Both the position numbers and the translations under genes were made by a program. Below the pieces are notes generated by a model. The model had not been told where the DNA came from and did not search any database. It was given only the letters and a program-made list of their open reading frames with translations. From positions 12,206-76,205 of the forward strand of contig JAAYDY010000113.1 of NCBI GenBank assembly GCA_012729015.1: a stretch of DNA of 64,000 bases, written 5' to 3'. The DNA is from Phycisphaerae bacterium (lineage in GTDB: Bacteria > Planctomycetota > Phycisphaerae > FEN-1346 > JAACEH01). Positions 1 through 64,000 of this stretch are shown here, piece by piece. Within the stretch, counting starts at the first letter, position 1. Each line of letters starts with the position of its first letter.

Positions 1-1331
1 CCGAAGTAGCCGTAGCTGCGGGCGCGGCAGCCGCCGCAGTAGTGCTTGTACTGGCAGACCTTGCAGTGGCCGGTGCGGTCCTCGCGGTCGCGCAGCACCT
101 TCAGTAGCGGGTCGTTGAGCCACATCTGCTCGAAGTCGTCCTGTCGGATGTCGCCGATCTCGATGGGCATGAACACGCAGGGCGTGACCTTGCCATTGGG
201 CTGGATCGCGCAATAGCATCGCCCCGCGCCGCAGCCGCCGACGTACTTGGCCAGAATCCGCGTCTTCTTGCCCGACGAGTAGCCGTAGTGCCCCGTGTTG
301 ATCGGCGACTCGGCGTCGCCCAGCTCGATGCACGCGCGGCCGTACTGCGTCGCCGAACTCATCACGGCGATCCTGTCCTCCAGCAGCGTCTTCTGGAGAA
401 TCGCCAGCATCCGCTCGCGCTCGCTCGGCGACAGGTCCGTATCGACGATGCCCTTGCCGCGGCCCGTCGGGATGAAGTTGAAGGCGTAGAACGTGTTCAC
501 TCCGCGGTCAATCGCCCACTGGATGATGTCTTCCAGCTCGTCGATGTTCAGCTTCGTCACGGTCGTGGCCACGCCGGTCTTCATCTTCGGGTTGGCCAGA
601 CAGTTGTCGATGCCTCGGACGGCGGCCTCCCAATAGCCCTTGCCGCCGCGGAAGTGGTCGTGTTTGGCCGCGTCGATCGAATCGAGCGAGATTTCGGTGT
701 AGCCGATGCCACAATCCACCAGCCGCTGGACGTTCTCGGGTGTGCAGAGCGACCCGTTGGTGGCCACGGACATGTGGAATCCCACGTCGGCGGCGTGCCG
801 GGCGGTTTCCCAGAAGTGGCGGCCCATGAGCGGCTCGCCGCCGGAGAACGCCAGCATCGACACGTCCATAGCCGCCAGGCGATCCACGACGGCAATCTTC
901 TCCTCGGGCGTCAACTCATCGTCCAGGGCCTTGTGCGCGTCCTGGTAGCAGTGCTGGCACTGAAAATTGCACGCCTGCGTGAAGTTCCAGACCACCATCA
1001 GCGGCGCGACGAACTGTTGCGGCTCCGTGAGGCCGTAGTGCCCCACGCTGCGGACCGTGTTGACCAGGGCGCGGGCCGTCGGTCCGTGGCCGAAGACGCG
1101 GCGACGCAGCGTGTCGCGCGACGCCCCGGTGCGCTTGCGGATGTACTCGGTGATCCACATTGGCACGGCGAACTTCATGCGCTGCCCAAGGCTCATCTCG
1201 CCCGTGGCATAGGCCCGGAAGAAGTCCGCCAGCGTGCAGCCGCCGTCGCTGCGCCGCCGCGTGATGCGGCGGAACACCGATTGAACGGCCTTCTTGTCCA
1301 GCAACCTGACGACTCGTTCCGGATCAACCAT
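1..1331 (-). CDS. Radical SAM / SPASM-domain protein (AhbD/NirJ/anSME-like), C-terminus beyond the window start
   Basis: Hand translation of the minus strand from ATG at 1331 gives MVDPERVVRLLDKKAVQSVF... with a CxxxCxxC-type radical SAM cluster (FTQACNFQCQHCY), a GGEPL motif and a Cys-rich C-terminal SPASM-like region (CKVCQYKHYCGGCRARSYGYF). It is missing from the ORF track because it runs off the window. The plus ORF 288-1352 is its R/H-rich antisense. Confidence 0.6.
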   Translation of the reverse strand, partial: MVDPERVVRLLDKKAVQSVFRRITRRRSDGGCTLADFFRAYATGEMSLGQRMKFAVPMWITEYIRKRTGASRDTLRRRVFGHGPTARALVNTVRSVGHYGLTEPQQFVAPLMVVWNFTQACNFQCQHCYQDAHKALDDELTPEEKIAVVDRLAAMDVSMLAFSGGEPLMGRHFWETARHAADVGFHMSVATNGSLCTPENVQRLVDCGIGYTEISLDSIDAAKHDHFRGGKGYWEAAVRGIDNCLANPKMKTGVATTVTKLNIDELEDIIQWAIDRGVNTFYAFNFIPTGRGKGIVDTDLSPSERERMLAILQKTLLEDRIAVMSSATQYGRACIELGDAESPINTGHYGYSSGKKTRILAKYVGGCGAGRCYCAIQPNGKVTPCVFMPIEIGDIRQDDFEQMWLNDPLLKVLRDREDRTGHCKVCQYKHYCGGCRARSYGYF

Positions 1332-1393
1332 GGCGCCATCCATCGTGTGTGAGCACAAGCATCGCCGGCCCCGGCAGGGCAGGGGTCCGGCGG

Positions 1394-2146
1394 TCACCCT
1401 TGCTGCAACTTGGCCATTACCTCATCGCTGACATCGAAGTTCGCGTACACTTCGGTCACGTCGTCGTGCTCGTCGAGCAGTTCGATCAGCTTGAGCACTT
1501 TCGCCGCCGCGTCGGCGTCCAGCGGGACCGTGATGCTCGGCAGCGGCTCGACGGCCGCCCGCTGAGGCTGAATGTCGGCGGCTTCCAGCGCCTTGACGAG
1601 TCCCTCGAACGCTTCCGGGCTGCACGTGATCTCATGCACATCGTCCTTGCTGACGATGTCGTCGGCCCCGTTCTCGAGGGCGATCTCCATGATTCGCTCT
1701 TCGCTCACCGCCGCCACCGGTACGGTGATCGTGCCCTTGCGCTCGAACAGCCGCGCCACGGCGTTTACCGCGGCCAGGCTGCCGCCGTGCTTCTCGAGAA
1801 TCGACCGGATTTCGCCGGCCGTTCGGTTGCGGTTGTCACTGAGCGCGTCGATCAGGATCGCCACGCCGCCCGGCGCATATGCCTCGTAGCGGAGGGTTTC
1901 GAGGGCGGCCCCCGCCAGTTCGCCGGTGCCCTTCTTGACAGCACGCTCGATGTTGTCGCGAGGCATGTTGATCGACCGGGCCTTGTCGATTGCATACCGC
2001 AGGTTCAGGTTCATCGACGGATCGCCGCCGCCGTGACGCGCCGCCACGGTGATCAGCTTGGCCACCTTGCTGAACTCCGCCCCGCGCTTGGCGTCTACGC
2101 CGGCTTTCTTCCGCTTGATCGTCGCCCAATGAGAATGTCCCGACAT
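1394..2146 (-). CDS. yebC: YebC/PmpR family transcriptional regulator (DUF28)
   Basis: The 250-aa protein shows the N-terminal MSGHSHWATIKRKKAGVDAKRGAEFSKVAKLITVAARHGGGDPSMNLNLRYAIDKARSINMPRDNIERAVKKGTG typical of YebC/TACO1. Confidence 0.9.
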   Translation of the reverse strand: MSGHSHWATIKRKKAGVDAKRGAEFSKVAKLITVAARHGGGDPSMNLNLRYAIDKARSINMPRDNIERAVKKGTGELAGAALETLRYEAYAPGGVAILIDALSDNRNRTAGEIRSILEKHGGSLAAVNAVARLFERKGTITVPVAAVSEERIMEIALENGADDIVSKDDVHEITCSPEAFEGLVKALEAADIQPQRAAVEPLPSITVPLDADAAAKVLKLIELLDEHDDVTEVYANFDVSDEVMAKLQQG

Positions 2147-2158
2147 CGGTCGCTCCTC

Positions 2159-5100
2159 TTATGGTTTCCCGGATTCGTCGTGCTCGGACAGCTCCTTGCC
2201 CAGAGGCGCCGTCGGCACGGGCTTGCCTTGGTCCAGCGCCTCCAGCTTCCGCGGCACCAGCTCGCGGATCGACTGCTCGTCCCGCTGCAAACGCACGTTC
2301 CGTCGCTCCAGCAACTCAGCCGCACGCCGGTACGCCGCACGCGCCTCGTCCCGGCGGTTCAGCCGCACCAGCGTGTCGCCCAGGTGGTCCCAGATCACAG
2401 GGCTCGCCTGCGGGCTCAGACGCACGCTCCGCTGAAGGTACACAAGTGCCTGGTCCAGGCGATTCTGCTTGTAGAGCACCCAGCCCAGGCTGTCCAGCGT
2501 GGCCGACGACTCGGGATTCTCCTGGAGCGACAGGCGGATCATCTGCTCACTCTCGGCCAGCCGCACGCCTTGGTCGGCCCACATGTAGCCGAGGTTGTTG
2601 TTGACGCCGCTGTCGCGCGGGCGCTTCTTCAGAATGGCCTGCATCAACTCTTCGGCCTTCTGCCGCTCGCCGCGGCGGTCGTGCCACGACGCCAGCAACT
2701 GCATCGCCTCGGCGTCGTCCGGCTTGGCGGCCAGCATCGTGTCGATAAGCTTGCGAGCCTCGTCGTACCTCTCCATCGACATCAGCACGTCGGCCCGCAG
2801 TTGCCGGGCGCCCTCCTCGAACGCGGCCATGGCCTCCAGGCGGTCGATGACGGACATCGCTTCGTCCGACGCGCCGCGGGCCTCCAGCAGCATGGCCCGG
2901 TAGTACAGCAGGGCGCCCAACTGTTCCTCGTCCGCCGTCTGGTCCAGGCCGCGATCCAGGGCCAGCAGCGCCCCGTCCACGTCTCCCTGGTCCCGAAGGA
3001 ACAGCGCCATCTCGACGTACGGCCGCGACGACGTGGGGTCGGCCTCGATCGATTCCTCCATCATCGCGCGGGCCTCTGCCGTGCGACCAATGCGGGCCAG
3101 AACGCCCGACAGATTGTACCGCGACCCGTTGTCGCCCTGGTTCAGCTTCAGAATCGTGCGATACGTCATGATCGCATCCGCGTCGCGATCCACCATCTCG
3201 TAGATCCGCGCCATGCGACGGAAGAACACGCTTTTCCACCCGAGGCTGTCCAGCCGCTCCACGGCCTCGCGCGATGCGTCCAGCGCATCCATCAGGCGAT
3301 CCAAGCGGATCAGCACGGCCGTCAGACGCTCGTACCCGCGCGTGAACCCCGGGCTCACCTCCAGCAGCCTGCGGAAATCCTCGGCCGCCGCCGCCGGATC
3401 GTCCACCTGGGCCACCATCCCCAGCACGAATGCCGGCCCGGGGCCCGACCGCAACTCGTCGGCCAGCAGCGTGCGCAGCTCGGTGAGCACGGCCCGGCGA
3501 TCCTCGATCGTGTCGATGAAGTCCGCCAGTTGCCGCACCATCGCGTCGAGCTGCTCGATCTGCTGTTCCTGCTCGTCGGCCTCGCGCCGCAGCCGTTGGA
3601 ACTCCTCCGGCCCCGTGTCGTCCCTCGACTGGAGCCGCAGCAGCCGTGACTGCGCACGCCAGTACTGTGCCTCGCAGTCCTTCTTCTCCGAGACGGCCTG
3701 TGCGTACAGCTTGAGCACGTGCGCCGGCTGCCGCCCGGTCTGATAATAGGCCAGCAGGCTCTTGCGTGCCGCCCCGACCACCACCGGATCGGACGACACG
3801 ACCAACTCCTCCAGGAGCTTTGCGCCTTCGTCGCCACGACCCATCTGGATCAGCTTCTCGCCGAGCAGCCGCGTAACGACGGCCAACCCCGGCTGCGCCT
3901 CGTGGAACTCGCGGAACCGCTTCAGGAACATCTCGTCGTCGCCCAGCTTGTCGCAGACCTGTTTCAGCAGCTCGTAGCTCTCGGCGTCCGTCGGCCATCG
4001 CCGCTGCACGGCCAGCGCCAGCTTCAGGGCCGCCGCGGCGTCGCCCTTGGTCAGCAACTCGGTGATCGTCACGGGCATCGAGCTGTCGGCTACGCGGCTG
4101 GGCAGACGCGGGTCGGCTCCGTCGAGCACCGCCTCGATCATCGTCACGCCCGCCTCCACGTCGCCGGTCCGCAACAGCTCCTGGCCCAGCAGCATCCGGA
4201 TCACGCTCAGCCCCGGGTGCCGTTCGGCCAGTTCCCGGAACGTCTGGATGAACCCTTCGTGATTGTTCGATTGGCCATACACCCGGGCCAGCAGATGATA
4301 GGCGGCCTCGTCATCCGTGCGCCGCCGCTGAATCTCCAGCGCCAGGTGCAGCGCCAGGTCGTTGTGCTGGTTGTTCAGCAGCCACAGCACCGCCGACGGG
4401 CCGAGACCCGGTTTCTCCAGGACGCCGGTCACGTCCTTCAGCAGGGCGACTGCCTTCGCCGGCTCCTTCACGCGCATGTAGAGCTGCACCGTCCGCCCGA
4501 CCAGCACGTGCAGAAACTGCGGATCGACCATGCGCGCCAGTTCGGCGTCGCGCTGCATCGCCGCCGGCGACTTGTCCAGCCAGCGGGCCAGGCGGTCGTA
4601 TGCGGCAGCCTCCTCGGCCATGTTCTTCCGCGATGCGTGGATGCGGCCCAGAAGGTAGAGCGACAGCCCCACGAAACGGTCTGATGCCGCGTCCTTCGAT
4701 TTCTCGATCACCTGGCGGAAGCAGTCGGTCGCCTTGTCATAATCGTTCTGGTTCAGGTGATGCCTGCCCAGCCCGTAGAGTGCCTCGGTGTCGTCCGGGT
4801 CGGCGGCCAGGACTTGGGCGTAGAGCTCCTGCGATTTGGCGGCGTTGCCCTTCTGCTGGTACACGTCCGCCAGCTCGCGCAGAATCAGCGAACTGCCGGG
4901 ATCCAGCCGGGCAGCCTCTTCGAGTTCGCGGATGGCCTCGTCGAATCGCTCGGCGGCGATGTGCTCGCGCGCCAGGGCGTAGTGGTACACGGCCTGGGCT
5001 TTGTCCTCGTCGGACACGTCGGGGCGGGGGGCTGCCGGCTCTGGCGGTTTCTCGGCGGCGGGCGGCTCGGCATTGTTCTGCCCGGCGCCGGTCGTCGGCG

Positions 5101-5248
5101 CCGCCGGCTGCGCGTCAGGCGACTCGGCCGCCGGCGACTCCGCAGCGGGCGCCGAATCTGCGCGCGCCGTCATCCCGGCCAGCCACAGGGCCGCCAGCAC
5201 TGCGGCTGCGGCCATGACTCGTGACGGATGGTCCTGTCTGCTGCCCAC
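2159..5248 (-). CDS. Secreted tetratricopeptide-repeat (TPR) protein, 1029 aa
   Basis: An N-terminal signal-like segment (MAAAAVLAALWLAGMTARA) precedes an Ala/Pro/Glu-rich linker and many TPR-like repeats (AxxYxxLGxxxxxxGxxxEA pattern throughout). The plus ORF 1349-3649 is antisense noise. Confidence 0.8.
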   Translation of the reverse strand: MGSRQDHPSRVMAAAAVLAALWLAGMTARADSAPAAESPAAESPDAQPAAPTTGAGQNNAEPPAAEKPPEPAAPRPDVSDEDKAQAVYHYALAREHIAAERFDEAIRELEEAARLDPGSSLILRELADVYQQKGNAAKSQELYAQVLAADPDDTEALYGLGRHHLNQNDYDKATDCFRQVIEKSKDAASDRFVGLSLYLLGRIHASRKNMAEEAAAYDRLARWLDKSPAAMQRDAELARMVDPQFLHVLVGRTVQLYMRVKEPAKAVALLKDVTGVLEKPGLGPSAVLWLLNNQHNDLALHLALEIQRRRTDDEAAYHLLARVYGQSNNHEGFIQTFRELAERHPGLSVIRMLLGQELLRTGDVEAGVTMIEAVLDGADPRLPSRVADSSMPVTITELLTKGDAAAALKLALAVQRRWPTDAESYELLKQVCDKLGDDEMFLKRFREFHEAQPGLAVVTRLLGEKLIQMGRGDEGAKLLEELVVSSDPVVVGAARKSLLAYYQTGRQPAHVLKLYAQAVSEKKDCEAQYWRAQSRLLRLQSRDDTGPEEFQRLRREADEQEQQIEQLDAMVRQLADFIDTIEDRRAVLTELRTLLADELRSGPGPAFVLGMVAQVDDPAAAAEDFRRLLEVSPGFTRGYERLTAVLIRLDRLMDALDASREAVERLDSLGWKSVFFRRMARIYEMVDRDADAIMTYRTILKLNQGDNGSRYNLSGVLARIGRTAEARAMMEESIEADPTSSRPYVEMALFLRDQGDVDGALLALDRGLDQTADEEQLGALLYYRAMLLEARGASDEAMSVIDRLEAMAAFEEGARQLRADVLMSMERYDEARKLIDTMLAAKPDDAEAMQLLASWHDRRGERQKAEELMQAILKKRPRDSGVNNNLGYMWADQGVRLAESEQMIRLSLQENPESSATLDSLGWVLYKQNRLDQALVYLQRSVRLSPQASPVIWDHLGDTLVRLNRRDEARAAYRRAAELLERRNVRLQRDEQSIRELVPRKLEALDQGKPVPTAPLGKELSEHDESGKP

Positions 5249-5292
5249 GGATCACGACCCTCGCACGCCCCCTCGCGCACCATGCACGGGCC

Positions 5293-6165
5293 TCAGGGAA
5301 TGACCTTGTTCAGCGGGTACACGATGATGCCCGTCGCCCCGGCCTTCTTCAGTTGCGGCACCAGCTGCCGCTCTTCCACCTCGCGAAGGATCACCTCGAC
5401 CGCCACCCAGTCGCTGTCCATCAGGTTGTTGATCGTCGGGCTCTTCTCGCTCGGCAACAGGCGGCACACCTGCTCCAGCTTGCTGCGCGGAACGTTCATC
5501 TTCAGCCCGACCTTCTCACGGGCCGCCATCGCCCCTCGCAGCAGCAGGCACAGGCTCTCGATCTTCTCACGCTTCCACGGATCCTGCCAGCTTGCCTTGT
5601 TCGCGATGAAGTGCGTCGTGCTTTCCAGCAGCGTCTCCACCACGCGCAGCCCATTGGCCCTCAGGCTCGATCCCGTCTCGGTTACGTCCACGATGCCGTT
5701 CAGCAGCCGCGCCTTGGCCTCCGTCGCGCCCCAGGAGAACTCCACCTTGACGTTCACGCCGCGGTCGGCGAAGTACTTCCGCGTCATCCCCACCAGTTCG
5801 GTCGCGATGATCCCGCCTTCGAGGTCTTCGATCCGCTGCACAGGCGACTCCTGAGGCACCGCCAGCACCCAGCGCACCGGCACCAGCTTCGCCTTCGCGT
5901 ACACGAAGTCCGCCACGTCCACCACGTCGCTGCCGTTCTCCAGAATCCAGTCCTTGCCCGTCAGCCCCGCGTCCAGCACGCCGTCTTCCACGTAGCGGCT
6001 CATCTCCTGTGCGCGAAACTGGATGATCTCCATCTCCGGGTCGTCCACCGTCGGGTTCAGACTCCGCGAACTCACGTAGATGTCGTACCCCGCGCGACGC
6101 ATCATGTCGAACGTCGAATCCTGAAGGCTTCCCTTCGGAATCCCGAGTTTCAGCACCTGTCCCAT
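5293..6165 (-). CDS. hisG: ATP phosphoribosyltransferase, long form with C-terminal regulatory domain
   Basis: The 290-aa protein MGQVLKLGIPKGSLQDSTFDMMRRAGY...GATGIIVYPLNKVIP aligns end to end with long-form HisG. Confidence 0.9.
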   Translation of the reverse strand: MGQVLKLGIPKGSLQDSTFDMMRRAGYDIYVSSRSLNPTVDDPEMEIIQFRAQEMSRYVEDGVLDAGLTGKDWILENGSDVVDVADFVYAKAKLVPVRWVLAVPQESPVQRIEDLEGGIIATELVGMTRKYFADRGVNVKVEFSWGATEAKARLLNGIVDVTETGSSLRANGLRVVETLLESTTHFIANKASWQDPWKREKIESLCLLLRGAMAAREKVGLKMNVPRSKLEQVCRLLPSEKSPTINNLMDSDWVAVEVILREVEERQLVPQLKKAGATGIIVYPLNKVIP

Positions 6166-6237
6166 CGAACGACTCTCCTCCTGCCGCCGCCGCCGTCGCT
6201 GCGCCTCTGCGCAGCCGTCCCGGCGACGCCTCTTCGA

Positions 6238-7062
6238 TCACTTCTTCCGCTTCGACGGCGCAGCACGCTTGCTCGCCGCCGCCGACGACTTCTTCTTTGC
6301 CGTGGTCTTCTTCGCCCGCTGCGGCTTCTTCCCCGCGGCCGGCTTGGCTCTCTCGCTCTTGACCGTCCGCCCGGCAGACTTCTTCACGGCCAGGATCTCG
6401 GCTCCCGTCGGACACATGGTCCGCACAGGGCACTTCGCACACTGCGGCTTGTCGGGCAGGCACACCGACTCTGCCAGACGGTGCAGCAACGCCCAGGTCT
6501 CGTATCCCTCGTTGCGGGCCACTGCACGCTCCAGAAACGACTGAAGCGACGCCGTGTCCTCACCCTCGACCGTCAGGCCCAGACGCGACAACGTGCGCGT
6601 CACGTCCGCATCCGCCGGCACCGCGTGACCGCCCGACAGCAGCAGCACCGCCGCCGCGGCAAGCACCTCGCCCCCGCCGTCCAGCTTCTCGAAGAACTGA
6701 CGCACCTCCCGGACACCCATCGTCCGCAGGAAGTCCCACGTCATCGTGTTGTGGCTCAGGAAGATCCCGTTGAACACCCGCGTCACCCGCGACGCCTTCT
6801 GTTCCGCGTGCGACACCTCGGGCATCACCTCCGCGATCTCGCGGGGGAAACTCACCCGCACCTCGTTCAGATCCACGAAGTCCTGCGAGAACCGCTTCAT
6901 CGCCTTGTCCACCGACGTCTGATCGGCCTCCTCCATGAGGATGAACCGCAACAGTTCGTGGGCCACGTCGTCGGCCGGTTCCAGCGACTGCTTGCCGCAC
7001 GCCTTGCGCAGGGCACGATACACCTTCCGCAACCCCGCGGACCGTTCGCTGAATGAACTCAT
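6238..7062 (-). CDS. nth: HhH-GPD (endonuclease III-like) DNA glycosylase with FeS cluster and Lys-rich C-terminal tail
   Basis: An HhH-GPD core is followed by the [4Fe-4S] motif CLPDKPQCAKCPVRTMCP. The last roughly 60 aa are a KKxxAKK-type Lys/Ala/Pro-rich tail. Confidence 0.6.
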   Translation of the reverse strand: MSSFSERSAGLRKVYRALRKACGKQSLEPADDVAHELLRFILMEEADQTSVDKAMKRFSQDFVDLNEVRVSFPREIAEVMPEVSHAEQKASRVTRVFNGIFLSHNTMTWDFLRTMGVREVRQFFEKLDGGGEVLAAAAVLLLSGGHAVPADADVTRTLSRLGLTVEGEDTASLQSFLERAVARNEGYETWALLHRLAESVCLPDKPQCAKCPVRTMCPTGAEILAVKKSAGRTVKSERAKPAAGKKPQRAKKTTAKKKSSAAASKRAAPSKRKK

Positions 7063-7472
7063 TCCGCCTGCTCCTCAGGATCACCCTGCGGGTCGCCCAA
7101 CCGGCCGGTCTCTTCCTGCCGCGCACGGTCTTCGCTGACCGCATGCTGAATCAGCCTGGAAATCTCGACGCTCTTCTTCACCGAGTCGTCGAGCTGGAAC
7201 GACAGCCGCGGCACCGTCTTGGTCGTCAGCGCCGAGGCCAACTCACGCTGAAGAAGCGACCGCGCGTGATCCACCGCACGAAGGCACAACTCCGCCTTCT
7301 TCTCGTCGCCCATCACGCTCATCCGCACTGTCGCGTTGTGCATGTCCGCCGACACGTCCACTTCCGTCACCGTCACGAACCCCATGCGCGGATCGCCCAA
7401 CTCGAACATCAGCACGCGGCTGACGACCTCCTTGATCACACGAGCCACCTTCAGGGTCCGACGCGTTGACAT
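7059..7472 (-). CDS. rbfA: Ribosome-binding factor A
   Basis: A 137-aa protein (RVARVIKEVVSRVL..., KH-like RbfA fold signature) sits downstream of infB in the conserved nusA-infB-rbfA arrangement. Confidence 0.9.
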   Translation of the reverse strand: MSTRRTLKVARVIKEVVSRVLMFELGDPRMGFVTVTEVDVSADMHNATVRMSVMGDEKKAELCLRAVDHARSLLQRELASALTTKTVPRLSFQLDDSVKKSVEISRLIQHAVSEDRARQEETGRLGDPQGDPEEQAE

Positions 7473-7502
7473 CTCTGCCCGATTCCCGCTTTCCGGCGAT
7501 CC

Positions 7503-7784
7503 TCAGTACGTCTCGATCGAAAAATCGATCAGCTCGGCCGTCACCGACCGCCGAACAAACTCCACCACCTTCGACAATACCTCTTCGGCATGGCGACGAT
7601 CATTGCTCACGAACGCCGCCCCGAGCTCGGCCTGCTGACGGTCGTCCAGCGAGTCCACCTCCGCGATGGAGACGGCGAAACGGTGGGCGATCCGGTCCTT
7701 CAGGCTCTTTACGACGCGACGCTTGTCCTTCAGCGACTGCGACTCGCGCACCAGAAGCCGAAGCTCGAGCACCCCGACGACCAT
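7503..7784 (-). CDS. DUF503 (YlxP-like) protein
   Basis: A 93-aa ORF lies between infB and rbfA, the canonical position of ylxP/DUF503, with the sequence LRESQSLKDKRRVVKSLKDRI. Confidence 0.7.
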   Translation of the reverse strand: MVVGVLELRLLVRESQSLKDKRRVVKSLKDRIAHRFAVSIAEVDSLDDRQQAELGAAFVSNDRRHAEEVLSKVVEFVRRSVTAELIDFSIETY

Positions 7785-7801
7785 GGTCCCTCACCGCGAT
7801 C

Positions 7802-10800
7802 CTACAGCTTGCGCTTGATCTCGACCGTCTGAAGCGCCTCGACCACGTCGTCGATCTTCACGTCGTCGAACCCCACCAGCTTCACGCCGCACTCCATCCC
7901 GGCCGTCACCTCGCGCACGTCGTCCTTGAACCGTTTCAGCGAATCCAACTGTCCCTCATGCACCACCACGCCCTGGCGGCTCACGCGGACCGTGTTCGTC
8001 CGTCGGATCACGCCGTCGGTCACGTAGCAGCCGGCAATCGTGCCCAGACGCGACACCTTGAACGTCTGCCGCACCACCAGGTGGCCCACCACGTCCTGGC
8101 GCGTCTCCGGCGCCAGCATCCCTTCCAGGGCCTTCTTCAAATCGTCCATCACCTGGTAGATCACGCTGTACAGCCGGATGTCCACGCCCTTCTGCTCGGC
8201 CAGCGGTCGGGCCACCCCATCGACGATCACGTGGAACCCGATGATCACCGCGTCGCTGGCGTCGGCCAGCAGCACGTCACTCTCGTTGACCGCGCCCACC
8301 GCGGCATGGAGCACCTTCACCTTCACTTCCGGGTGCTTGAATTCGCCGACCGACTGCTTCAGCACTTCGACCGAGCCCTGCACGTCCGCCTTGATGATCA
8401 CCCGAAGCTCGCGGACGTCCTGGGCTTCCATCTGCTGGAAGAGGTCTTCCAGCGTCACGTGCTTGCGCGTCGCCAGGGCCTCCTGACGCTCGCGCACCTG
8501 ACGCTGCTCGGCGAACTCGCGTGCTCGCTGCAAGTCCTTGAATACGTAGAACGGGTCGCCCGCGTCCGGCAGCACCGACAGGCCGCTCACGCTCACCGGC
8601 ATGCTCGGACCCGCCTCCTGGATGCTGCGCCCCTTGTCGTCCCTCATCGCCCTCACGCGCCCGACCGCCAGACCGCCCAGCAGAATGTCGCCCACGCGGA
8701 GCACGCCGTCCTGCACCAGCAGGTTCAGCACCGCGCCGAGCCCTTCACGCATCTGGGCCTCGATCACCGTGCCTCGCGCCGGACGCGTCGCGTCGGCCTT
8801 CAGCTCCAGCATCTCCGCTTCCAGTTGCAGCGACTCCAGCAGCGTGTCGATGCCCTGGCCCGTCGTGGCCACCGTCTCGACCACGATGGTCTTGCCGCCC
8901 CACTGTTCCGGCACCATGTCACGCTCGGCCAACTGCCCGAGCACACGCTGCACGTTCGCGTTCGGCAGATCCACCTTGTTCAACGCCACGACGATCGGCA
9001 CGCCCGCCGCACGGGCGTGGTTGATCGCTTCTTCCGTCTGCGGCATGATGCCGTCGTCGGCCGCCACCACCAGCACCACGATGTCCGTCACCTTGGCGCC
9101 GCGCGAACGCATCGCCGTGAACGCCTCGTGACCCGGCGTATCCAGGAACGTTACGCCGCGCTCGCCCATCTCCACGTGGTACGCACCGATGTGCTGCGTG
9201 ATGCCGCCCGACTCGCCGTCCACCACCCGCGTGGACCGAATCCGGTCCATCAGGCTCGTCTTGCCGTGGTCCACGTGGCCCAGGAACGTCACCACCGGCG
9301 CCCGCGGCGCTTCGTGCGATTCCGCCTGCGGGCCCTCCATGGCGTCCACTTCCGCCTGGATCGCCTCCTCGACGTCCACGGCTGCCTTCACCTTCAGTTC
9401 CACACCGAATTCCAGCGACACTTCCTCCGCCAGTTCCCGGCTCAGCGACTCGTTCACCGTGATCATCATGCCGCGACGCATCAGGTGCGAGATCATCGGT
9501 CCGCTCTGCACGCCGATCGCCGAACAGAGCGACTTCACCGTGATCGGCTCCTCGATCTCCACGGCGTGCCCCTTGGCTGCGGCCTCGTCGGCCCGCTTCC
9601 TGCTCGCCGTTCGGACCCGGCGACGACGTTCGCCCAGCGGCCGACGCACCGACTCCCCGCGCTCCAGCCGCAGGTGACCGGTGTTCAGCACGTTCACCTT
9701 CATGTCCGCGTCAAGATCCACGCGATCCTCGTCGCGACGGCTGGTCGCCGGCTTCTTCGCCGGGCGAGCGATCTTCCGCTCCTCCGCCTCCGGATCAATC
9801 TCCACCGCCTCGCCGGCCGCACGACGCCGACGCCCCCCGGCGCTGGCGCTGCGACCCGCCTTCGGGCGGTTTGTGTCCGCCGACAGCCCGCGCTGAGTGT
9901 CCGTGGTCGCGTCCTGCTGTTTCTCCCGGATTGTCCGCGACGCCACCTCGCGAGCCTTGCGACCGGCTTCGCCCAGCGTCGTCGCCGACTCCGGACGACG
10001 GCCGATAGCCTGAGGATGTGTCCGCACCGGCTTCTGATCGCGGCCCTCCTCGGTCGCCGACTTCTCTTTGCCCTTTTTGCCCTTGCCGCCGCGGCGCGGC
10101 GGAATCTCTTTCGGCTTGATCTCGATCCGACCGATCGCCTTGGGAATCTCGATGACGAAGTCGTCCACCTTGGACGCCCGTCGCGGCGGCTCGGGCGCAG
10201 CAGGCGCTTCCGCTACCGGCGCAGACGCAGGCTCCGGCTCCGCCGGCTTCTGCGCCTCGGCCACGGCCGGCGCCGCTTCCGCCGCCACGGCGGGGGCCTG
10301 CGGCGGCTCCTGCACCTCCGGGGCCGCCTCCGTCGCCGCAGCCGGGGTCTCGACCACAACCTCCGGCTCCGTCGGCGCCGTCGCGACCGGGGCCGGCGCT
10401 TCCACGGGCTCCGGTTCCGCCGGCGATTCCGCTACCTCCGGCGCAGCGGCTGCGCTCGGCGCCGCCTCGGCTGCCGCCGCCGGAGCTTCCGGCAACACCG
10501 CTTCCGTCGGCGGATGCGTGCGGATCGCCCGTCGCGTCGGCGCGAATGCCAACTGCCCGGGCTTCGTCCGCGGAGGCAACGCCACCGGCGCCGACGTCGC
10601 CGCCGGCGACTCCGAGGCCGGAGCAGACTCTCCCGACCCCGTCTTCGCATCGGCCTCGACCCGAGCGCGCAGCTTCGCCGCTTCGCTGTCCGTCAACGTG
10701 CTGGCATGACTGCTGACGTCAATGCCTTCAAGGCGGCAATACTCCAGCAGCGTCTTGCTGGGCACCCCGACTTCCTTGGAAAGGGCATAGAGTCGGATAC

Positions 10801-10840
10801 TCAAGAAACGCCTCCCCGAAACCTCCGTACGCTCGTACAT
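7802..10840 (-). CDS. infB: Translation initiation factor IF-2 with long low-complexity Ala/Pro/Glu-rich N-terminus
   Basis: The G-domain [34 protein letters not shown] is present, with a conserved C-terminal half. About 400 N-terminal residues are Ala/Pro/Glu-rich low complexity. Confidence 0.95.
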
Positions 10841-10867
10841 CGGTTTGCGGCAATGTGGCGACGCGGC

Positions 10868-12307
<1,440 letters not shown>

Positions 12308-12457
12308 TGAATGTCCTCACCTCTCCTTAACCGATTTCCTCTCGGCCCTGTGCCCACAGCGGACGAAAACAAAAAAGTGGAGCCTCTGTACAGCAGAACC
12401 CCACTTCGGGCCACGCCAATCGGCGAGCGGACGCCACTGACCCGTGGCGCCGAGGTT

Positions 12458-13618
12458 CTACCGCTCGCTCGCTACATGTTCCTGCTCCAAGGACACGTTC
12501 TGCTGGCTTTCGCTGTCAAACACGTGCACCTTCTCCATGTTCAGGTGCGCCTCGAAACGCTGCTCCACGCTCACCTTCACGTGGCTGTCCAACTTCGCAA
12601 TCAACTGCTGCGGCCGCTCCGCGCCGAGCTGCTCCAGGTGAACGATCTGTTCGTCACCCAGCGGCTCCACCACCCGGACCACCAGCGGCAGCACGTTGCC
12701 CGACCCTGCGAACGCCCCTTCCGACCGGTGCCCGATCCCCTCCGGACGCACGCCCAACACCACGTCACGCCCGGCATGGTCCCGCAACCGCGACGCCAGA
12801 CGCGGCGGCATCGTCACCGACGCGTCCGACCCGGCCACAGCGAACCGCACCGACCCGTTCGACCCTTCCAGGCGACCCTTGATGAAGTTCATCGAGGGCG
12901 TTCCCAGAAAACCGGCCACAAACAGATTCGCCGGATAGTCATACACCCGCAACGGCGGCGCCACCTGCTGTATCCGCCCGTTGTTCATCACCACCACGCG
13001 GTCGGCCAGCGTCATCGCCTCGATCTGATCGTGCGTCACGTAGATCATCGTCGTGGCCAGGCGGTGGTGCAGCTTCTTCAGTTCCGCCCTCATCTCGACC
13101 CGAAGCTTCGCGTCGAGGTTCGACAGCGGCTCGTCGAACAGAAACGCCGCCGGCTGCCGCACAATCGCTCGCCCCACCGCCACACGCTGCCGCTGGCCGC
13201 CCGAAAGCGCCTTCGGCTTGCGATCCAGAAGGGCCTCGATTCCCAGGACCCGCGCCGCTTCCCTGACTCGCCGTTCGATCTCGACCTTCGGCACCCGCCT
13301 CAGCCGCAACCCGAACGCCATGTTCTTGTACACCGACATGTGCGGGTACAGGGCGTAGTTTTGAAAGACCATCGCGATGTCGCGATCCTTCGGGGGCACG
13401 TGGTTCACCACCTTGTCCCCGATGGCGATCGAGCCCTGCGTGATCTCTTCCAGGCCGGCGATCATCCGCAGCGTGGTCGTCTTGCCGCACCCCGAGGGGC
13501 CCACGAGAACCACAAACTCGCGGTCGCGTATCGTCAGGTTGAAGTCTTCAACGGCCACCACGTCGCCCGTGTCGCCCTTGTAGACCTTCCTGACGCCGTC
13601 CAGCAGCACCTGCGCCAT
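12458..13618 (-). CDS. ABC transporter ATP-binding protein, MalK/UgpC (carbohydrate importer) type
   Basis: It has Walker A GPSGCGKTT, the signature LSGGQRQR, Walker B FLFDEPLSNLD and a C-terminal TOBE-like regulatory domain. The start is placed at MAQVLLDGV (13618) rather than the ORF-track start at 13678. No permease or binding-protein gene is adjacent. Confidence 0.85.
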   Translation of the reverse strand: MAQVLLDGVRKVYKGDTGDVVAVEDFNLTIRDREFVVLVGPSGCGKTTTLRMIAGLEEITQGSIAIGDKVVNHVPPKDRDIAMVFQNYALYPHMSVYKNMAFGLRLRRVPKVEIERRVREAARVLGIEALLDRKPKALSGGQRQRVAVGRAIVRQPAAFLFDEPLSNLDAKLRVEMRAELKKLHHRLATTMIYVTHDQIEAMTLADRVVVMNNGRIQQVAPPLRVYDYPANLFVAGFLGTPSMNFIKGRLEGSNGSVRFAVAGSDASVTMPPRLASRLRDHAGRDVVLGVRPEGIGHRSEGAFAGSGNVLPLVVRVVEPLGDEQIVHLEQLGAERPQQLIAKLDSHVKVSVEQRFEAHLNMEKVHVFDSESQQNVSLEQEHVASER

Positions 13619-13783
13619 GAACAGACGGCCTCCTGCTTCGGCTCGCGTACCCGAAGGCGAACCGGCAGTATATTTCAAGGAATACCCACTGTCAACCGTA
13701 ATCGCGATCCGCGCATGAGCTTACCTACTTAAACGGGATGCACCCCATGAGCTTGGCGGCACGTTACGTTTGTGGCTAGGGGT

Positions 13784-13897
13784 CACACTTTGAAGCGGCG
13801 TCCTGACCCGAGCACAGTCGAGGGCCGCAGGCGGCGCCAAAGTGTGCGCCACAGGATGCCATTTCGCCCCGGGCTCCGTCACACGACGCACACTTTG
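13784..13897. promoter_or_regulatory. Three copies of a CACACTTTG motif in alternating orientation, about 51-54 bp apart, upstream of the ABC ATPase gene
   Basis: CACACTTTG at 13784-13792, CAAAGTGTG at 13838-13846 and CACACTTTG at 13889-13897, read directly from the 330-bp non-coding leader. A TGCACCCCATG direct repeat (13737 and 13977) is also present in that leader. Confidence 0.25.
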
Positions 13898-14011
13898 GTC
13901 CGGACTTCGTCCGGCCTCCAGAATGTGGCCCCCCCATCTTTGCGGTGCGAGAGCCTGCGTACCTACAGACGTGACGTGCACCCCATGGGCCCAGAACGAT
14001 CGGGTGAACGT

Positions 14012-14698
14012 TCAGTACAACTCGTTCGACTGCGGCGGCTTCGGTGCGGCCCCCAGCATCTGGAGCAGGTTCACCTCGTCGGCGTCCGACGGCACGATCC
14101 GGCGGGCCACCAGCAGCCACCCCACCGCCGCACCGAGCAGGGCGCCCACCACGTGCGAAACGTACGCCACGCTGTCGCCACGCCCGAACACCGTGCCGTA
14201 CATGTCCAGCCCGAAGTAGACCAGAATGAGCCAGATCGCCGAAACGCTGAAGGTGCCCCCGCGGAAGAACAGGAAGTAGAACATCCGCACTTCGTTCTTG
14301 GGATAGTAGATCGCGAACAGCCCGACCACCCCCATGACTGCCCCGGAGGCCCCGATCAGCGTCCCTCCGTTGCCGATCAGCAGCCACGACAGCCCGGCGA
14401 CGGCCCCCGTGGCAAGGTACGCCAACACGTAAAGCACGTGCCCCAGCCTCGCATTGACGGCGTTGCCGAACGTCCACAGAAACAGCATGTTGCCGACCAG
14501 GTGCCAGATGTCGATGTGCAGGAACTGATACGTCACCAGTTGGGTGATCGAGGGCTCTTCTCGGTTCAACCCGCCGCCGTCGGCCGTCGTGGCGCCGGCC
14601 CCGGTTGCGATAAACGCCAGCACGCACATGCCGATCAGAATCCAGTTCGCAATCGGCCACCGAGGCATCACTACGTCCGCCAGGTAGGGAATCAGCAT
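14012..14698 (-). CDS. Rhomboid family intramembrane serine protease
   Basis: Multi-TM protein carrying the GASGAVMG catalytic-serine motif and a downstream His in a TM helix. The start is moved to MLIPYLADVV (14698) because the ORF-track N-terminal extension is R/G-rich and overlaps the next gene. Confidence 0.75.
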   Translation of the reverse strand: MLIPYLADVVMPRWPIANWILIGMCVLAFIATGAGATTADGGGLNREEPSITQLVTYQFLHIDIWHLVGNMLFLWTFGNAVNARLGHVLYVLAYLATGAVAGLSWLLIGNGGTLIGASGAVMGVVGLFAIYYPKNEVRMFYFLFFRGGTFSVSAIWLILVYFGLDMYGTVFGRGDSVAYVSHVVGALLGAAVGWLLVARRIVPSDADEVNLLQMLGAAPKPPQSNELY

Positions 14699-14715
14699 GG
14701 TTCGTCGGTGGCCCC

Positions 14716-15129
14716 TCAGACCGCTTCGATCCGGACCTTCGTTCCTCCCGGCACGTCGCCGAACAGCGTGGCGTCGCCCACGAGCTTGCCCAGGGGATTG
14801 ACCGGACTGGCCGCACGCGGTTCGTCGCCGTCCGACGCCGGCGTCGGGCCCCAGAAGATGCAGAAGGCGCTGCCCGGAGGCCAGTACGCGATCTCGCCCA
14901 CCGCCATGTCGGCCCGCGCGCCCGACTCCTCGTTCGCCGACACCGGAATCGAGAAGTAGATCTCGTCCCCCCACCGATTCCCGCGACCTTCAATCGGAAG
15001 GGCCGCCAGCAAACGCTTCGCCGTCGTCGATGTGTTCAGCTCGGCCTCCAGCGACACCTTCCCGGCGGTGATGCGAATCCGCGCCATCAGGTTCTCCTTT
15101 CGGCTCAACGTGAGGATTGTCGGCGTCAA
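14716..15129 (-). CDS. Cyclophilin-like fold protein (DUF3830 / Cyclophil_like2 family)
   Basis: The motif IRITAGKVSLEAELNTSTTAKRLLAALPIEGRGNRWGDEIYF...IAYWPPGSAFCIFWGPTP matches the conserved pattern of this uncharacterised family as recalled from memory. Confidence 0.45.
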   Translation of the reverse strand: MTPTILTLSRKENLMARIRITAGKVSLEAELNTSTTAKRLLAALPIEGRGNRWGDEIYFSIPVSANEESGARADMAVGEIAYWPPGSAFCIFWGPTPASDGDEPRAASPVNPLGKLVGDATLFGDVPGGTKVRIEAV

Positions 15130-15227
15130 CGCAGGCCCTTATAATGCACAAAGAGCGGCCCCGCCGCAAGCGAAATGATTCCGTGGGGGCATGTTCTGCC
15201 GGTCGTACCCGTGGCACGGGCATCCGC

Positions 15228-15254
15228 CCCGTGAGTTCCAGGGGCATCTTGCCC
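15228..15254 (+). promoter_or_regulatory. Perfect 12-bp-stem hairpin in the nadA leader (GTTCCAGGGGCA-TCT-TGCCCCTGGAAC)
   Basis: Read directly from the sequence, about 75 nt upstream of the nadA ATG. It shares the TCTTGCCC loop-stem junction with the dispersed REP-like family. Confidence 0.3.
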
Positions 15255-15329
15255 CTGGAACCGTGAGCCTCTGGCCGTGGGCCAGGCGCCTATGCCGCCG
15301 ACAACCGACCGCACCGCACCAAAGGAGCC

Positions 15330-16268
15330 TTGCCCATGACGTTGCTCGAACCCGTGCCGCCCTCCGACCTCGTGGCCCGCATCGACCACCTCAAACGCCG
15401 ACGCCATGCCGTCATCCTCGCCCACAACTACCAGACCGCCGAGGTCCAGGACATCGCCGACATCGTCGGCGACAGCCTCGCCCTCGCCCAGCAGGCCGCC
15501 AGGATCCGCGACGCCGAGGCCATCGTCCTGTGCGGCGTCCGGTTCATGGCCGAAACGGCCAAGCTCGTCAACCCCTCCCGCACCGTCCTCATGCCCGACG
15601 AGAACGCCGGTTGCCCCATGGCCAACATGATCACCCCGCGCCAGCTCGCCGACGCGCGACAACGCCACCCCCAGGCCGCCGTCGTCTGCTACGTCAACTC
15701 CTCTGCCGCCGTCAAGGCCGCCAGCGACATCTGCTGCACCAGCAGCAACGCCGTCCGCGTCGTCGCCTCGATCCCCGACGACCGGCCCGTCCTGTTCGTG
15801 CCCGACCAGAGCCTCGGCGACTTCGTCGCCCGGCGGCTCCACCGCGACCTGATTCTCTGGCCCGGATACTGCCCGACCCATCACCGCATCCTGCCCGAGC
15901 ACATCGACGCCCGCCGACGCGAGCATCCCGGCGCCGTCGTCCTCGTTCACCCCGAATGCACCGAAGAGGTCCGCCGCCTCGCCGATTTCGTCGGCTCCAC
16001 CGCCCAGATCATCGACCACGTCCTCCACAGTGCCGAGCAAACCTTCATCGTCGGCACCGAAATGGGCATCTGCCACACCCTCGCCAGGCGGGCACCGCAG
16101 AAGACCATCGTTCACGTCACGCCGCTGGCCGATTGTCCCAACATGAAACTGACCACCCTGGAGAAGATTCTCTGGTGCCTGGACGAAATGCAGACCCCCG
16201 TCGAGGTGCCCGACGACGTCGCCGACGGCGCCCGCCGCGCCATCCAGCGCATGCTCGACCTCTCCTGA
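15330..16268 (+). CDS. nadA: Quinolinate synthase A
   Basis: The 312-aa protein aligns throughout with NadA (AHNYQTAEVQDIADIVGDSL, PDENAGCPMANM, VHPEC). Confidence 0.9.
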   Translation: MPMTLLEPVPPSDLVARIDHLKRRRHAVILAHNYQTAEVQDIADIVGDSLALAQQAARIRDAEAIVLCGVRFMAETAKLVNPSRTVLMPDENAGCPMANMITPRQLADARQRHPQAAVVCYVNSSAAVKAASDICCTSSNAVRVVASIPDDRPVLFVPDQSLGDFVARRLHRDLILWPGYCPTHHRILPEHIDARRREHPGAVVLVHPECTEEVRRLADFVGSTAQIIDHVLHSAEQTFIVGTEMGICHTLARRAPQKTIVHVTPLADCPNMKLTTLEKILWCLDEMQTPVEVPDDVADGARRAIQRMLDLS

Positions 16269-16279
16269 CCGTTCGCCGC

Positions 16280-17557
16280 TTACGGCATCTCGCTGTACGA
16301 CCGCTTGATCAGGGGCAGCACCATGTGTCCAACCGGCTGAATTTCCACCCGGTCCGTCCGCGTCTCAATCGAAATCTGCGACGCCAGCGCCGGCGCGAAG
16401 CTGTTGCTCCCGGCGAAGATCACCGGTCCCTTGTGAACCCACCGGGCGGCCGCCGCCGGAAGCGTCTCGGCCACCCCGCGCACCTTGCCGCCAATCTGGA
16501 CCAGCCCCTCCGTCTCCAGCAGGCAACCGTCCGTCAGGATCAGGTCGCGCCGGATGATCAGCGCCGGAAATCCCGCCGACGCCTTGATCGTCACGTGACC
16601 CTGGATCACCACGTCGTTCATGCTGACCAGCGTCGCGTCGTTTACGGCCGTGCCGCCCATCACCACGAACGTTGTCTGGTTCGTGAAGAACACGTTGTTC
16701 GGGTTTCCCGGAACGCCCAACGCCGGCGATCCCGACAGCGATGTGCCCGAAAGCTGCACCGCCGTGCAGTCCATGCCGCCATAGTCGTAACTCGGCCGAT
16801 ACCCGTAGTACACGATCGGCGGCAGCGAGGCTGCGTCCTGGTACTGGGCCGATCCCCCGTCGATGGTCCCGTAGTTGTAGACCCGGTCGGCCGCGTACGC
16901 CTTGCCCCGCAGCCGAGCACCCAGGTTTACCGTGACGTCGTCGTTGGCGAACACGTCGCCGACCACGGTCATCGTGGACCGCAGGTCGACGTCGCCCCTG
17001 CCCAGAATCGCGTACGGCACCTCGATCTTCGGCCGCTCGAACACGGCCGTCACCGTCCGCTCCGCCGCCACGTCCGACGGGTTGCCGACGCTGCCGCCGG
17101 TACGCACCGCGCGGCCCGTGGACCGGACCGTGTAGATTCGCCCGTTCGTCGTCACCTGAATGCAGTAATAGGGATTGTACTTGCGCCCCAGCCCGTCGCC
17201 CGCGGCGGGCACCAGGTCGAATCCTCCGTTGCCCGGCCACGGCTCGTCGATCGTGTAGTTGACGTACCACGGATGCACCAGCCGCCGATCCGCCACCACC
17301 AGCCCGCTCTGGGCCGCCTGCATCGCCATCGTGGCCGCCGCGAAGTTCCCGCCCAACTGCGTTGTCCGCGTCGCCGACGTGATCGCCGCCAGCCCGATGA
17401 TGAAAATCGCCCCGACGATCACCAGCACAATCAGCAACGTCGCCGCCGGCGCGCACCGACGCCCTCGCGACCGACCGCCACGGCCGATGCCCGTCGCCCG
17501 CGCGTCGTCGCGGCTACTGCAACTGCGAGCAGAAATCGTCGTTGACCAGCGGTGCAC
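16280..17557 (-). CDS. Pseudopilin-operon protein with N-terminal TM helix (GspK/PilX-like minor pseudopilin candidate)
   Basis: A single N-terminal hydrophobic helix (LLIVLVIVGAIFIIGLAAITSA) is followed by a large periplasmic domain. It is the last gene of an operon with two prepilin-type genes. There is no recognisable catalytic motif. Confidence 0.4.
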   Translation of the reverse strand: MHRWSTTISARSCSSRDDARATGIGRGGRSRGRRCAPAATLLIVLVIVGAIFIIGLAAITSATRTTQLGGNFAAATMAMQAAQSGLVVADRRLVHPWYVNYTIDEPWPGNGGFDLVPAAGDGLGRKYNPYYCIQVTTNGRIYTVRSTGRAVRTGGSVGNPSDVAAERTVTAVFERPKIEVPYAILGRGDVDLRSTMTVVGDVFANDDVTVNLGARLRGKAYAADRVYNYGTIDGGSAQYQDAASLPPIVYYGYRPSYDYGGMDCTAVQLSGTSLSGSPALGVPGNPNNVFFTNQTTFVVMGGTAVNDATLVSMNDVVIQGHVTIKASAGFPALIIRRDLILTDGCLLETEGLVQIGGKVRGVAETLPAAAARWVHKGPVIFAGSNSFAPALASQISIETRTDRVEIQPVGHMVLPLIKRSYSEMP

Positions 17558-18182
17558 GCAATGTCCCCGTTCCGTAAAAGTTCAAGTCCACCGTCTGCCC
17601 CGTGCCCCGGACGATGTCCTCCGCCCGCGACAGCCGCAGCACGTATTCCAGCGACGCCGTCTGCGGATACGCCCGCTTCGGGTAGAACGACAGCCCCGCC
17701 ACGTGGTTGCAGACTACCTGCTTGCTCATCGTGTACCCCAGCACGCTCCCGGCCCAGTCCAGAATCCCCGCGTCCGCCGCGATGGCCACGTTCCAGATGC
17801 CATCCGGGTTGATGTACGTCACCCCGTACCCCCCGACGAACGAGCATCGCTCCACCTGTTGCGGCAATGCCTGGTACCGGTAGACGACGATCTCCTCGAT
17901 ATCCAGCAGGTCGTTGGCGTACGTGTCGCCCATCCACAGGACCAGCGCGCCGCCGTCGGTGACGGCCGCCACCCGCGCCGCCCGCAGGTCGCGCGCCAGC
18001 AGCGTCGAGGCGAAACGCCCCTGGATGGCCAGCTCCGCCACCGCCTCGCCCTGGCCATTGTACGTGCCCAGCGCCCAGGCCAGCCCCGCCACGGCCGACA
18101 GAATCATCCCGCTGACCATCATCGCCAGCATCAGCTCCACCAGCGTGAAGCCCCCGCGACGCACACGGGCCCGTGCCGCCAT
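17514..18182 (-). CDS. Prepilin-type N-terminal cleavage/methylation domain protein (type II secretion / type IV pilus pseudopilin)
   Basis: It carries the G-FTLVELMLAMMVSGMILSAV class III signal motif. The start is uncertain, with Met codons at 18239, 18221 and 18182. Confidence 0.7.
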   Translation of the reverse strand: MAARARVRRGGFTLVELMLAMMVSGMILSAVAGLAWALGTYNGQGEAVAELAIQGRFASTLLARDLRAARVAAVTDGGALVLWMGDTYANDLLDIEEIVVYRYQALPQQVERCSFVGGYGVTYINPDGIWNVAIAADAGILDWAGSVLGYTMSKQVVCNHVAGLSFYPKRAYPQTASLEYVLRLSRAEDIVRGTGQTVDLNFYGTGTLRAPLVNDDFCSQLQ

Positions 18183-18207
18183 GGCCGCACCAAAACGAGG
18201 TTGTCCT

Positions 18208-18720
18208 CTATGGATCGTCATGCTTCTCGTTCGCCACAAACCGTTGCAGCGTCACCAGTTCCTCGTCCTTGTCGTACACGCGGACCGTCACCAGGATCAG
18301 GTCCGGCGAATAGGCCGTGTACTGCCCCGGCAGATAATAGGTGTCAATGTGCATCGTTCGCCGCAGATTCGGAAACTGGCTGTACGCCAGCCGCGGTCCG
18401 TACACGGTGCCCAATGCCCCAGGCCCCTCGGACACGCCGTGATAGTCGGAGCTCTCGTCGTACTGGTTCCGCCACGGTTCGTCGCCGGATGGCCCCAGTT
18501 CGATCGGATCCTGAATGCTGAACGATTCCTGCCCCAGACACTCCTCGATGAGCTGCTCGGCCAGCATCACCGCCAGCACCTGCTTCGCCGCCCGCTGTTT
18601 CTGCTCCACCGCCGCAATCACCGGCGTCAGAATGGCCGCCACGGCCACCGACAGCACCACCAGGGCCGTCAACGACTCGACCAGCGTAAACCCGGATGGA
18701 GTTCCTCTGCAACCGCGCAT
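18208..18720 (-). CDS. Prepilin-type N-terminal cleavage/methylation domain protein (pseudopilin)
   Basis: It carries the G-FTLVESLTALVVLSVAVAAIL motif, with the start taken at MRGCRGTPSG. Confidence 0.7.
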   Translation of the reverse strand: MRGCRGTPSGFTLVESLTALVVLSVAVAAILTPVIAAVEQKQRAAKQVLAVMLAEQLIEECLGQESFSIQDPIELGPSGDEPWRNQYDESSDYHGVSEGPGALGTVYGPRLAYSQFPNLRRTMHIDTYYLPGQYTAYSPDLILVTVRVYDKDEELVTLQRFVANEKHDDP

Positions 18721-18831
18721 GAACAGCGTCCCGTGCGCGCGGCGTTCGCGCACGACGTTAATATCGGCAACGCAGGCAATATGGATAAGAAAAAACAGGG
18801 CTCTTGAAATGCAGGGAGTGCGGCCCCGAGG

Positions 18832-19854
18832 CTACTCCGCCACCACTTCCACCTGGGCGTACTCGTGGTGCCCGTCGTTGTCCGTGACCGTCAGGAACAC
18901 ATTGTACGTGCCCGGCGTGGCGAACGTGTGCGAGGCCGACGGGTGGATGCTCACGCCGCCGTCGCCGAATTGCCAGATGTGGCCGGCGACACGCCCGTCC
19001 GGGTCGCTCGCCAGGGCCCGGAAATTCACCGCCAGCGGCGCGCGGCCCTTCAGCGTCGAGGCCTGTATCCGTACCGCTGGGTAGCTGCGCAGCATCTGGA
19101 CGAACCAGTCGCCGGCCAGGCGGTTGTTCTTCGAGTGGCCGCCCGGAATCTCCCGAATCTCGAAGTTCAGGAAGCCCTGCATCGTGTACCAGAAATTGGC
19201 CCGGCGGTTCTGCTCCGGAATGCCCGCCAGGTCGCTCTTGGCGAAGAAACAGAACACGTGCATGTGCCTTGCCTTACGTGCCGTCTCCTCGTCCACCAGG
19301 TCTTCCGAGAAGTTGGCCGTGCGGCCGATGATCGCCCGGATCAGGTTCGGATTCTTCAGGCCGATGTAGTGCGCCGGGTACCCGCCGCCCGACCAGCCCG
19401 TGACGGCGATGCCGTTCGGGTCGATGCTGTAAACCGAGGCTACATCGCGAATAACCGCCAGCACCGCCTCGTTGTCGCGCTGGAGCTTGGCCTGATCGGC
19501 CTTGATGTTGAGCAACCCGTTGGCCGTCTCGAAATCCGGACAGCAGATGATCAGCCCCAGCTCCTCCGCCGTGTCCACCCACGCATCGCGCGTGCCCGGA
19601 CTGGAATCGAACGGAAACGTCCCCGGCGCCGAAATGATCATCGGCCACCGCTTGCGCGGCGTGTACTTCGTGGGCACGTACATGTAATAGTTGCGATTGA
19701 CGGTCTTCTGATGAGCTGAAAACTTCCCGGTCCGGGCGGCTGCCGCCTCCTGGCCCTCGCTGCGCACCGCCGACGCCAGCACCCCCGCCGTCAGACCCAC
19801 GCCCGCCGCCGCCAGCCACAGGCGGATACCCCTCGCACCAAACCCATACGCCAT
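18832..19854 (-). CDS. Secreted alpha/beta-hydrolase (PHB-depolymerase/feruloyl-esterase-like) with C-terminal PKD domain
   Basis: The start is reset to MAYGFGARGIRLWLAAAGVGLTAGVLA (a signal peptide), since the upstream 141 aa of the track ORF are R/G-rich noise. The nucleophile elbow is GWSGGG. The C-terminal PKD motif is FGDGGVSIHPSASHTFATPGTYNVFLTVTDNDG. Confidence 0.7.
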   Translation of the reverse strand: MAYGFGARGIRLWLAAAGVGLTAGVLASAVRSEGQEAAAARTGKFSAHQKTVNRNYYMYVPTKYTPRKRWPMIISAPGTFPFDSSPGTRDAWVDTAEELGLIICCPDFETANGLLNIKADQAKLQRDNEAVLAVIRDVASVYSIDPNGIAVTGWSGGGYPAHYIGLKNPNLIRAIIGRTANFSEDLVDEETARKARHMHVFCFFAKSDLAGIPEQNRRANFWYTMQGFLNFEIREIPGGHSKNNRLAGDWFVQMLRSYPAVRIQASTLKGRAPLAVNFRALASDPDGRVAGHIWQFGDGGVSIHPSASHTFATPGTYNVFLTVTDNDGHHEYAQVEVVAE

Positions 19855-20183
19855 CGCCAACAACCTCCCACCGGAACATGCAATGCCACCACCATACCCA
19901 CAACCCCGCCCCCGGGCAACGACAAACCGCATTTCCCTGCGGCCGGGATTCGCAGTCCGGTGGCATGCCTGCCCCGTCAGGCATGCCTCATGACTTGCAC
20001 GCTCCGCCTGGCTGCATGCCGCCACCCGCGGCCGGATACCGCATGCCGACCGAAGATCCAGGCACGACAGGGCTGGCCAGAGTGTGGCCGGAGGTGCTGG
20101 GCTGACCGCCGTTGGCTGGACCGAGCTTCCGGATCGCGCAGCGGACGCCGAAAATCCCGAACCGCTGCCTCGCTGTGGCACAC

Positions 20184-20591
20184 TCACTGATCCGCTCCGT
20201 CCCCGCCTCCGCCAGGACGCTTGTCCGCCACCGGCCTGATGGGGGCATGTCCGGCCGCCTGAATCGGTGTCCCGCACTCCGGGCAGTAGCCCTCGTTAAT
20301 ACGAATGTCGTAACCACACTTGCGGCACTTGCCTCGCCTTGCCAGGCGCCGCGTGATGATATGAAGGATCAGGCCTGCAATCAGGAAGGTGACTCCCAGG
20401 CCAGCCAGAGGGCCGCATAGGCTCATGCAAATGATGCATGCGAGCTTGGACAGGCCCGCAGTGTCCCTATCTGCGGAATTCATACCCACAGCAGCGGAGA
20501 CCACCACGCCGGCCAACGCCAGGACCGACAAGCCGAGAACCACGACGGCGAGGACAAGACATGCTGTTCGTATGAGCCTCATCGCTCGCAT
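20184..20591 (-). CDS. Small membrane protein with C-terminal zinc-ribbon (CRKCGYDIRINEGYCPECG)
   Basis: Two TM helices are followed by a CxxC...CxxC ribbon. The start is set at MRAMRLIRTACLVLAVVV. Confidence 0.5.
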   Translation of the reverse strand: MRAMRLIRTACLVLAVVVLGLSVLALAGVVVSAAVGMNSADRDTAGLSKLACIICMSLCGPLAGLGVTFLIAGLILHIITRRLARRGKCRKCGYDIRINEGYCPECGTPIQAAGHAPIRPVADKRPGGGGDGADQ

Positions 20592-20873
20592 GGCTGAGCC
20601 CTTTCGACGGATGGCCGGGGCGAACTCATGTGCCACGGGGGGCGCGCCCCGCCGAGCCGCACTTGCTGAGTCTGTTCGCCCCCACCGGCCACCCATTGCA
20701 TCCTATCTGAAGATCGCCATGGCCGACCCTCGACGACGCTCGGGAACTGCGTCAAGCGGCCGTGGGCCGGCGTTGCGGAACAACACACACCTTGCCCCGC
20801 TTGAGGGCAAGGTGTGTGCGGTGATCGGTTCGCGCGTGGCGTGTGCCTTGCCCAGCGCACGTGGCACGGCCAC

Positions 20874-21224
20874 TCAGCAGGTCAGGTGAAATGCCCCCAC
20901 GACGCTCTTGCCGGTGCTGGACATCTGGTTGAAGACTTCGATGGCCTCGGCCGTACGGGCGTGGACCACCTGGATGCCGGCCTCTTCCACGGCGTCGAGG
21001 GTGGACTGTGGAATCTTCATCGCGCCGAGTTTGCCGCGGCCCACCACGAGCACCTCCGGCCGGGCGCTCAGAATGTCGTCCAGATCCTGTTTCAGCACCG
21101 TGTGGCCGTTTTCCCGCCACCACTGGTCATCCACATGATCGTCGTAGATGATGAGGTCGGAGGTGAAACTCTGGCCGTTGACCAGCATCTCACCAAATCG
21201 GTAGGAGTCGATCCGCATGTGCAA
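20874..21224 (-). CDS. Mth938-like (DUF498) domain protein
   Basis: The 116-aa protein DLIIYDDHVDDQWWRENGHTV...PEVLVVGRGKLGAM resembles the Mth938/NDUFAF3-like family as recalled from memory. Confidence 0.45.
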   Translation of the reverse strand: MHMRIDSYRFGEMLVNGQSFTSDLIIYDDHVDDQWWRENGHTVLKQDLDDILSARPEVLVVGRGKLGAMKIPQSTLDAVEEAGIQVVHARTAEAIEVFNQMSSTGKSVVGAFHLTC

Positions 21225-21237
21225 CCCCTTTCCCTAG

Positions 21238-22806
21238 TCACTGCCCACTCTGACCGGCCCCCCCGGTGACGAACACCTCGTCCCGGTCGGCCAATGAAGC
21301 CAGCGTCTGCGTTTGCAGCGCCGACTGAACGTCCTTGGACATCTGCTGCATGTACTCGTCCGCCCACCGCAGGGCGGCGCCGCGGCGGCCGTCGCCCCGG
21401 GCGGCCACCTGCATCCGGTGGCCCGTTCCGGTCACGTCGGCCAGGCTGATCCGCTCCAGCGGCCGCGCGGGAAGGTACCCCGGCGCGCCGTTGCCCACCA
21501 CGGCCTGTCGCAACAGACCGGCGGCCAGCATGGCCTCGGCCACTTCGCCGACATCGCCCTCGGACAGGCCCAGGTCGTCGCCGAGTTGCCGCCGCGACGG
21601 CGGCTGCTCGCCCCGGGCGAACCGCTGCGCCACCACGGCAGCCACCGCCAGTGCCGCCAGGTCGGCCCGCACGAAGTGCCGATGGGCCTCGCGCTCCATC
21701 TGGTCGCGCGTCAGGTCGCCCATATACTGAATCACATACGCCAGCTCGGCCCCGAACAGCACGATCACCCAACTGATCCAGACCCACAACAGAAACACCG
21801 GAATCAGGGCCAGGTTGCCGTACAGCTTCGTTGCCCCGGTGGCGTATTGCAGATAGGTGCCGAACCCGAACTTGCCGCACTCCCACAGCACCGCCGCGAC
21901 CAGTCCGGCAATGAGGCTGGCTCGCGTCTGGACCCGGACGTTCGGCAGCGTCTTGTACAGGATAAAGAACACCAGCCACCCGATCAGCAGCGGCACGATG
22001 CGGGACAGCGTCCGGAAAAGCCATTCCGCCGCGGCGCCGAGGGCCCCGTTGGCCTCGGGCTCGTGGGCGGTTGCCTGGGCGTCGGGGCTGGTGAAGGCCG
22101 GTTCGGCGGCCTCGGCCTGTGCGTTCTCGGCGACGGGCTGCCCGGTGAGGATGCCGCGGATCTGGTGCCCGGCGTAGATCGACACGGCCAGCAGCAGGCC
22201 GACGACGACGATCGTGGCGATGAAGTCCCTGAGCCGCACGAACCAGTTGCGGCCGCGGCGGACTTCCCAGATATGGTTCAGAGCCCCCTCGACGGTACTG
22301 AAAACGCTCATTCCGGTGAAAATCATCAGTGCCACCGAGATGATCGTGATCGGCGCGCGGGTGCCTTTGCCCTGGCTCTGGATGGTCTTGACGATGTCAT
22401 CGACCTTCGCCCCGAGCCACGTGGCCACGGTTTCCCGGTCCATGGCTTCGATATCCTCGGGCGGCATATCGCCCATCTCGGGCTCGGCCGCGGTGGCGCC
22501 GATGTTCAGGTTCAGCACCGAAAACAGCCGTTCCTTGATTTCCGCCTGCATATCCTGGCCTGGGGTGACGGCGTTAAGGATGAGGAAGAAGATCACCATC
22601 AGCGGCACGATGGAAATCAACGTCTTGTAGCTCAGGGCGCTGGCGGTCACCAGGAGGCGGTCCTTGACGAGTTTTCGTCCGCAGAACCACCACAGGCGTA
22701 TCTGGTAGACGAGGAACCGACCCCCGCGGTCCAGTTCGTCGCTGGGACTCTTGAGCAACCGCTGAAGATGTTCTCTAAGCTGCTTGACTGATTGGCCAAT
22801 GTCCAT
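21238..22806 (-). CDS. YihY/BrkB (RNase BN-like) family membrane protein with C-terminal cytoplasmic extension
   Basis: It has the N-terminal motif FLVYQIRLWWFCGRKLVKDRLLVTASALSYKTLISIVPLM, then six TM segments and a roughly 150-aa C-terminal extension. Confidence 0.75.
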   Translation of the reverse strand: MDIGQSVKQLREHLQRLLKSPSDELDRGGRFLVYQIRLWWFCGRKLVKDRLLVTASALSYKTLISIVPLMVIFFLILNAVTPGQDMQAEIKERLFSVLNLNIGATAAEPEMGDMPPEDIEAMDRETVATWLGAKVDDIVKTIQSQGKGTRAPITIISVALMIFTGMSVFSTVEGALNHIWEVRRGRNWFVRLRDFIATIVVVGLLLAVSIYAGHQIRGILTGQPVAENAQAEAAEPAFTSPDAQATAHEPEANGALGAAAEWLFRTLSRIVPLLIGWLVFFILYKTLPNVRVQTRASLIAGLVAAVLWECGKFGFGTYLQYATGATKLYGNLALIPVFLLWVWISWVIVLFGAELAYVIQYMGDLTRDQMEREAHRHFVRADLAALAVAAVVAQRFARGEQPPSRRQLGDDLGLSEGDVGEVAEAMLAAGLLRQAVVGNGAPGYLPARPLERISLADVTGTGHRMQVAARGDGRRGAALRWADEYMQQMSKDVQSALQTQTLASLADRDEVFVTGGAGQSGQ

Positions 22807-23032
22807 AGGCTTGGCGTCCTTCCTCAGGACGAATGGCCATTATATCATAGTCGGTGTTCGAATTCAACCGTAGCCGCCCGCAGGGGCAGAAAGCGTCGGA
22901 AACGGGCGTTATTCGGCGTGCGGAGGGGTTTGGGGCCGCAATTGGCCTCTGGAAGGCTGCCCTGCGGGCCGGAGGGCGGTGAAAACCGGCCCGCAGGGCA
23001 CAATGGCGTCCTGTTCGGACGGTGTTCGGCGG

Positions 23033-24250
23033 TTACAGCTTCGATTCCAGCAGCTTTTCCTCGGCCTCCCGGGTCCAAGGCTTGCCGCCGGTCAGGTCGC
23101 CCACGGGCGTCAGCGGCAGGTCGATCTGCGGGTAGATCACGATGCGACCGGGGTACACGCCCTTGTGGGTCAGGTCGATGCCTTCCTGGACACAGCCGAT
23201 GCCGCCAACGGCCGCCACGGAGTTGTTCGGGTCGATGGCGCCCTTGGAGGCCATGTCCAGCACCTGCTGCAGGCTCTCGATGGGCGAGCCGCTGGTGGCC
23301 AGCAGCGTCCACTGCCCATAGTGCATGTCGTTGAGGTTCAGCGTGATGTTCGAGGCGTCGCGCGACGGGAATCCCGCGAACACGTTCATGAAACTGCGCA
23401 GCGAGAGGAAGGGCAGGGCCGCCTCGGCCGCCTTGGCCACCGGGCAGACCACGATGATGTCGTCGCAGCTCTTCGGGGGCAGCACGTCGTCGATCTTCTG
23501 CTGGTTCAGGTCCACGGTCACCAGCTCGCATCCCCGGGACTCGGCCAGCGGGCCGAACGTGCGGCGGACGTAGTCGAGCCGGTCGGTCTTCATCTCCGAC
23601 ACGATTACGCGGGCCGCCCCGTCGCGGATGCCTTTCTCGATGTGCATCAGCCCCAGCGGGCCGCAGCCCATGTACCACGCCGTGCCGCCCGGCTTCACGC
23701 TCTTGGTGTCGCGCTGGTTCTCGTAGCTGAACAGGACGCAAGCCCACGGCTCGGAGACCGCGACCGACGAGTAGCTCAGCTTGTCGTCCACCGGCAGCAG
23801 GAACCCGCCCTCGTGCACCAGCGGGGGAATCGTCACGTACTGCTGGTCGGCGCCGGCCAACTGGTACCCGAAGGCCATCGGCACCTGGTCCACGTAGATG
23901 TCGGCCTGGACGCTGTAGCGGCGGCCGACCTGGAACTTCTTCTTCAGGTCCGCGCCGACGGCCACCAGCGTCAGCGACACCTCGTGGCCGGGAATCGCCG
24001 GATTGGCCTTCAGGTTGCGGCCCTGCATGCGCGAATGGGCTTCGCCCTGGCTGATCATCTTGTGGTCGCTGGCGCAGATGCCGACGGCGTCCACGCGGGC
24101 CAGCAACTCGTCCGGCCCCGGCGACGACACCGACACCTCGTCGCACGACAGGTTCGCCAGCCCCGCGGCATGCAGCCGCCAGGCCTTCTGCCTGCTCGGC
24201 ACGGTTCCGTAGGGGGCCTTCAACTTGCGATACGCTTCGACTTTGCTCAT
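23033..24250 (-). CDS. Zinc-dependent medium-chain alcohol/polyol dehydrogenase (sorbitol/L-iditol DH-like)
   Basis: The 405-aa protein has a catalytic Zn region VDAVGICASDHK and a Rossmann GxGxxG (MGCGPLG). It is adjacent to the aldolase/SDR fusion gene. Confidence 0.7.
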   Translation of the reverse strand: MSKVEAYRKLKAPYGTVPSRQKAWRLHAAGLANLSCDEVSVSSPGPDELLARVDAVGICASDHKMISQGEAHSRMQGRNLKANPAIPGHEVSLTLVAVGADLKKKFQVGRRYSVQADIYVDQVPMAFGYQLAGADQQYVTIPPLVHEGGFLLPVDDKLSYSSVAVSEPWACVLFSYENQRDTKSVKPGGTAWYMGCGPLGLMHIEKGIRDGAARVIVSEMKTDRLDYVRRTFGPLAESRGCELVTVDLNQQKIDDVLPPKSCDDIIVVCPVAKAAEAALPFLSLRSFMNVFAGFPSRDASNITLNLNDMHYGQWTLLATSGSPIESLQQVLDMASKGAIDPNNSVAAVGGIGCVQEGIDLTHKGVYPGRIVIYPQIDLPLTPVGDLTGGKPWTREAEEKLLESKL

Positions 24251-24325
24251 GTCAGACCAGCTTTCCGTAAAGAGGTTCCTTCCAACGTTCCGCGTGGCTG
24301 CGAAGCAGCCACCCTACGGATTCTG

Positions 24326-24652
24326 TCACGCTTGCTGCGGTTCCACGAACACGGCCGTGCCGTACGCCAGGATCTCGCACGCGTTGGTCATGACGCTGCT
24401 GGTGGTAAAACGCACGTTCACCACGGCGTTGGCGCCGACGCTCTGGGCCGCCTGGACCAACCGGCCCAGGGCCTCTTCGCGGGCCTCGCTGATCAACTGC
24501 GTGTACGACACAATCTCGCCGCCGACAATCTGCTTCAGCCCGGCGAACCAGTCGCGGACGACGTTGGTGCAACGGATCGTGTTGCCGCGCACCAGGCCCA
24601 TGCAGCGCACCACCCGGTGTCCGGGCACTTCCTCGGTATTGACGAGGATCAT
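24326..24652 (-). CDS. YbjQ/DUF74 family protein
   Basis: The start is reset to MILVNTEEVPGHRVVRCMGLVRGNTIRCTNV..., the conserved YbjQ N-terminus. The upstream 39 aa of the track ORF are unlikely to be coding. Confidence 0.7.
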   Translation of the reverse strand: MILVNTEEVPGHRVVRCMGLVRGNTIRCTNVVRDWFAGLKQIVGGEIVSYTQLISEAREEALGRLVQAAQSVGANAVVNVRFTTSSVMTNACEILAYGTAVFVEPQQA

Positions 24653-24680
24653 GGACGGCTCCTTGGTCTGCAGCGGCCTG

Positions 24681-26696
24681 TTAGCGCACGAACTCCTGCC
24701 CGGCGTCCACCACAAGCGACTGTCCGCTGACGACGCGTGCCTGGTCGGAGGCCAGGAACACGGCGGCATTGGCGATGTCCTGTTGCTTGATCTCCTGGTT
24801 CATCGCCGTCAGGGAGATATAGTACGGAATCACCTGCTCCGGTTTCAAGCCGCGTTTCTTGGCCGCCTGGCGAATGTACTCGGGATTCCAGATCTTGGAG
24901 CCCTCGAAGACGTTGCCGGGGCAGATGGCGTTGGAGCGGATGCCGTGGCGTCCGAGTTCCAGGGCCAGGCCGCGCATCAGGTGGAGTTCGCCGGCCTTGG
25001 TGACGTTGTAGGCGGCGTTGTTGCGCGACGCGCCGAGGCCCGATTTCGACGAGATGAAGATGAGCGAGCCGCCGGTTCCCTGGCGGATCATCCACCGTGC
25101 GGCCTCTCGTGCGGCCAGGAAGTAGCCGGTCAGGTTGATCTCCAGCGTCTTGCGGAACGCGTCCACGGGGAAATCCTGGATTGGGAAGGCCGGGGCGATG
25201 CCCGCGGCCGCGACGGCTACGTCCACGCCGCCGAACGTCGTGGCCGCGCACCCGAACGCCTCGGCCATGCTCCGCTCGTCGGTCACGTCGGTCCGGACCG
25301 CGGCGGCGCGCGGCGTGCCGCAGGCCTTGCGGATCAGCTCGGCGGTCTCCTCGGCGGCCGGCAGATCAATGTCGGCCAGGACGACGTGAGCCCCCGCGGC
25401 GGCCAGGCCCATCGCGATGCCTCGGCCCAGGCCGCTGCCGGCCCCGGTCACCAGGGCCACCTTGCCCGTCAACGGGCCGCCGGCCCCGGCTTCGGCGCGG
25501 GCCAGCTCGCGGCGGTAATGCTCCACCTCCCAGCCGTTGATGTAATCGACGTTGCCGCGCGTCAGCCGCCTGGGGCCGCCGAAGGCCGTCGTGCGTTCCT
25601 TGGTTCCCAACTCGGCCTGGTACACGACCGTCGTGGTTTTCAGGGCCTTCATGCTATCGCCGACGACCAGGAAGCCCTGGCCGGGCACGAGCACCGTCCG
25701 CGGGGCCTCGCCGTACGCGGCGATGTACTTCTTGACGGCCGGGGCGATCTTGCCCAGCGGTCGCGCCGACAGAATCAGCGGATGCGCCAGGCAGTAGACG
25801 ATGGCATCGGGCGTGCTGTTGAGCGACAGCAGCGAGGCGGCGTCCTTGCGTGCCAGCAGACGACGGGCCGTTTCGTCGGCCACGAACTCGATCAGCCGCG
25901 ACGGGCTGCCGCTCTCGACCAGCGCCCGGCGAAGCTCCACCGTCACGTCGGTCAGCTGTTCCTCGGCGACGCCGTCGCCGGTCGTCGCGGCGGCCTTGGT
26001 CTTGCGCGACTGGTACAGTTTCTCGCAATCGTCCACGATGGCCTTGGTCAGGCTCACGGCTCTCTCGGCCGAGTCGCTCGTGACGAACAGGCCGTGGTTC
26101 ACCAGGAACAGCACCTCGGGCGACTGGCCGTGGGCCGCCTGGTGCGCCTCGACGGCCTTCAGGCACGACACGGCCAGCGGGTGGCCGGGGTTGGTGTACG
26201 GAATGCAGACCATCGTGAACTTGCCGCGGCGGGCCAGTTCCTGGCAGAGCTCATTCGACTCGGCGCTGCACAGCACGCCGTTGACGGCCACCGGATGAAT
26301 GTGCACCACGTAGCGGCGCAACATGGCGTGCAGCGTTGCCTCGCACGACGGCCGCGCGCTGAGGTCCGGCCCGCTCACCACCGCGTGATACATGGTCCGC
26401 AGGACATAGGGCTCGCGCTCGTCGTCGCTCATCTGCCGGGGCTTCTCGTCGTGCAGCAACTCCATCAGCGGCGGCAGCGTCATGGTGACGTACCCGCGGT
26501 CCGGGCTCATGTCGCGCAGGCCGGTGCCCGAGGCCTTGATGTGCATCCGCGTGCCGTCGGCGCTCTTGACGCTGGTGTTGCCGCCGCCGGCCTGCACGAG
26601 CCGATCGTCGCTGCCGACGCTGCGGCTGATCTCCACGAGCTTGCGGATGTCGCCGTTGACCTGATGAGTGTCCTTGCGCTGCGTTTGCCTGCTCAT
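24681..26696 (-). CDS. Bifunctional class II aldolase (rhamnulose-1-phosphate aldolase-like) / short-chain dehydrogenase
   Basis: The N-terminal class II aldolase/adducin domain is fused to a C-terminal SDR with TGAGSGLGRGIA (NAD binding) and the YNVTK catalytic motif. This matches the known roughly 680-aa fusion family. Confidence 0.85.
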   Translation of the reverse strand: MSRQTQRKDTHQVNGDIRKLVEISRSVGSDDRLVQAGGGNTSVKSADGTRMHIKASGTGLRDMSPDRGYVTMTLPPLMELLHDEKPRQMSDDEREPYVLRTMYHAVVSGPDLSARPSCEATLHAMLRRYVVHIHPVAVNGVLCSAESNELCQELARRGKFTMVCIPYTNPGHPLAVSCLKAVEAHQAAHGQSPEVLFLVNHGLFVTSDSAERAVSLTKAIVDDCEKLYQSRKTKAAATTGDGVAEEQLTDVTVELRRALVESGSPSRLIEFVADETARRLLARKDAASLLSLNSTPDAIVYCLAHPLILSARPLGKIAPAVKKYIAAYGEAPRTVLVPGQGFLVVGDSMKALKTTTVVYQAELGTKERTTAFGGPRRLTRGNVDYINGWEVEHYRRELARAEAGAGGPLTGKVALVTGAGSGLGRGIAMGLAAAGAHVVLADIDLPAAEETAELIRKACGTPRAAAVRTDVTDERSMAEAFGCAATTFGGVDVAVAAAGIAPAFPIQDFPVDAFRKTLEINLTGYFLAAREAARWMIRQGTGGSLIFISSKSGLGASRNNAAYNVTKAGELHLMRGLALELGRHGIRSNAICPGNVFEGSKIWNPEYIRQAAKKRGLKPEQVIPYYISLTAMNQEIKQQDIANAAVFLASDQARVVSGQSLVVDAGQEFVR

Positions 26697-26917
26697 CGCT
26701 CTGCCTGTTTCCTTCCTGACTCTGCGTTCGACTGCTGTACGTTTTTTCGTGTGCCGCTGTACTCTTCCACGACCTCGGTACGTTCCGAATAGGCCCGGCT
26801 GGTGGCCGGTGAATCAAGAAAGCCTGTCTCTGGTCAGCGGCAAAAGCGTTTATTCTGGCGATTTCCGGTCGTTTGTCAATGGTCGCCGCGGGGAAATCCA
26901 CATGGGCAGGGCGGTCG

Positions 26918-29212
26918 TCAGGCCGAGGCGACGTCGGCGGCGGGGCCTTGTGCCGGGGGGACGTGGCCGTTGGCGGCCTCGTTCTCGGGAATCATCGACA
27001 GGGCGATGCGGCGGCGGTCGTGGTCGATCGACATCACGCGCACGTCCACGGTCTGGCCGACGTGGATGAAATCGACGGGGTTCTTGATGTACTTGCTCGA
27101 AAACTGGCTGACGTGGACCAGGCCGTCCTCGCGGACGCCGATGTCCACGAACGCGCCGAAGTCCACCACGTTGCGGACGGTGCCCTTGAGCCACATGCCG
27201 GGCTTCAGGTCCTCCAGGCGCATCATCTCGGTCTTGAAGATCGGGGGCGGGCCGGCGTCGCGGGGGTCGAACCCGGGATGCTCCAGGCAATGCAGAATGT
27301 CCGAGAGGGTCGCGATGCCGACGCCCACCTCTTCGGCGAGCCGTTCCAGCGAGAGGCCCTGGAGCTTCTGCCGCAGCTTCGGCGGGCCGCCCGGCGCCGA
27401 CAGGTCGGCCGGCACGTAGCCGAACCGGGCCAGCAGCCGATCCACCACCGGGTACGACTCGGGATGGATGGGGGTGGCATCCAGCGGATGGTCGCCGCCG
27501 AAGACCCGCAGGAACCCGGCGCTCTGCTGGTACGCCAGGTCGTCGAGGCCGGGCACCTGGCGGAGTTGCTCGCGCGAGGCGAACGGCCCGGACGCCTCGC
27601 GGTGACGGACGATGGCCCGGGCCAGGCCGTCGTCGAGCCCGGAGATCCGCGACAGCAGGGCCACGTGGGCCCGGTTCAGGTCGGCCCCGACCTCGTTGAT
27701 GCAATCGTGCACGACGCGATCCAGGTGCTCCTTGAGCTGGCCCTGGTCCACGTCGTGTTGGTAGAGGCCGACGCCGATGCACCGCGGGTCCACCTTCACG
27801 AACTCCGAAAGCGGGTCCTGGAGCCGCCGGCCGATGGACACCGTGCCGCGCAGGGCCGCGTCCAGGTTCGGGAACTCCTCCCGTGCCAGGTCGCTGGCGG
27901 CATAGGCGCTGGCGCCGGCCTCGCTGACCAGGGCGTACTGGACCGGCCTGTCGCCGGCGGCGATGACCTCGGCCACCAGCTTCTCGGTCTCGTGGCAGCC
28001 CGTGCCGTTGCCGATGGCCACCACGTCGATCTCGTACTTCTCGACGGCGGCCACCAGCGCGCCGAGGGCCTCGGTCCAGCGTTTCTGCGGCTCATGCGGG
28101 TACACGATGGTTTCGCCGAGCAACTGCCCCTCGGCATCCAGCGCCGCCACCTTGCACCCCGTGCGGAACCCCGGGTCCACCGCCAGCACGCGCTTGCCGC
28201 GCACCGGCGGCGTCATCAGGATGCCGCGCAGGTTCCCTGCGAACACCTCGATGGCGTGCAGCTCGGCCCGCTCGGTCAGTTCGCGGCGGATTTCGCGGCT
28301 GATGCTCGGAATCACCAGCCGCGTCAGCGCGTCGGTCAGGCACTCGCGCAGGAAGTCCCGATGCGGATGGTCCGCCGGGACGACCAGCTCGACGCACTCG
28401 TCCACGAGGCGCTGCATCGGAATCTCGATGACGACTTTCAGGGCCTTCTTGCGTTCGCCGCGGTTGACCGCCAGGACGCGATGGGGCGGCAGATTGCGGA
28501 TCTGCTCGGAGAAGTTGAAGTAGTCGCGGAACTCCTTGAGGTGCTCTTCGGCGCTGGTTCCCTGGGACGACTTCAGGACGCCGTCGGCCCAGAGCACGTC
28601 GCGGACCTTCTGCCTGAGGCGCACGTGCGTGCTGTAGTCCTCGGCCAGGATGTGCGAGGCGCCCGACAGGGCGTCGGCTGTGGTGTGCACGTCGCGGTCG
28701 TGGCGGATGAAGTTCGCGGCCAGCTCGTCGGCGGTTGCCGCCGCGTCGCCGCTGCGCAGCCGCTCGGCCAGCGGCTCCAGGCCGCGGTCGCGCGCGGGCA
28801 TGGCCGCCGTGTGCCGCTGGGGGCGCAGCGGAAGGTACAGGTCTTCCACGAGCCACATCTGCCCGGCCTGCGACACGGCCTTCTCGATCTCGGGGGTCAG
28901 CTTGCCCTGTTCGGCGATGGCCTCGAGGACGGCCTTCTTGCGGTCCTGAAGCTCCGTCAGCCGGCCGTGCAACTCGATCATGGCGCGGAGCGTCTTGCGG
29001 TCTGCGCCGCCGGTGACTTCCTTGCGGTACCGGGCCAGGAACGCGACGGTGCAGCCCTGGGAGAGCAGCGACAGGGTGCGTTCGACCTGTTGCTCCCGGA
29101 GCCGCATCTGCTGCGCAATTTCGGACGTGACGGTGGACCCCATAGGCATTCGCTGCAAGCTACGGGCCAGTTGCAGGCGCCGAACTCGGCGGCGCCCGGA
29201 CACATCGAACAT
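26918..29212 (-). CDS. tex: Transcription accessory protein Tex (YqgF/RNase H-like, HhH and S1 domains)
   Basis: Conserved FLARYRKEVTGG near the N-terminus, then the YqgF domain and a C-terminal S1 (GTVRNVVDFGAFVDIG). The true start is probably at MPMGSTVT or MGSTVT, slightly downstream of 29212. Confidence 0.9.
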   Translation of the reverse strand: MFDVSGRRRVRRLQLARSLQRMPMGSTVTSEIAQQMRLREQQVERTLSLLSQGCTVAFLARYRKEVTGGADRKTLRAMIELHGRLTELQDRKKAVLEAIAEQGKLTPEIEKAVSQAGQMWLVEDLYLPLRPQRHTAAMPARDRGLEPLAERLRSGDAAATADELAANFIRHDRDVHTTADALSGASHILAEDYSTHVRLRQKVRDVLWADGVLKSSQGTSAEEHLKEFRDYFNFSEQIRNLPPHRVLAVNRGERKKALKVVIEIPMQRLVDECVELVVPADHPHRDFLRECLTDALTRLVIPSISREIRRELTERAELHAIEVFAGNLRGILMTPPVRGKRVLAVDPGFRTGCKVAALDAEGQLLGETIVYPHEPQKRWTEALGALVAAVEKYEIDVVAIGNGTGCHETEKLVAEVIAAGDRPVQYALVSEAGASAYAASDLAREEFPNLDAALRGTVSIGRRLQDPLSEFVKVDPRCIGVGLYQHDVDQGQLKEHLDRVVHDCINEVGADLNRAHVALLSRISGLDDGLARAIVRHREASGPFASREQLRQVPGLDDLAYQQSAGFLRVFGGDHPLDATPIHPESYPVVDRLLARFGYVPADLSAPGGPPKLRQKLQGLSLERLAEEVGVGIATLSDILHCLEHPGFDPRDAGPPPIFKTEMMRLEDLKPGMWLKGTVRNVVDFGAFVDIGVREDGLVHVSQFSSKYIKNPVDFIHVGQTVDVRVMSIDHDRRRIALSMIPENEAANGHVPPAQGPAADVASA

Positions 29213-29357
29213 CTATAGACTACAGATTCATCCATCCAGGTCAAGAGGCTTGGTTGTCTTGACCCGGGAGGCCTTTGGCATCTACAATGACGTGCTGACG
29301 CAAGTCTAGCACGAGTCCGGTCACGCGGAGGCGTTTTTCTTTCAGGGATTTCCGGAA

Positions 29358-29882
29358 ATGAATGCATCCAGACGCGGCCTTCTGATTGTCTACACCGGCT
29401 CCGGCAAGGGCAAGACCACCGCCGCCCTGGGCCTGGCGCTGCGTGCCGCCGGACATGCCCTGCGCGTGGCCGTCCTGCAATTCGTCAAAGCCCGCCGCTC
29501 GGGGGAGCACGAGGCGCTGGCCCGCCTGGGCGACCTGGTCAGCATCCGCACGGTCGGCACCGGATTCGTCGTCGGCCGCCCGTCGCCGGAGGCCCAGGCC
29601 GCGGCGAGCGAGGGTCTGGCCCTGGCCCGGCAACTGCTCGCCGACGGCCGGACCGATATGCTCGTCCTGGACGAGCTCCTGTCGGCCCTCGGGGCGGGGC
29701 TGATCGCGGAGGCCGACGTAATGGCCCTGATCGACGCGCGGCCGAGCCACGTTCACCTGGTGCTCACCGGCCGCGACGCCCCGGCGGCCATCCTCCAGCG
29801 GGCCGACCTGGTCACCGAGATGCGATGCCTGAAGCACCCGTTCGACGACGGCCTGGCCGCGCAGCCGGGAATCGAGTTCTAG
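29358..29882 (+). CDS. cobO: Cob(I)yrinic acid a,c-diamide adenosyltransferase
   Basis: The 174-aa protein RGLLIVYTGSGKGKTTAALGLALRAAGHALRVAVLQFVK is the P-loop CobA/CobO/BtuR family. Confidence 0.9.
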   Translation: MNASRRGLLIVYTGSGKGKTTAALGLALRAAGHALRVAVLQFVKARRSGEHEALARLGDLVSIRTVGTGFVVGRPSPEAQAAASEGLALARQLLADGRTDMLVLDELLSALGAGLIAEADVMALIDARPSHVHLVLTGRDAPAAILQRADLVTEMRCLKHPFDDGLAAQPGIEF

Positions 29883-29927
29883 CCCCTCCGCGCGGGGCAG
29901 GTGACGCGGCGTTGGGGTTGCTTCGGC

Positions 29928-30300
29928 TCGACCCTCACCGCCCCTCGCTGAACGCTCGGGGCCCCTCCCCCTGGAAGGGGGAGGGGTCAACAGCCGTTCT
30001 CCCTTGAGTGGAGAGCGTGGCCCGCAGGGCGGCACTGAGGGTGACGCGCGGAATCTCGGCGAATCCATGCAAGCCCGTAGGGTGGGTCCCCCGGACCCAC
30101 GCGGACTCTGGCATTCGACCCTCACCGCCCTCGCTGAAAGCTCGGGGCACCTCCCCCTGGAAGGGGGAGGAGTCAACAACTCCTCTCCATTGACGGGAGA
30201 GCGTGGCCCGCAGGGCGGCATGGGGGGGGACACGCGGAATCCCGGGGAAACTGTGCAAGTGGCGGCGGCCCTTGTGCGTCATGCTTGCGACGGAGGCTGA
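29928..30300. repeat. Tandem direct repeat, two copies of a roughly 150-bp unit (29928-30075 and 30115-30262), each with a 10-bp G/C hairpin CCCCTCCCCC-TGGAA-GGGGGAGGGG, separated by a second hairpin element GTAGGGTGGGTCCCCCGGACCCACGCGG
   Basis: Aligned by eye: tcgaccctcaccgcc...gagagcgtggcccgcagggcggca...gcaag is shared by both copies with a few mismatches. It lies in a roughly 520-bp non-coding gap. Overlapping six-frame ORFs (the GERGPQGG-like peptides) are repeat artefacts. Confidence 0.8.
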
Positions 30301-30432
30301 ATCCGTGCGGTCGCGCGGCCGGATCTGAGCGGCCGGATTTGAGTTGACCGGACGGCGCTGGATTCCTAAAGTCGGGGCAGCATCCCGTATCCGGTTCGGC
30401 CCATATCGGTGAAGCCTGGCAGGAGAAGCGTC

Positions 30433-31140
30433 ATGATGATTCTGGCGGCGGTGTTTCTGAATGTCGTCTATCTCGTCTGCTTCCTGCTCGGGCTCTGCTA
30501 TGCGGTGATCGGGGCGATCTTCGGCAGCTTTGGCGGCGGGGACGACGTGGACACCGGCGGCGACATCGGCGCCGACCTCGACGCGGGCGGCGACGTGGAC
30601 CTCGGCGGCGGACACGATGTCGTCTCCGGTCTGGACGCCACGGCCGCCGACGTCGGCCACGTGCCGGGCGGCATGGAGCACGGGCCGGCCATCAGCCCGC
30701 TCAGCCCGCCCATCGTGGCGATGACCCTGGTGACCTTTGGCGGCACGGGCATCATCTTCACCAAGCTTGTCGGATGGCAGGCTCTGTCGCTGCTTCCCAG
30801 CAGCATCTCGGGCATCTCGATGGGCGTCGTGACGTTCCTGCTCTTCTACGCCATGGCCCGCAAGATGCAAGGGTCCAGCAGCCCCGGCCTGCGCGAGACC
30901 ATCGGCCTGGAGGCCGAGGCCACCACGCCCATTCCGCCCGACGGCGTCGGCGAGATCGCTTACGTGGCTCGCGGGTCGCGGTTCACGGCCCGGGCCCGCA
31001 GCGTCGGCGCCGGCACGCTGCCCAGCCATTCGCCCGTGCGGATCGTCAAATGGGTGGGCAACACGGCCCAGGTCAAGCTGGTGGACCCGTCGGACGACTC
31101 CGCCGCGGCAGGGCAGGGCGGCGAAGCCGGCATATCATGA
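30433..31140 (+). CDS. NfeD-family membrane protein (flotillin-associated, OB-fold C-terminus)
   Basis: The start is set at ATGATG (30433), 6 nt after an AGGAGA Shine-Dalgarno. It has N-terminal TM helices, a Gly/Asp-rich linker and a C-terminal NfeD-like beta domain, and sits directly upstream of flotillin as in yuaF-yuaG and yqeZ-yqfA pairs. Confidence 0.6.
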   Translation: MMILAAVFLNVVYLVCFLLGLCYAVIGAIFGSFGGGDDVDTGGDIGADLDAGGDVDLGGGHDVVSGLDATAADVGHVPGGMEHGPAISPLSPPIVAMTLVTFGGTGIIFTKLVGWQALSLLPSSISGISMGVVTFLLFYAMARKMQGSSSPGLRETIGLEAEATTPIPPDGVGEIAYVARGSRFTARARSVGAGTLPSHSPVRIVKWVGNTAQVKLVDPSDDSAAAGQGGEAGIS

Positions 31141-31210
31141 TGGCTTTCACGGTGGGTTGCGGGCGTCGGACGACGCCGGGTGACACTGAACAGGCAAAAG
31201 GGAGGCACCG

Positions 31211-32791
31211 ATGAACGCGTTTGCTCTGGCAATGTCGGGTGAGCACTGGGCGGCGATTGTTATTCCGGGTATTGTCTTCGTGTTCTTCGTCATCCTCGTG
31301 GCGATGACCAAGCGGTACGTGAAGGTCGGGCCGAACCAGGTGCTGGTCATCTCCGGCCGGCGTCGGCGGAGCGAACTGGGCACCGTCGGATTCCGCATCG
31401 TCAAGGGCGGCGGCGCGTTCGTCTGGCCGATTGTCGAGAAGTACGACCTGCTGAGCCTGGAACTGATGACCATCGACGTCAAGACGCCCGAGGTCTACAC
31501 CGTGACGGGCGTTCCGGTCATGGTCGACGGCGTGGCCCAGATCAAGGTCAAGGGCGACGACATCTCGATCGCCACGGCGGCCGAGCAGTTCCTGTCGATG
31601 GACCGGACCCGCATCGCCGAGATCGCCCACCAGACGCTCGAAGGCCACCTGCGGGCCATTCTCGGCATGTTGACGGTCGAGGAAATCTATAAGAACCGCG
31701 ACGCCTTCGCCCAGCGGGTCCAGGAAGTGGCCACCAGCGACATGGCCAACATGGGCCTGTCGATCGTGAGCTTCACGCTCCGCGACATCCGCGACAACCA
31801 GGGCTATCTGGACGCACTGGGCAAGCCGCGCACGGCCCAGGTGAAGCGCGACGCGATCATCGCCCAGGCCGAGGCCGACCGCGACGCGGTGATCAAGAGC
31901 GCCGAGGCGAACCGCGCCGGCCAGCAGGCCAAGTTCAAGGCCGACACGGAAATCGCCCTCTCGCAGCGCGATTACGAGATGAAGCGGGCCGAGTACCAGG
32001 CCTCGGTCAACGAGAAGAAGGCCGAGAGCGACCTGGCCTACGACCTCCAGCAGAACAAGACCATGCAGCTCGTGAAGGCCGAAGAGATTCAGGTCATGTC
32101 GATCGAGAAGGAGCGCATGATCGACGTGCAGGAAAAGGAAATCCTCCGCAAGCAGAAGGAACTGGAAGCCACCGTGAGCCGTCCGGCCGATGCCGAGAAG
32201 TACCGCATCGAGACCATGGCGGCCGCCGAGCGGTTCCGCCTGGAGGCCGAGGCCGAAGGCCAGGCCCAGGCCAAGCGCAAGCAGGGCGAAGGCGAGGCTG
32301 CCGCATACAAGGTGCGCGGCATCGCCGAGGCCGACATCATCCTCGCCCAGGGCAAGGCCAACGCCGAAGCCAAGCGTCAGCTCGGCGAAGGCGAAGCCGC
32401 GGCCAACAAGGCCCGCGGTATGGCCGAGGCCGACGTCATCCTGGCCCAGGGTCAGTCCACGGCCGAAGCCATGGAGAAGAAGGCTGCCGCGTGGCGCCAG
32501 TACAACGAGGCCGCCATCATGCAGATCTTCCTGGAGCACGCGCCGGAACTGGCGTCGGCCATCGCGCAGCCGCTGGCCAAGACCGAGAAGATCGTCATCG
32601 TCAACTCCGGCGGCGACAGCGCCGGGGCCAACAAACTGACCAAGGACGTGACGAACATCATGGCCCAGTTGCCCGAGGTGGTCCAGACCCTGACCGGCAT
32701 GGACATCAACGCCGCCCTGCAAAAGGTGTCGAAGCTCGGCGGGGGCAAGGACGCCGGCAAGGCCGACAAGCCCGCAGGAGGCAAGGAATAG
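31211..32791 (+). CDS. floT: Flotillin / SPFH (band 7) family protein
   Basis: N-terminal TM, then an SPFH domain, then a long Ala/Glu-rich coiled-coil with EAxxxA repeats (flotillin repeats). GGGAGG Shine-Dalgarno upstream. Confidence 0.9.
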   Translation: MNAFALAMSGEHWAAIVIPGIVFVFFVILVAMTKRYVKVGPNQVLVISGRRRRSELGTVGFRIVKGGGAFVWPIVEKYDLLSLELMTIDVKTPEVYTVTGVPVMVDGVAQIKVKGDDISIATAAEQFLSMDRTRIAEIAHQTLEGHLRAILGMLTVEEIYKNRDAFAQRVQEVATSDMANMGLSIVSFTLRDIRDNQGYLDALGKPRTAQVKRDAIIAQAEADRDAVIKSAEANRAGQQAKFKADTEIALSQRDYEMKRAEYQASVNEKKAESDLAYDLQQNKTMQLVKAEEIQVMSIEKERMIDVQEKEILRKQKELEATVSRPADAEKYRIETMAAAERFRLEAEAEGQAQAKRKQGEGEAAAYKVRGIAEADIILAQGKANAEAKRQLGEGEAAANKARGMAEADVILAQGQSTAEAMEKKAAAWRQYNEAAIMQIFLEHAPELASAIAQPLAKTEKIVIVNSGGDSAGANKLTKDVTNIMAQLPEVVQTLTGMDINAALQKVSKLGGGKDAGKADKPAGGKE

Positions 32792-32829
32792 GGGCCGCCC
32801 AGGGCGTCCACGACGCGGGCAAGGTCGGC

Positions 32830-33130
32830 CGTGTGAGTGTGCCACGGCGGGTCTTGCCCGCCGTGCCCATCCGGAGGAGCCCCACGGAACGCGGAGCAAG
32901 CGGTCCTCTGGCGCCGCTGTACAGATCGTCCCCTGCACATGACGCCGTGAACGTTTGAGAACGACGTAGCGCATCGCACGGCGGGCCTGCGGTCCGAGAC
33001 TGTCCGACAATTCGCCGTGCGTAACATACCGTGAAATATGGCGATACGACACCACGGGCGTAGGGTGGCTGCTTGCAGCCACGCGGAAGGGCACGGAGAC
33101 TTGCCCATGCCTGACGGGGCAGGCATGGCA
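32830..33130. repeat. Cluster of GC-rich hairpins (REP-like) between convergent flotillin and PIG-L genes
   Basis: It includes GTGCCACGGCGGGTCTTGCCCGCCGTGCC at 32839-32867 (a family copy), GTAGGGTGGCTGCTTGCAGCCACGCGG and CCATGCCTGACGGGGCAGGCATGG stem-loops. Confidence 0.6.
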
Positions 33131-33212
33131 CCCAGCAACAACGAACCACACAACGAATTGTCGGACAGGCCCGGCCTGCGGTCCCGCCGTGGCACAGGGG
33201 TGCTGGCGGGCG

Positions 33213-33881
33213 TCATGGGGCGTCCACGAAGAACACTTCCACGGGGCGCACCCACGGCTCGATGCTTGCGAAAAACGGTTCCGTCTGGCCGCGGCCCACA
33301 ATCGTGAGATGGCTGGCGAACTGGCTCACCGCGCGGCGTTTCAGGTCCTGTTGCGGCCCGATGTCCACGGCCACCGTCGGCTCGCCGACCGTGTCGGGCG
33401 ACCGGCCGCCGGCCAGGGCAATCACGTAACGGTAGAGCGTAGCCCGGCTCCGTGTCGATCGCATGGCCGACCGCACGGCGACGCACGCGGCCACGTGGTC
33501 CGGGTGCTCCTCGTGCTGGCTCGTCACGTAGATCTCGTCGGGCCGCACCTCGCGCACGATGGAGGCCAGCGTCTCGGCGACGGCATCCACGTGATGGGCC
33601 AGCGTCGCGTCTTCCACGTCGAGAAAGCGGATCGCCGCCGCCTCGCCGGCCAGGATGGCCACGGCACGGCGGGTCTCGTCCTTGCGCATGGCCGAGGCCT
33701 CGGCCGGGGTCGGGGCCGCCTCGATCTTCCACCGGCTCAGACGGAACAGGTGCCGCCCATCCGTCACGACCACCACGGTGATGCGACATCCCTGCCGGGC
33801 CCGGCAGGCCATCGTGCCGCCACAGCCCAGCGTCTCGTCGTCCGGGTGCGGCGCGACAATCAGGATCGACCGTTGCGTCAT
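33213..33881 (-). CDS. PIG-L/LmbE family N-acetylglucosaminyl deacetylase
   Basis: The start is reset to MTQRSILIVAPHPDDETLGCGG, the PIG-L signature. The upstream 49 aa of the track ORF are unlikely to be coding. Confidence 0.8.
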   Translation of the reverse strand: MTQRSILIVAPHPDDETLGCGGTMACRARQGCRITVVVVTDGRHLFRLSRWKIEAAPTPAEASAMRKDETRRAVAILAGEAAAIRFLDVEDATLAHHVDAVAETLASIVREVRPDEIYVTSQHEEHPDHVAACVAVRSAMRSTRSRATLYRYVIALAGGRSPDTVGEPTVAVDIGPQQDLKRRAVSQFASHLTIVGRGQTEPFFASIEPWVRPVEVFFVDAP

Positions 33882-34353
33882 GGTGCTCTCCGCGCGGCCG
33901 GGCGGGGCCTCGGTTCTGCGGCTGTATGGCCGGCCGCAAGCGATTCTACCCACCCACCCACGCCCCACAAGGGGATTCCTGACGGGCCACGCACGCCCGT
34001 GCATGTTGTGGGGCAGCCAGGACGCCACACCCCGGGAGGGGGGCTGCCCGGATCCCTTCCCCGCGGGAGGCTATCCCCGTGTGTGGGGGGGGCAGGGCGG
34101 GAGGCAGGAAAACGTGACAGGAAAACGCGACAAGCGGTTTGACATGGAACGGGGTATCGCGTATTGTTCCTTATGTTGCGAGTGGGGATTGAGGGACCGG
34201 GGGCCGCGGCAGTTCTTGCCGCCCAGCGATTCTGCGTTTCCGTCCCGATTTTGAAGAGTTGATGCGTTTCTTCGGCGGCTCCACGTTGGTGGCGTCGTCG
34301 CGTGTCCGTTTCGGGCCACGGTGCGACTACGGTTCTCGGGGGAGGGGCAATCC

Positions 34354-35100
34354 ATGAAGTGGTCACTTGCGAAGCGTGCGGCGGCATCCTGGGCGATGGC
34401 CCTGGCGGTTCTTGTTGCAGCCACGGCGGCCCAGGCCGACATCGTGATCGACGAATTCAGCGAGCGGACGTCCCCGTGGTGGCCGGCAGCGCTCAGCGCC
34501 GGCGGGGCCATCGGCATCACCGACACCGGCCTGACCACGGTCCCGGGCGGCGTTCGCACCACCTACCTGACGTATTCGACAGGGGACATCCCCGGGCTCG
34601 ATACGGTCGGGGCCTACATCTTCATCGCCGCCGGTCCGCCGGCGGTGGACCTTCTGGAGTACTCCAGCACGACCGGCGCCGTGGGCGGCCTGTCCGTCCG
34701 CTATGCCGGCGCATCCCAGGGGGCCCTGGTCCTGGACCTGAGCGGCGCGGGTTTCCTGCGCATCGACCTGGCCGGCTACGACGCCCCCGGCAGTCAGCCC
34801 ATGCCATTCTCCGTCCTGCTCATCAGCGACCATGGCGGCGCCAACCAGCAGTCGGTGAACCTGCCAGGGCAGGTCGTCGCGGCCGGGGCGCAGCCGCTGT
34901 TCATCGCACTGAACTCCGTCCCCAGCAACGTCGATTTCGCCAACATCAACCTCCTGGAGGTCAGCTTCTACGACCTTCCCAAGGGGACCGACTTCCGCAT
35001 CGACCGCATCGTGGCCACGGCCATTCCCGAGCCGGCCACGGTCGCCCTGCTGGGCCTCGGCCTCGGAACGCTCGCGCTCGGCCGCCGCAGAAAACGCTAG
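34354..35100 (+). CDS. PEP-CTERM sorting-domain secreted protein
   Basis: The signal peptide MKWSLAKRAAASWAMALAVLVAATAAQA and the C-terminal PEPATVALLGLGLGTLALGRRRKR (PEP motif, TM helix, basic tail) are present. A Shine-Dalgarno precedes the ATG at 34354. Confidence 0.8.
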   Translation: MKWSLAKRAAASWAMALAVLVAATAAQADIVIDEFSERTSPWWPAALSAGGAIGITDTGLTTVPGGVRTTYLTYSTGDIPGLDTVGAYIFIAAGPPAVDLLEYSSTTGAVGGLSVRYAGASQGALVLDLSGAGFLRIDLAGYDAPGSQPMPFSVLLISDHGGANQQSVNLPGQVVAAGAQPLFIALNSVPSNVDFANINLLEVSFYDLPKGTDFRIDRIVATAIPEPATVALLGLGLGTLALGRRRKR

Positions 35101-35341
35101 TCGCTCGCGCCGACCGCCTCGCGCAGAGTCGCACTCAAGACGCCCCGGCACCGAAGTCTCTGTCCGATCTCCATAGCGACGGGCAGAGCGTCCGTGCCGG
35201 GGCGATTCTCTGTCGCCGCGCAGCCCGCGATGCAATTGCCTTGCCCGGCCCGGCCGCGCGCAGTATAGTCCACCAGGGTCTTCCCATACGGTACATGGGG
35301 TCGGCTGCCCGGGGCGATGCCCGGCCGGCACGGCCCCCTGG

Positions 35342-35746
35342 GTGTCCGATCCGGCAAAGGAGCGACAGATGGTCCCGAAGAACGGTCCCGCCAGCCACGA
35401 CGACAAGCCCATCGAGGAACAGGTTCGCGAGCAGACCGGCCAGCGACACGTCCGCCTGGCGTTCGACGAACGCGACGTCCGGACGTCCTACGCCAACGCC
35501 TTCCGCACCAACGGCTCCGCCGAGGAAGTCGTGGTCGATTTCGGGCTGAACCAGGCTCGCCCTGCCGCCTCGCCGCAAGGCCAAGGCGAAATCCTCGTCC
35601 AGATCAACCAGCGCGTCATCCTCAATTACTACTCGGCCAAGCGGCTGGCCCTGGCCCTGGCCCAGATCGTCCAGCGCCACGAGGAACAGTTCGGCGACCT
35701 GGAACTGGACGTCGCCAAGCGCAGCCGCCGCCCACTGGGCTCGTGA
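35342..35746 (+). CDS. DUF3467-like protein
   Basis: The sequence YANAFRTNGSAEEVVVDFGLNQARP resembles the conserved core of DUF3467, as recalled from memory. Confidence 0.4.
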   Translation: MSDPAKERQMVPKNGPASHDDKPIEEQVREQTGQRHVRLAFDERDVRTSYANAFRTNGSAEEVVVDFGLNQARPAASPQGQGEILVQINQRVILNYYSAKRLALALAQIVQRHEEQFGDLELDVAKRSRRPLGS

Positions 35747-35871
35747 TCGCCTGGCGACCGTCACGGTCGGCGACGCCGCGCCGCCGCGGCAGGGCAGGCT
35801 CCATTGCCAGACGCGCCTTGCAGCCGCAGGGCGCAGGCGGTAGAATGTGCGCCGTTCCGTGCATGACACAT

Positions 35872-35949
35872 CGGGGTGTAGCTCAGTTTGGCTAGAGCGC
35901 CTGGTTTGGGACCAGGAGGTCGCAGGTTCGAATCCTGTCACCCCGACCA
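35872..35949 (+). tRNA. tRNA-Pro (anticodon TGG), CCA encoded
   Basis: The cloverleaf was folded by hand: acceptor CGGGGTG/CACCCCG, D-arm GCTC-AGTTTGGCTA-GAGC, anticodon arm CCTGG-TTTGGGA-CCAGG (anticodon TGG), T-arm with TTCGAAT loop, discriminator A and CCA. Confidence 0.9.
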
Positions 35950-35954
35950 CTAAC

Positions 35955-35984
35955 AAAAAAACCGCCATTTGGCGGTTTTTTTAT
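35955..35984 (+). terminator. Rho-independent terminator after tRNA-Pro (AAAAAACCGCCATTTGGCGGTTTTTTT)
   Basis: A perfect 6-bp GC stem with TTT loop, flanked by an A-run and a 7-T run, is visible directly. Confidence 0.85.
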
Positions 35985-36188
35985 CAGTGGTAGAGCAGGT
36001 GAGCAGGAGAACAGGTGAACAGTAGAAACGGCAATGCCCTTTTGCTATCATGGCATCCATGGGCAAGGTGGACAGCTGCTCAACTGCGGTCACCTGCTCC
36101 CCTGTTCGCCTGCTCAGCGGTTGCCGCTCCGGAAGAGGATGGCTGCGGGACGGCCATGGCATCTAGCATCATTGCGTAGAGAAAACAG

Positions 36189-36530
36189 ATGGAAACCCAA
36201 ATCGCGGCGCAGGATCTCGTGTACGACGACGGGGAGATGGCAATCGCGCTCGTGCAGCGTCCGTCCGACAGTTCCGGACCGCACCTGGCCTTGCGATGGC
36301 TTGCGCCCCAGCCGTGTGTTGACAGGGACGGGAAAGAAGTCTGCACCACAAACCTCATGGGAGGGGAAACCGATTGGTTCATCGTTCCTTTCTCACTCGC
36401 GGTTGGGATTGCCAGAACTCTGATTGAGCAGAAAGCGGCAGGACTTGGCAATTTCAACAACGACGGCTTCGCCAAGATGGTGTCTTGGCTCGTCGGTCTT
36501 GACCAACTCCAGGACGCCATGTGCTACTGA
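36189..36530 (+). CDS. Hypothetical protein (113 aa), island-borne
   Basis: It has a balanced amino-acid composition, unlike the R/S/P-rich overlapping frames, and moderate GC3 of about 70%. No family is recognised. A REP-like element starts right at its stop codon. Confidence 0.35.
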   Translation: METQIAAQDLVYDDGEMAIALVQRPSDSSGPHLALRWLAPQPCVDRDGKEVCTTNLMGGETDWFIVPFSLAVGIARTLIEQKAAGLGNFNNDGFAKMVSWLVGLDQLQDAMCY

Positions 36531-36625
36531 CGGCGGGTGGCCGGGCGGAGGCGGGGGAAGGGGAGACGTGCCACGGCGGGTCTTGCCCGCCGTGCCGATG
36601 GGCAGGAATCGTTCGGAGTGCGGCG
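36530..36625. repeat. Roughly 95-bp dispersed repeat, copy A (ACGGCGGGTGGCCGGGCGGAGGCGGGGGAAGGGGAGAC-GTGCCACGGCGGGTCTTGCCCGCCGTGCC...), followed by the GTAGGGTGGGGCCCCCGGACCCACGCGG hairpin at about 36690
   Basis: A near-identical copy is at 38590-38695. The core is a 9-bp-stem hairpin CACGGCGGG-TCTTG-CCCGCCGTG. Confidence 0.8.
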
Positions 36626-36934
36626 CCGTGGGCAGGTGGGTCCTCCGGACCCATTGCATGGACTTGAGAATCAGCGGGTAGGGTGGGGCCCCCGGACCCA
36701 CGCGGGACGTTGCGGTAGCGCGGCCGGGTGCGGGGATGTCCTGCAGGCCCATGACGCGCGATTGGCGGGCTATGGCGTCGGTGGAGCGCAGGGGCAGGCT
36801 CTCCCTCATGGTTGCGACCTTCGACCGTCGGACCGGGTCGCCTGCGAGTTGCCCACTGGGACCGAGTGGACGCCGTCCGACGAGCGAGTCTCATCCCGCG
36901 TGGTTCCGGGGGGGGCATACCACAGGAGGGGAAA

Positions 36935-36980
36935 AAGGGTATACTGTCCCCGATAGTAAGGGTATACTGTCCCCGATAGT
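36935..36980. repeat. Tandem 2 x 23 bp AAGGGTATACTGTCCCCGATAGT (right half of the palindrome GGGGACAGTATACTGTCCCC)
   Basis: Read directly from the sequence. Its inverted partner is tandemly repeated at 38535-38586. Confidence 0.85.
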
Positions 36981-37142
36981 ACGTGGTGCCGCGCTGGTAC
37001 CACGGGATGGCATTAGAAAAATGTCGATGACGATGAGCCGTCTGGAGCACGCCAGCCCAGCCAGCCACGATTTCTTTCTGAAGTCTTGTGGCCCATGGTC
37101 CGATATTGATGTAGAATAACGGCGTCCACTGGAGGGGACACA

Positions 37143-37346
37143 ATGGCCATACGCAAGAAAAATGAAGCGACCAAGCCGTCCAAGAAGACCGCCGAAGCAC
37201 TTCTGAAAGAAGCTATGCGCCATCCCGGTGTGGCCGAGGTAATGAAAATCTACGGCGACCTTCAGGAGGTTGTGCAGAGTGCGGCCCCCTACGTTGCTGC
37301 TATGGACGAGAAGCCCGTGCTACTCGTCTCAACATCGTCTGACTAA
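37143..37346 (+). CDS. Hypothetical small protein (67 aa), first gene of the low-GC cassette
   Basis: A GGAGGGG Shine-Dalgarno lies 7 nt upstream. It is 17 nt upstream of the protease gene and shares its low GC. The protein is Lys/Ala/Glu-rich with no recognised family. Confidence 0.5.
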   Translation: MAIRKKNEATKPSKKTAEALLKEAMRHPGVAEVMKIYGDLQEVVQSAAPYVAAMDEKPVLLVSTSSD

Positions 37347-37363
37347 CCGCGATCGGAGGGTGC

Positions 37364-38446
37364 ATGGGTGACTGGGGCGAAGTCCTGGAAGAGCTTACAG
37401 AGTCTGCCAAGCAAAACAACGGGCGTCTTCAGTTTGACCTCATACGACGGAAGTACCTAACGCTGCTTGCCGAGCATACGGGAAGAAGCACGATCCTCTA
37501 TGCCTCAAAGTTTACACAGCCTACCCAACAGCCCATTGGCCAGTTTGTGACGATTTCTGATGGCGACCTTCAGGGCATCATGACGGTCATCCATAAGCTT
37601 CCAGGAAAGAAGCTGGACCTCATTCTTCACAGTCCCGGCGGTTCCCCCCAAGCAGCAGAAGCGATTGTTTCGTACTTGAGGTCGCGCTTTTCACACATCA
37701 GAGTCATCGTTCCCCACCTGGCGATGTCTGCCGCGACCATGATAGCTTGCGCTGCCGATACCGTCGTTATGGGTGAGCACTCGTTTCTCGGACCGATTGA
37801 CCCTCAACTCGTTTTCAATGCAGGCGTGGTGCCAGCGGAGGCGATTCTCGATCAGTTTGATCTGGCCAAGAAGGAGTGTGTCGACCCTAAGAATCTGGGA
37901 GCGTGGATGCCCATGCTTCCGCAGTATGGGCCTGCACTATTAGTGCAGTGCCGTCATGCGCTCGACCTCGCAAGGCAATTGGTCGAAGGCTGGTTGCGTA
38001 CGTACATGCTGAAAAGTGATCCCCAAGGACCTGCGAACGCCAAGGCAATTGCCGATTGGCTTGGCCAACATGGACACTGGAAGAGTCACAGCCGTCACAT
38101 CCCACGCGAGGAACTGAGGAATAGGGGCCTGAGAATTGAAGACCTCGAAAAAGACAACAAAGCGCAAGACCTAATCCTGTCAGTGTTTCATGCCACAACC
38201 CACACGCTACAAGCGAGTACCGCCGTGAAGATTATAGAGAACAATCTCGGAAGGGCGTACATCAACCATTACAGCACGGCTCAGGCGAAAGCAACAGCCC
38301 CTTCGCAACCAGAAACACCGTCTCCTGCTTCACCCCTAACCCCGAAGAAGAGCAAGAAGAAGCCCGGCCGCAGAACCACGAAGAAGGTTGCACCCAAATC
38401 GGCAAAGGGCCAGAAGGGCCGTGTACAAAAGAAGAGCAAGAGCTAA
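37364..38446 (+). CDS. SDH/S49-family Clp-fold serine protease with Lys-rich (histone H1-like) C-terminal tail
   Basis: LILHSPGGSPQAAEAIVSYLR matches the SDH-family H[ST]PGG motif of the ClpP/crotonase fold, as recalled from memory. The candidate catalytic Ser is in PHLAMSAATMIACAAD. The C-terminal 45 aa are PKKSKKKPGRRTTKKVAPKSAKGQKGRVQKKSKS. GC is visibly lower than the surrounding genome. Confidence 0.65.
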   Translation: MGDWGEVLEELTESAKQNNGRLQFDLIRRKYLTLLAEHTGRSTILYASKFTQPTQQPIGQFVTISDGDLQGIMTVIHKLPGKKLDLILHSPGGSPQAAEAIVSYLRSRFSHIRVIVPHLAMSAATMIACAADTVVMGEHSFLGPIDPQLVFNAGVVPAEAILDQFDLAKKECVDPKNLGAWMPMLPQYGPALLVQCRHALDLARQLVEGWLRTYMLKSDPQGPANAKAIADWLGQHGHWKSHSRHIPREELRNRGLRIEDLEKDNKAQDLILSVFHATTHTLQASTAVKIIENNLGRAYINHYSTAQAKATAPSQPETPSPASPLTPKKSKKKPGRRTTKKVAPKSAKGQKGRVQKKSKS

Positions 38447-38534
38447 ACGCCGGGTGCCATTGCCGCTTGGGCGATGCTTCAGAGCGACGGCATTCCACCC
38501 GCCGGACCGTCAACAACTGCGGCGACCAGAATCG

Positions 38535-38586
38535 GCCAATGGGCCAATGGGGACAGTATACTTGGGCCAATGGGGACAGTATACTG
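38535..38586. repeat. Tandem GGCCAATGGGGACAGTATACT repeats (left half of the palindrome GGGGACAGTATACTGTCCCC), inverted partner of 36935-36980
   Basis: GGGGACAGTATAC occurs at 38549-38561 and 38572-38584. GGCCAATGG occurs three times. Confidence 0.85.
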
Positions 38587-38589
38587 ATT

Positions 38590-38695
38590 ACGGCGGGTGG
38601 CCGGGCGGAGGCGGGGGGAGGGGAGACTCTGTGACTGTGCCACGGCGGGTCTTGCCCGCCGTGCGGACGGGCGGGGATCGTTCAGGGGGCGGCGC
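38590..38695. repeat. Roughly 95-bp dispersed repeat, copy B
   Basis: It aligns to 36530-36625 apart from a 9-bp insertion (TCTGTGACT) and a few substitutions. Confidence 0.8.
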
Positions 38696-38776
38696 AGACA
38701 CGGACTGACATGACGTTGGCCGAACACAACTGCGGATCTGTAGCCCACACACTTCTGACAGCGACGTGTCGTATCG

Positions 38777-38803
38777 CACGGCGGGCAAGACCCGCCGTGG
38801 CAC
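38777..38803. repeat. Inverted-orientation copy of the CACGGCGGG-loop-CCCGCCGTG hairpin element
   Basis: CACGGCGGGCAAGACCCGCCGTGGCAC is the reverse complement of the family core. Confidence 0.7.
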
Positions 38804-39147
38804 GGAAACTCGATGCTCCCCCGCCACGTTGTCTCCAATCCGTTTACATCTCACATCCGTTCCCACTTCTCGGGTCCGGTGTTCGTTGGCGATGGGCAGG
38901 GGCCGAGGGGGATCCGGCCGGAGAGTTGCCCCGAGAGTCCCCTGCGGCAGGGCATTGACGACTCGGCCGATGTGACGTTTGTCCGACGAGGTGAACCTTT
39001 CTGAGTGCCAAGCGGGTGGCACGACTCCGGGCAGGATGTAGTGGGCTTCAGGGGCCATCGCACCACCTATGGTGTCGGCGGGCGTTGCCTGGGGTCTGGA
39101 GCCGGGGCCTGGGAAAAACCCTGTTTTTTCTTCAGAAAAGAGGAAAA

Positions 39148-39183
39148 GGCTTGACATGGGGTTACAAAATGTATTTTATGTTT
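39148..39183 (+). promoter_or_regulatory. AT-rich sigma-70-like promoter candidate (TTGACA-N17-TTTTAT) upstream of merR
   Basis: cTTGACAtggggttacaaaatgtaTTTTATgttttgc sits in a roughly 110-bp AT-rich patch (39110-39220), which is striking in this GC-rich genome, about 120 nt upstream of the merR ATG. Confidence 0.4.
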
Positions 39184-39304
39184 TGCAAAGCACAACACAC
39201 ATTTCGTGCCGCGGCGGGGGCGGGCGCGGCAGTCAGGTCGAAACGTGATTCTGTCAGTGATCGAACACCGAGTCGTCAGGCCCTACTGAAGAGAGGTTCT
39301 CGCA

Positions 39305-39616
39305 GTGAGCGAATCGTGCGCGTCTTGGGCGGGTTGGCGTCCTCCCCCGAAACTCTACCGCATCGGAGAGGTGGTTCGTTACAGCGGCTTCTCGCGGCAG
39401 ACGGTCCACAACTACACGACGATGGGCCTCATCCGGGAAGAGGAGCGGACCGAAGGCGGTCACCGCATGTACGGCGAGGACGTCTTTCGCCGCCTTGCCG
39501 TCATCAAGGCCCTCAAGGGCAACAAGACTCTCGGTCAGATTCGACGGATTCTGGAAGATGAAACGTCCGAGGCGTCGGTAGCCGCCATCCAGGCGGCCGG
39601 CGCAGCGGTTCGGTAG
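39305..39616 (+). CDS. MerR family transcriptional regulator
   Basis: It has the HTH LYRIGEVVRYSGFSRQTVHNYTTMGLI followed by a coiled-coil. Confidence 0.7.
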   Translation: MSESCASWAGWRPPPKLYRIGEVVRYSGFSRQTVHNYTTMGLIREEERTEGGHRMYGEDVFRRLAVIKALKGNKTLGQIRRILEDETSEASVAAIQAAGAAVR

Positions 39617-39785
39617 GGGATTTTGCGTTACTGTGGGCGCCGCCTGCGGCGAAGGCCGGGGCGGCATTCGTGAGAGTGTGGCAACAACGGAGTCCTGTCT
39701 CTGGTGACGCGGGGACGGCTCCCGGGCGCGACGGTCGTTGCCGTTCGTCCACGTGTTGCTTAGTGCCATTGAAAGGTCGCCGACA

Positions 39786-42209
39786 ATGGCGCAGCAACCA
39801 CCAACCGACCAGCCCGTCACGGCTGCGCAACTGCGGTCGCAATTGGCCGACCGGTGGCAGATTCCGCTTCTGCTGCTGGGCATGGTCGTTTTCGTCCCCA
39901 GCGTCCTGTTCCTGGCGATTCGCCTCGGGCAGGAGAAGGTGGACCCCAACGTCCTGCTCCAGCGGGCACGCGACGCCGGCCAGGCCGGCAACTTCGCCGC
40001 CTGCGACACGCTCTGCGACGAGTTCCTGAAACAGTTCTCCGCCGATCCCTCGGTCGCCGAGGCCGCCATCGCCGAAGCCCTCGAGCTTCGCGGCGACGCC
40101 AATTTCGCCATGGCGGCCCTGCACCCCGACAAGGAAATGGACCTGCTGGACAAGGCTCGCCGCAGCTTCAACGACGCCGCCGAGCACCGGCCGTCGGGCG
40201 CCCCGTCGCCGCGGCTGCTGCTGAAGATGGGCCGGACCTATGCCGCCCTGGGCGAATTCGAGAAGGCCATCGTTCACTATGACCGGGCCCTGGAAAACGA
40301 GATCGAGAATCGCCTTGCGATTCACCGGGACAAGATCCAGGCCCTGCGGTCCATGGAGCCCGAGCCGCTCCTGGACGAGGCCCTGGCCGAGGTGGCCCAG
40401 ATTCACAAGGAACTCGGCGACCAGGCCACCGACGACCAGCGTCGTGACGTGGCCCTCATCGAGGCCGACCTCCTCAACGCCAAGGGCCGCTACGGCGAAG
40501 CCGAGGCGATCCTCCGCAAGGTGGCCGGCCAGAACATGCCGAAGGTGTTCCTGCTGGCTCTGGCCGACACGCAGCGACTGGCCGGCCGACACACCGACGC
40601 GATCGACACGCTCTTCGAGTTGCTCGACCGCGTCCCGGCCGACGAGGCCCAGCGCAGCGCCGAGGAGACGATCGATGCCCAGGCCTTCCAGATGCAGGGC
40701 CGCATCAGTTTCGACATGAAGAACTACGAGCGGGCTCTCCACTGGTTCCAGCGGACGGCCACCGAGTATCCGGGCACGGAGACGGCCCTGGCGGCCAAGC
40801 TCGGCACGGCCCAGACGTACCTCGTCCTCGACGAAAGCGCCCTGGCCGCCGAGGTTTACGCCGAAATCACGCCGGAGTTGCGGCAGATGCGCCCCGGGCA
40901 GAACCGCTGGATCGACCTGGAGGCCTCGCGGGCCGCGCTCAGGGTCCAGAGCGACAACGCTCGCAAGACCGGGCGCATCGACGACGCGCTGAAGTTCGTC
41001 ATGCTCGAAGAATCTTTGCTGCGCGACCCGGACGAGGACGTCCTGCTGCGCAAAGCGGGCATCCTGGCCGAGAGGGCCGGGGGCCTTGCCGCCGCGGCCG
41101 AGGCCCTTGACGCCCCCCCCGGCGCCGCCGAACGCGAGGGACTTCGCCGCCAGGCCGAACGCGACTGGAACGAGGCCGGCCACCTCTACCTGAGGGTGGC
41201 CGAGGAATTCCACGGGCAGACCCAGAAGGAGTATCCGAACGACCTCTGGGAAGCCGGCCGCTGCTTCATCCTCGCCGGCAGTCACGATCGGGCCATTACG
41301 GCGCTCGACCGTTTCGTCCGCGAGCAGCCGACCGATACCCGGGTTCCGCAGGCGCAGCTGGAAATCGCTCGCCAGTACGAGGTTCTGGGCCGGCTCGATG
41401 AGGCTGTCCGCGTGCTCCAGGAGCTGCGCGTCGCCAGCGGCGACACGCTTGCCGGCTTCGAGGGGCTCCACCGCCTTGGCAACATCTTCGTCCAGATGGG
41501 GCCCGACTTCTACGATCAGGCCGAGGAGGCCTACCGCGGCCTCGTCGAGGACTCCACGAAGGTCGAGCCCGAGAGCCTCTGGTACCGCAGCAGCCTGCTG
41601 CAACTCGGCCGCCTGCTCCACCGTCGCGGTGATTACGACCGCGCGATCCTCGCCCTGAACGAGTACATGCAGCGTTATCCGGCCGATCCCGACGCCGTGT
41701 CGGCCGCGTGCCTCATCGCGTCGTCCGTGCGGCGGCAGGGGCTCAAGGCCCTCGAGAAGAGCCAGTCCGCCGTCCGTCAGGCCGACAAGGACGCCCTGCT
41801 GGAGATCTACCGCCAGAAGACCGGCAGCGCCGCCGATCAGTACCGACAGTTGGCGAAGGACTACGAGTCGCTTGCCCCGGAGGCGATGACGCCCCTGAGG
41901 CAGCAGGAGTACTGCACGGTCCTGTTCGAACAGGCCGAGTGCCTGATCGAACTGGGCCGCCTGGACGAGGCCACCGCCCTCTACAACGTCGTGGTCTACC
42001 GGTTCCAGATGGACCCGTGCGTGATGGCGGCCTACGTGAGGCTGGCCGCCGCCCACGAGAAGGCCGGCCACAAGGACAAGGCCCGCGCCGTCTACGAACG
42101 GGCCCGCTGGACCCTGGAGAAGATTCCCGAGGAGGCCTTCGCCATGCGCATCGGCGAGCCCTCGAAACAGTACTGGGCCCACTGGATCCAGACCATGCAG
42201 CAGAATTGA
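39786..42209 (+). CDS. Membrane-anchored TPR-repeat protein
   Basis: The start is set at MAQQPPTDQ. A single TM (IPLLLLGMVVFVPSVLFLAI) precedes about 750 aa of TPR-like helical repeats. Confidence 0.6.
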   Translation: MAQQPPTDQPVTAAQLRSQLADRWQIPLLLLGMVVFVPSVLFLAIRLGQEKVDPNVLLQRARDAGQAGNFAACDTLCDEFLKQFSADPSVAEAAIAEALELRGDANFAMAALHPDKEMDLLDKARRSFNDAAEHRPSGAPSPRLLLKMGRTYAALGEFEKAIVHYDRALENEIENRLAIHRDKIQALRSMEPEPLLDEALAEVAQIHKELGDQATDDQRRDVALIEADLLNAKGRYGEAEAILRKVAGQNMPKVFLLALADTQRLAGRHTDAIDTLFELLDRVPADEAQRSAEETIDAQAFQMQGRISFDMKNYERALHWFQRTATEYPGTETALAAKLGTAQTYLVLDESALAAEVYAEITPELRQMRPGQNRWIDLEASRAALRVQSDNARKTGRIDDALKFVMLEESLLRDPDEDVLLRKAGILAERAGGLAAAAEALDAPPGAAEREGLRRQAERDWNEAGHLYLRVAEEFHGQTQKEYPNDLWEAGRCFILAGSHDRAITALDRFVREQPTDTRVPQAQLEIARQYEVLGRLDEAVRVLQELRVASGDTLAGFEGLHRLGNIFVQMGPDFYDQAEEAYRGLVEDSTKVEPESLWYRSSLLQLGRLLHRRGDYDRAILALNEYMQRYPADPDAVSAACLIASSVRRQGLKALEKSQSAVRQADKDALLEIYRQKTGSAADQYRQLAKDYESLAPEAMTPLRQQEYCTVLFEQAECLIELGRLDEATALYNVVVYRFQMDPCVMAAYVRLAAAHEKAGHKDKARAVYERARWTLEKIPEEAFAMRIGEPSKQYWAHWIQTMQQN

Positions 42210-42227
42210 CGGGCACACAGGAGCCCC

Positions 42228-42692
42228 ATGCGGATGACGACCTTCAGTGCCGACCAGATTCTTGACGCCCTCCGGCAGGAAGCCGACGCCTGCCGCGAGC
42301 TGGCCGAGCTGCGCGGCGAGCAGCGGCGGCTCATCGACGCCGACCGCGCCGAGGACCTGCTGGCCGTCCTGGCCCGGAAGCAGAAGGCCATCAACCGCGT
42401 CGGGAGCCTCGAAGAACTGCTCAAGCCCGTCAAGGCGGAGTGGAACGTGCGGCGGCAGGAACTGCCGCCCGTGGCGCGCGTCGAGATCGCCGAGGCGTTC
42501 CGCCGGGTCCGCGACCTGCTCGAAGCGCTGATCGCCCGTGAGACCGAGGATGCCGAGGCGCTGGCCCAGCGCAAGGACGCGGCCGAACGCGAACTGGCCA
42601 CGTTCGACGGCAAACGCCGGATTCAGAACGCCTATCGGGCGCCCGACGTCCGGGGCGGCGATGGTTCGCTCCTGAACCACCTGGAAGGCTGA
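42228..42692 (+). CDS. FlgN-like coiled-coil protein (putative flagellar export chaperone)
   Basis: A 154-aa helical protein with an ILDALRQEADACRELAELRGEQRRLI FlgN-like pattern lies immediately upstream of the flagellar two-component pair and the flgB operon. Confidence 0.35.
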   Translation: MRMTTFSADQILDALRQEADACRELAELRGEQRRLIDADRAEDLLAVLARKQKAINRVGSLEELLKPVKAEWNVRRQELPPVARVEIAEAFRRVRDLLEALIARETEDAEALAQRKDAAERELATFDGKRRIQNAYRAPDVRGGDGSLLNHLEG

Positions 42693-42699
42693 GCGAGAC

Positions 42700-43635
42700 G
42701 TGAACGACGGAGGCAGTCCCATGACTTCTCAGGCCGTGAACGCTGCTGCGAAAACTGAGCCGTCGCGCGACGACCTGCTCGAAATCCTGCTGCGCTACAA
42801 CGAGGCCACCGAGCGGCTGCGCTCCAGCCACGAAGCCCTCAAGGGTGAGGTCGTCCGTCTGCGCGGCGAGTTGGAGGAGAAGAACCGCGAACTGCGCCGG
42901 CGACAGCGGCTCGCGATGCTCGGCGAAATGGCTGCCGGCATGGCCCACGAGATACGCAATCCCCTCGGCGGCATCATGCTCTGCGCCGACATGCTTCGCG
43001 ACGACATGGCCGGCAGTCGCGAGGCCCTGGACATCCTCGTGCGGCTCGAGAGCGGCGTCCGCATCCTCAACCGCATCGTCGAGGACATGCTGCTGTTCAC
43101 GCGCGACCTCCACGTGGATGCCCAGCCCTGGCTTCTCGCCGACCTGGTCCGCTCGGCCCTCGACCTGGCTTCGCACGATGTCCGGCGCAGCAGCCTCCGC
43201 GTCCTCATCAGCGACTGGGAACTCGACCATTGGGTTCGGGCCGACGGTTCGCTGATCATTCGTTCGCTGTTGAACCTGATTCTCAACGCCGCCCAGGCCG
43301 GTGAAACGCGGCCCGACGCCTCGCTGCGCATCACCGCGGCCCCCGGACACGAGTCCAATCAGGTCGCCATCATCCTGGAAGACACCTGCGGCGGCATCGC
43401 CGCCGAGGACCTCGACAAGATCTTCGATCCGTTCTTCACCCGCCGCGACAAGGGGACCGGCCTCGGGCTGGCGATTGTTCATCGGACCATGGAGGCCCAC
43501 GGCGGGCAGATTGCCGCACAGAACAACCGCGTCGGCGGCGCCACGTTCACTCTCACGCTGCCGGAGGCCCAACGTCCCGATGCCCCGGCGGCCGGTGATG
43601 CGGGCTCGACCCACGCGGTCTGCAAGGAGCGCTGA
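42700..43635 (+). CDS. Cytoplasmic sensor histidine kinase (HisKA + HATPase_c), FlrB/NtrB-like
   Basis: The H-box is MAHEIRNPLGG. The N, G1 and G2 boxes are LNLILNAAQA, DTCGGIAAEDLDKIFDPFFT and GTGLGLAIV. There are no TM segments. Confidence 0.85.
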   Translation: MNDGGSPMTSQAVNAAAKTEPSRDDLLEILLRYNEATERLRSSHEALKGEVVRLRGELEEKNRELRRRQRLAMLGEMAAGMAHEIRNPLGGIMLCADMLRDDMAGSREALDILVRLESGVRILNRIVEDMLLFTRDLHVDAQPWLLADLVRSALDLASHDVRRSSLRVLISDWELDHWVRADGSLIIRSLLNLILNAAQAGETRPDASLRITAAPGHESNQVAIILEDTCGGIAAEDLDKIFDPFFTRRDKGTGLGLAIVHRTMEAHGGQIAAQNNRVGGATFTLTLPEAQRPDAPAAGDAGSTHAVCKER

Positions 43636-43638
43636 TTC

Positions 43639-45036
<1,398 letters not shown>

Positions 45037-45103
45037 ACTCCGGGCGGGCTTTCCGGCCGGGGTCGGCGTGGGACGGGGAAGAGGTTTGGTATGGAATATA
45101 AGG

Positions 45104-45118
45104 TGTTTTTGAAAAACA
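45104..45118 (+). promoter_or_regulatory. Palindrome TGTTTTT-G-AAAAACA (candidate enhancer/IHF-like site) upstream of the sigma-54 promoter
   Basis: Read directly from the sequence, about 45 bp upstream of the -24 element. Confidence 0.3.
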
Positions 45119-45163
45119 GGTTAGAGGTGTCACGAGCCGGGTACGAGCGTTCCATGCCGGCTC

Positions 45164-45178
45164 TGGTACGGACTTTGC
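45164..45178 (+). promoter_or_regulatory. Sigma-54 (RpoN) promoter candidate TGGTAC-GGAC-TTTGC about 40 nt upstream of flgB
   Basis: GG and GC are separated by exactly 10 nt, as in the consensus TGGCAC-N5-TTGC. It sits between the sigma-54 activator gene and flgB. Confidence 0.5.
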
Positions 45179-45219
45179 GAAATGCCCACGTGAGGTCCTG
45201 CGCTTAGGAGGGCGCGACG

Positions 45220-45660
45220 GTGGCGAGTTGGTTGGCAGGCATTCTCAACGGCGGTCGGTTGGCTGTGGCCCAGCAGGTGGCCCAGTTCGCCGAGGCCCGC
45301 CACGGCATCCTGGCCGACAACATCGCCAACATCGACACGCCCTACTACAAGGTCCGCGATCTGCCGGTGGCCGAGTTCCAGGGCATGCTCGGCAAGGCCA
45401 TCCGCGAGGCCCGCGACGCGGGCGGCCCGCTGAGGCTCGAAAGCAGCGCGAACATCGAGGTCAGTCGTCGTGGCGACAGCCTGGAGTTCAAGCCCGTCGA
45501 GCGCGAGGAGGCCAACCTCCTGTTCCACGACGGGAACAACCGAAGCATCGAGCAGGAAATGAGCGAACTGGCCAAGAACGCGTTGATGCACCGCACGGCG
45601 ATCGAGATTCTCCGCGGGCAGTTCAACGCCCTGGAAACGGCCATCCGAGGCAAGCTCTAG
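45220..45660 (+). CDS. flgB: Flagellar basal-body rod protein FlgB
   Basis: It has the FlgB N-terminal motif ADNIANIDTPYYK. Confidence 0.85.
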   Translation: MASWLAGILNGGRLAVAQQVAQFAEARHGILADNIANIDTPYYKVRDLPVAEFQGMLGKAIREARDAGGPLRLESSANIEVSRRGDSLEFKPVEREEANLLFHDGNNRSIEQEMSELAKNALMHRTAIEILRGQFNALETAIRGKL

Positions 45661-45669
45661 GAGTGAGCG

Positions 45670-46071
45670 ATGTTCCAGTCCTTCGACATCAGCACCAGCG
45701 GCATGCAGGCCCAGCGGGTTCGCATGACGGCCATCGCCTCGAACCTGGCCAACGTCAACACGACGCGCAATGCCGCGGGCGAGTTGCAGCCGTATCGGCG
45801 GCTCATCACTCTGTTCGAGCAGGGCGCCCAGGGCCCCGACACCCCCGGCGTCCGCGTGTCGGGCATCGTCCAGCAGCGGGGGCCCATGCGACGTGTCGAG
45901 GCGCCCCATCATCCGGACGCCGGACCCGACGGCTACGTCTCGTTTCCGAACGTGGACACGGCCACCGAGATGATTGACGCACTGGAGGCATCGAGGGCCT
46001 TCGAGGCGAACGTGACGGCCTTCGAGGCCACCAAGAGCATGTTGACCAACGCCTTGAGGATTCTGGCGTGA
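45670..46071 (+). CDS. flgC: Flagellar basal-body rod protein FlgC
   Basis: MFQSFDISTSGMQAQRVRMTAIASNLANVNTTR and the C-terminal EMIDALEASRAFEANV are present. Confidence 0.9.
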   Translation: MFQSFDISTSGMQAQRVRMTAIASNLANVNTTRNAAGELQPYRRLITLFEQGAQGPDTPGVRVSGIVQQRGPMRRVEAPHHPDAGPDGYVSFPNVDTATEMIDALEASRAFEANVTAFEATKSMLTNALRILA

Positions 46072-46134
46072 TAACGTCTGACGCCGGCCGCGCGCGGAGC
46101 GCGACGACCGGACGTCGCGACAGGGAAGTCTGAC

Positions 46135-46449
46135 ATGGCGAACGAAATCAACGGGAATTTCCAGATCGGGCAGCGGCTCCTCCAGGACGCCCAGAAGCTC
46201 GGCCCCCGGCCGCCGGCGGCCGAGGGCACGCCCTCGTTCAAGGACATGCTCGTCAAGAACCTGGAAGAGGTGCAGCGGCTTCAGCAGGACGCCGACGTGG
46301 CCTTCGAGCGGTTGGCCACCGGCCAGACCAGCAACGTCACCGAGGTCCTGTCGGCCGTGCAGAAAGCCGACCTGGCCTTCAAGACCCTGATGCAGATGCG
46401 CAACAAGCTGGTCGACGCCTGGGACGAAATTCGCAACATGCGCATCTGA
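46135..46449 (+). CDS. fliE: Flagellar hook-basal body protein FliE
   Basis: The 104-aa protein has the FliE C-terminal helix EVLSAVQKADLAFKTLMQMRNKLVDAW. Confidence 0.85.
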   Translation: MANEINGNFQIGQRLLQDAQKLGPRPPAAEGTPSFKDMLVKNLEEVQRLQQDADVAFERLATGQTSNVTEVLSAVQKADLAFKTLMQMRNKLVDAWDEIRNMRI

Positions 46450-46517
46450 CCAAGTGGGTGGCAGTCCGGGCCGCGGAGTGCGGCCGGGAAACGTAGAGAG
46501 AACCGGGAGACGGCACG

Positions 46518-48125
46518 ATGGAGTTCCTGCAACAGAAAATCGACCAGCTCAAGGCCACGTGGCTCGGCCTTACTCGCAGCGGCCGCCTGGCCCTGGTCAT
46601 GGTCGTTCTGCTCGTGGCAGCCGTTCTGGCCATTGTCGCCCAGAACACCGGAACGCCCGACCTGTCGCCGCTGCCGGTCCAGTTCGCCGCCGACGAGATC
46701 GCCCCGGCCGTCGATGTCCTCAGGGCCAAGCAGGTCCGGCACGAGGTCCGCGGCAACCAGATCCTTGTTCCCGCGGACATGCGGCCCATGGCTCTCGGCA
46801 TGCTCGCCACCAGCGAGGCCATCTCCAGCGACAGCGACATCGACGTCGAGCAACTGTTCAGCGGCGGCAGCATGTGGACGCCCAACGAGGAACGCGACCG
46901 CCAGTGGAAGTTCTTCCGCAAACGCGAACTCGAGAAGTGGATCGGCGGTCTGCCGGGCGTCCGCCGCGCCAGCGTGAACATCAACTACGGCACCGCCGGG
47001 ACCATCGGCCGGGTGCCGCACGGCGTCTCGGCTTCCGTGGCCGTCGATACCGGCCAGGCCCAGCCGCTGGCCTACGTCACCGCGGCGACGGTGGCCCACT
47101 GGGTCGCCCGCGCCACCAACGGTCTCACGGTCGATAAGGTCACGGTCATCGACCGGACCCACGGACGCCACTTCAACATCGACAACGACGGCGCCGCGGC
47201 GTCCAGCGCCGTGCTCCGCGTGCAGCAGGAGTACGAGAAGCACTACGAGGAATGTCTCCGCAACGGTCTCGCCCCGTTCATCCCCGGCGTGGTCGTCGGC
47301 GTCAGCGTCACCGTCAGCGCCCACCCCGAGAAGATCGTCAAGCACGAGCCCGATAAGGACAAGATCATCACCGGCAGCATGAAGGAGCGCTCGCGCCAGG
47401 TGACCGGCGGCTCCGGCGGCGGCGAGCCCGGCGTCGTCAGCAACACCGGCGCCGGCGTCAGCGGCGCTACCTCCGCGGTCGGCTCCGAGAAGTCCTCCGA
47501 AGAGAATCTCGGCGACCCGCTCGACTGGGGGCGCCTCGACACGGTCATCGACAAGGCCCCCGGCGCCCTGGAGCAGGTCAAGGCCACCGTCAGTGTGCCG
47601 CGCAGCTACTTCGTCAACATCCTCCAGATGCGCGGCGAGGCCGCCGACGACAAGGTCGACGAGGCCAAGCTGACGGCCGTCATGACGACCGAGCTCGACA
47701 AGGTCCGCAAGCAGGCCGAGACCCTGATCGGGTCCGTCGCCGGCTCCACGGTCAGCGTGGACTGGTTCTACGACGTGGCCGATGTGGCCGACGACGCGGC
47801 CGAAGGCTCCGCCGGCAGCGGCCTTCTTCAGACCGCCATGCAGTATGGGCCCTCGGTGGCCCTGGGCGTCCTGGCGATGCTGGCCCTCCTGATGGTCTAC
47901 AAGGTCATCAGCAAGCTTCAGCCCGTCCAGGTGCCCGCCGAGGCCAGGACGGCCGAAGAGCACGTCGGCGAGGCCGGTCTGACGCTGGACAGCATCCTCG
48001 AAGGCGTCGAGCTCGAAGCCGAAACGATCCGCACCAGCAAGATGCAGGATCAGATCAGCAACATGATCCGCGAGGATCCCGAAGGGGTCGCGGGTCTGAT
48101 GAAGCGCTGGATTGCCAAGGAGTAG
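46518..48125 (+). CDS. fliF: Flagellar MS-ring protein FliF
   Basis: The 535-aa protein has an N-terminal TM, the YscJ/FliF domain, a second TM near the C-terminus and a FliG-binding tail. Confidence 0.9.
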   Translation: MEFLQQKIDQLKATWLGLTRSGRLALVMVVLLVAAVLAIVAQNTGTPDLSPLPVQFAADEIAPAVDVLRAKQVRHEVRGNQILVPADMRPMALGMLATSEAISSDSDIDVEQLFSGGSMWTPNEERDRQWKFFRKRELEKWIGGLPGVRRASVNINYGTAGTIGRVPHGVSASVAVDTGQAQPLAYVTAATVAHWVARATNGLTVDKVTVIDRTHGRHFNIDNDGAAASSAVLRVQQEYEKHYEECLRNGLAPFIPGVVVGVSVTVSAHPEKIVKHEPDKDKIITGSMKERSRQVTGGSGGGEPGVVSNTGAGVSGATSAVGSEKSSEENLGDPLDWGRLDTVIDKAPGALEQVKATVSVPRSYFVNILQMRGEAADDKVDEAKLTAVMTTELDKVRKQAETLIGSVAGSTVSVDWFYDVADVADDAAEGSAGSGLLQTAMQYGPSVALGVLAMLALLMVYKVISKLQPVQVPAEARTAEEHVGEAGLTLDSILEGVELEAETIRTSKMQDQISNMIREDPEGVAGLMKRWIAKE

Positions 48126-48128
48126 ACG

Positions 48129-49142
48129 GTGGCGACGGAAACAACCTACGGCAATGCTCGCAAGGCGGCGATCCTCCTGGTCAGCATCGAGGAGGATCTG
48201 GCCGCGCTCATCATGTCCAAGATGGACAAGGAGCAGATCGAGGTCGTCACGCGCGAGATCGCCAAGCTCCGCAACATCAGCCAGAAAGAGCGCGACACGG
48301 TGGTCGAGGAGTTCTACCACGTGGCCCTGGCTCGCGGCGTCATGGACTCGGGCGGCCCGAACGCCGCGCGCAGCATCCTCGAGAAGTCCTTCTCCAAGGA
48401 AGAGGCCGGCGCGATCATGCAGTCGATCGAGAAGTCCATGCAGGCCACTCCCTTTGCGTTCCTCCAGCGGGCCGAGAGCGGCAACCTCCTGACCTTCATC
48501 CAGAGCGAGCACCCGCAGACCATCGCCCTGATCCTGTCGCACCTGCCGAGCAACCAGGCGGCCGAGATCCTCAGCGGCCTGCCGTCGAAGACGCAGATCG
48601 AGGTCGTCCGGCGCGTGGCCAACATGGAACAGACCAGCCCCGAGGTCATTGCCCAGGTCGAGAAGGCCCTCGAGAGCCGCCTCAGCGCCATCGTGTCCCA
48701 GAAGCTCGAAAAGGCCGGCGGCATCGAGGCCGTCGCCGAGATCCTCAACCTCGCCGACCGCGCCACCGAGAAGAGCATCATGGAAAGCCTCGACGAGGAC
48801 GACCCCGAACTGGTCGAGCAGATACGGCGCCTGATGTTCGTCTTCGAGGACATCATCCTCGTCAACGACAAGGGCATCCAGGCCGTCCTCAAGGAGATCG
48901 AGAACGAGACCCTCGCCCTTGCTCTCAAGACCGCCAGCGAGGAGCTCAAGGAGAAGATCTTCAAGAATATGTCCGAACGCGCCGTGACGCTCATCAAGGA
49001 AGACATGCAGTACATGGGCCCGGTCCGCGTCGCCGACGTCGAGGCCGCCCAGCAGAAGATTGTCGACGTGGTCCGCCGCCTCGAGGACGCCGGCGAAATC
49101 ATCATCTCCGGCCGCGGCGGAGAGGAGGAACTCGTTGTCTAG
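48129..49142 (+). CDS. fliG: Flagellar motor switch protein FliG
   Basis: The 337-aa protein matches FliG along its whole length, with the sequence EQTSPEVIAQVEKALESRL. Confidence 0.9.
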   Translation: MATETTYGNARKAAILLVSIEEDLAALIMSKMDKEQIEVVTREIAKLRNISQKERDTVVEEFYHVALARGVMDSGGPNAARSILEKSFSKEEAGAIMQSIEKSMQATPFAFLQRAESGNLLTFIQSEHPQTIALILSHLPSNQAAEILSGLPSKTQIEVVRRVANMEQTSPEVIAQVEKALESRLSAIVSQKLEKAGGIEAVAEILNLADRATEKSIMESLDEDDPELVEQIRRLMFVFEDIILVNDKGIQAVLKEIENETLALALKTASEELKEKIFKNMSERAVTLIKEDMQYMGPVRVADVEAAQQKIVDVVRRLEDAGEIIISGRGGEEELVV

Positions 49143-49896
49143 CGTCGCCACCCATCGTGCCGCCGTCGAGCAGGAGGTCCAGGGACCGGTTCCCCTGAAC
49201 CTGCGCGACGTCGAGCAGCTTGCCGGCGAGGCCGTCGAGCGGGCTCGCGCCAAGGCGCGCGAAATCCTCACCGAAGCCGTCGCCCGGGCCAAAGAGATGG
49301 AGCAGGTGGCCACGGCTCGCGGCGAAAAGGCCGGCTACGACGCCGGGTTCGCCAAGGGCCACGAGGCCGGGAAGGTCGAGGCCCAGGCCGCTGAAACCCG
49401 ACGCATCCAGGACGCTACCGCCACCCTCAGCGAGGCCCTCCTGGAAGTCCTCCGCGGCGTCGAAGCCCATCGCAACGAACTGCTGGCCGAGGCCCGACAG
49501 GACCTGCTGTTGCTGGCCATCGCCATGGCCGAACGCATCTGCCGCGTCAAGCTGGCCGCCGGCGACGAGCACGTGCGGCCCCTGCTCGAGGAGGTCATCG
49601 AGCACGTCGGCACGAGTGGCCGCATGGTTCTCCGCATTCACCCGCTCGACGCCGACGCCGCCAGGGCGTTTCTCGGCACGCTCCATGCCGCCATGGCCGG
49701 CGACGACGCCTCCCCGGTCACGCTCGTCCCCGACGAGAGCGTCACCCGCGGCGGCTGCGTGGCCGAACGCGTCAACGGCAAGGTCGATGCCCAGGTCGAA
49801 ACCCAGATTCAACGTATCGCCGCCGAGTTGATCGGCGTCGAGTGTCCGCTCGCCGCCGGTTCGGCGGCCGCCGAGGCCACAGGAGGCAACCCATGA
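49135..49896 (+). CDS. fliH: Flagellar assembly protein FliH
   Basis: The FliH-like sequence EALLEVLRGVEAHRNELLAEARQDLLLLAIAMAERICRVKL is present. The start is uncertain: the track start at 49060 overlaps fliG by 83 nt, so the TTG at 49135 (8-nt overlap) is preferred. The stop overlaps the fliI ATG (ATGA). Confidence 0.7.
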   Translation: MSSVATHRAAVEQEVQGPVPLNLRDVEQLAGEAVERARAKAREILTEAVARAKEMEQVATARGEKAGYDAGFAKGHEAGKVEAQAAETRRIQDATATLSEALLEVLRGVEAHRNELLAEARQDLLLLAIAMAERICRVKLAAGDEHVRPLLEEVIEHVGTSGRMVLRIHPLDADAARAFLGTLHAAMAGDDASPVTLVPDESVTRGGCVAERVNGKVDAQVETQIQRIAAELIGVECPLAAGSAAAEATGGNP

Positions 49897-51272
49897 GCAG
49901 CCTCCTGGCCAACCTCGCCCAGGACGTCCGTCGCATCAGCCCGCTCGGCATCGAGGGCCGCGTGCTCGAAGTGGTCGGCCTGTCGATTATCGTCGAGCAC
50001 TTCCCCGTGGCCGTCGGCAGCCGCTGCACGGTCCGCGCCCGCGCGACGCAGCACGAGGTCCGCTGCGAGGTGGTCGGCTTCCGCGACGACCGGACACTGC
50101 TGATGACCCTGGACGAAATGGACGGCGTCAGCCGCGGCGACGTGGTCCGTCTGACCAGCCGCCGCCAGACCATCGGCGTCGGCGACGAAATGCTCGGTCG
50201 CGTGATCAACGGTCTCGGCGAGGCGATCGACGGCCGCGGCCCGATCCGCTGCACCCTCCGCCGCCACATCGAGGCCCGCGCCCTGGGCGCTCTCAGCCGC
50301 CAGCGCATCGACCAGCCCATCGGCACGGGCATCCGCGCCATCGACGCGTGCATGACCTGCGGCCGCGGGCAGAGGGTCGGCATCTTCTCCGGCGCCGGAG
50401 TCGGCAAGAGCGTCCTGCTGGGCATGATGGCCCGCTACACCAGCGCGGCCGTCAACGTCATCTGCCTGGCCGGCGAACGCGGACGCGAAGTCCGCGACTT
50501 CCTCGAACGCGACCTCGGCCCCGACGGTCTCCGCAAGTCCGTCGTGGTCGTCTCCACCAACGACGAGCCGCCCCTGATGAAGATCAAGGCCGGTCTCGTC
50601 GCCCATGCCCTGGCCGAGCACTTCCGCGACGAGGGCCGCGACGTGCTCCTGGTGCTCGACAGCGTGACGCGGCTGGCCATGGCCCAGCGGCAGGTCGGCC
50701 TCAGCGCCGGCGAGCCGCCCACCACCAAGGGCTATCCGCCGAGCGTCTTCTCCCTGCTGCCCCGGCTGCTCGAACGCGCCGGCAGGGGCGCCCAGGGCAG
50801 CATCACCGGTTTCTACACCATCCTCGTCGAAGGCGACGACATGAGCGACCCCGTGGCCGACGCCGTCCGAAGCATTCTCGACGGCCACCTCGTCCTCAGC
50901 CGCCGACTGGCCAATCAGGGCCACTACCCGGCCATCGACGTCACCCAGAGCATCAGCCGCCTCATGACCGACCTGGTCGAGCCGAAGCACCTGGAGGCGT
51001 CTCGCTCGCTGGTCCGGCTGTTGGCCGCTTACAACGAGGTCGAGGACCTCGTCAACATCGGTGCCTACAGCCCCGGGTCCAATCCCGAGGTGGACCTGGC
51101 CGTGGCGTCGCGACAGGACGTGCTCGGCTTCCTGCGGCAGGACATCCAGGAGGCCGTGCGGTACGACGAGGCGCGCAGCGGGCTCGACGCCCTCACGCGG
51201 AAACTGGAGCAGTCTCGCAAAACGATTCTCGCCAGGCGAACGGCGCAGGCCGCCGTCGCGGCGAAGGCATAG
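49893..51272 (+). CDS. fliI: Flagellum-specific ATP synthase FliI
   Basis: The start is set at ATG 49893, preceded by AGGAGG. Walker A is GAGVGKS, with a T3SS ATPase fold throughout. Confidence 0.9.
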   Translation: MSSLLANLAQDVRRISPLGIEGRVLEVVGLSIIVEHFPVAVGSRCTVRARATQHEVRCEVVGFRDDRTLLMTLDEMDGVSRGDVVRLTSRRQTIGVGDEMLGRVINGLGEAIDGRGPIRCTLRRHIEARALGALSRQRIDQPIGTGIRAIDACMTCGRGQRVGIFSGAGVGKSVLLGMMARYTSAAVNVICLAGERGREVRDFLERDLGPDGLRKSVVVVSTNDEPPLMKIKAGLVAHALAEHFRDEGRDVLLVLDSVTRLAMAQRQVGLSAGEPPTTKGYPPSVFSLLPRLLERAGRGAQGSITGFYTILVEGDDMSDPVADAVRSILDGHLVLSRRLANQGHYPAIDVTQSISRLMTDLVEPKHLEASRSLVRLLAAYNEVEDLVNIGAYSPGSNPEVDLAVASRQDVLGFLRQDIQEAVRYDEARSGLDALTRKLEQSRKTILARRTAQAAVAAKA

Positions 51273-51293
51273 TCGCGAAAGGGCACAGGTCGT

Positions 51294-51746
51294 ATGGCCA
51301 AGTTTCGTCTCCAACCGGTCCTGACGCTGAGGAAGTACCGCGAGCAGTTGCGGCAGCGGGACCTGGCCGTCGCCCTCGGCGAAGAGCAGCGACGCAAGGA
51401 TGCCGTGTTGCGTCTGGCCGACCTGCGGCGCGAGCAGACCGACGTCTTCCGCGGCCAGCAGCAGACCGGTCCGCTCGACATGCAGGCCGTCGTCGCCCAG
51501 CGTCAGTACCTGGGCCTCCTCGGCCGCGAGATCGGCTTCCGCCTGCGCGGCGTCGCCCAGGCCGAGCGCGAGACGGCCCGCCGACGCGGTGACATGACCG
51601 ATGCCATGCAGGATCGCAAGGCGGTCGAGATTCTCGAAGACCGGTTTCGTCAGCGGCTCCGCCGCGACGAGGACCGACGTGAGATGGCTGAGCTTGACGA
51701 GGTGAGTCTGCGGATCGTCGCCGCGGGCCCCAAAGTGGATGCGTGA
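51294..51746 (+). CDS. fliJ: Flagellar export protein FliJ
   Basis: MAKFRLQPVLTLRKYREQLRQRDLAVAL matches the typical FliJ N-terminus in a coiled-coil 150-aa protein. Confidence 0.75.
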   Translation: MAKFRLQPVLTLRKYREQLRQRDLAVALGEEQRRKDAVLRLADLRREQTDVFRGQQQTGPLDMQAVVAQRQYLGLLGREIGFRLRGVAQAERETARRRGDMTDAMQDRKAVEILEDRFRQRLRRDEDRREMAELDEVSLRIVAAGPKVDA

Positions 51747-52425
51747 GGAGCCGACGATGGGTCGTCATCACGGTGGCGCCGTCATCAACATCCTGGCCAC
51801 GCTGATGATGCTGGAGATTGCCGCGGCGGCGGCTTTCGCCGGCTACGTCATCCTCACCCAGCGCATCAGCCGCGACCAGTTGTGGCTCGCCCGCAAAGTG
51901 TACCAGGGCGACGTCACCTCCGAGACCCTGGCCGAGGCCGAGCGGTGGCGCGACCACCTGGTCCAGCAGGCCGCCAGGGAGAAGGAGGCCGTCTCGGGCG
52001 ACGCCGCCGACCGAAAGCTCCTGGTCACGCAGATGCAGACCGAGGCCTCGCGCCTGGGATTGCAGTGGCAGCTCGATCAGCTCAAGACGCGCGAGGATCT
52101 GCTCGCCGTGAAGATGCAGGAACTCGAACAGAAACGCCAGACCCTGGAGGCGCTCGAAAAACGCGTGGACGAGAAGCAGCGCCAGCTTCAGACCGCCTCG
52201 GGCAACGAGGCGTTTCAGAAGATGGCGAGAATCCTCGACAGCATGAAACCGGCCGAGCTCAAGCGGATGCTGTTAGGGCTGGACGACGGGACGGTCGTGG
52301 ATTTCCTCAGGAACTACGACCCGCGCAAGGCCGGCAAGCTGTACACCGAATTCCAGACGCCGCAGGAACTCGAAACGTACCGCCGCTGGATGGAGATGCT
52401 CAAGAGCGGCCAGGTCGCCATGTGA
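51739..52425 (+). CDS. Flagellar-operon protein with MgtE_N-like domain (YlxF/MotE-like)
   Basis: An N-terminal TM and coiled-coil are followed by the C-terminal ILDSMKPAELKRMLLGLDDGTVVDFL MgtE_N-like segment. It sits after fliJ, as ylxF does in Bacillus. Confidence 0.45.
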   Translation: MREEPTMGRHHGGAVINILATLMMLEIAAAAAFAGYVILTQRISRDQLWLARKVYQGDVTSETLAEAERWRDHLVQQAAREKEAVSGDAADRKLLVTQMQTEASRLGLQWQLDQLKTREDLLAVKMQELEQKRQTLEALEKRVDEKQRQLQTASGNEAFQKMARILDSMKPAELKRMLLGLDDGTVVDFLRNYDPRKAGKLYTEFQTPQELETYRRWMEMLKSGQVAM

Positions 52426-52452
52426 CGGGCTGCAAACGGAAGGAAGGCAACC

Positions 52453-53994
52453 ATGCTCGTGGAACGCAGTACGCTGCACCAAAGCGCGGTCGGATCGCTG
52501 TTCTCGCTGCTCAACAAGAGCGACAGCGCCGACGCCCCCAGCTTCCAGCAGCACTTCACCGAGAGCGTCGGCGCCCTGTCGCGACGCGACCAGACTCCCC
52601 AGCAACGGTCGCAGGAATCGCTCGATCAGGATGTAACGGCCTCGCGGCCGCGCACCGAGCCGCGACGCAAGGACGACCCCGCCGCACGGCAGGACGCTCC
52701 CGCGACAACGGCGTCCGCGCCGCCCGCTGCGCCTGTCGAAGAGCCGCAGGCGACCGAGCCCGCCGCCCCCGCGGACACCGCCGACAGAGAGGTCGTCGCC
52801 CGCGAATCGGCGCCGGCCGAACGGGCCACGGCCGCCAGGGATTCCGCCGCCGCCCCTGTGTCCGACGAATCTTCGCAGCCTGCGGAGGCCGTCGCGACGC
52901 CCTCCCGGACACGCATCAAGGTCGCCATGCTGAGGGCGCTTGCCGCCGGGGGCAGGGGGCTGCCAGGCCCGCTGACCGCTGTTGATGCAATCGCTCCCGA
53001 CGAAGCGGGACAGGTCGATCAGCCCAGCCAGGGCAAGGCTCTTGCCGCCGTTCGTCCGGTGTCGGCGTCTGCCGATTCCCTGCCGACGGATGCCGGCGCA
53101 GCGGCCGACCAGGCGCAACTTCAGTCCGCGGCCTCTGGGGCTGCGGCGACGCAGACCGATGACCGCCGGCCGGTGCGCCGAGCCGCCGCTTCATCCTTCA
53201 AGCAGGCCGCGTCCCAGGCCGCGTCCTCTTCGTCCGCGGCCGCCGGCGTTCGGTCCACCGCTTCCGAACAGCAGACCGGTGACGCTGCCGCCACATCGCC
53301 CAAGACATCCCAGGCCGCCTCCGGCGCCTCCCAGCCGAGGCTGCCTGTCGTGCCCCAGGCCCACGTCGTCAATGCCGACGTGGTCAGCCTTCAGGTCGTG
53401 TCGCAGCCGGCAGTCGAGTCGGTCGCCACGGGCGGCTCCGCAGCTTCCGAGACGCCCGCCGTCGGCAAGGTGGCCGCTGACGCCTCTCCGATGCGGTCCG
53501 CCGGCGTCAAGCCGGCCGCCGACGCTTCCCGGGCTACCGCGTCCGACGCCGAGGAACAGGTCGAACGGATCGTCCACGTCATGCGCGCCAGCATCAGCCG
53601 CGGAGGCAGCCGGGTGAACATGCGGCTCGATCCGCCCGAACTCGGCCAACTCCGCATTCAGATGCAGATTCGCAACGGCGAGATGACCGCCCGATTCGAG
53701 ACGCAGACCGAGACCGCACGCAACTGGGTCTACAGCCAGCTCGGGTCGCTCCGCGAATCCCTGGCGGGTCAGAACATCCGACTCGTCCAGGCCTCCGTCG
53801 AGAGCCGCCACGACGGCAATGAAGCCGCCGGCGGCCAGTCCGGCGGCGCGGGCAGCTTCACCGGCGGCCACGAGACCGGCGGCCAGACGCAGCAGCACAA
53901 CCAGACGCAGCACCAGGACGCGGCTCCCGAGAGCGAGGTCCTGCGATGGACCGCGCCGGTTGCCGAGGACAACGAAGTCAACGTGGTGGTGTGA
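52453..53994 (+). CDS. fliK: Flagellar hook-length control protein FliK
   Basis: A long Ala/Ser/Pro-rich N-terminal region is followed by a C-terminal Flg_hook domain (RLDPPELGQLRIQMQIRNGEMTARFETQTETARNWV). Confidence 0.75.
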   Translation: MLVERSTLHQSAVGSLFSLLNKSDSADAPSFQQHFTESVGALSRRDQTPQQRSQESLDQDVTASRPRTEPRRKDDPAARQDAPATTASAPPAAPVEEPQATEPAAPADTADREVVARESAPAERATAARDSAAAPVSDESSQPAEAVATPSRTRIKVAMLRALAAGGRGLPGPLTAVDAIAPDEAGQVDQPSQGKALAAVRPVSASADSLPTDAGAAADQAQLQSAASGAAATQTDDRRPVRRAAASSFKQAASQAASSSSAAAGVRSTASEQQTGDAAATSPKTSQAASGASQPRLPVVPQAHVVNADVVSLQVVSQPAVESVATGGSAASETPAVGKVAADASPMRSAGVKPAADASRATASDAEEQVERIVHVMRASISRGGSRVNMRLDPPELGQLRIQMQIRNGEMTARFETQTETARNWVYSQLGSLRESLAGQNIRLVQASVESRHDGNEAAGGQSGGAGSFTGGHETGGQTQQHNQTQHQDAAPESEVLRWTAPVAEDNEVNVVV

Positions 53995-54042
53995 CCGAAA
54001 CCGGCGTCGCCCCCGGGCGTCGCCCACGAAGGAGAATGCACA

Positions 54043-54492
54043 ATGGCGGACAGTGTCGGCGCGACCGCAAGTGTCGGAACCACCACCTATACGGGAAAGA
54101 CCCGCGGGTTGGACGACATGTCGGGCATGGACTTCCTGAAACTGCTCATCACGCAGCTCAGCAATCAGGATCCCATGGAGCCCATGAAGAATCAGGAACT
54201 GCTCGAACAGCTCTCGACTATTCGCAGCCTGGAATCGAACATCACCATGAGCGAGAAGTTCGAGGACCTGGTCACGGCCAACCAGAAGATGGCGGCGCAG
54301 AACCAGTTGTCCAGCGCCACGCTCCTGATGGGCCAGCGCATCACCGGCCTCAGCACCGACAACAAGCTCGTCGAGGGCTACGTCGAACGCGTGGTCGTCG
54401 CCTCCTCGGGGGTCCGCGTGAAGGTGGGCGGCTACGAGATTCCGATGGAGAACATACGTCAGGTCGAATGGCCCGACGAGGCGCAGGGTTGA
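54043..54492 (+). CDS. flgD: Flagellar hook assembly/capping protein FlgD
   Basis: DFLKLLITQLSNQDPMEPM is the FlgD signature. Confidence 0.85.
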   Translation: MADSVGATASVGTTTYTGKTRGLDDMSGMDFLKLLITQLSNQDPMEPMKNQELLEQLSTIRSLESNITMSEKFEDLVTANQKMAAQNQLSSATLLMGQRITGLSTDNKLVEGYVERVVVASSGVRVKVGGYEIPMENIRQVEWPDEAQG

Positions 54493-54691
54493 TCGTCACA
54501 GAAACCGGCCGCGGGCCGGACGGCGTGTCGCCGTCGCCGCGGCCTGAGAGCGACTCGAGCGGGACGGCTCGGGTCGAGGCGGGCAGGACGCCGCAGCAGG
54601 CAGACAGACAAACCGGGCCGGACGCCAGCGGGCGACGGCCCACGCCAAGCGGAACGCACGCCGCTTCGCTTCGCGGAAAGGGAGGATCACC

Positions 54692-56392
54692 ATGGGTCTG
54701 ACGTCAACACTCTATGCCGGTCTCAGCGGGCTGGACTCCAACGGCATGCAGTTCGAAGTCATCGGCAACAACATCGCCAACGTCAACACGACCGGGTTCA
54801 AGGCGCGTCGCGTACTCTTCCAGAGCCAGTTCAGCCGCACCCTCAGCATCGGTTCCGGCGCCAGCAGCGACTTCGGCGGCACCAACCCCATGCAGATCGG
54901 CCTCGGCAGCCAGGTCGCCCAGGTCGATACCGACTTCTCCATGGGCTCGGTCGAGGTCACCGGCATCAACTCCGACATGGCCATCGAAGGCTCCGGCTTC
55001 TTCATCCTCAACAGCCCCGACGGCCTCGTCTACACACGCAACGGGTCGTTCAGCGTCAACAACCAGGGCTACCTCGTAGCCGCCAACGGCGAGTTCGTCC
55101 AGGGCTACGGCGTGGACGCCGACTTCAACGTCGTTCCCGGCTCGCTGGTGAACCTGACGATTCCCCTGGGCTTCCTCACCGTCGCACGCCCGAGCACCGA
55201 AGCCGTCATCCAGGGCAACCTGAACGCCACCGGTGAGATCGCCAGCCAGGGCTCGCTGCTGACGTCCGCCCAACTGGAAGACCTAGCCGGCAACCCCGTC
55301 ACCGACGACACCCTCCTGACGGAAGTCTGCCTGGCCAGCAACCCCGGCGTGGCCCTGTTCTCCGCCGGCGACGTCATCAGCTTCGCCGGCGTCAAGGGCG
55401 GCAGAACGCTCGAAACCGCCACCTTCACTGTGGATGCCACCAGCCGCCTTGGCGACTCGGCCCTGGTTCCCGAGGCCAATCGCTTCAGCGTCTTCGTGCA
55501 GCAGGCCCTCGGCATCGACACCGACGGGACGCTCCCGACCACCGGCGGCGTCAGCATCGTGGGCAGTTGCCTTCAGATTGCCGGCAACTCCGGCGCCCAG
55601 AATGACATCGACCTGTCCACCGAGTCCATCCGCATCAACGGCGTCGACACGCCGTTCACCTGGGCCGACAGCCAGGCCGCCAACGGCGAAAGCGTCTACA
55701 CCTCCTTCACCGTCTACGATTCGCTCGGCAACCCGATGACCATGGACGTGACCTTCGTCCTCGAGAACGCCAACGCCTCGGGCACCACCTGGCGTTTCTA
55801 CATGGCCAGCCAGGACGACACCGACATTGACCTCGTGCTCGGCAACGGCACCATCCAGTTCGACAACCAGGGCCAGTACGTGACCTCGACGGGCCTGGAG
55901 GCCGTCTTCGACCGCGACGGCACCGGCGCCGTGACGCCGCAGTCGGTCTTCCTGGACGTCACCACGATGACCTCCCTGTCGGCCGAGCGCGACGGTTCGC
56001 AGATCGCCCTGTCGAGCCAGGACGGCGTGCCCATCGGCACCCTCGACGGTTTCGGCGTCGGCGGCGACGGCATTATCACCGGCACCTTCACCAACGGTCT
56101 GACGCGGCCCATGGGGCAGGTGGCCCTGGCCACGTTCGCCAACCCCAAGGGTCTGCTGGACGGCGGGGCGAGCACCTTCGTCGAGGGGCCCAACTCGGGC
56201 GTCGCCGTCGTCACCACGCCCCAGTCGATGAGCGCCGGCAGTATCCAGAGCGGCTCCCTGGAACTGTCGAACGTGGACCTCTCGAAGGAGTTCGTCAACC
56301 TGATCACGACGTCAACGGGTTTCTCGGCCAACAGCCGCGTGATTTCCACCGCCGACGAGATGATGCGGGAAATCCTTCAGATGGTCCGATAA
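54692..56392 (+). CDS. flgE: Flagellar hook protein FlgE
   Basis: The N-terminus GLTSTLYAGLSGLDSNGMQFEVIGNNIANVNTTGFK is the Flg_bb_rod motif. The C-terminus LELSNVDLSKEFVNLITTSTGFSANSRVISTADEMM is also conserved. Confidence 0.9.
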   Translation: MGLTSTLYAGLSGLDSNGMQFEVIGNNIANVNTTGFKARRVLFQSQFSRTLSIGSGASSDFGGTNPMQIGLGSQVAQVDTDFSMGSVEVTGINSDMAIEGSGFFILNSPDGLVYTRNGSFSVNNQGYLVAANGEFVQGYGVDADFNVVPGSLVNLTIPLGFLTVARPSTEAVIQGNLNATGEIASQGSLLTSAQLEDLAGNPVTDDTLLTEVCLASNPGVALFSAGDVISFAGVKGGRTLETATFTVDATSRLGDSALVPEANRFSVFVQQALGIDTDGTLPTTGGVSIVGSCLQIAGNSGAQNDIDLSTESIRINGVDTPFTWADSQAANGESVYTSFTVYDSLGNPMTMDVTFVLENANASGTTWRFYMASQDDTDIDLVLGNGTIQFDNQGQYVTSTGLEAVFDRDGTGAVTPQSVFLDVTTMTSLSAERDGSQIALSSQDGVPIGTLDGFGVGGDGIITGTFTNGLTRPMGQVALATFANPKGLLDGGASTFVEGPNSGVAVVTTPQSMSAGSIQSGSLELSNVDLSKEFVNLITTSTGFSANSRVISTADEMMREILQMVR

Positions 56393-56427
56393 AAAGGCGG
56401 ATTTCTGGACAAAAGGAAAGGCGCTGT

Positions 56428-56454
56428 TAAAATACGACGTTTTATGGCCGGAGA
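56428..56454 (+). promoter_or_regulatory. Sigma-28 (FliA)-type promoter candidate TAAA-N15-GCCGGAGA upstream of flbD-motAB
   Basis: It matches TAAA-N15-GCCGATAA at 4/4 and 6/8 positions, within an unusually AT-rich 120-bp spacer. Confidence 0.35.
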
Positions 56455-56518
56455 TTTCAGCTTCTGAGCGGAATTGACGATAGAATATGGCGAAGTTGGG
56501 CAAGATGGGGGCAAAGGA

Positions 56519-56710
56519 ATGATTCGGGTGACTCGGCTCGGCGGAAAGGAGCTGGTCGTCAACGCCGAGATGATCCGTTTCGTCGAGGCGACGCCCGATA
56601 CGATCCTGAGCCTGACCAACGGCGAGAAGATCATCGTGCAGGAAAGCGTCGACGAGGTCATTCGCCGCTGTATCGAGTATGGCCGGTCGCTGAGATCGTT
56701 GGCCGATTAG
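56519..56710 (+). CDS. flbD: Flagellar protein FlbD (SwrD/YlzI-like)
   Basis: The start is set at MIRVTRLGGKELVVNAEMIRFVEATPDTILSLTNGEKIIVQESVDEV, a near-consensus FlbD. Confidence 0.8.
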   Translation: MIRVTRLGGKELVVNAEMIRFVEATPDTILSLTNGEKIIVQESVDEVIRRCIEYGRSLRSLAD

Positions 56711-56723
56711 GAACGGGAAGCAC

Positions 56724-57503
56724 ATGGACATCGCCACACTGATTGGGTTGATTGCCGGGATCATTCTGATCGCCTGGGCCGTTGTCAGCGGTGCCGGCGA
56801 CAAGGTCGGCGCGTTCGTCGACACGCCGAGCATCGCCATGGTCATCGGCGGCACGGCAGCCGTCACGCTCATCAGCTTTCCCCTGAAGGCGGTCCTCAGC
56901 GTCGGCAAGGTGACCAAGAACGCGTTTCTGCACAAGGCTCAGAGTCCGCAGAAGCTCATCGAGGATTTCGTTTCCTATGCCGAGGTCGCCCGGCGCGACG
57001 GCATCCTGAGTCTGGAGAGTGTGACCAAGGACATCAAGGACGAGTTCGTCGTCAAGGGCATCCAGATGGCCATTGACGGTACGGACCCGGAGTTGATCGA
57101 GCAGATTCTCAACAGCGAGCTGGACGGCATCGCCGAGCGGCACAGCACCGGCAAGAGCATCTTCGACTGCATGGGCAAGTACGCTCCGGCCTTCGGCATG
57201 ATCGGCACCCTCGTCGGGCTCGTCATCATGCTTCAGAACATGGAGGACCCGTCGAGCATCGGCTCCGGTATGGCGGTCGCCCTGTTGACGACGCTCTACG
57301 GCGCCGTGGTGGCCAACCTCATCTGTCTGCCCCTGGCCGACAAGCTGGCCCGCCGGTCCAGCGAGGAACTCCTTCTGAAGGAAATCGTCATCCGCGGCGT
57401 CATGTCGATTCAGTCCGGCGACAACCCGCGTGTGGTCGAACAGAAGCTCAAGACGTACCTGCCGCCGTCGATGCGCATGGTGGAAGAGGTCGAGGCGGCG
57501 TAG
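56724..57503 (+). CDS. motA: Flagellar stator protein MotA
   Basis: It has four TM segments and the conserved MotA/TolQ/ExbB C-terminal region (GMIGTLVGLVIMLQNM). Confidence 0.9.
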   Translation: MDIATLIGLIAGIILIAWAVVSGAGDKVGAFVDTPSIAMVIGGTAAVTLISFPLKAVLSVGKVTKNAFLHKAQSPQKLIEDFVSYAEVARRDGILSLESVTKDIKDEFVVKGIQMAIDGTDPELIEQILNSELDGIAERHSTGKSIFDCMGKYAPAFGMIGTLVGLVIMLQNMEDPSSIGSGMAVALLTTLYGAVVANLICLPLADKLARRSSEELLLKEIVIRGVMSIQSGDNPRVVEQKLKTYLPPSMRMVEEVEAA

Positions 57504-57522
57504 GGGCCGACGGGAAACGACG

Positions 57523-58317
57523 ATGGCCAGAAAAGCCAAAGGTTCAGGAGGCGAAGGCGGCGGCGGGGGATGCCCCGAGTACATGCTCACGTACGGGGAC
57601 ATGATGAGCCTGCTGCTGTGCTTCTTCGTCATCATCGTCAGCCTCAGCCAGATCAAGGAGGAAGAGAAGTTCCGCGCGGTGATGGAAAGCCTGAAGAAGG
57701 CGTTCGGCTACAATATGGGCCGCAACGCCATCCCCGAGCCGCCGAGTATGCTCAACCCGAGCATGAACCTGGTGGACGTGATCAAGCAGGAAATCAACCG
57801 GATGCGGACCCAGACGGCCAGCAACCAGAAGACCAAGAGCCCGGAGAGCCAGATCGGCAAGAGCACCTCCGTCCGCAACATCCGCGACGGGCTGATGATG
57901 ACCATCGGCGGGCTGTCGCTGTTCGAGGAGGGCAAGGCGGACCTGCTTCCCGAGGCCCAGGAGGAACTCAAGCAGGTGGCCGAGATCATCGTCGGCTACC
58001 GCAACAAGGTGCTGATCCGGGGGCATGCGAGCCGCGCGCCGCTGCCGGCCGGATCGCCGTTCAAGAACCAGATGGAGTTGTCGTATGCCAGGAGTCTGGC
58101 GGTCATGCAGTTTCTGATCGACCAGAAAGTCAAGCCGGAGCGTCTCAACGTCGAGGCCTGCGGCGCCAACGAACCGCTCAAGGTTCAGGTGTTCAACGAG
58201 GAGGGCCTGGCCAGCAGCCGGCGCGTCGAGATCATCGTCAAGGACACGATGGTCGAAGACTACGAAGGCGACCAGGAACCCGCGAAGTCTCCACCACCGG
58301 GAGGGACTGATGGCTGA
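57523..58317 (+). CDS. motB: Flagellar stator protein MotB (OmpA-like C-terminus)
   Basis: The start is set at MARKAKGSGG. It has the MotB TM with conserved Asp (YGDMMSLLLCFFVIIV) and an OmpA-like peptidoglycan-binding domain. Confidence 0.85.
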   Translation: MARKAKGSGGEGGGGGCPEYMLTYGDMMSLLLCFFVIIVSLSQIKEEEKFRAVMESLKKAFGYNMGRNAIPEPPSMLNPSMNLVDVIKQEINRMRTQTASNQKTKSPESQIGKSTSVRNIRDGLMMTIGGLSLFEEGKADLLPEAQEELKQVAEIIVGYRNKVLIRGHASRAPLPAGSPFKNQMELSYARSLAVMQFLIDQKVKPERLNVEACGANEPLKVQVFNEEGLASSRRVEIIVKDTMVEDYEGDQEPAKSPPPGGTDG

Positions 58318-58864
58318 CGAGAAACAGGCTGCCGAGCAGACGCCTGAGGGCGAAGGCGCCCCGAAGAAGAAGTTCAACGTGAAGGCGATTGTCCTGATCG
58401 GCGGCTTTGTTGCCCTTCAGGCCGTGCTGACGCTGGTCATCGTCTGGGCCGTGCGCGGCGCCAGTGGCGCTGGGCCACAGCCGGCCGAGGCCGCCGAGAC
58501 CGCTCAGACCGCACCGACCGCCGACGACCTGGTGGTCGTCCCGGCCCTGCCGAACGACAGTGAGAACAAGGTCGTGGCCGTCAACGCGCAGCGCGGACGC
58601 CTGGTCTACTGGGCGCTGAAAGTGTCGCTTCGCGTCCCCAAGGGGCAGGAGGAGACCCTCAAGGCCCAGTTGATCGCCAACGAGGATCTTATCCGCGACA
58701 AGATCAGCACCGTCGTCGGCAAGTGCGACCCGGTGATTCTCGAGCAGGAAGCCGACCATGCCACGCTGAAGCGGCAGATTCGCTTCGCCCTCAGCAGCGT
58801 CCTGGGCAAGGGCGCTGTCAGCGAAGTGGTCATTCCGCAGTGCATTCCGCAGGTGGTGGACTAG
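58310..58864 (+). CDS. fliL: Flagellar basal-body-associated protein FliL
   Basis: A single TM is followed by the conserved FliL periplasmic domain (VVAVNAQRGRLVYWALKVSLRV). Confidence 0.8.
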   Translation: MADEKQAAEQTPEGEGAPKKKFNVKAIVLIGGFVALQAVLTLVIVWAVRGASGAGPQPAEAAETAQTAPTADDLVVVPALPNDSENKVVAVNAQRGRLVYWALKVSLRVPKGQEETLKAQLIANEDLIRDKISTVVGKCDPVILEQEADHATLKRQIRFALSSVLGKGAVSEVVIPQCIPQVVD

Positions 58865-58888
58865 GAACCGCGAGCCGAGGAACCAGTC

Positions 58889-59395
58889 ATGGCTGACGAA
58901 GAAGTGGGCCGGCAGGACGCTGCCGAAGAGAGTCAGGACGCGACCGCCCAGGCGGCCACGCAGGACGAGCAGGTGGCCTCGGCGGCCGAACCTGCCGCCG
59001 CGGACGCCGCGCCTGCTGCCGCCGATGCCGAGCCGTCCACGTCCGATGCCGCCCTGGGCGCGCTGGACAGCATCGAGAGCCAGCTCGGCGAGGTGCTCTC
59101 GAACCTGGACGGCCTCAGCGACTCCGGCCTCGGCGGCGCTGTGCCAAGCGGCGGCACGGCCAACATCGACCTGCTGCGCGACGTCACGCTGAATGTGAAG
59201 ATTGAGCTCGGCCGAAGCCGCATGTACGTCGAGGACATCCTGCGGCTCAGCGAAGGCAGCGTCGTCGAACTCGACAAGCTGGCCGGCGACCCCGTGGACG
59301 TCTTCGTCAACGACCGTCTGGTGGCCCGGGGCGAGGTGCTGGTGCTGAACGATAATTTCTGCGTGCGAATTGGTGAAATCGTCACGCAGGACTGA
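58889..59395 (+). CDS. fliN: Flagellar motor switch protein FliN with acidic N-terminal extension
   Basis: The C-terminal SpoA domain is LNVKIELGRSRMYVEDILRLSEGSVVELDKLAGDPVDVFVNDRLVARGEVLVLNDNFCVRIGEIV. It is preceded by an Asp/Glu/Ala-rich N-terminus of about 80 aa. Confidence 0.85.
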   Translation: MADEEVGRQDAAEESQDATAQAATQDEQVASAAEPAAADAAPAAADAEPSTSDAALGALDSIESQLGEVLSNLDGLSDSGLGGAVPSGGTANIDLLRDVTLNVKIELGRSRMYVEDILRLSEGSVVELDKLAGDPVDVFVNDRLVARGEVLVLNDNFCVRIGEIVTQD

Positions 59396-59446
59396 CGTGA
59401 AGGTGTCCGTGGGCCGGGTTGCGGAGCGACCCGAAAGGACAGTGGG

Positions 59447-60262
59447 ATGAATCCAGCGGTGCGAATGTGGGACCTCACCGTGCGTGCAGGCACGACCTTG
59501 TGCTGCGCGCTGATACTGTGCGCCGCGACCCTCGCCGCCGGCGATGCTCCTTCGGCCGACCAGCCCGCCGTCGCCACCCCGTCCACGGGCGGCGCCGCGA
59601 CGCCCGCCGTGCCCTCGGCCACTTCGGCGGCCGCCGACGCCGCTCAAGCTCAGTCGTCCGCCGACACGCGCCCCGACATCCCGGCACGCAGCGATCCGGC
59701 GGACCCGACCCTCGACCTTGAGAAGAACCTCATCGGCGGTCACGCCGGCGACGCCGACCAGGGCGACGCCTCGTCGTGGCTGTCGTTTGTCGGTCCCCTG
59801 GTCGCCGTCCTTGGCGTCATGGCCCTGGTTCTTTGGGCCGCCAGGAAGTTCGTTCCCGGCATGCGGCGGATGGGCGGCTCCGGCGTCGTTCGCGTGCTCG
59901 CCCGGACGCACCTGTCGCCCCGGCAGAGCATCGTTCTCGTCAAGGTCGGTGCACGCATCCTCGTGGTCGGCCAGACCGCCGATCAGATCTCCCGACTCGA
60001 TTCCATCACCGACGGCGACGAGGTGTCGCACCTGCTCGGTCAGTGTCACGGTCGCGGAACCGACAGCCCCTCGGACGCTTTCCAGGGCGTCCTGAGCGAC
60101 GCGGACCGCGACTTCGCCGTCGCCGACGACGCAACGCAGGATGCCGTAGACGTGACCGGCGATCAGGACCGTTCCGCCGCCGAACCCGAGCTGGGACGCG
60201 TGCGGAGCCAGTTGGACGAATTGGCCCGGAAGGTCAGGGAGGTTGCCGGGTTGCGACGTTAG
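59447..60262 (+). CDS. fliO: Flagellar biosynthesis protein FliO/FliZ
   Basis: A signal/TM segment, a second TM (LVAVLGVMALVLWAARKF) and the conserved VRVLARTHLSPRQSIVLVKVGARILVVG motif are present. Confidence 0.7.
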   Translation: MNPAVRMWDLTVRAGTTLCCALILCAATLAAGDAPSADQPAVATPSTGGAATPAVPSATSAAADAAQAQSSADTRPDIPARSDPADPTLDLEKNLIGGHAGDADQGDASSWLSFVGPLVAVLGVMALVLWAARKFVPGMRRMGGSGVVRVLARTHLSPRQSIVLVKVGARILVVGQTADQISRLDSITDGDEVSHLLGQCHGRGTDSPSDAFQGVLSDADRDFAVADDATQDAVDVTGDQDRSAAEPELGRVRSQLDELARKVREVAGLRR

Positions 60263-60278
60263 AATCCAGGAGCACAGC

Positions 60279-61088
60279 ATGACGGTGAAGTGGGCGAAGT
60301 GGGCAGCAGTGGCCGTGGCCGTGGCGATCGTCGCGACGGCGTCTCATGCTGCGCTGGCACAGACGTCCGCCCCCGCGCAGCCCCTCGATAACACGCTCAT
60401 CCCCGACCTCACCGAGCACCTCAAGCCCGCCCAGACACGCGAGAGCCTCTCCGGAAGCCTCCAGATTCTCCTGCTCCTGACCGTCCTGTCGCTGGCTCCC
60501 TCGATCCTCATCCTGATGACCAGCTTCACGCGCATCGTCATCGTCCTGTCGCTCCTGCGACAGGCCATGGCCACCCAGCAGTTGCCGCCCAACCAGGTTC
60601 TCATCGGCCTGGCCCTGCTCATGACATTCATGATCATGGGCCCAGTCTGGCACGACGTCAACCAGAACGCCCTTCAACCGTACCTCGACGGCAAACTCTC
60701 CCAGAAGGAGGCCCTGGCCGTCGCCGCCGTGCCCGTCCGGAGCTTCATGATCCGCCAGATCGAAACCGCCGGCAACCTGGCCGACGTGCGGCTCTTCCTC
60801 GACTACGCCGGACTCGACTCCGCCGAGCGATGGGAAGACGTTCCCTTCACCGTCCTCGTCCCGGCCTTCGTCACCAGCGAGCTGAAGACCGCCTTCCTCA
60901 TGGGATTCAAGCTCTATCTGCCCTTCCTCATCATCGACATGGTCGTTTCCAGCGTGCTCATCTCCATGGGCATGCTCATGCTGCCGCCGGTGCTGATCTC
61001 CATGCCGTTCAAGCTCCTGCTCTTCGTGCTTGTCAACGGTTGGCACCTCGTCATCGGCAGCCTTCTGAAGAGTTTTGCACCGATATGA
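60279..61088 (+). CDS. fliP: Flagellar export apparatus protein FliP
   Basis: The start is set at MTVKWAKW (signal peptide). The conserved motif is LLTVLSLAPSILILMTSFTRIVIVLSLLRQAMATQQLPPNQVLIGLALLMTFMIMGPV. Confidence 0.9.
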   Translation: MTVKWAKWAAVAVAVAIVATASHAALAQTSAPAQPLDNTLIPDLTEHLKPAQTRESLSGSLQILLLLTVLSLAPSILILMTSFTRIVIVLSLLRQAMATQQLPPNQVLIGLALLMTFMIMGPVWHDVNQNALQPYLDGKLSQKEALAVAAVPVRSFMIRQIETAGNLADVRLFLDYAGLDSAERWEDVPFTVLVPAFVTSELKTAFLMGFKLYLPFLIIDMVVSSVLISMGMLMLPPVLISMPFKLLLFVLVNGWHLVIGSLLKSFAPI

Positions 61089-61179
61089 CGCCGGCCGCGC
61101 CGGCGGCGGACCGCGGCGCGGCGACGGCGAAGACGGCAGGGCAGGGCACGCACGGCACAGAACAGAGGACTGCGACACA

Positions 61180-61437
61180 ATGACTCCCGAACAGGCCATC
61201 GATATCGGACGCGAAGCGCTCGTCGTGATGCTCGTCATCAGCGCGCCGATCCTGCTGCTCGGCATGGTCGTCGGCCTTGTCATCAGCATTCTCCAGGCCG
61301 TCACCCAGGTCCAGGAGCAAACCCTGTCGTTCGTGCCCAAGATCATCGTCATGGGCCTGGCCGTCGCCCTCTTTATGCCGTGGATCATCAGCAAACTGCT
61401 TCACTTCAGCGAGGACATGTTCAGTCTGGCTTTCTGA
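61180..61437 (+). CDS. fliQ: Flagellar export apparatus protein FliQ
   Basis: The start is reset to MTPEQAIDIGREAL. The 85-aa two-TM protein matches FliQ. Confidence 0.85.
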   Translation: MTPEQAIDIGREALVVMLVISAPILLLGMVVGLVISILQAVTQVQEQTLSFVPKIIVMGLAVALFMPWIISKLLHFSEDMFSLAF

Positions 61438-61456
61438 CGCAAGGCAAGACGCACCT

Positions 61457-62239
61457 ATGTTCGAACTGGCCGACATCATCACCTGGCTTCCCGCTTTCGC
61501 GCTCGTCCTCATGCGCGTCGGCGGCATGATGCTCAGCGCGCCGCTGTTCAGCTCGACCACCATCCCCGTGCGCATCAGGGCCATCCTCGTCGCCGCGATC
61601 GCCGTCGTGGTCTTCCCGATCGTGCGGCCCGACATGCAGCACCTGCCGCCCACGCTCCTGGGCACGGCCGTCGCCGCCGGGGCCGAAATGATCATCGGAC
61701 TCACCGTCGGCCTGGCCGTCAACCTCCTCTTCGTCGGACTCCAGATGGGTGCCTCCCTCATCGCGCAGCAGATGGGACTCGGCCTGGCTCGCATCTTCAA
61801 CCCCGCCATGATGGAAGAGGACGACCTCCTGGCCGCCTTCTACGTCCTCGTCGCCACCGCCCTCATGCTCGCCATGAACGGACACCACCTCATCATCAGC
61901 GCCGTGCTCGACAGCTTCCGCGCGCTGCCGCCCATGACCGTTACCATGCAGCCCGAACTGCTCGACACCGTCCGCGGACTCCTCCTCAGCAGCTTCGTCA
62001 TCGCCCTGAAGGTGTCCGTCCCGGTCGTCGTCGTGCTCTTCCTCGTCAGTCTGCTCATGGGGTTCCTGGGCAAGACCGTGCCGCAACTGAACATCCTCGT
62101 CGTCGGCTTCCCCCTGCGCATCGGCGTCGGCCTGCTGACGATGGTGGCAACCTTTGGCATTACGCTCGTGGTCTTCAGCCGCGGGTATCGAGACACCGTG
62201 GACGCCCTGGCCGGCATGATCGGCCGCCTTGGCGCGTGA
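61457..62239 (+). CDS. fliR: Flagellar export apparatus protein FliR
   Basis: The start is reset to MFELADIITWLPAFALVLMRVGGMMLSAPLF, which is consensus-like for FliR. Confidence 0.85.
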   Translation: MFELADIITWLPAFALVLMRVGGMMLSAPLFSSTTIPVRIRAILVAAIAVVVFPIVRPDMQHLPPTLLGTAVAAGAEMIIGLTVGLAVNLLFVGLQMGASLIAQQMGLGLARIFNPAMMEEDDLLAAFYVLVATALMLAMNGHHLIISAVLDSFRALPPMTVTMQPELLDTVRGLLLSSFVIALKVSVPVVVVLFLVSLLMGFLGKTVPQLNILVVGFPLRIGVGLLTMVATFGITLVVFSRGYRDTVDALAGMIGRLGA

Positions 62240-62304
62240 ACGCCGCCGACGTGCGGCAACCTGTGGCGCGGGCCCGACGGCCCTCGCGATGATCGGACGA
62301 AACG

Positions 62305-63387
62305 ATGGCTGACGAAAGCTTCGGCGAGAAAACAGAAGCCCCAACCTCGCGACGCATCGAAGAGGCACGCGAACGTGGCCAGGTGCCGCGCTCCGTGGAC
62401 CTTACGGCCGCGATCATTCTCCTGGCCTCCATGGCTGCGCTCTACTTCGCCGGCGGACCCATCGGTGGGTCCATGCTCAGGACCATGCAGGACATGCTCG
62501 CCTTCGAGAACGCCGGCCTCATGGACGCCCAGGACGTCCTCGCCGAGTTCGCCCACTCCGCCTACTACTTCGTCGTCACCGTCGCGCCGGTCATCCTGAC
62601 CATCGCCGTCGTCGCCGTCCTGGCCAACATCGTCCAGAGCGGCATCGTCTTCTCCGGCCACCCCCTCGAACCGTCGCTGGACAAACTGAACCCCATCACC
62701 GGCTTCGGACGCATCTTCTCCGGCAGGGCCCTGGCCCGGCTTGCCGGCAACCTCCTGAAGCTGGCCGGCCTGACCTGGGTCGCCTGGGTCGCCATCCGCG
62801 GCGACTTCGACCGCATCGTCGCCCTGTCCGACATGCCCGTCGCACAGATGTTCCACAACGGCGGCGAGGTCGTCGTCTCCCTCGGTTTCAAGCTCGGCCT
62901 CATCCTCCTGGTCATCGCCGTCCTCGACTACATGTACCAGCGGTGGCAGTTCCTCGAAGACCTCAAGATGACCAAGCAGGAGGTCCGCGAGGAAATGAAA
63001 CGCATGGAAGGCGACCCCCTGATCCGCGAGCAACGACGCCACATTCAGCGGCAACTGGCCATGCAGCGCATGAGCGCCGCCGTGCCCAAGGCCGACGCCA
63101 TCATCACCAACCCGACGCATTTCGCCATCGCCGTCCGCTACGACGCCGAGACGATGGCCGCGCCGCAGGTCGTCGCCAAAGGCGCCGACCTCATGGCCAA
63201 ACGAATCCGCGAAATCGCCATGGAGCACGGCGTCCCGATCGTCGAGAAGCCGGCCCTGGCGCGAGCGCTCTACAAAGCCGTTGAGGTGGGACACGAAATC
63301 CCCCTCGAGTTCTATCAGGCGGTCGCCGAGGTCCTGGCCTTCGTGTACCGCATCAGTGGTCGGCACTTTGCCCGCTCGGCGACGTAG
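62305..63387 (+). CDS. flhB: Flagellar export apparatus protein FlhB
   Basis: The N-terminus is MADESFGEKTEAPTSRRIEEARERGQVPRS. The NPTH autocleavage site is present as IITNPTHFAIAVRY. Confidence 0.9.
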   Translation: MADESFGEKTEAPTSRRIEEARERGQVPRSVDLTAAIILLASMAALYFAGGPIGGSMLRTMQDMLAFENAGLMDAQDVLAEFAHSAYYFVVTVAPVILTIAVVAVLANIVQSGIVFSGHPLEPSLDKLNPITGFGRIFSGRALARLAGNLLKLAGLTWVAWVAIRGDFDRIVALSDMPVAQMFHNGGEVVVSLGFKLGLILLVIAVLDYMYQRWQFLEDLKMTKQEVREEMKRMEGDPLIREQRRHIQRQLAMQRMSAAVPKADAIITNPTHFAIAVRYDAETMAAPQVVAKGADLMAKRIREIAMEHGVPIVEKPALARALYKAVEVGHEIPLEFYQAVAEVLAFVYRISGRHFARSAT

Positions 63388-63467
63388 CCCGGCGGTCCGT
63401 CTCACGCGCGTTCGATGGTGAACGCATCCCGCAAGGACGCGGGCGGCTCTGACGAGGAAGCTTCCGA

Positions 63468-64000
63468 ATGGCTCAAGACCTGGCTGCCGCTCAGAACGGT
63501 CCTCTGGCTTTCATCGCCAGGCATCGCGGCATCATCCTGCCGCTGGCCGTCATCGGCCTGATCCTCGTTATCGTTGTGCCCCTGCCGCCGTGGATGCTCG
63601 ACATCCTCCTGGCCTGCAACATCACCCTCAGCATCACCGTCCTGCTGACCACGTTGTACGTCAACAAGCCGCTGGACTTCAGCGTCTTCCCGAGCCTGCT
63701 GCTCGCCCTGACGCTCTTCCGACTGGTCCTGAACGTCGCCTCGACGCGACTGATTCTGACCATCCCCGACCGCGCCTCCGATGCCTCCGCCGCCGGAGAC
63801 GCCGCCGGCAAGGTCATCGAAGCCTTCGCCCAGTTCGTCGCCGGCGGCAATCTCGCCGTCGGCGTCATCGTCTTCGCGATCCTCGTCATTATCCAGTTCG
63901 TCGTCATCACCAAGGGCGCCACGCGCATCAGCGAAGTCGCCGCGCGGTTCACCCTCGACGGCATGCCCGGCAAGCAAATGGCCATCGACGCCGACCTCAA
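63468..64000 (+). CDS. flhA: Flagellar export apparatus protein FlhA (N-terminal part; continues beyond window)
   Basis: [60 protein letters not shown] and the FHIPEP motif region are present. Confidence 0.85.

Follow-up and report, generated by a model that had tools for sequence, protein, structure and literature searches.

DefenseFinder lists a two-gene system named FS_HP_SDH_sah, which consists of a hypothetical protein and an SDH_sah protease. I know of no worked-out mechanism for this system. The system and its anti-phage phenotype reportedly originate from work on PICIs by Fillol-Salom and colleagues in 2022. A second described relative is the NCBIfam family NF047768 ("SDH family Clp fold serine proteinase"). 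In E. coli, its member is a lambdoid-prophage gene located after cI, in a rex-like position, and it is rare (20 of 5426 E. coli genomes). The gene name FS_HP_SDH_sah is confirmed in PMC13532340, and the literature search gave no paper on PF01972, the Pfam family formerly called SDH_sah, in defence beyond a DefenseFinder gene name. The paper on the Tai system (PMC11364771) mentions no protease, peptidase, SDH or ClpP, so nothing in it links that system to the module described below.

A gene pair of this kind was found in the window, the whole 64-kb stretch of DNA analysed here. The features of the locus are as follows.

35872-35949, + strand: tRNA-Pro(TGG) gene (ARAGORN; Rfam tRNA, 70.6 bits)
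37143-37346, + strand: gene of the 67-aa partner protein (an ORF upstream of the protease gene in 81/81 loci; AF2 model)
37364-38446, + strand: gene of the 360-aa SDH-type Clp-fold serine protease (PF01972, phrog_11747, AF2 and fold matches)
37727-37729, + strand: codon of Ser122 in AMSAAT, the candidate nucleophile (invariant in family alignment A1; ClpP alignment)
38279-38443, + strand: Pro-rich linker and Lys/Arg-rich tail, aa 306-360 of the protease (predicted disordered; lineage-specific)

The preliminary description of this DNA had reported two co-oriented genes with a 17-nt spacer, about 1.2 kb past a tRNA gene, and a GC content lower than that of the surroundings. The ORF coordinates and ARAGORN agree with this arrangement, the tRNA gene lying 1.19 kb upstream of the pair, and a GGAGG sequence is present shortly upstream of each ATG (37132-37136 for the small gene and 37355-37359 for the protease gene). 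The difference in base composition was also confirmed. The GC content of the cassette (36935-38586) is 0.549 versus 0.663 for the whole window, which is the lowest value among 1247 sliding stretches of 1652 nt (z = -4.5). The codon usage deviates as well, with a GC3 of 0.60-0.63 in the cassette genes versus 0.85-0.89 in the neighbouring genes. Thus, the deviant GC and GC3 support the view that the cassette is foreign DNA.

The tRNA-Pro(TGG) gene forms the upstream edge of a variable island of lower GC. The match to the contigs of other strains begins at position 35937, within the 3′ end of the tRNA gene (the break points of L082 and L083), and L082 carries a degenerate 3′ fragment of the tRNA. 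This Phycisphaerae-like genome acquired the gene pair recently, within the variable region that follows tRNA-Pro. No attR copy of the tRNA 3′ end that would delimit the island was found in the 64-kb window. Likewise, no empty site was found; eight places could be read from the 15 contigs with an identical protein, and the cassette is present in all eight. The tRNA was the sole match in an Rfam scan of the window, while promoter and terminator scans performed no better than on shuffled sequences. The neighbours of the gene pair in the window itself are not defence genes.

The larger protein had been described as an SDH/S49 Clp-fold protease. The SDH part of this assignment holds, since PF01972 (SDH_protease) matches with 83 bits against the Pfam gathering cut-off of 31.3, over aa 57-175 of the protein and positions 68-181 of the 286-position profile. 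The S49 part does not hold, because the protease reaches 18.1 bits with TIGR00706 (SppA/S49), far below the cut-off of 155. The family phrog_11747 matches the protease over its full length (4e-86). With the equivalog model NF047768 (Clp_like_SDH), the protease scores 90.1 bits against a cut-off of 250, and its relatives in Klebsiella and a Gordonia phage also fall below that cut-off. A PDB profile search with the protease family gave nothing at E <= 0.01, and neither protein of the pair matches in PADLOC 2.0.

The two sequence motifs pointed out earlier, an H[ST]PGG-type motif and an AMSAAT segment with a candidate catalytic Ser, proved to be family features; HSPGGS (aa 89-94) and AMSAAT (aa 120-125) are invariant or nearly so across the family. 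The invariant residues include S122 together with D146, H139, H236, H242, H276, and H280, which are candidates for a Ser-Asp-His triad. Ser122 lies inside a Pfam CLP_protease match and aligns, with a weak E-value, with the catalytic Ser of Streptococcus pneumoniae ClpP (1y7o). The AF2 model of the protease alone (pLDDT 84) shows a Clp fold, and Foldseek searches with this model returned fold matches to ClpP, 1510-N, and SppA, as well as models of giant-virus "serine dehydrogenase proteinase" (E 4e-10, TM 0.48-0.65). The Ser motif thus points the same way as the AlphaFold model and the fold matches, and the larger protein is identified as a cytoplasmic PF01972 SDH-type Clp-fold serine protease, with predicted proteolytic activity.

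A Lys-rich C-terminal tail, which might tether the protease to DNA, had also been noted. The tail exists; 17 of the C-terminal 55 residues are K or R, and its pLDDT in the AF2 model is mostly about 50 or lower. DNA tethering as a defining trait did not survive, since a strongly basic tail is present in 33 of 199 relatives (17%), while 125 of the 199 have a Pro-rich tail. The basic tail is predicted to be disordered; it is optional and is not a family feature. The Pro-rich linker and the basic tail may be an optional localisation device, which would bind nucleic acid or another polyanion.

The N-terminus of the 67-aa protein is basic and disordered. It is followed by two helices (aa 14-25 and aa 30-54), which an invariant P-G motif connects, and the protein ends in a tail rich in Ser and Thr (VSTSSD). 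The Ser/Thr content is 46% in the tail versus 10% elsewhere, and AF2 models a two-helix hairpin only. No Pfam, NCBIfam, or PDB match was found for this protein, and no DNA-binding or antitoxin fold is recognisable in it by Pfam and PDB searches. Its family comprises 586 representative clusters at 50% identity, nearly all of 60-100 aa, among which no fusion to a known domain is evident. The initial suggestion of a possible partner without a recognisable family fits these results, as the small protein belongs to a conserved family encoded upstream of the protease in 81/81 loci.

What could such a tail do? The small protein might be a cargo of the protease and not its inhibitor. Trimming, for instance of the Ser/Thr tail or of the basic N-terminus, would then release an active peptide or regulator, as expected for a pro-effector and its maturase or for a RiPP-like precursor and its leader peptidase. 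The strict pairing agrees with this idea, and so does the order of a conserved helical, "leader-like" part and a compositionally distinct Ser/Thr-rich C-terminus. Moreover, the related SppA (PDB 4kwb) shows self-processing, with C-termini bound in the active sites. However, the neighbourhood contains no conserved gene for a modification enzyme, a transporter, or immunity, the tail is not only short but also varies in its sequence, and the small protein has neither a membrane segment nor a known toxin fold (Pfam, AF2). I regard the cargo explanation as rather improbable.

Is this gene pair common in other microbes? More than 3100 relatives of the protease were found. Among 185,579 species genomes, 211 stretches encode a relative, which is an undercount because the search was pattern-seeded. 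From this species collection 80 loci were kept, with 48-61% identity and from about 18 or more phyla, a Thermoplasmatales archaeon and Saccharibacteria among them. BLAST clustering revealed a small upstream ORF on the same strand in 76 of the 81 loci, and the family HMM recovered it in the other five, although weakly in L077 (E = 0.007). The median gap between the small gene and the protease gene is 21 nt across the family. The short gap is consistent with a shared operon, and the small protein (about 70 aa, two helices) is always encoded directly before the protease. Every other neighbour family is confined to 8 loci or fewer. The two genes travel together through varying neighbourhoods, and the pair has been exchanged horizontally between very distant lineages.

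The insertion sites vary and include accessory ("moron") sites of temperate phages, restriction-modification and Hma islands, and sites between housekeeping genes. In a lambdoid prophage of Klebsiella, the pair has the replication genes on one side and the DUF1367/RusA/antiterminator (nin-type) genes on the other, and the partner is a 67-aa homologue (E = 3e-11); this Klebsiella pair, WP_032426283.1 and WP_008807825.1, has no DNA match in the 5426 E. coli genomes. In the Gordonia phage BeeGee, the protease gene follows a minor tail gene and is preceded by an unannotated 58-aa ORF in a similar layout, which the family HMM does not detect (E = 1). Protease relatives also occur in a Shewanella Mu-like phage and, beside HicAB, in Porphyromonas phages. 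The module adjoins an integrase gene in Pseudomonas aeruginosa, and seven loci were found in IMG/VR. In about 10% of loci, the module is inserted between the Hma defence genes HmaA and HmaB or adjoins them, with HmaB directly downstream or HmaA upstream (L010, L020, L029, L045, L046, L050, L061, and L068). Further loci have Type I, II, IIG, or III restriction-modification genes and transposases nearby. The accessory sites of prophages, together with the Hma and restriction-modification islands, thus show the mobile, defence- or toxin-antitoxin-like pattern that had been suspected. Among the 150 immediate neighbours with a Pfam match, most are ordinary metabolic or envelope genes, and the housekeeping neighbours include alanine racemase, MurJ, SmpB, and thymidylate synthase.

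The phage relatives raise the question of whether the pair could be a remnant of phage head assembly, namely a ClpP-like prohead protease and a scaffold- or delta-domain-like small protein left by a decayed prophage. There are weak matches to such proteins, to PHROG head-maturation families (1e-8 to 1e-12) and to the ClpP-related head maturation protease model NF045542, yet the latter match (47.3 bits) is below the cut-off of 120. The best structural matches are SDH proteinases and not prohead proteases. The immediate neighbours of the 80 loci include no capsid or portal gene and a single terminase gene (L001), and where the gene order is clear, the pair is not part of the head module (in BeeGee it follows the tail genes, and in Klebsiella it belongs to the early/nin region). 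This origin is very improbable.

The many loci between housekeeping genes would suit an ordinary non-defence pair, in which a regulatory or quality-control protease and its small adaptor or anti-adaptor reside on mobile DNA by chance. Clp-fold proteases commonly work with small adaptors. On the other hand, the distribution is patchy even if the 211 stretches are an undercount, the cross-phylum identity contrasts with the deviant GC3 in the window, and phage moron sites as well as Hma and restriction-modification loci harbour the pair repeatedly. An ordinary pair therefore seems quite unlikely to me.

Taken as a whole, the most probable role of the gene pair is that of an anti-phage or addiction module similar to a catalogued one. 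I give roughly even chances to its being a self-contained, horizontally mobile module of the defence or addiction type. In such a module, the protease would be the effector, and the small protein would keep it inactive in uninfected cells. The inhibition would most likely occur by placing the Ser/Thr-rich tail in the substrate groove, where the tail may act as an inhibitor or as a substrate that is cleaved slowly. The small protein may be removed or titrated when a phage infects the cell or when the module is lost. The freed protease would then cleave proteins of the phage or of the host, which would stop the production of phages or the growth of the cell.

The borders of the cassette are marked by short repeats, and copies of a GC-rich repeat lie outside them.

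36530-36626, + strand: GC-rich dispersed repeat with the 23-nt hairpin core CACGGCGGGTCTTGCCCGCCGTG, a direct repeat of 38590-38695 (context)
36935-36980, + strand: left array, two exact tandem 23-nt units with the 13-mer GTATACTGTCCCC, coinciding with the GC drop
38540-38585, - strand: right array, two exact tandem 23-nt units with the 13-mer inverted, coinciding with the return to high GC
38590-38695, + strand: another copy of the GC-rich dispersed repeat, which begins 4 nt past the right array (context)

The 13-mer occurs at four places only in the 64 kb, all at the cassette (chance expectation, 0.32 at <=2 mismatches). The inverted repeats said to bracket the cassette are present, but they do not travel with the genes. 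The 13-mer was found in 0 of the 80 loci from other species, and a k-mer search of both flanks, in the loci with enough flank, revealed comparable inverted repeats only in L024 and L064. The flanking repeats were thus rejected as a family feature. The 13-mer is also present on other contigs around unrelated genes (L095, L097-L099, L101, and L102). Because it occurs there without the module and is absent at other module loci, the arrays were also rejected as operators for the small protein. It is likely that the arrays belong to the repeat repertoire of the host lineage and are not part of the module.

On L095, the 13-mer at 25-37 (-) and 788-874 (+, four copies) flanks a Y1_Tnp gene whose product scores 67 bits against the NF047646 (RAYT) cut-off of 80. 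On L102, it brackets a gene of an SNase-family nuclease, and it abuts a GNAT gene on L099 and a BrnA gene on L097. Neither the left array nor the array on L095 folds better than shuffled sequences (z +0.8 and +1.9, respectively). The right array folds better (z = -3.2) by pairing its two tandem units through a GTATAC palindrome, with no hairpin within a unit. The GC-rich core CACGGCGGGTCTTGCCCGCCGTG has four copies in the window, and its hairpin is better than those of shuffled sequences (z = -3.2).

The coincidence of both GC boundaries with the arrays, and the presence of the 13-mer, also in 23-nt arrays, in inverted orientation around a Y1_Tnp/REP-associated-type gene, on both sides of the nuclease gene, and next to the GNAT and BrnA genes, would be explained if the 1.65-kb segment were a non-autonomous cassette. 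The arrays would be its ends, and an IS200-like/REP-associated-type Y1 transposase of the host lineage would move it in trans. I consider this unlikely. There is no visible target-site duplication at the cassette, the empty site is missing among the eight places, and the window contains no RAYT or other transposase of this type. Unlike REPs and the ends of IS200/IS605, the arrays have no local hairpin, and the transposase on L095 remains below the NCBIfam cut-off. Since the motif is absent from the 80 loci of other species, such movement would explain at most the spread within one lineage.

The arrays resemble REP/RAYT systems in that a short conserved motif is arranged in intergenic arrays, inverted around a Y1 transposase gene on L095. 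They differ in lacking a palindromic hairpin, in their 23-nt tandem periodicity and their four copies in 64 kb, and in the L095 transposase being below the RAYT model cut-off. Two further readings are the most far-reaching, and I consider them improbable. In one, the module would be a protease-based immune switch, in which a protein of about 70 aa plugs an SDH protease with its Ser/Thr tail, and which also serves as an optional fourth Hma component. In the other, the transposase-associated 13-mer arrays that bracket single foreign gene cassettes in this lineage (the module and the L102 nuclease gene) would form the two termini of a REPIN-like element that carries cargo and that a domesticated Y1 transposase moves in trans. 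If true, the 13-mer-bracketed cargo element would represent gene-cassette mobility of a kind not described so far. Apart from the module, the flanking arrays are a starting point for asking what REP-like repeats and their transposases have to do with newly acquired genes in genomes of the Planctomycetota type.

If the gene pair is an immune or addiction system, its family would be large, with more than 3100 proteases and 586 clusters of the partner in most phyla of Bacteria, in at least one archaeon, and in several groups of phages. The effector of this family would be a Clp-fold protease under the control of a tiny partner. Experiments could build on the strict pairing, on the conservation of the Ser/Thr tail and the invariance of Ser122, and on the repeated insertion between HmaA and HmaB.

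How does the pair compare with known systems? It shares with type II toxin-antitoxin systems and with abortive-infection proteases (Lit and the ImmA/ImmR type) a small upstream gene close to a larger enzyme gene, with gaps of 17 nt here and 21 nt in the family median, and a promiscuous horizontal spread through prophages and defence islands. It differs from these systems in that the protease has a Clp fold and is not a zincin, and the small protein has no HTH or RHH domain; searches of Pfam, NCBIfam, and PDB gave no antitoxin DNA-binding fold (HTH, RHH, AbrB, or Phd). With ClpP, SppA (S49), and 1510-N/NfeD proteases, the protease shares the Clp/crotonase-like fold and a G-G oxyanion-type loop, after which comes the candidate nucleophile Ser, at an equivalent position in the ClpP alignment. 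The similarity to ClpP, SppA, and 1510-N is distant and at the fold level only (TM about 0.3 on the query, E about 1e-3). In contrast to them, the protease continues into an additional C-terminal domain, which is helical, measures about 130 aa, and contains invariant Cys and His residues, and it has no membrane anchor or ATPase partner.

The NF047768 family has the same Pfam family and fold. However, the E. coli protein is about 30% identical to the window protease over part of its length, and in E. coli a 56-aa gene lies directly downstream, with none directly upstream. The E. coli paralogue was thus rejected as a route to the reference FS_HP_SDH_sah locus, as it represents a different subfamily. 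The preliminary description had held that this combination of genes was not described. This is not supported, because DefenseFinder already lists FS_HP_SDH_sah, which has the same architecture; the likeness is one of architecture, namely a PF01972 protease gene and an adjacent co-oriented gene, 17 nt upstream here, for a small protein of unknown family. Both occur on mobile or phage-related DNA, although the copy in the window is not in a satellite or prophage. The family described here differs from FS_HP_SDH_sah in its Pro-rich and basic tails and in its repeated occurrence within Hma loci.

The stretch from 36935 to 38586 is a real, well-delimited foreign cassette. Its parts and the nearby tRNA gene are as follows.

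35872-35949: tRNA-Pro(TGG)
36935-36980: left array, two exact 23-nt tandem units
37143-37346, + strand: small-protein gene, 67 aa
37364-38446, + strand: protease gene, 360 aa
38540-38585: right array, two exact 23-nt tandem units, inverted relative to the left array

The two genes are separated by 17 nt, and each has GGAGG a few bases 5′ of its ATG. The GC content of the cassette is 0.549 versus 0.663 for the whole window, the lowest among 1247 sliding stretches of equal length (z = -4.5), while GC3 is 0.60-0.63 in both genes versus 0.85-0.89 in five adjacent genes. Thus, GC and GC3 are both deviant when computed, and what the preliminary description had read from the sequence (the ORFs, the spacer, the tRNA, the low GC and the bracketing inverted repeats) was borne out in every particular.

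Is the small ORF a genuine partner of the protease? A single-sequence search with the 67-aa protein retrieved nothing beyond itself. When the ORFs surrounding 80 homologous loci (a single genome for each species) were all clustered, 76 of 81 loci proved to have an ORF of some 70 aa on the same strand before the protease gene, with a median gap of 21 nt to the protease start, and the remaining five were recovered by profile search, one of them (L077) only weakly (E = 0.007). Any other neighbouring family among the clustered ORFs reaches at most eight loci. Since the small ORF lies upstream in 81/81 loci by clustering and profile search together, it is a genuine partner travelling with the protease. 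Searching 1.84 billion representatives with the profile yielded a family of 586 clusters, nearly all of 60-100 aa, among which no fusion to a known domain was evident. The small protein begins with a basic, disordered N-terminus, continues with two helices linked by an invariant Pro-Gly (..LL.EAL.R-PGV.EVM.VY..W..), and ends in a C-terminal tail with 46% Ser/Thr versus 10% elsewhere in the protein. PADLOC, proposed earlier as a check, has no model for the protease and gave no match for the small protein, which likewise has no relatives in Pfam, NCBIfam, PHROG or PDB.

Against Pfam, the protease scores 83 bits for PF01972 (ClpP-like SDH-type serine proteinase; threshold 31.3) and has a weak match to CLP_protease. 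It stays under the NCBIfam cut-offs for the SDH equivalog (90 vs 250 bits), the ClpP-related head-maturation protease (47 vs 120 bits) and SppA (18 vs 155 bits). Over its full length it matches PHROG 11747 (function unknown; 4e-86). In an AlphaFold model built from 26 relatives, residues 1-305 are confident (mean pLDDT 84) and the rest is disordered; among solved structures, its nearest folds are those of ClpP, the 1510-N stomatin-specific protease and SppA. The motifs HSPGGS and AMSAAT show no or almost no variation among relatives, and Ser122, the candidate nucleophile, is aligned with the catalytic Ser of ClpP. Thus, the threshold match, the predicted fold and the Ser motif concur on an SDH-type Clp-fold serine protease, as first proposed. 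A remnant of a head-assembly module is a rival explanation; among viral models, the best matches are to 'serine dehydrogenase proteinases' of giant viruses (E 4e-10), and prohead proteases rank behind them. D146 is invariant in the protease alignment, as are three Cys and five His. Outside the Clp core, three Cys and four His (residues 129, 172, 196, 236, 242, 276 and 280) are invariant in 26 diverse relatives, mostly within the helical C-terminal domain, and the invariant Cys/His could bind a metal or act as a redox switch.

The preliminary description had also stressed the basic tail. A disordered Lys/Arg-rich tail is indeed present, after a Pro-rich linker, and is common to the closest relatives, yet it occurs in just 33/199 homologues, while Pro-rich tails occur in 125/199. 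The basic tail is an optional appendage and no family hallmark.

The protease has more than 3100 relatives. The 80 loci (48-61% identity to the window protease) include Planctomycetota, Verrucomicrobiota, Chloroflexota, Alpha- and Gammaproteobacteria, Gemmatimonadota, Acidobacteriota, Latescibacterota, Nitrospirota, Nitrospinota, Armatimonadota, Bdellovibrionota, Ignavibacteria, Saccharibacteria, a Thermoplasmatales archaeon and others. That level of similarity across such varied lineages, taken with the deviant GC3 of the two genes here, means that the module is horizontally transferred. Its immediate neighbours are heterogeneous and frequently housekeeping genes. Clearly mixed in are DNA methylases, restriction genes of types I, IIG and III, SNF2 helicases, transposases, ArdC and one terminase. 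In eight loci spanning several phyla (L010, L020, L029, L045, L046, L050, L061 and L068; in most of them the module is near 4000-5000), the pair is found immediately before HmaB (a DUF1156 methylase), after HmaA (an SNF2 helicase) or between both. HmaA and HmaB both belong to the Hma defence system. The pair may be an optional Hma component or a frequent hitch-hiker in Hma loci. The alphaproteobacterial locus L046 (3743-6100) has a second small-protein gene copy about 2 kb downstream of the first, with an extended C-terminus, and 30-nt direct repeats, which suggests a partial tandem duplication of the module within the Hma locus.

The module was also found on seven IMG/VR contigs. Where phage and plasmid records are annotated, its positions are accessory ones. 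In a Klebsiella lambdoid prophage the pair lies between replication genes and DUF1367/RusA/antiterminator (nin-type) genes, and the 67-aa partner matches the family HMM (3e-11). The pair occurs in a Shewanella Mu-like phage, next to HicAB in Porphyromonas phages, and at the integrase-proximal end of a Pseudomonas element. In Gordonia phage BeeGee the protease gene occupies a gap that follows the tail genes, accompanied by a similarly arranged 58-aa ORF that is unannotated and escapes the family HMM (E = 1). A more distant E. coli paralogue, found in 20/5426 complete genomes, directly follows a cI-type repressor gene, the rexAB position in lambda. One copy (L093:3857-4930), followed by a 56-aa ORF, is in a lambdoid prophage on plasmid pSM107_MCR; PGAP names the paralogue 'SDH family Clp fold serine proteinase'.

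Because the two-gene unit is invariant, its genes close and co-oriented and its transfer promiscuous, and because it occurs in moron and defence-island contexts with no further conserved partner, the findings argue for a self-contained module, selfish or defensive. The earlier claim of a defence or toxin-antitoxin-like module is supported by the mobility and these contexts, but the many housekeeping neighbours weigh against it, and an ordinary regulatory protease pair is a rival reading. In a selfish or defensive module, the protease would be the effector, and the small protein would be its inhibitor or a labile substrate-type antidote, acting via the Ser/Thr-rich tail; a rival reading makes the small protein a cargo processed by the protease.

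Do the flanking arrays belong to the module? Their 13-mer core GTATACTGTCCCC is found nowhere else in the 64 kb (chance expectation at <=2 mismatches, 0.32) and is absent from the 80 other-species loci, and comparable inverted repeats on both flanks were found only in L024 and L064 among the surveyed loci. Judged by sequence comparison, the module does not as a rule carry inverted repeats on its two sides, and the earlier view of them as part of the travelling unit was abandoned. A metagenome scan found the 13-mer in 23-nt arrays on six unrelated contigs, with the core exact and the spacers different (among them L095:25-1238, L102:1290-2249, L097:6486-6550, L099:2694-2729 and L101:17-85). In L095 it flanks, in inverted orientation, the gene of a 236-aa IS200-like Y1_Tnp protein whose best NCBIfam match is 'REP-associated tyrosine transposase' (67 bits, under the 80-bit cut-off). 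It lies on both sides of an SNase-family nuclease gene in L102 and adjoins a GNAT gene in L099 and a BrnA gene in L097. Canonical REPs form hairpins in each unit, whereas the 13-mer arrays do not: the left and L095 arrays show no folding advantage over shuffles, and the right array beats shuffles (z = -3.2) solely through a GTATAC palindrome pairing its two tandem units. The most fitting view of the arrays is that of a transposase-associated repeat specific to the lineage. In a rival explanation the cassette may have moved as cargo through them: both coincide with its GC boundaries, but no target duplication was seen at the cassette, no empty site was found, and the window has no Y1/REP-associated-type transposase.

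The surrounding region has further features.

32843-32865, 36572-36594, 38641-38663 and 38777-38799: GC-rich perfect hairpin core CACGGCGGGTCTTGCCCGCCGTG
34321-35100, + strand: PEP-CTERM-type protein upstream of the tRNA (weak Pfam PEP_exosort_dom match; host-like GC)
36189-36530, + strand: 113-aa ORF between tRNA and cassette (GC 0.58, GC3 0.69; intermediate)
36530-36626 and 38590-38695: direct repeats of the GC-rich hairpin element
39305-39616, + strand: MerR-family regulator just downstream of the island (host-like GC)

From 35937 on, contigs of other samples have the window's sequence, and upstream they are wholly different; L082 and L083 diverge exactly there, inside the tRNA-Pro 3′ end, and L082:3340-3380 keeps a degenerate tRNA 3′-end fragment at the junction. 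Contig L085 loses homology at 36673, within a GC-rich repeat. The region is variable in the population, and the junction at 35937 suggests that tRNA-Pro is an integration hot spot with inserts differing by strain. The four GC-rich cores, unrelated to the 13-mer, are embedded in units of about 100 nt dispersed in intergenic DNA, and this repeat, which differs from the 13-mer arrays, has the look of a classical REP-type element. The 113-aa ORF, called as a gene on several contigs with the same region, is without a match in Pfam, NCBIfam, PHROGs and PADLOC, and may be foreign as well. The MerR-family regulator weakly matches mad1 of the candidate 'mads' system in PADLOC (4e-7).

DefenseFinder lists a two-gene system, FS_HP_SDH_sah, composed of a hypothetical protein and an SDH_sah (PF01972) protease. 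Fillol-Salom and co-workers (in Cell, in 2022) are said to have found it on phage-inducible chromosomal islands, where it reportedly protects against phages. The module has the same two-gene architecture, and it is at the level of architecture that the two match. Therefore, the combination, thought at first to be undescribed, is not new but already catalogued; the gene name also occurs in PMC13532340. The module belongs to a catalogued kind of two-gene protease module. The literature search turned up no description of the breadth of the family, of its strict partner, of its association with Hma or of the tails. The module family may be the same system as FS_HP_SDH_sah or its sister.

Follow-up and report, generated by a model that had tools for sequence, protein, structure and literature searches.

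Tandem repeats around a low-GC protease cassette of a Phycisphaerae bacterium are probably orphan units of TIRtron terminal inverted repeats

A two-gene cassette in the genome of a Phycisphaerae bacterium is bracketed by short tandem repeats (hereafter arms) that share one inverted core. What are these repeats: the ends of a mobile unit, the halves of a divided target site, operators, or parts of the DNA next to the cassette? We addressed this question in the 64,000-nucleotide (64 kb) stretch that contains the cassette, here called the window, and in other genomes that carry the same core. The cores of the window are probably two orphan dimers of the terminal inverted repeat unit of TIRtrons, which are associated with TIRYT-type HUH/Y1 transposases, and they appear to be borne by repeat modules. 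The locus has the following features.

35872 to 35949, plus strand: tRNA-Pro(TGG), left edge of the accessory stretch
36530 to 36672, plus strand: R100+, left copy of a lineage-specific repeat, containing the hairpin CACGGCGGGTCTTGCCCGCCGTG
36673 to 36934, no strand assigned: S262, a module of 262 nt with ~70% GC, abutting the GTATAC side of the left arm
36935 to 36980, minus strand: left arm, two identical tandem 23-nt units AAGGGTATACTGTCCCCGATAGT, GTATAC end leftward, away from the cassette
36981 to 38539, no strand assigned: low-GC segment, ~54% GC against ~68-70% outside, its limits being the inner edges of both arms
37143 to 37346, plus strand: 67-aa ORF without a family match, conserved small partner gene of the protease
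37364 to 38446, plus strand: 360-aa ClpP-like serine protease of the SDH type (PF01972) with a lysine-rich tail
38540 to 38585, plus strand: right arm, two identical tandem 23-nt units TGGGCCAATGGGGACAGTATACT, GTATAC end rightward, away from the cassette
38590 to 38695, plus strand: R100, right copy of the same repeat as R100+, starting 4 nt after the right arm on its GTATAC side

The gene pair itself is not peculiar to this locus: in other metagenome contigs, too, the protease gene is preceded by a homologue of the 67-aa ORF (66-72 aa). PADLOC returned no defence-system match for the cassette proteins, and the tRNA was the sole Rfam match, both in the window and in a search of 35800-39400. 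The cassette lies in an accessory stretch of 3.2 kb (35937 to ~39116), together with ORF113 and the repeat modules. On either side, the break in GC content falls within a few bases of the arm. Further right, a MerR-family protein is encoded at 39305-39616. Exact-protein look-ups with this protein and with ORF113 led only to contigs that carry the cassette or that end before it. Relatives with an orthologue of the TPR gene share synteny with the window only from 39116 rightward; they carry no motif, and the syntenic part starts short of any true empty site.

A preliminary description of this DNA had reported tandemly duplicated repeats on both flanks, and this was borne out. It had counted two to three copies on the right; there are two full units, and a partial copy of the linker (GGCCAAT) lies directly upstream of the right arm, at ~38533-38539. 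The period is 23 nt in both arms. The right arm contains the 13-nt core GGGGACAGTATAC at 38549-38561 and 38572-38584, and the left arm contains its minus orientation, GTATACTGTCCCC, at 36939-36951 and 36962-36974. These are the only four matches in the window, two on each side of the cassette and all exact in a search that allowed up to two mismatches, against ~0.21 expected by chance and with 0 of 100 shuffles reaching four. The two arms have unrelated 10-nt linkers (GATAGTAAGG and TTGGGCCAAT), leaving the core as their only common part. Single units form no hairpin: the left arm folds no better than shuffled sequences (z ~ +0.7), and the right arm folds weakly by the same comparison (z ~ -2). 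The layout is thus -- cassette ++ (minus units, cassette, plus units). Since the GGGG ends face the cassette, it lies "outside" both arms, with S262 and R100 "inside".

The core led us to a documented class of repeats. TIRtrons were described in 2013 as loci that encode TIRYT-type HUH/Y1 tyrosine transposases and are bounded by terminal inverted repeats (PMC3733652). The consensus of the repeats flanking TIRYT genes is stated there and in a later classification as GGGGWSAS, or GGGG[AT][CG]A[CG] (PMC3733652; PMC6006769), and the part GGGGACAG of the core, present in all four copies of the window, fits it. TIRYT corresponds to Group 1 of the RAYTs (Bertels et al. 2017, PMC5581495) and to subclass 2.1 of TnpAY1 (Quentin et al. 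2018, PMC6006769), whose signatures are NHVH, W[QE], Y-x-E-x-NP and a WSS tail. Meanwhile, a full-text search of the open-access literature for the 12-mer GGGACAGTATAC and its reverse complement returned no relevant paper, so the 13-mer that contains it appears to be undescribed.

A scan of GTDB representative genomes placed the tandem core pattern at 75 loci, which are spread over many phyla. At 23 of these loci the motif adjoins one recurrent family of Y1 transposases of ~220 aa, typically in the order ++ gene --. This family matches PF01797 (Y1_Tnp) and NF047646 (REP_Tyr_transpos; 80.2 bits, cutoff 80), its members reach just 16.7 bits with the IS200 model NF033573 (cutoff 55), and the motifs NHVH, Y-x-E-x-NPV and WSS are invariant among them. 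In other genomes, then, the identical 13-mer flanks Y1 transposases that bear signatures of subclass 2.1. The GGGG end of the unit lies on the outside at these loci and the GTATAC end points toward the gene; upstream, the last unit is directly followed by a -35-like TTGACA, and the stop codon lies beside the first downstream unit. An annotated TIRtron on an Iodobacter plasmid (GGGGTCAGAGCAAA...gene...TTTGCTCTGACCCC) has the same polarity. Among plasmids we otherwise encountered only distant TIRYT homologues (<=36% identity) and two degenerate copies of the motif, and viral contigs held no tandem motif.

The spacing of the cores fits the same class. Converging plus/minus neighbours (n=53) comprised 35 pairs with gaps of 16-136 nt and 17 pairs with gaps of 706-833 nt, the latter matching the loci that bear a TIRYT gene, and the gaps of diverging minus/plus pairs (n=21) were broadly spread, from 18 to 4680 nt. 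Gene-less palindromic doublets of the core (++ --) are also present. The preliminary description had called the tandem doubling of the repeats unusual. It is in fact common: 94 of 156 same-orientation neighbour pairs were at most 20 nt apart, a count biased by a scan pattern that demanded one tandem pair per locus, and the account of TIRYT-type repeats independently speaks of "dimers or clusters" (PMC3733652). A hairpin with a conserved loop was also sought in covarying flanks of the core and was rejected, as only positions -5/+15 displayed a modest pairing excess (0.14) and no convincing stem appeared.

The window thus resembles TIRtrons in the consensus of its core, in the arrangement of the units as dimers or clusters, and in the existence of dispersed copies without a gene. 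In contrast to TIRtrons, its arms face away from the enclosed genes, its units are fused to the high-GC modules S262 and R100, and no TIRYT gene was detected in the 64 kb by tblastn or by a six-frame profile search (E<=10). No named planctomycete occurs among the 75 loci either; both absences count against the reading as TIRtron units and leave the cognate enzyme of this genome putative. REPINs and REPtrons (RAYT Groups 2 and 3) are similar in that short inverted-pair repeats flank a single HUH/Y1 transposase gene and gene-less inverted doublets can form long hairpins in single-stranded DNA. Unlike REP sequences, however, the units of the window lack the 5' GT[AG]G tag (no GTAG or GTGG foot), form no hairpins singly, and have a core that is nearly invariant across phyla instead of species-specific. 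IS200/IS605 elements (TnpA_IS200) share the catalytic superfamily PF01797 and presumably the single-stranded DNA chemistry, but their ends are subterminal hairpins on one strand, whereas repeats of the type seen in the window are inverted repeats, and they carry their own tnpA, with or without tnpB. Integron attC cassettes are likewise promoterless-looking accessory genes of foreign composition between structured repeats, with a putative single-stranded substrate. Here, the linked enzymes belong to the HUH/Y1 family and not to the tyrosine recombinases, the cargo units seen number just two or three, and inspection of 38447-38700 by eye revealed no attC core sites (RYYYAAC or GTTRRRY).

To which part of the locus do the repeats belong? 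S262, which contains a 19-nt inverted repeat (36689-36707 and 36894-36912), recurs together with the first left unit at 91.6% identity in a second locus of the same Phycisphaerae lineage (L108, 2941-3223). There, S262 and its minus-orientation unit are followed by a DapA-like and a BNR-like gene in place of the protease. The homology between the two loci ends directly after the unit, and the low-GC cargo of L108 begins at that point. Another unit of L108 abuts the end of a copy of R100+. A metagenome scan with the left unit retrieved only the locus of the window and this one (L107/L108). The nearest homologous cassettes (61-67% protein identity) keep the gene pair and lack the repeats. As the module and unit recur beside different cargo and the nearest homologous cassettes are free of repeats, the repeats belong to the flanking modules and not to the cassette. 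In this lineage the units sit at the ends of the high-GC non-coding modules S262 and R100, with the GTATAC ("inside") end to the module and the GGGG ("outside") end to low-GC cargo, and hence the cassette would be bracketed by the facing termini of two separate modules, rather than by ends of its own or by a split target site. Any joint action of the two arms on this cassette would be hypothetical.

Two contigs, L097 and L081, had at first been read as evidence of a site-specific break at 36672/36673 that swaps cargo between contexts. A four-way alignment led us to reject this reading: the contigs switch from one context to the other within S262, in identical stretches of 49-70 nt, and are thus homologous recombinants or assembly chimeras. 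The DapA-like fragment of L097, used as a query, had no identical full-length protein. A diverged inverted copy of the R100 hairpin occurs at 38775-38804.

If TIRYT is analogous to the transposases of IS200/IS605 and to those associated with REPs, the units would be putative recognition or cleavage sites for it on single-stranded DNA. The arms may be relics; alternatively, a transposase encoded beyond the 64 kb of the window may use them as trans-acting sites. The arms may also mark junctions at which foreign low-GC DNA was repeatedly joined. Further observations count against the reading as orphan TIRtron units on modules. Units were seen at only one end of each module, and no complete ++ module -- element was seen in the lineage. 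A GC break at the arms would also be expected if cassette and arms formed one unit. Finally, an Erythrobacter MAG (L053) displays the same arrangement of small low-GC cargo between diverging pairs (-- cargo ++).

These last two observations also fit the alternative that arms and cassette form a single mobile unit, in which a Y1 transposase excised a donor segment between the centres of neighbouring ++ -- clusters and pasted it as -- cassette ++, a form of TIRYT cassette capture. If so, a circle junction ...GGGGACAGTATACT|AAGGGTATACTGTCCCC... would be expected, or else an empty joint ...GGAGGGGAAAAAGG|GATTACGGCGGG... or a joint that retains the arms. The ends of the low-GC segment a few bases from both arms are consistent with such a unit, as are the low-GC cargo that directly follows the unit in L108 and the layout of L053. 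The arms also have the same core and copy number with different linkers, as expected if they are halves of different clusters, because clusters within one genome have cluster-specific linkers. Nevertheless, we consider this alternative unlikely. The left unit is part of a repeat of S262 plus unit that is common to a locus with different cargo, the arms face the opposite way to the repeats of transposase-bearing elements, and the closest cassette homologues lack the motif. In addition, all 10 aligned contigs with an identical protease (15 on record) match the window from 36673 at the latest. The genes inside diverging pairs of other genomes are unrelated and ordinary, and have a GC content below that of both flanks in ~10 of 21 cases, against ~7 expected by chance.

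A bolder extension is that TIRYT-type units at the ends of S262 and R100 are junctions at which a Y1 transposase captures or exchanges foreign cassettes in this planctomycete lineage. We regard this as improbable. It would, if true, amount to a single-stranded DNA cassette system that relies on an HUH enzyme instead of an integron integrase. Such a system would explain why low-GC cargo starts exactly at the outer edge of the unit at three junctions in two loci, why the same module and unit precede different cargo at two loci, and why the -- cargo ++ layout recurs in an unrelated alphaproteobacterium.

It is very improbable that the repeats are operators through which a regulator of the host or of the cassette, such as the MerR-family protein, loops or insulates the cassette. 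Such a regulator might use tandem sites spaced at 23 nt (about two helical turns) that bracket a transcription unit, and the TIRtron unit that abuts a -35-like TTGACA indicates that units can sit in promoter regions. However, the conservation of the core across phyla goes with the Y1 transposase and not with any regulator, and relatives without the motif have the MerR gene and its neighbours in synteny. Moreover, 162 nt separate the left arm from the first start codon downstream, and no promoter-like element overlaps the arm. The arms have no demonstrated part in the expression of the cassette.

The preliminary description had proposed that the cassette was inserted site-specifically into a 20-bp palindrome, GGGGACAGTATACTGTCCCC, with duplication of the central GTATAC, and had taken the flanks to be oriented as if divided by that insertion. 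Both flanks do share the inverted core with its palindromic GTATAC, but in reversed order. Had an insertion entered GGGGACAGTATAC|TGTCCCC and duplicated GTATAC, the left flank would now carry GGGGACAGTATAC and the right flank GTATACTGTCCCC; in the window it is the left flank that carries GTATACTGTCCCC and the right flank that carries GGGGACAGTATAC, with the GTATAC ends outward. The halves rebuild the palindrome only when the right flank is joined to the left, as on a circle. Even then the linkers are not complementary, and a model of the junction has a folding energy of -31 kcal/mol and contains two mismatched bubbles, compared with -69 kcal/mol for the perfect hairpin of a natural doublet. 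The intact palindrome, sought as an empty site, was absent from 109 fetched loci with ~300 core copies (0 matches to GGGACAGTATACTGTCCC) and from viral contigs (no match to the 20-mer), and the smallest gap between converging cores was 16 nt. Given in addition a motif dispersed over 75 genome loci, tied to the Y1 transposase and not to this cargo, and homologous cassettes at 61-67% protein identity that carry the genes without the repeats, insertion into a split palindrome is scarcely credible. Closer to the mark was the suggestion of paired sites for a recombinase or regulator, in that the core is the conserved part of repeats flanking TIRYT genes; the enzyme, however, is neither a serine nor a tyrosine recombinase.

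To see here a split palindromic target, and with it a new system of site-specific insertion, is thus an attractive but wrong reading, replaced by a documented class of repeats. Two further findings may be of interest to those who work on RAYTs and REPINs. One group described Group 1 or subclass 2.1 transposases as being without REP-like partners. The clade studied here combines a core of 13 nt that is almost invariant over many phyla with tandem doubling and perfect gene-less palindromic doublets that resemble REPINs. The other finding is that one planctomycete lineage has the units fused to non-coding modules of its own, which lie precisely where foreign DNA borders on them. Should this association, at present a correlation at two loci, reflect activity, gene acquisition would be a role of TIRYTs. 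As a minor observation, the 10-mer CTGATTACGG follows the right arm in the window and occurs likewise in the Erythrobacter locus L053, and flanks of the type GTAATCAG are rare (2 of 304).

The low-GC cassette of the window is bordered on each side by a tandem pair of 23-nt repeat units with a common core, which confirms this part of the preliminary description. The arms, the cassette genes and the associated repeat modules (S262, R100 and R100+) are as follows, with strand giving the orientation of the core.

about 32813-32878 (near 32843): R100-like sequence
35872-35949: tRNA-Pro
36530-36672: R100+, a ~143-nt repeat preceding S262
36673-36934: S262, 262 nt, ~70% GC, left of the left arm
36935-36980, minus: left arm, two tandem copies of AAGGGTATACTGTCCCCGATAGT
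between the arms: cassette gene, 67-aa ORF
between the arms: 360-aa ClpP-like SDH-type serine protease (PF01972)
38540-38585, plus: right arm, two tandem copies of TGGGCCAATGGGGACAGTATACT, with a partial linker copy immediately upstream
38590-38695: right copy of R100, starting four bases past the right arm
38775-38850: diverged inverted R100 sequence with a copy of the R100 hairpin, after the right R100 copy
5430-5573 of contig L108 (second locus): R100 copy

The core common to both arms, the 13-nt GGGGACAGTATAC, was found four times in the 64 kb window when up to two mismatches were allowed. All four matches were exact; chance predicts ~0.21, and a count of four was never reached in 100 shuffles. 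The repeats are genuine and non-random. Between the arms the GC content is ~54%, compared with ~68-70% in the host background, and the protease cassette is horizontally acquired.

It had been proposed that the cassette inserted into a 20-bp palindrome, GGGGACAGTATACTGTCCCC, splitting it and duplicating its central GTATAC. The expected outcome is a left flank with GGGGACAGTATAC and a right flank with GTATACTGTCCCC. In the window the order is reversed, so that the GTATAC ends of both arms are directed outward, away from the cassette (-- cassette ++). Nor are the 10-nt linkers of one arm related to those of the other. An 18-mer of the intact site, GGGACAGTATACTGTCCC, was absent from all 109 loci that were fetched, in which the core occurs ~300 times, and the 20-mer palindrome was absent from viral contigs; the smallest gap between converging cores at any locus was 16 nt. 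A modelled joint of the right arm to the left arm folded at -31 kcal/mol and left two mismatched bubbles in the linkers, differing from natural doublets; the left arm alone folded no better than shuffled sequence (z ~ +0.7) and the right arm only weakly better (z ~ -2). The reversed orientation, unrelated linkers, missing palindrome and unlike fold of the joint refute the split-palindrome model.

The distribution of the core provided insights into the nature of these repeats. Scanning one representative genome per species for the pattern GGGACAGTATAC-N6-16-GGGACAGTATAC yielded 75 loci in Alpha-, Gamma- and Deltaproteobacteria, Campylobacterota, Verrucomicrobia, Nitrospirae, Bacteroidota and unclassified bacteria. 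When all ORFs near the motif were clustered, a single family of ~220 aa recurred, in 23 of the 75 loci. These proteins match the IS200-like Y1 transposases (Pfam PF01797) and score 80.2 bits against the NCBIfam model of REP-associated tyrosine transposases (NF047646, cutoff 80). The NHVH (HUH) motif, the catalytic tyrosine motif Y-x-E-x-NPV and WSS are invariant in a 15-member alignment.

With the gene set on the plus strand, the layout of the transposase loci is constant: plus units, ORF, minus units. Upstream lie one or two plus units, (GG)AATTCCG-GGGACAGTATAC-YTAATT, often preceded by a partial GGGGACAG, and a -35-like TTGACA stands directly 3' of the last of them, followed by the ORF. Downstream, the TAA or TAG stop abuts the first of one to four minus units, GTATACTGTCCCC; in L002, L010, L044, L056, L057, L069 and other loci the stop codon lies within the conserved flank of that unit. 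The positions of the stop and of TTGACA indicate that the expression signals of the transposase overlap the repeats. An independent annotated example on an Iodobacter plasmid, GGGGTCAGAGCAAA...transposase...TTTGCTCTGACCCC, has the same polarity. Across all loci, the 53 converging neighbour pairs fell mainly into two size classes, doublets with gaps of 16-136 nt (35/53) and pairs with gaps of 706-833 nt (17/53), the latter matching the transposase-bearing loci. Meanwhile, the gaps of the 21 diverging pairs were spread from 18 to 4680 nt, as is expected for ordinary DNA between elements.

This repeat class is already described. RAYT-like genes flanked by terminal inverted repeats (TIRs) were named TIRtrons, and their enzymes TIRYT, by Di Nocera et al. 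(PMC3733652), who report GGGGWSAS as common to many of these TIRs and describe TIRs as dimers or clusters and at times as dispersed families. GGGGACAG fits that consensus. TIRYT corresponds to TnpAY1 subclass 2.1 of Quentin et al. (PMC6006769), equivalent to Bertels' Group 1, and the signatures given there (NHVH, W[EQ], YIELNP, an SS tail motif and a C-terminal HTH-like domain) are borne by the motif-linked proteins. According to Bertels et al. (PMC5581495), Group 1 has the widest distribution of any RAYT group and, among RAYT groups proper, is the most IS-like. A full-text search of the open-access literature returned no relevant paper for the 12-mer GGGACAGTATAC or its reverse complement; hence the extended 13-mer containing it appears undescribed.

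The window repeats are a further case of this class, orphaned and in an unusual outward-facing arrangement. Neither tblastn nor a six-frame profile search detected a TIRYT gene in the 64 kb window, and the polarity of the core family puts the cassette outside both arms. The fallback suggestion that the arms are sites for a recombinase was right in kind, with the enzyme family being HUH/Y1 instead of the serine or tyrosine recombinases then suggested.

Doublets of the form ++ -- also occur without a gene. Four of them (L011, L016, L060 and L065, all on Inquilinaceae chromosome OZ252296.1) are perfect palindromes of ~110-170 nt, one forming a perfect hairpin at -69 kcal/mol. Their linkers vary from copy to copy, yet mirror exactly between the two arms of a copy, which suggests copying of one arm from its partner, for instance through hairpin-templated synthesis.

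The GTATAC side of both window arms is attached to a lineage-specific, high-GC, non-coding repeat. Close to its two ends, S262 has inverted copies of a 19-nt sequence (36689-36707 and 36894-36912), and its first ~30 nt resemble the R100+ tail (36635-36653 vs 36682-36700). R100, a lineage-specific repeat of ~100-145 nt without a match in Rfam, contains the GC-rich hairpin CACGGCGGGTCTTGCCCGCCGTG, present in four exact copies in the window. It lies directly after stop codons, such as that of the islet gene ORF113, and beside TIR units.

A metagenome scan with the left unit recovered a second locus (L107/L108). In L108, S262 (2941-3204) and one minus unit are 91.6% identical to the window, and homology ends directly after the unit. 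The low-GC cargo differs, comprising a DapA-like gene and a BNR/sialidase-like gene; past it lies an R100+ copy whose end abuts another minus unit and a partial unit, followed by more low-GC DNA. The recurrence of S262 and unit with different cargo indicates that the unit travels with the repeat module, and, judged from these sequences, it belongs with the module rather than the cargo. In line with this, the motif is missing from the nearest cassette homologues in other places (61-67% protein identity), which retain both the small ORF and the protease.

Two contigs, L097 and L081, join the left context of one S262 locus to the cargo of the other. They are reciprocal mosaics from different samples (L097 3583-3864 and L081 1254-1537 vs window 36673-36957). 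A site-specific break at 36672/36673 was considered and dropped: in a four-way alignment, the switch points fall inside S262, within identical stretches of 49-70 nt. These contigs are thus homologous recombinants or assembly chimeras and are uninformative on site-specific recombination, a caution for their users.

The sequence comes from a Phycisphaerae MAG population found in metagenomes of the anaerobic-digester type. Contigs with an identical protease match the window from 36673 at the latest. Left of 35937, 13 nt before the tRNA-Pro end, some strains diverge, with other genes and no tRNA upstream. Relatives whose TPR protein is 76% identical share synteny only rightwards of 39116 and have no motif, R100 or tRNA at that place. 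Based on these two boundaries, sequence comparison marks the stretch from 35937 to ~39116 as an accessory islet beside a tRNA gene. No true empty site for the cassette emerged from these comparisons. Contigs that diverge left of 35937 (L078, L079, L095, L096 and L100) are otherwise 99% identical to the window and carry a histidine-kinase-like gene and a response-regulator gene; their junction resembles a diverged copy of the tRNA 3' end. An island or rearrangement at tRNA-Pro probably explains this replacement. In the relatives L110 and L112, the block runs from a MerR-family gene through the TPR protein, FlgN, a two-component system and flagellar genes, with a Crp-family regulator gene in place of the tRNA-Pro islet. 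Together with the small ORF (66-72 aa), the SDH-type ClpP-like protease makes up a two-gene module that is conserved (37143-38446; also L101, L103 and L104) and has no PADLOC match. Among the more than 3000 relatives of the protease family in databases, those with a named source are mostly Planctomycetota, with one Verrucomicrobiota.

On the model of IS200/IS605 and of the E. coli REP-associated transposase, we postulate that the units may be recognition or cleavage sites for TIRYT on single-stranded DNA. Those of the window would either be relics or serve an enzyme whose gene lies elsewhere in the genome. At three junctions, spread over two loci, low-GC cargo begins just where a unit ends, and L053 shows a similar coincidence, which might mean that such ends take part in joining foreign DNA. 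Of these proposals it is the weakest, since the genes that other genomes carry between diverging arms are miscellaneous and have a GC content below both flanks in only ~10 of 21 cases, vs ~7 by chance.

The distance from the last minus unit to the first cargo start codon is 162 nt both in the window (36981-37142) and in L108 (3224-3385). Both spacers open with a short hairpin and their sequences are unrelated; this equal spacing may be a coincidence. L053, from an Erythrobacter MAG, has the same -- cargo ++ layout as the window, and the 10-mer CTGATTACGG directly follows the right-hand ++ arm in both (window 38585-38594, L053 5907-5916), a flank type found in 2 of 304 units.

Follow-up and report, generated by a model that had tools for sequence, protein, structure and literature searches.

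Promoters of flgB under the joint control of a two-component system and sigma-54 are established in Vibrio, Pseudomonas and Campylobacter (PMC7064773). The systems concerned are FlrB/FlrC of Vibrio cholerae, FleS/FleR of Pseudomonas aeruginosa and FlgS/FlgR of Campylobacter and Helicobacter, each of which joins a kinase to an NtrC-type sigma-54 activator dedicated to flagella. Their regulator genes are linked to the flagellar cluster and a -24/-12 promoter lies directly 5' of flgB (PMC7064773), and the locus described here shares the pair, the linkage and the promoter position. In Caulobacter crescentus, the gene of the sigma-54 activator FlbD likewise lies inside the flagellar cluster or beside it, as here. 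FlbD answers to FliX and lacks a kinase partner (PMC3930126), whereas our locus co-encodes a kinase. Dyad (ftr) enhancers with an intervening AT-rich architectural (IHF) site are documented in Caulobacter (titles cited in PMC3096577; review PMC3930126).

Flagellar gene control in Planctomycetota has so far been the subject of in-silico surveys alone, within the literature that we searched. A survey by Studholme and Dixon from 2004 reportedly touched on it in silico. Sigma-54 control of motility in Planctomycetia has likewise been noted in silico (PMC12316311). The gene rpoN has been reported in planctomycetes other than the one studied here (PMC2754498; PMC3372290), among them Rhodopirellula baltica, where it is RB6491 (PMC2754498).

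Gene order and the two-component pair

We analysed a 64-kb stretch of DNA (hereafter the window), with a base composition of about 67% GC. Its flagellar cluster lies entirely on the + strand, up to flhA, which crosses the window end. A FlgN-like gene (42228-42692, +; Pfam FlgN, E = 4e-8), syntenic in many related loci, heads a flgN-like/kinase/activator unit. The kinase gene (42700-43635, +) encodes a soluble histidine kinase in which Pfam finds HisKA (H-box HEIRNPL) and HATPase_c behind a coiled-coil N-terminus. The activator gene (43639-45036, +) encodes a sigma-54 enhancer-binding response regulator with REC, AAA+ and Fis-type HTH_8 domains (Pfam Sigma54_activat, E = 1e-70); its GAFTGA motif, at 44284, is the only one in the window. 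A gap of 183 bp (45037-45219) separates the activator from flgB (45220-45660, +), which starts with GTG and has on direct reading a Shine-Dalgarno sequence, AGGAGG, 8 nt 5' of it (45206-45211, +). The flgB product matches the NCBIfam FlgB equivalog TIGR01396 with 73 bits (cutoff 59) and has 221 homologues, which are called FlgB wherever they have a name. Pfam assigns the genes at 45670-56392 (+) first to flgC, fliE, fliF, fliG, (fliH), fliI and fliJ, and then to an ORF of unknown function, fliK, flgD and flgE. Pfam and the translations place flbD, motA, motB, a fliL-like gene, fliN, fliO and fliP in the first part of 56519-64000 (+), followed by (fliQ), fliR, flhB and the 5' part of flhA. By their Pfam domains, the neighbours of the flgB gap are those named in the original prediction.

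That prediction had also called the kinase/activator pair FlrB/FlrC-like. In architecture and context the description stands: a HisKA and HATPase kinase accompanies a REC/sigma-54 AAA+/HTH regulator and both are linked to flagellar genes, as in the FlrBC, FleSR and FlgSR systems. The kinase has no transmembrane segment (maximum 19-residue hydropathy 1.08), and FlgS is likewise cytoplasmic. The part that did not hold concerns the activator, which on profile scores is a generic NtrC/AtoC/ZraR-type protein, under every NCBIfam equivalog cutoff. FlbD (363 bits) is among its better matches and FlgR reaches 334 bits, each against a cutoff of 750; AtoC, ZraR and NtrC, the best matches, outscore both, and none reaches its own cutoff. 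No FlrC or FleR model is among the 25 NCBIfam matches listed for the activator. The kinase matches AtoS and ZraS best, with FlgS at 87 bits against a cutoff of 600. By the equivalog cutoffs, the pair falls outside the curated FlgS, FlgR and FlbD families. No master regulator of the FlrA/FleQ type is visible in the window. In the window's clade, the activators have a recognition region of their own, LGISVRTLGMKIKAY, and carry an additional tail, A-x-VGR, that is conserved.

Unlike FlgR, which has no DNA-binding domain, the activator here contains an HTH, and its candidate sites lie upstream of the promoter, whereas FlrC has its enhancers downstream of the start site (PMC6504787).

The sigma-54-type promoter of flgB and its conservation

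A GG-N10-GC element about 40 nt 5' of flgB had been predicted, and direct reading gave exactly these coordinates: TGGTACGGACTTTGC (45164-45178) has exactly 10 nt between its GG and GC doublets and ends 41 nt upstream of the flgB GTG (45220). The promoter is written TGGTACG-GACT-TTGCG (45164-45179, +), with the -24 GG at 45165-66 and the -12 GC at 45177-78. TGGTACGGACTTTGCG (45164-45179) departs from TGGCAC-N5-TTGCW twice, with T instead of C at position 4 and G instead of W behind TTGC. The GG-N10-GC spacing by itself is uninformative, because it gave 1430 matches in the window against 1370 expected; it matches everywhere in GC-rich DNA, and we rejected it as evidence for a promoter. TGGYAC-N5-TTGC has one exact match in the window, the flgB site, against 0.28 expected, and in 25 of 100 shuffles one exact match to the extended motif arose within 128 kb of strand. 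A scan of the 64-kb window for -24/-12 sites, using an approximate, self-built weight matrix, placed the flgB site at the top with 15.2 bits. The next two sites scored 13.7 and 13.6 bits and lie inside ORFs taken as genes (Tex-like, 26918-29212; protease-like, 37364-38446). With these next-best scores intragenic, the window contains no credible further sigma-54 promoter that could share an enhancer. No RpoN box was found in the 64-kb window.

Sigma-54 promoters usually have 11-13 nt between the -12 GC and +1, a spacing that predicts transcription to start at 45189-45191 (+). Throughout the clade, the start codon lies 55-62 nt from TGG. The 5' leader contains a TGCGC (45199-45203, +) common to all 12 clade members, at +35 to +39 from the T of TGG and within 1 nt of that position in each. 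A conserved structure in the leader, of the kind of a CsrA-type GGA hairpin, was rejected (consensus fold -0.29 kcal/mol, without covariation), and known RNA families gave only chance-level matches in 44800-45500, far under their gathering scores.

The comparison that carries the argument covered 80 Planctomycetota flgB loci (604 kb, both strands scanned). Exact TGGYAY-N5-TTGC occurred 33 times, and 29 of these matches lay upstream of flgB, on its coding strand, within a zone of 170 nt (30-200 nt). Sigma-54 scores upstream of flgB exceeded the 99th percentile of 4301 control windows in 45 of 76 loci. The gene order kinase, activator, flgB, flgC, fliE, fliF is conserved in most Planctomycetota loci, and loci with the promoter mostly have an activator of at least 48% identity. 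Dozens of species keep the -24/-12 element in the same position despite otherwise unalignable intergenic DNA. Within the 80-locus set, six Phycisphaerales loci and the Planctomycetaceae group have no recognisable -24/-12 element, which means that not all of the phylum has this arrangement. A metagenome scan with FlgB alone as the query added just 5 useful close relatives. The conservation of position across the phylum bears out the prediction of an RpoN-type promoter. We conclude from motif and position that flgB has a real promoter of sigma-54 type in its -24/-12 element, at which we infer the binding of sigma-54, and that judged by such motifs a promoter of this type is common to much of the phylum Planctomycetota.

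Candidate enhancers and the central dyad

Two candidates for an enhancer lie upstream, both of them conserved: a central dyad at about -79, and a tandem of decayed 15-bp dyads, placed at about -155 and -176. The first contains a perfect palindrome that the original prediction had put forward as a candidate enhancer, in an AT-rich stretch about 45 bp upstream of the promoter. Its coordinates were confirmed: TGTTTTTGAAAAACA (45104-45118) has 7-bp arms around one central G, ends 45 bp upstream of the promoter motif and lies in a stretch (45090-45125) of 28% GC. It is the sole palindrome in 64 kb with 7-bp arms and at least 70% AT (block-shuffled sequence gives 0.03). The palindrome forms the core of a 27-bp dyad, ATAAG-N17-GTTAG (45098-45124), and a repeat search reported the inverted repeat at 45099-45110 / 45112-45123. 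In 12 clade members the dyad follows the consensus G[TC]AA[GC]-N17-[GCA]TTA[CGT] with its centre 53 bp upstream of TGG; in the window the centre is 45111, at -53 from the T of TGG and about -79 from the predicted start. Among 420 candidate symmetry centres, it ranked first (z = 4.7, 8 clade sequences), and the same centre was found when the window sequence was omitted (z = 4.0). TAAS-N17-STTA occurs once in the window, against 0.08 expected, and no other copy of the dyad was found in the 64 kb. The dyad is also present in the relative L116. A dip in GC content to 0.39, centred at -52, runs across the clade. The conserved positions are mostly those of the outer half-sites, whereas the perfect inner AT palindrome is unique to the window's sequence. 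We interpret the 27-bp dyad as a predicted protein-binding operator that is specific to the clade.

Other readings of the palindrome were rejected. One was an RNA hairpin or a terminator ending the activator transcript: the fold reaches only -1.7 kcal/mol (z = -0.12), the counterparts in relatives are not self-complementary, and the gap has no terminator-like site. A NifA-like TGT-N10-ACA does not apply either; the window has TGT-N9-ACA, which relatives do not conserve. The best match to the E. coli-type IHF consensus WATCAANNNNTTR in 45037-45163 has 3 of 9 specified positions mismatched, and the central element is symmetric, unlike that asymmetric consensus, although its position fits IHF. 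The poor match lowers the case for an E. coli-type IHF site but leaves that for an architectural site unaffected. By eye, a long-range inverted repeat, GGTATGGAA / TTCCATGCC (45088-45096 / 45150-45158), is weakly echoed in relatives.

The second candidate comes from sister lineages, which carry tandem 15-bp dyads, GCGCA-N5-TGCGC or CGGCA-N5-TGCCG, upstream of flgB. Such tandems are enriched 14-fold there (1.48 per kb versus 0.11 per kb). Loci whose activator has a GLKLK HTH show GCGCA only in 18 cases and CGGCA only in 1, those with SGKLR show CGGCA only in 17 and GCGCA only in none, and kinship confounds both associations. In the window, the corresponding elements lie at the activator stop codon, mostly outside the interval 45037-45219 to which the original prediction applied. 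The distal dyad, GCGAAGAAGTTGCCG (45007-45021), is a decayed copy of CGGCAGAAGTTGCCG within the last codons of the activator (K-K-L-P). It is perfect in L084, L085 and L116, has one mismatch in L113, L114 and L081, and in the window has 3 mismatches to CGGCA-N5-TGCCG; all 11 relatives compared keep a rare Leu codon in it, TTG, which makes up 6.4% of Leu codons. The proximal remnant, GCGCAATAAACTCCG (45028-45042), spans the CAA-TAA stop of the activator, where CAA (7.9%) and TAA (17%), both rare codons, do not vary. Its right half matches TGCCG at 3 of 5 positions in the window, while L002 has a full GCGCAATAAATGCCC there. The clade pattern is CGGCAGAAsTTGCCG-N6-GCGCAATAA at a fixed 136-138 bp from TGG; the 11 clade members compared share an unchanged GCGCAATAA, 10 of them at that distance. 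Two low-GC outgroups (L117 and L118) have a clean palindromic GGGCAATAATTGCCG plus GCGCAAAAATTGCCG at the position of the stop-codon dyads.

These similarities suggest that the stop-codon dyads are counterparts of the tandem enhancers of sister lineages and, most likely, the ancestral activator sites. Since their distance to the promoter is fixed and the rare codons are kept in spite of the genome's codon bias, the elements appear to be still under selection. Part of this conservation could reflect a conserved C-terminal peptide, LPVxAQ, and the window's own copies are degraded and could be vestigial. The palindrome is thus upheld as the core of a conserved dyad but not as the enhancer in its own right: its inner AT sequence is not conserved, and the better candidates by homology with sister lineages overlap the activator stop codon. 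On these comparisons, it is probably neither the sole nor the main enhancer.

It is possible, and to us the most serious alternative though still a doubtful one, that the palindrome or the surrounding 27-bp dyad acts as the enhancer for the neighbouring activator, the stop-codon dyads being vestigial. The dyad keeps its position and symmetry in 12 of 12 clade members, and it occupies the place that the proximal enhancer dyad has in most sister lineages (dyad starts about -88 and -69 relative to TGG), its left half-site (-66 to -62) overlapping that dyad's position. The decay of the stop-codon dyads in the window would agree with this, and the distinct LGISVRTLGMKIKAY and A-x-VGR tail of the clade's activators would fit a changed DNA specificity. 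NtrC-type sites have half-site centres 10 bp apart, however, and so does every clear dyad at the orthologous promoters, whereas those of the central dyad are 22 bp apart. The dyad is also single where the enhancers of relatives are tandem, and in L002 an insertion of 13 bp separates it from the promoter. Finally, this alternative leaves aside the selection that seems to act on the stop-codon elements. Our preference is for the central dyad as an architectural or co-regulator site, with a second activator site almost as likely.

The layout in the window is familiar from the NtrC/NifA-type promoters glnAp2, nifH and Pu: two dyads precede the -24 element by about 130-150 bp, an AT-rich element lies about midway, and the -24/-12 core fits the consensus. 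IHF occupies a comparable position at nifH, Pu and the Caulobacter flagellar promoters. The window differs from these promoters in its half-sites (TGCACC-N5-GGTGCA and TGT-N10-ACA in the NtrC/NifA type), in having a symmetric central element instead of an asymmetric IHF site, and in distal sites that overlap the activator's own coding sequence.

A proposed mechanism and its meaning

Considering the whole region, we think it likely that the gap serves as control region for a flagellar promoter that depends on sigma-54 (RpoN), in a high-GC planctomycete related to Phycisphaerae. The upstream DNA would be composite, in that decayed stop-codon dyads are followed by an AT-rich 27-bp dyad between them and the promoter. 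Motifs, their conservation, synteny and protein domains were observed directly, and from these we predict sigma-54 binding, phosphotransfer, the pairing of protein and dyads, where the transcript starts and how far it extends. Sigma-54 RNA polymerase would bind TGGTAC-N5-TTGC (45164-45178) and form a closed complex. The adjoining soluble histidine kinase would phosphorylate the neighbouring NtrC-type response regulator, which would oligomerise on the upstream DNA and open the promoter with ATP and its GAFTGA loop. The transcript would run from about 45190 through flgB, flgC, fliE, fliF and onwards, at least to flgE.

The original prediction extended RpoN control from flgB to flhA. For the first part of this stretch such control is probable: we found neither a + strand terminator-like site nor a second sigma-54 site in 45670-56392, and flgC to flgE are the genes most probably driven, with flgB, by the flgB promoter. 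For the rest it is less secure, as the 126-nt AT-richer gap after flgE contains a sigma-70-like promoter candidate, TGGACA-16-TAAAAT (56406-56433, +; 10 of 12 positions, with TG before the -10 hexamer as in an extended -10), which weakens the claim of a single operon.

Transcription of flgB could instead come mainly by read-through from the flgN-like/kinase/activator unit, or from another type of promoter, with a minor part for the -24/-12 element. The genes are all on one strand with no intrinsic terminator between the activator gene and flgB, and read-through could supply basal expression, yet it would not account for a -24/-12 element conserved at the same place in dozens of species amid unalignable DNA. 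The activator-flgB gap also lacks a sigma-70-like promoter, and we regard this alternative as unlikely. That promoter motif and palindrome are both functionless chance matches is highly improbable: GG-N10-GC is ubiquitous in GC-rich DNA and shuffles do produce the extended match, but chance is refuted by positional conservation over 80 loci, by the unique palindrome and by a symmetry centre that is found without the window's sequence.

The sigma-54-dependent reading also bears on what the kinase detects. FlrBC, FleSR and FlgSR kinases sense the assembled complex of MS ring, rotor and export gate, and the promoters of these systems serve rod and hook genes only. Here, the promoter also precedes fliF, fliG and fliI, so the FlrBC type of checkpoint logic cannot apply unchanged. 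As MS-ring, rotor and export genes all follow the promoter, the kinase probably senses something besides a pre-assembled basal body.

More speculatively, kinase, activator and flgB promoter may form an ancient Planctomycetota module in which half-sites co-evolve with the HTH (GCGCA with GLKLK, CGGCA with SGKLR), in which the 3' end of the activator's coding sequence, or its stop codon, often contains the enhancer, and in which the window's clade let its enhancer decay while gaining the 27-bp operator at about -79 and the invariant TGCGC at about +10; we put forward these three parts together, and only tentatively. If this were true, an enhancer in the coding end would create peptide motifs (RQxLP) and lock the rare codons TTG, CAA and TAA, and the 27-bp operator and TGCGC would imply the input of a second regulator. 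Planctomycetes generally have a dimorphic life cycle with a flagellated swarmer stage, as in Caulobacter, and one possibility would be that flagellar synthesis is coupled to the swarmer-cell cycle.

The locus is a flagellar switch of the ordinary kind and does not overturn existing ideas. The overlap of a putative enhancer with the coding end of the activator makes it a tidy case of dual coding constraints. It supplies a concrete, testable promoter, defined candidate operators and a cognate two-component pair, and the comparative set indicates that this arrangement is widespread in the phylum.

The flgB promoter and its conservation in Planctomycetota

The element TGGTACGGACTTTGC (45164-45178, plus strand) has a -24 GG at 45165-66 and a -12 GC at 45177-78, 10 nt apart. 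Its end lies 41 nt from the flgB GTG start codon (45220), and an AGGAGG ribosome-binding site is found at 45206-45211 (plus strand). Direct reading thus confirmed the position, the exact spacing and the distance of about 40 nt to flgB given in the original prediction. The pattern on which that prediction relied, GG-N10-GC, is worthless by itself in such DNA, with 1430 matches in the 64-kb window against 1370 expected. The extended motif TGGYAC-N5-TTGC has a single exact match in the window (0.28 expected), and with a simple weight matrix of our own making the flgB site had the highest sigma-54 score anywhere in the 64 kb. Neither a sigma-70-like promoter nor a terminator was found in the gap between activator and flgB.

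A FlgB profile scan with one genome per species yielded 80 Planctomycetota loci. In their 604 kb, searched on both strands, TGGYAY-N5-TTGC occurs exactly 33 times; 29 of these matches fall in the interval 30-200 nt ahead of flgB on its coding strand, which makes up about 1% of the sequence searched. Scored by the weight matrix, the upstream site ranked above the 99th percentile set by 4301 control windows in 45 of 76 testable loci. The order kinase-activator-flgB-flgC-fliE-fliF is kept in most of the 80 loci, and the promoter was mostly found alongside an activator sharing about 48% identity or more with that of the window. We defined a clade of 12 sequences, comprising the window and its close relatives L001, L002, L081-L085, L111, L113, L114 and L116 (FlgB identity 93% to 58%). 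Within it, the intergenic DNA cannot be aligned apart from a few conserved islands, of which the -24/-12 block is one, at a constant 55-62 nt from promoter to start codon. Together with the unique extended match and the top score in the window, this positional conservation across Planctomycetota provides strong comparative evidence for a real sigma-54 promoter, as originally proposed.

No -24/-12 element was found upstream of flgB in the Planctomycetaceae/Gimesia/Planctopirus group (L011, L015, L016, L018, L025, L027, L031, L033, L050, L069, L073-L075, L079 and L080), where the regulator shares only 29-36% identity with that of the window and the control logic may be different. In loci of this type the match to the upstream AAA+ regulator often begins well within the protein, and TGGAACGCAAnyTGAT recurs about 210 nt upstream of flgB, inside the tblastn-matched regulator coding range. 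A recognisable -24/-12 element before flgB was likewise not found in six Phycisphaerales loci (L020, L042, L052, L060, L061 and L063). These retain the kinase and activator (50-53% identical) with a short gap to flgB of about 91-97 nt, and GCGCA-type dyads occur in some of them at -40 to -88 relative to flgB.

Candidate enhancer dyads

Alignment of all loci on the promoter made tandem 15-bp dyads visible in sister lineages, with GCGCA-N5-TGCGC in Phycisphaerae-type loci and CGGCA-N5-TGCCG in Pirellulales. The copies are 18-23 bp apart, and their usual starting points are about 88 and 69 bp ahead of TGG, the first bases of the -24 element; in some Pirellulales they lie about 137-180 bp upstream instead. 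GCGCA dyads are enriched 14-fold upstream of flgB. Among loci L004-L078, those whose activator HTH reads GLKLK have only GCGCA dyads in 18 cases and only CGGCA in one, while those with SGKLR have only CGGCA in 17 and only GCGCA in none. This pairing, which is confounded by shared ancestry, would be expected if the adjacent activator binds the dyads.

In several Pirellulales (L037, L051, L055, L059, L066, L070 and L078) the activator ORF contains the CGGCA-N5-TGCCG dyads at its 3' end, 125-240 nt ahead of flgB, and there they translate as RQxLP and SAxSAG in tails that are otherwise variable. In others (L038 and L046) the activator stop codon comes just ahead of the dyads. Since the dyads are coding in some Pirellulales and past the stop codon in others, the element appears to be constrained as DNA and not as peptide.

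In the clade, the activator gene ends in CGGCAGAAsTTGCCG-N6-GCGCAATAA, which is perfect in L084, L085 and L116. Comparison with these relatives identified decayed distal and proximal copies in the window, GCGAAGAAGTTGCCG (45007-45021) and GCGCAATAAACTCCG (45028-45042), mostly just beyond the region originally singled out (45037-45219). Among the 11 sequences compared, 10 have GCGCAATAA and TGG 136-138 bp apart, with highly variable DNA between them. Three codons in these dyads, TTG (Leu), CAA (Gln) and TAA (stop), are invariant in all 11 sequences, and they make up only 6.4%, 7.9% and 17% of their respective codon classes in the window's genes. The invariance of such rare codons argues for selection on the DNA. 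In the low-GC outgroups L117 and L118, clean palindromes GGGCAATAATTGCCG and GCGCAAAAATTGCCG span the activator stop codon and precede TGGCAT-N5-TTGC by about 118-141 bp. From these sequence comparisons, the stop-codon dyads emerge as the strongest candidate for an ancestral enhancer.

The central dyad and the flgB leader

The AT palindrome TGTTTTTGAAAAACA (45104-45118; 7-bp arms, single central G) stops 45 bp short of the promoter motif, in a patch of 28% GC (about 67% for the window); its place, spacing and AT-rich setting are as first described. It is the sole palindrome in the window with 7-bp arms and at least 70% AT (0.03 expected). The palindrome in its perfect AT form is not conserved: a 93%-identical relative has AGTTTGTGAATAATG, and farther relatives have GC-containing sequence there. 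It forms the core of a larger inverted repeat (arms 45099-45110 and 45112-45123), here called the central dyad (27 bp, 45098-45124). The outer half-sites, G[TC]AA[GC]-N17-[GCA]TTA[CGT], are conserved in the clade, with an interior that is T-rich on the left and A-rich on the right. In eight clade sequences, complementarity was scored at each of 420 centres between -150 and +60; the top centre lies 53 bp before the T of TGG, at 45111 in the window (z 4.7; 4.0 without the window sequence). TAAS-N17-STTA occurs once in the window (0.08 expected). L116, examined after the scan, has the same dyad at the same position, and GC content dips clade-wide to 0.39, centred on the dyad. An RNA structure was ruled out, as no RNA folding was seen. 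Given the conserved half-sites and symmetry centre, the GC dip and the lack of an RNA fold, the central dyad is a DNA-level symmetric element that probably binds protein.

Two further repeats were noticed nearby. A 9-nt inverted repeat, GGTATGGAA / TTCCATGCC (45088-45096 / 45150-45158; 89% complementary, 53 nt between arms), flanks the central dyad; L114 has ACGGAA / TTCCGT at similar places, and conservation elsewhere is weak. In the outgroups, (CC)TGTTAAAACA(GG) adjoins the -24 element (L117 2407-2432, L118 2378-2402), resembling the TGTT...AACA ends of the window palindrome but about 40 bp nearer the promoter.

The central dyad lies between the stop-codon dyads and the promoter, and the predicted start site is about 79 bp downstream of its centre. 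An IHF bend occupies the enhancer-promoter interval at nifH, at Pu and at flagellar promoters of Caulobacter. The central dyad is alike in position but is symmetric and fails to match the consensus for E. coli IHF. (Papers on IHF at Caulobacter flagellar promoters are among those cited in PMC3096577.) We tentatively read it as an architectural site or a site for a second regulator, at somewhat less than even odds. The original proposal that the palindrome is the activator's enhancer is more doubtful. It stays alive because the clade's activators carry a distinct recognition region and because the proximal enhancer dyad of most sister lineages sits at a place that the central dyad overlaps. Against it, the stop-codon dyads further upstream are better ancestral candidates, and what has been conserved is the symmetric element around the palindrome, not the inner AT sequence.

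The flgB leader contains TGCGC (45199-45203, plus strand), found in 12/12 clade members at 35-39 nt (±1) after the T of TGG, about 21 nt past the -12 GC and at about +10 from the predicted start. No conserved RNA structure was found around it in the leader. The GCGCA-N5-TGCGC enhancers of sister lineages have the same TGCGC as their half-site, and Vibrio FlrC has its binding sites downstream of the promoters it controls (PMC6504787), so an activator or a repressor could conceivably make contact here, downstream of the promoter.

The flagellar cluster and known systems

By Pfam, the genes around the promoter form one co-directional run on the plus strand. A TPR protein gene is followed by a FlgN-like gene (42228-42692), a HisKA/HATPase kinase (42700-43635), in which no membrane segment was found, and a REC/sigma-54-AAA+/HTH_8 activator (43639-45036) with the sole GAFTGA loop in the window. 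After the activator come flgB, flgC, fliE, fliF, fliG, (fliH), fliI, fliJ, an ORF without assigned function, fliK, flgD and flgE, and then, up to the window end, flbD, motA, motB, a FliL-like gene, fliN, fliO, fliP, fliR, flhB and the start of flhA. The activator is of generic NtrC/AtoC/ZraR type and the kinase of generic AtoS/ZraS type, both below every curated equivalog cutoff (FlbD 363 bits, FlgR 334, FlgS 87); PDB relatives are NtrC1, ZraR, LuxO, FleQ and FlrC. The earlier label 'FlrB/FlrC-like' therefore holds as an analogy of role and not as family membership.

Named FlgB homologues are labelled Planctomycetes or Phycisphaerae, which identifies the window as planctomycete DNA. Two contigs with flgB come from MAGs titled Anaerolineaceae (L001, CAZCOA010000056.1; FlgB 92% identical, same gene order, neighbouring proteins 91-95% identical) and Myxococcaceae (L003, CAYGXT010000485.1; a partial flgB only, 62% identical, at the contig end). 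As the window's FlgB has its nearest named relatives in Planctomycetota, both are probably mis-binned or mislabelled. Separately, 37000-39000 has low GC (0.55-0.60 vs about 0.67), includes a ClpP-like SDH-type protease ORF (37364-38446) and could be acquired DNA.

From flgB to flgE, we found no plus-strand terminator-like site and no second sigma-54 site. The AT-richer 126-nt gap after flgE (56393-56518) holds a sigma-70-like promoter, TGGACA-16-TAAAAT (56406-56433, plus strand; 10/12 matches, TG before the -10 hexamer), ahead of flbD, motA, motB and the genes to flhA, so the cluster may comprise at least two transcription units. RpoN control had been predicted from flgB to flhA; it is likely for flgB to flgE, while for flbD to flhA use of the same promoter is possible and not established. 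rpoN was not found in the 64-kb window. We infer its presence in the genome from the GAFTGA activator, the conserved -24/-12 element and reports of the gene elsewhere among planctomycetes (Rhodopirellula baltica RB6491, PMC2754498; in general terms, PMC3372290).

The promoter feature is real, well supported and of a kind already known. Enhancer-binding proteins of Pirellula were reportedly the subject of an earlier in-silico study. Among the closest known systems are the flgB promoters that combine a two-component system with sigma-54 in Vibrio (FlrBC), Pseudomonas (FleSR) and Campylobacter (FlgSR) (PMC7064773), and Caulobacter FlbD with its ftr elements (PMC3930126). Sigma-54 control of motility genes in Planctomycetia was already noted in a 2025 matrix-based survey (PMC12316311). 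Modestly new are the conservation of the module across the phylum, enhancer half-sites that appear to co-vary with the HTH type, and the clade-specific putative central operator with the leader TGCGC. The same holds for the candidate enhancer within the activator's coding end, where a cis-element would shape a protein tail in several Pirellulales.
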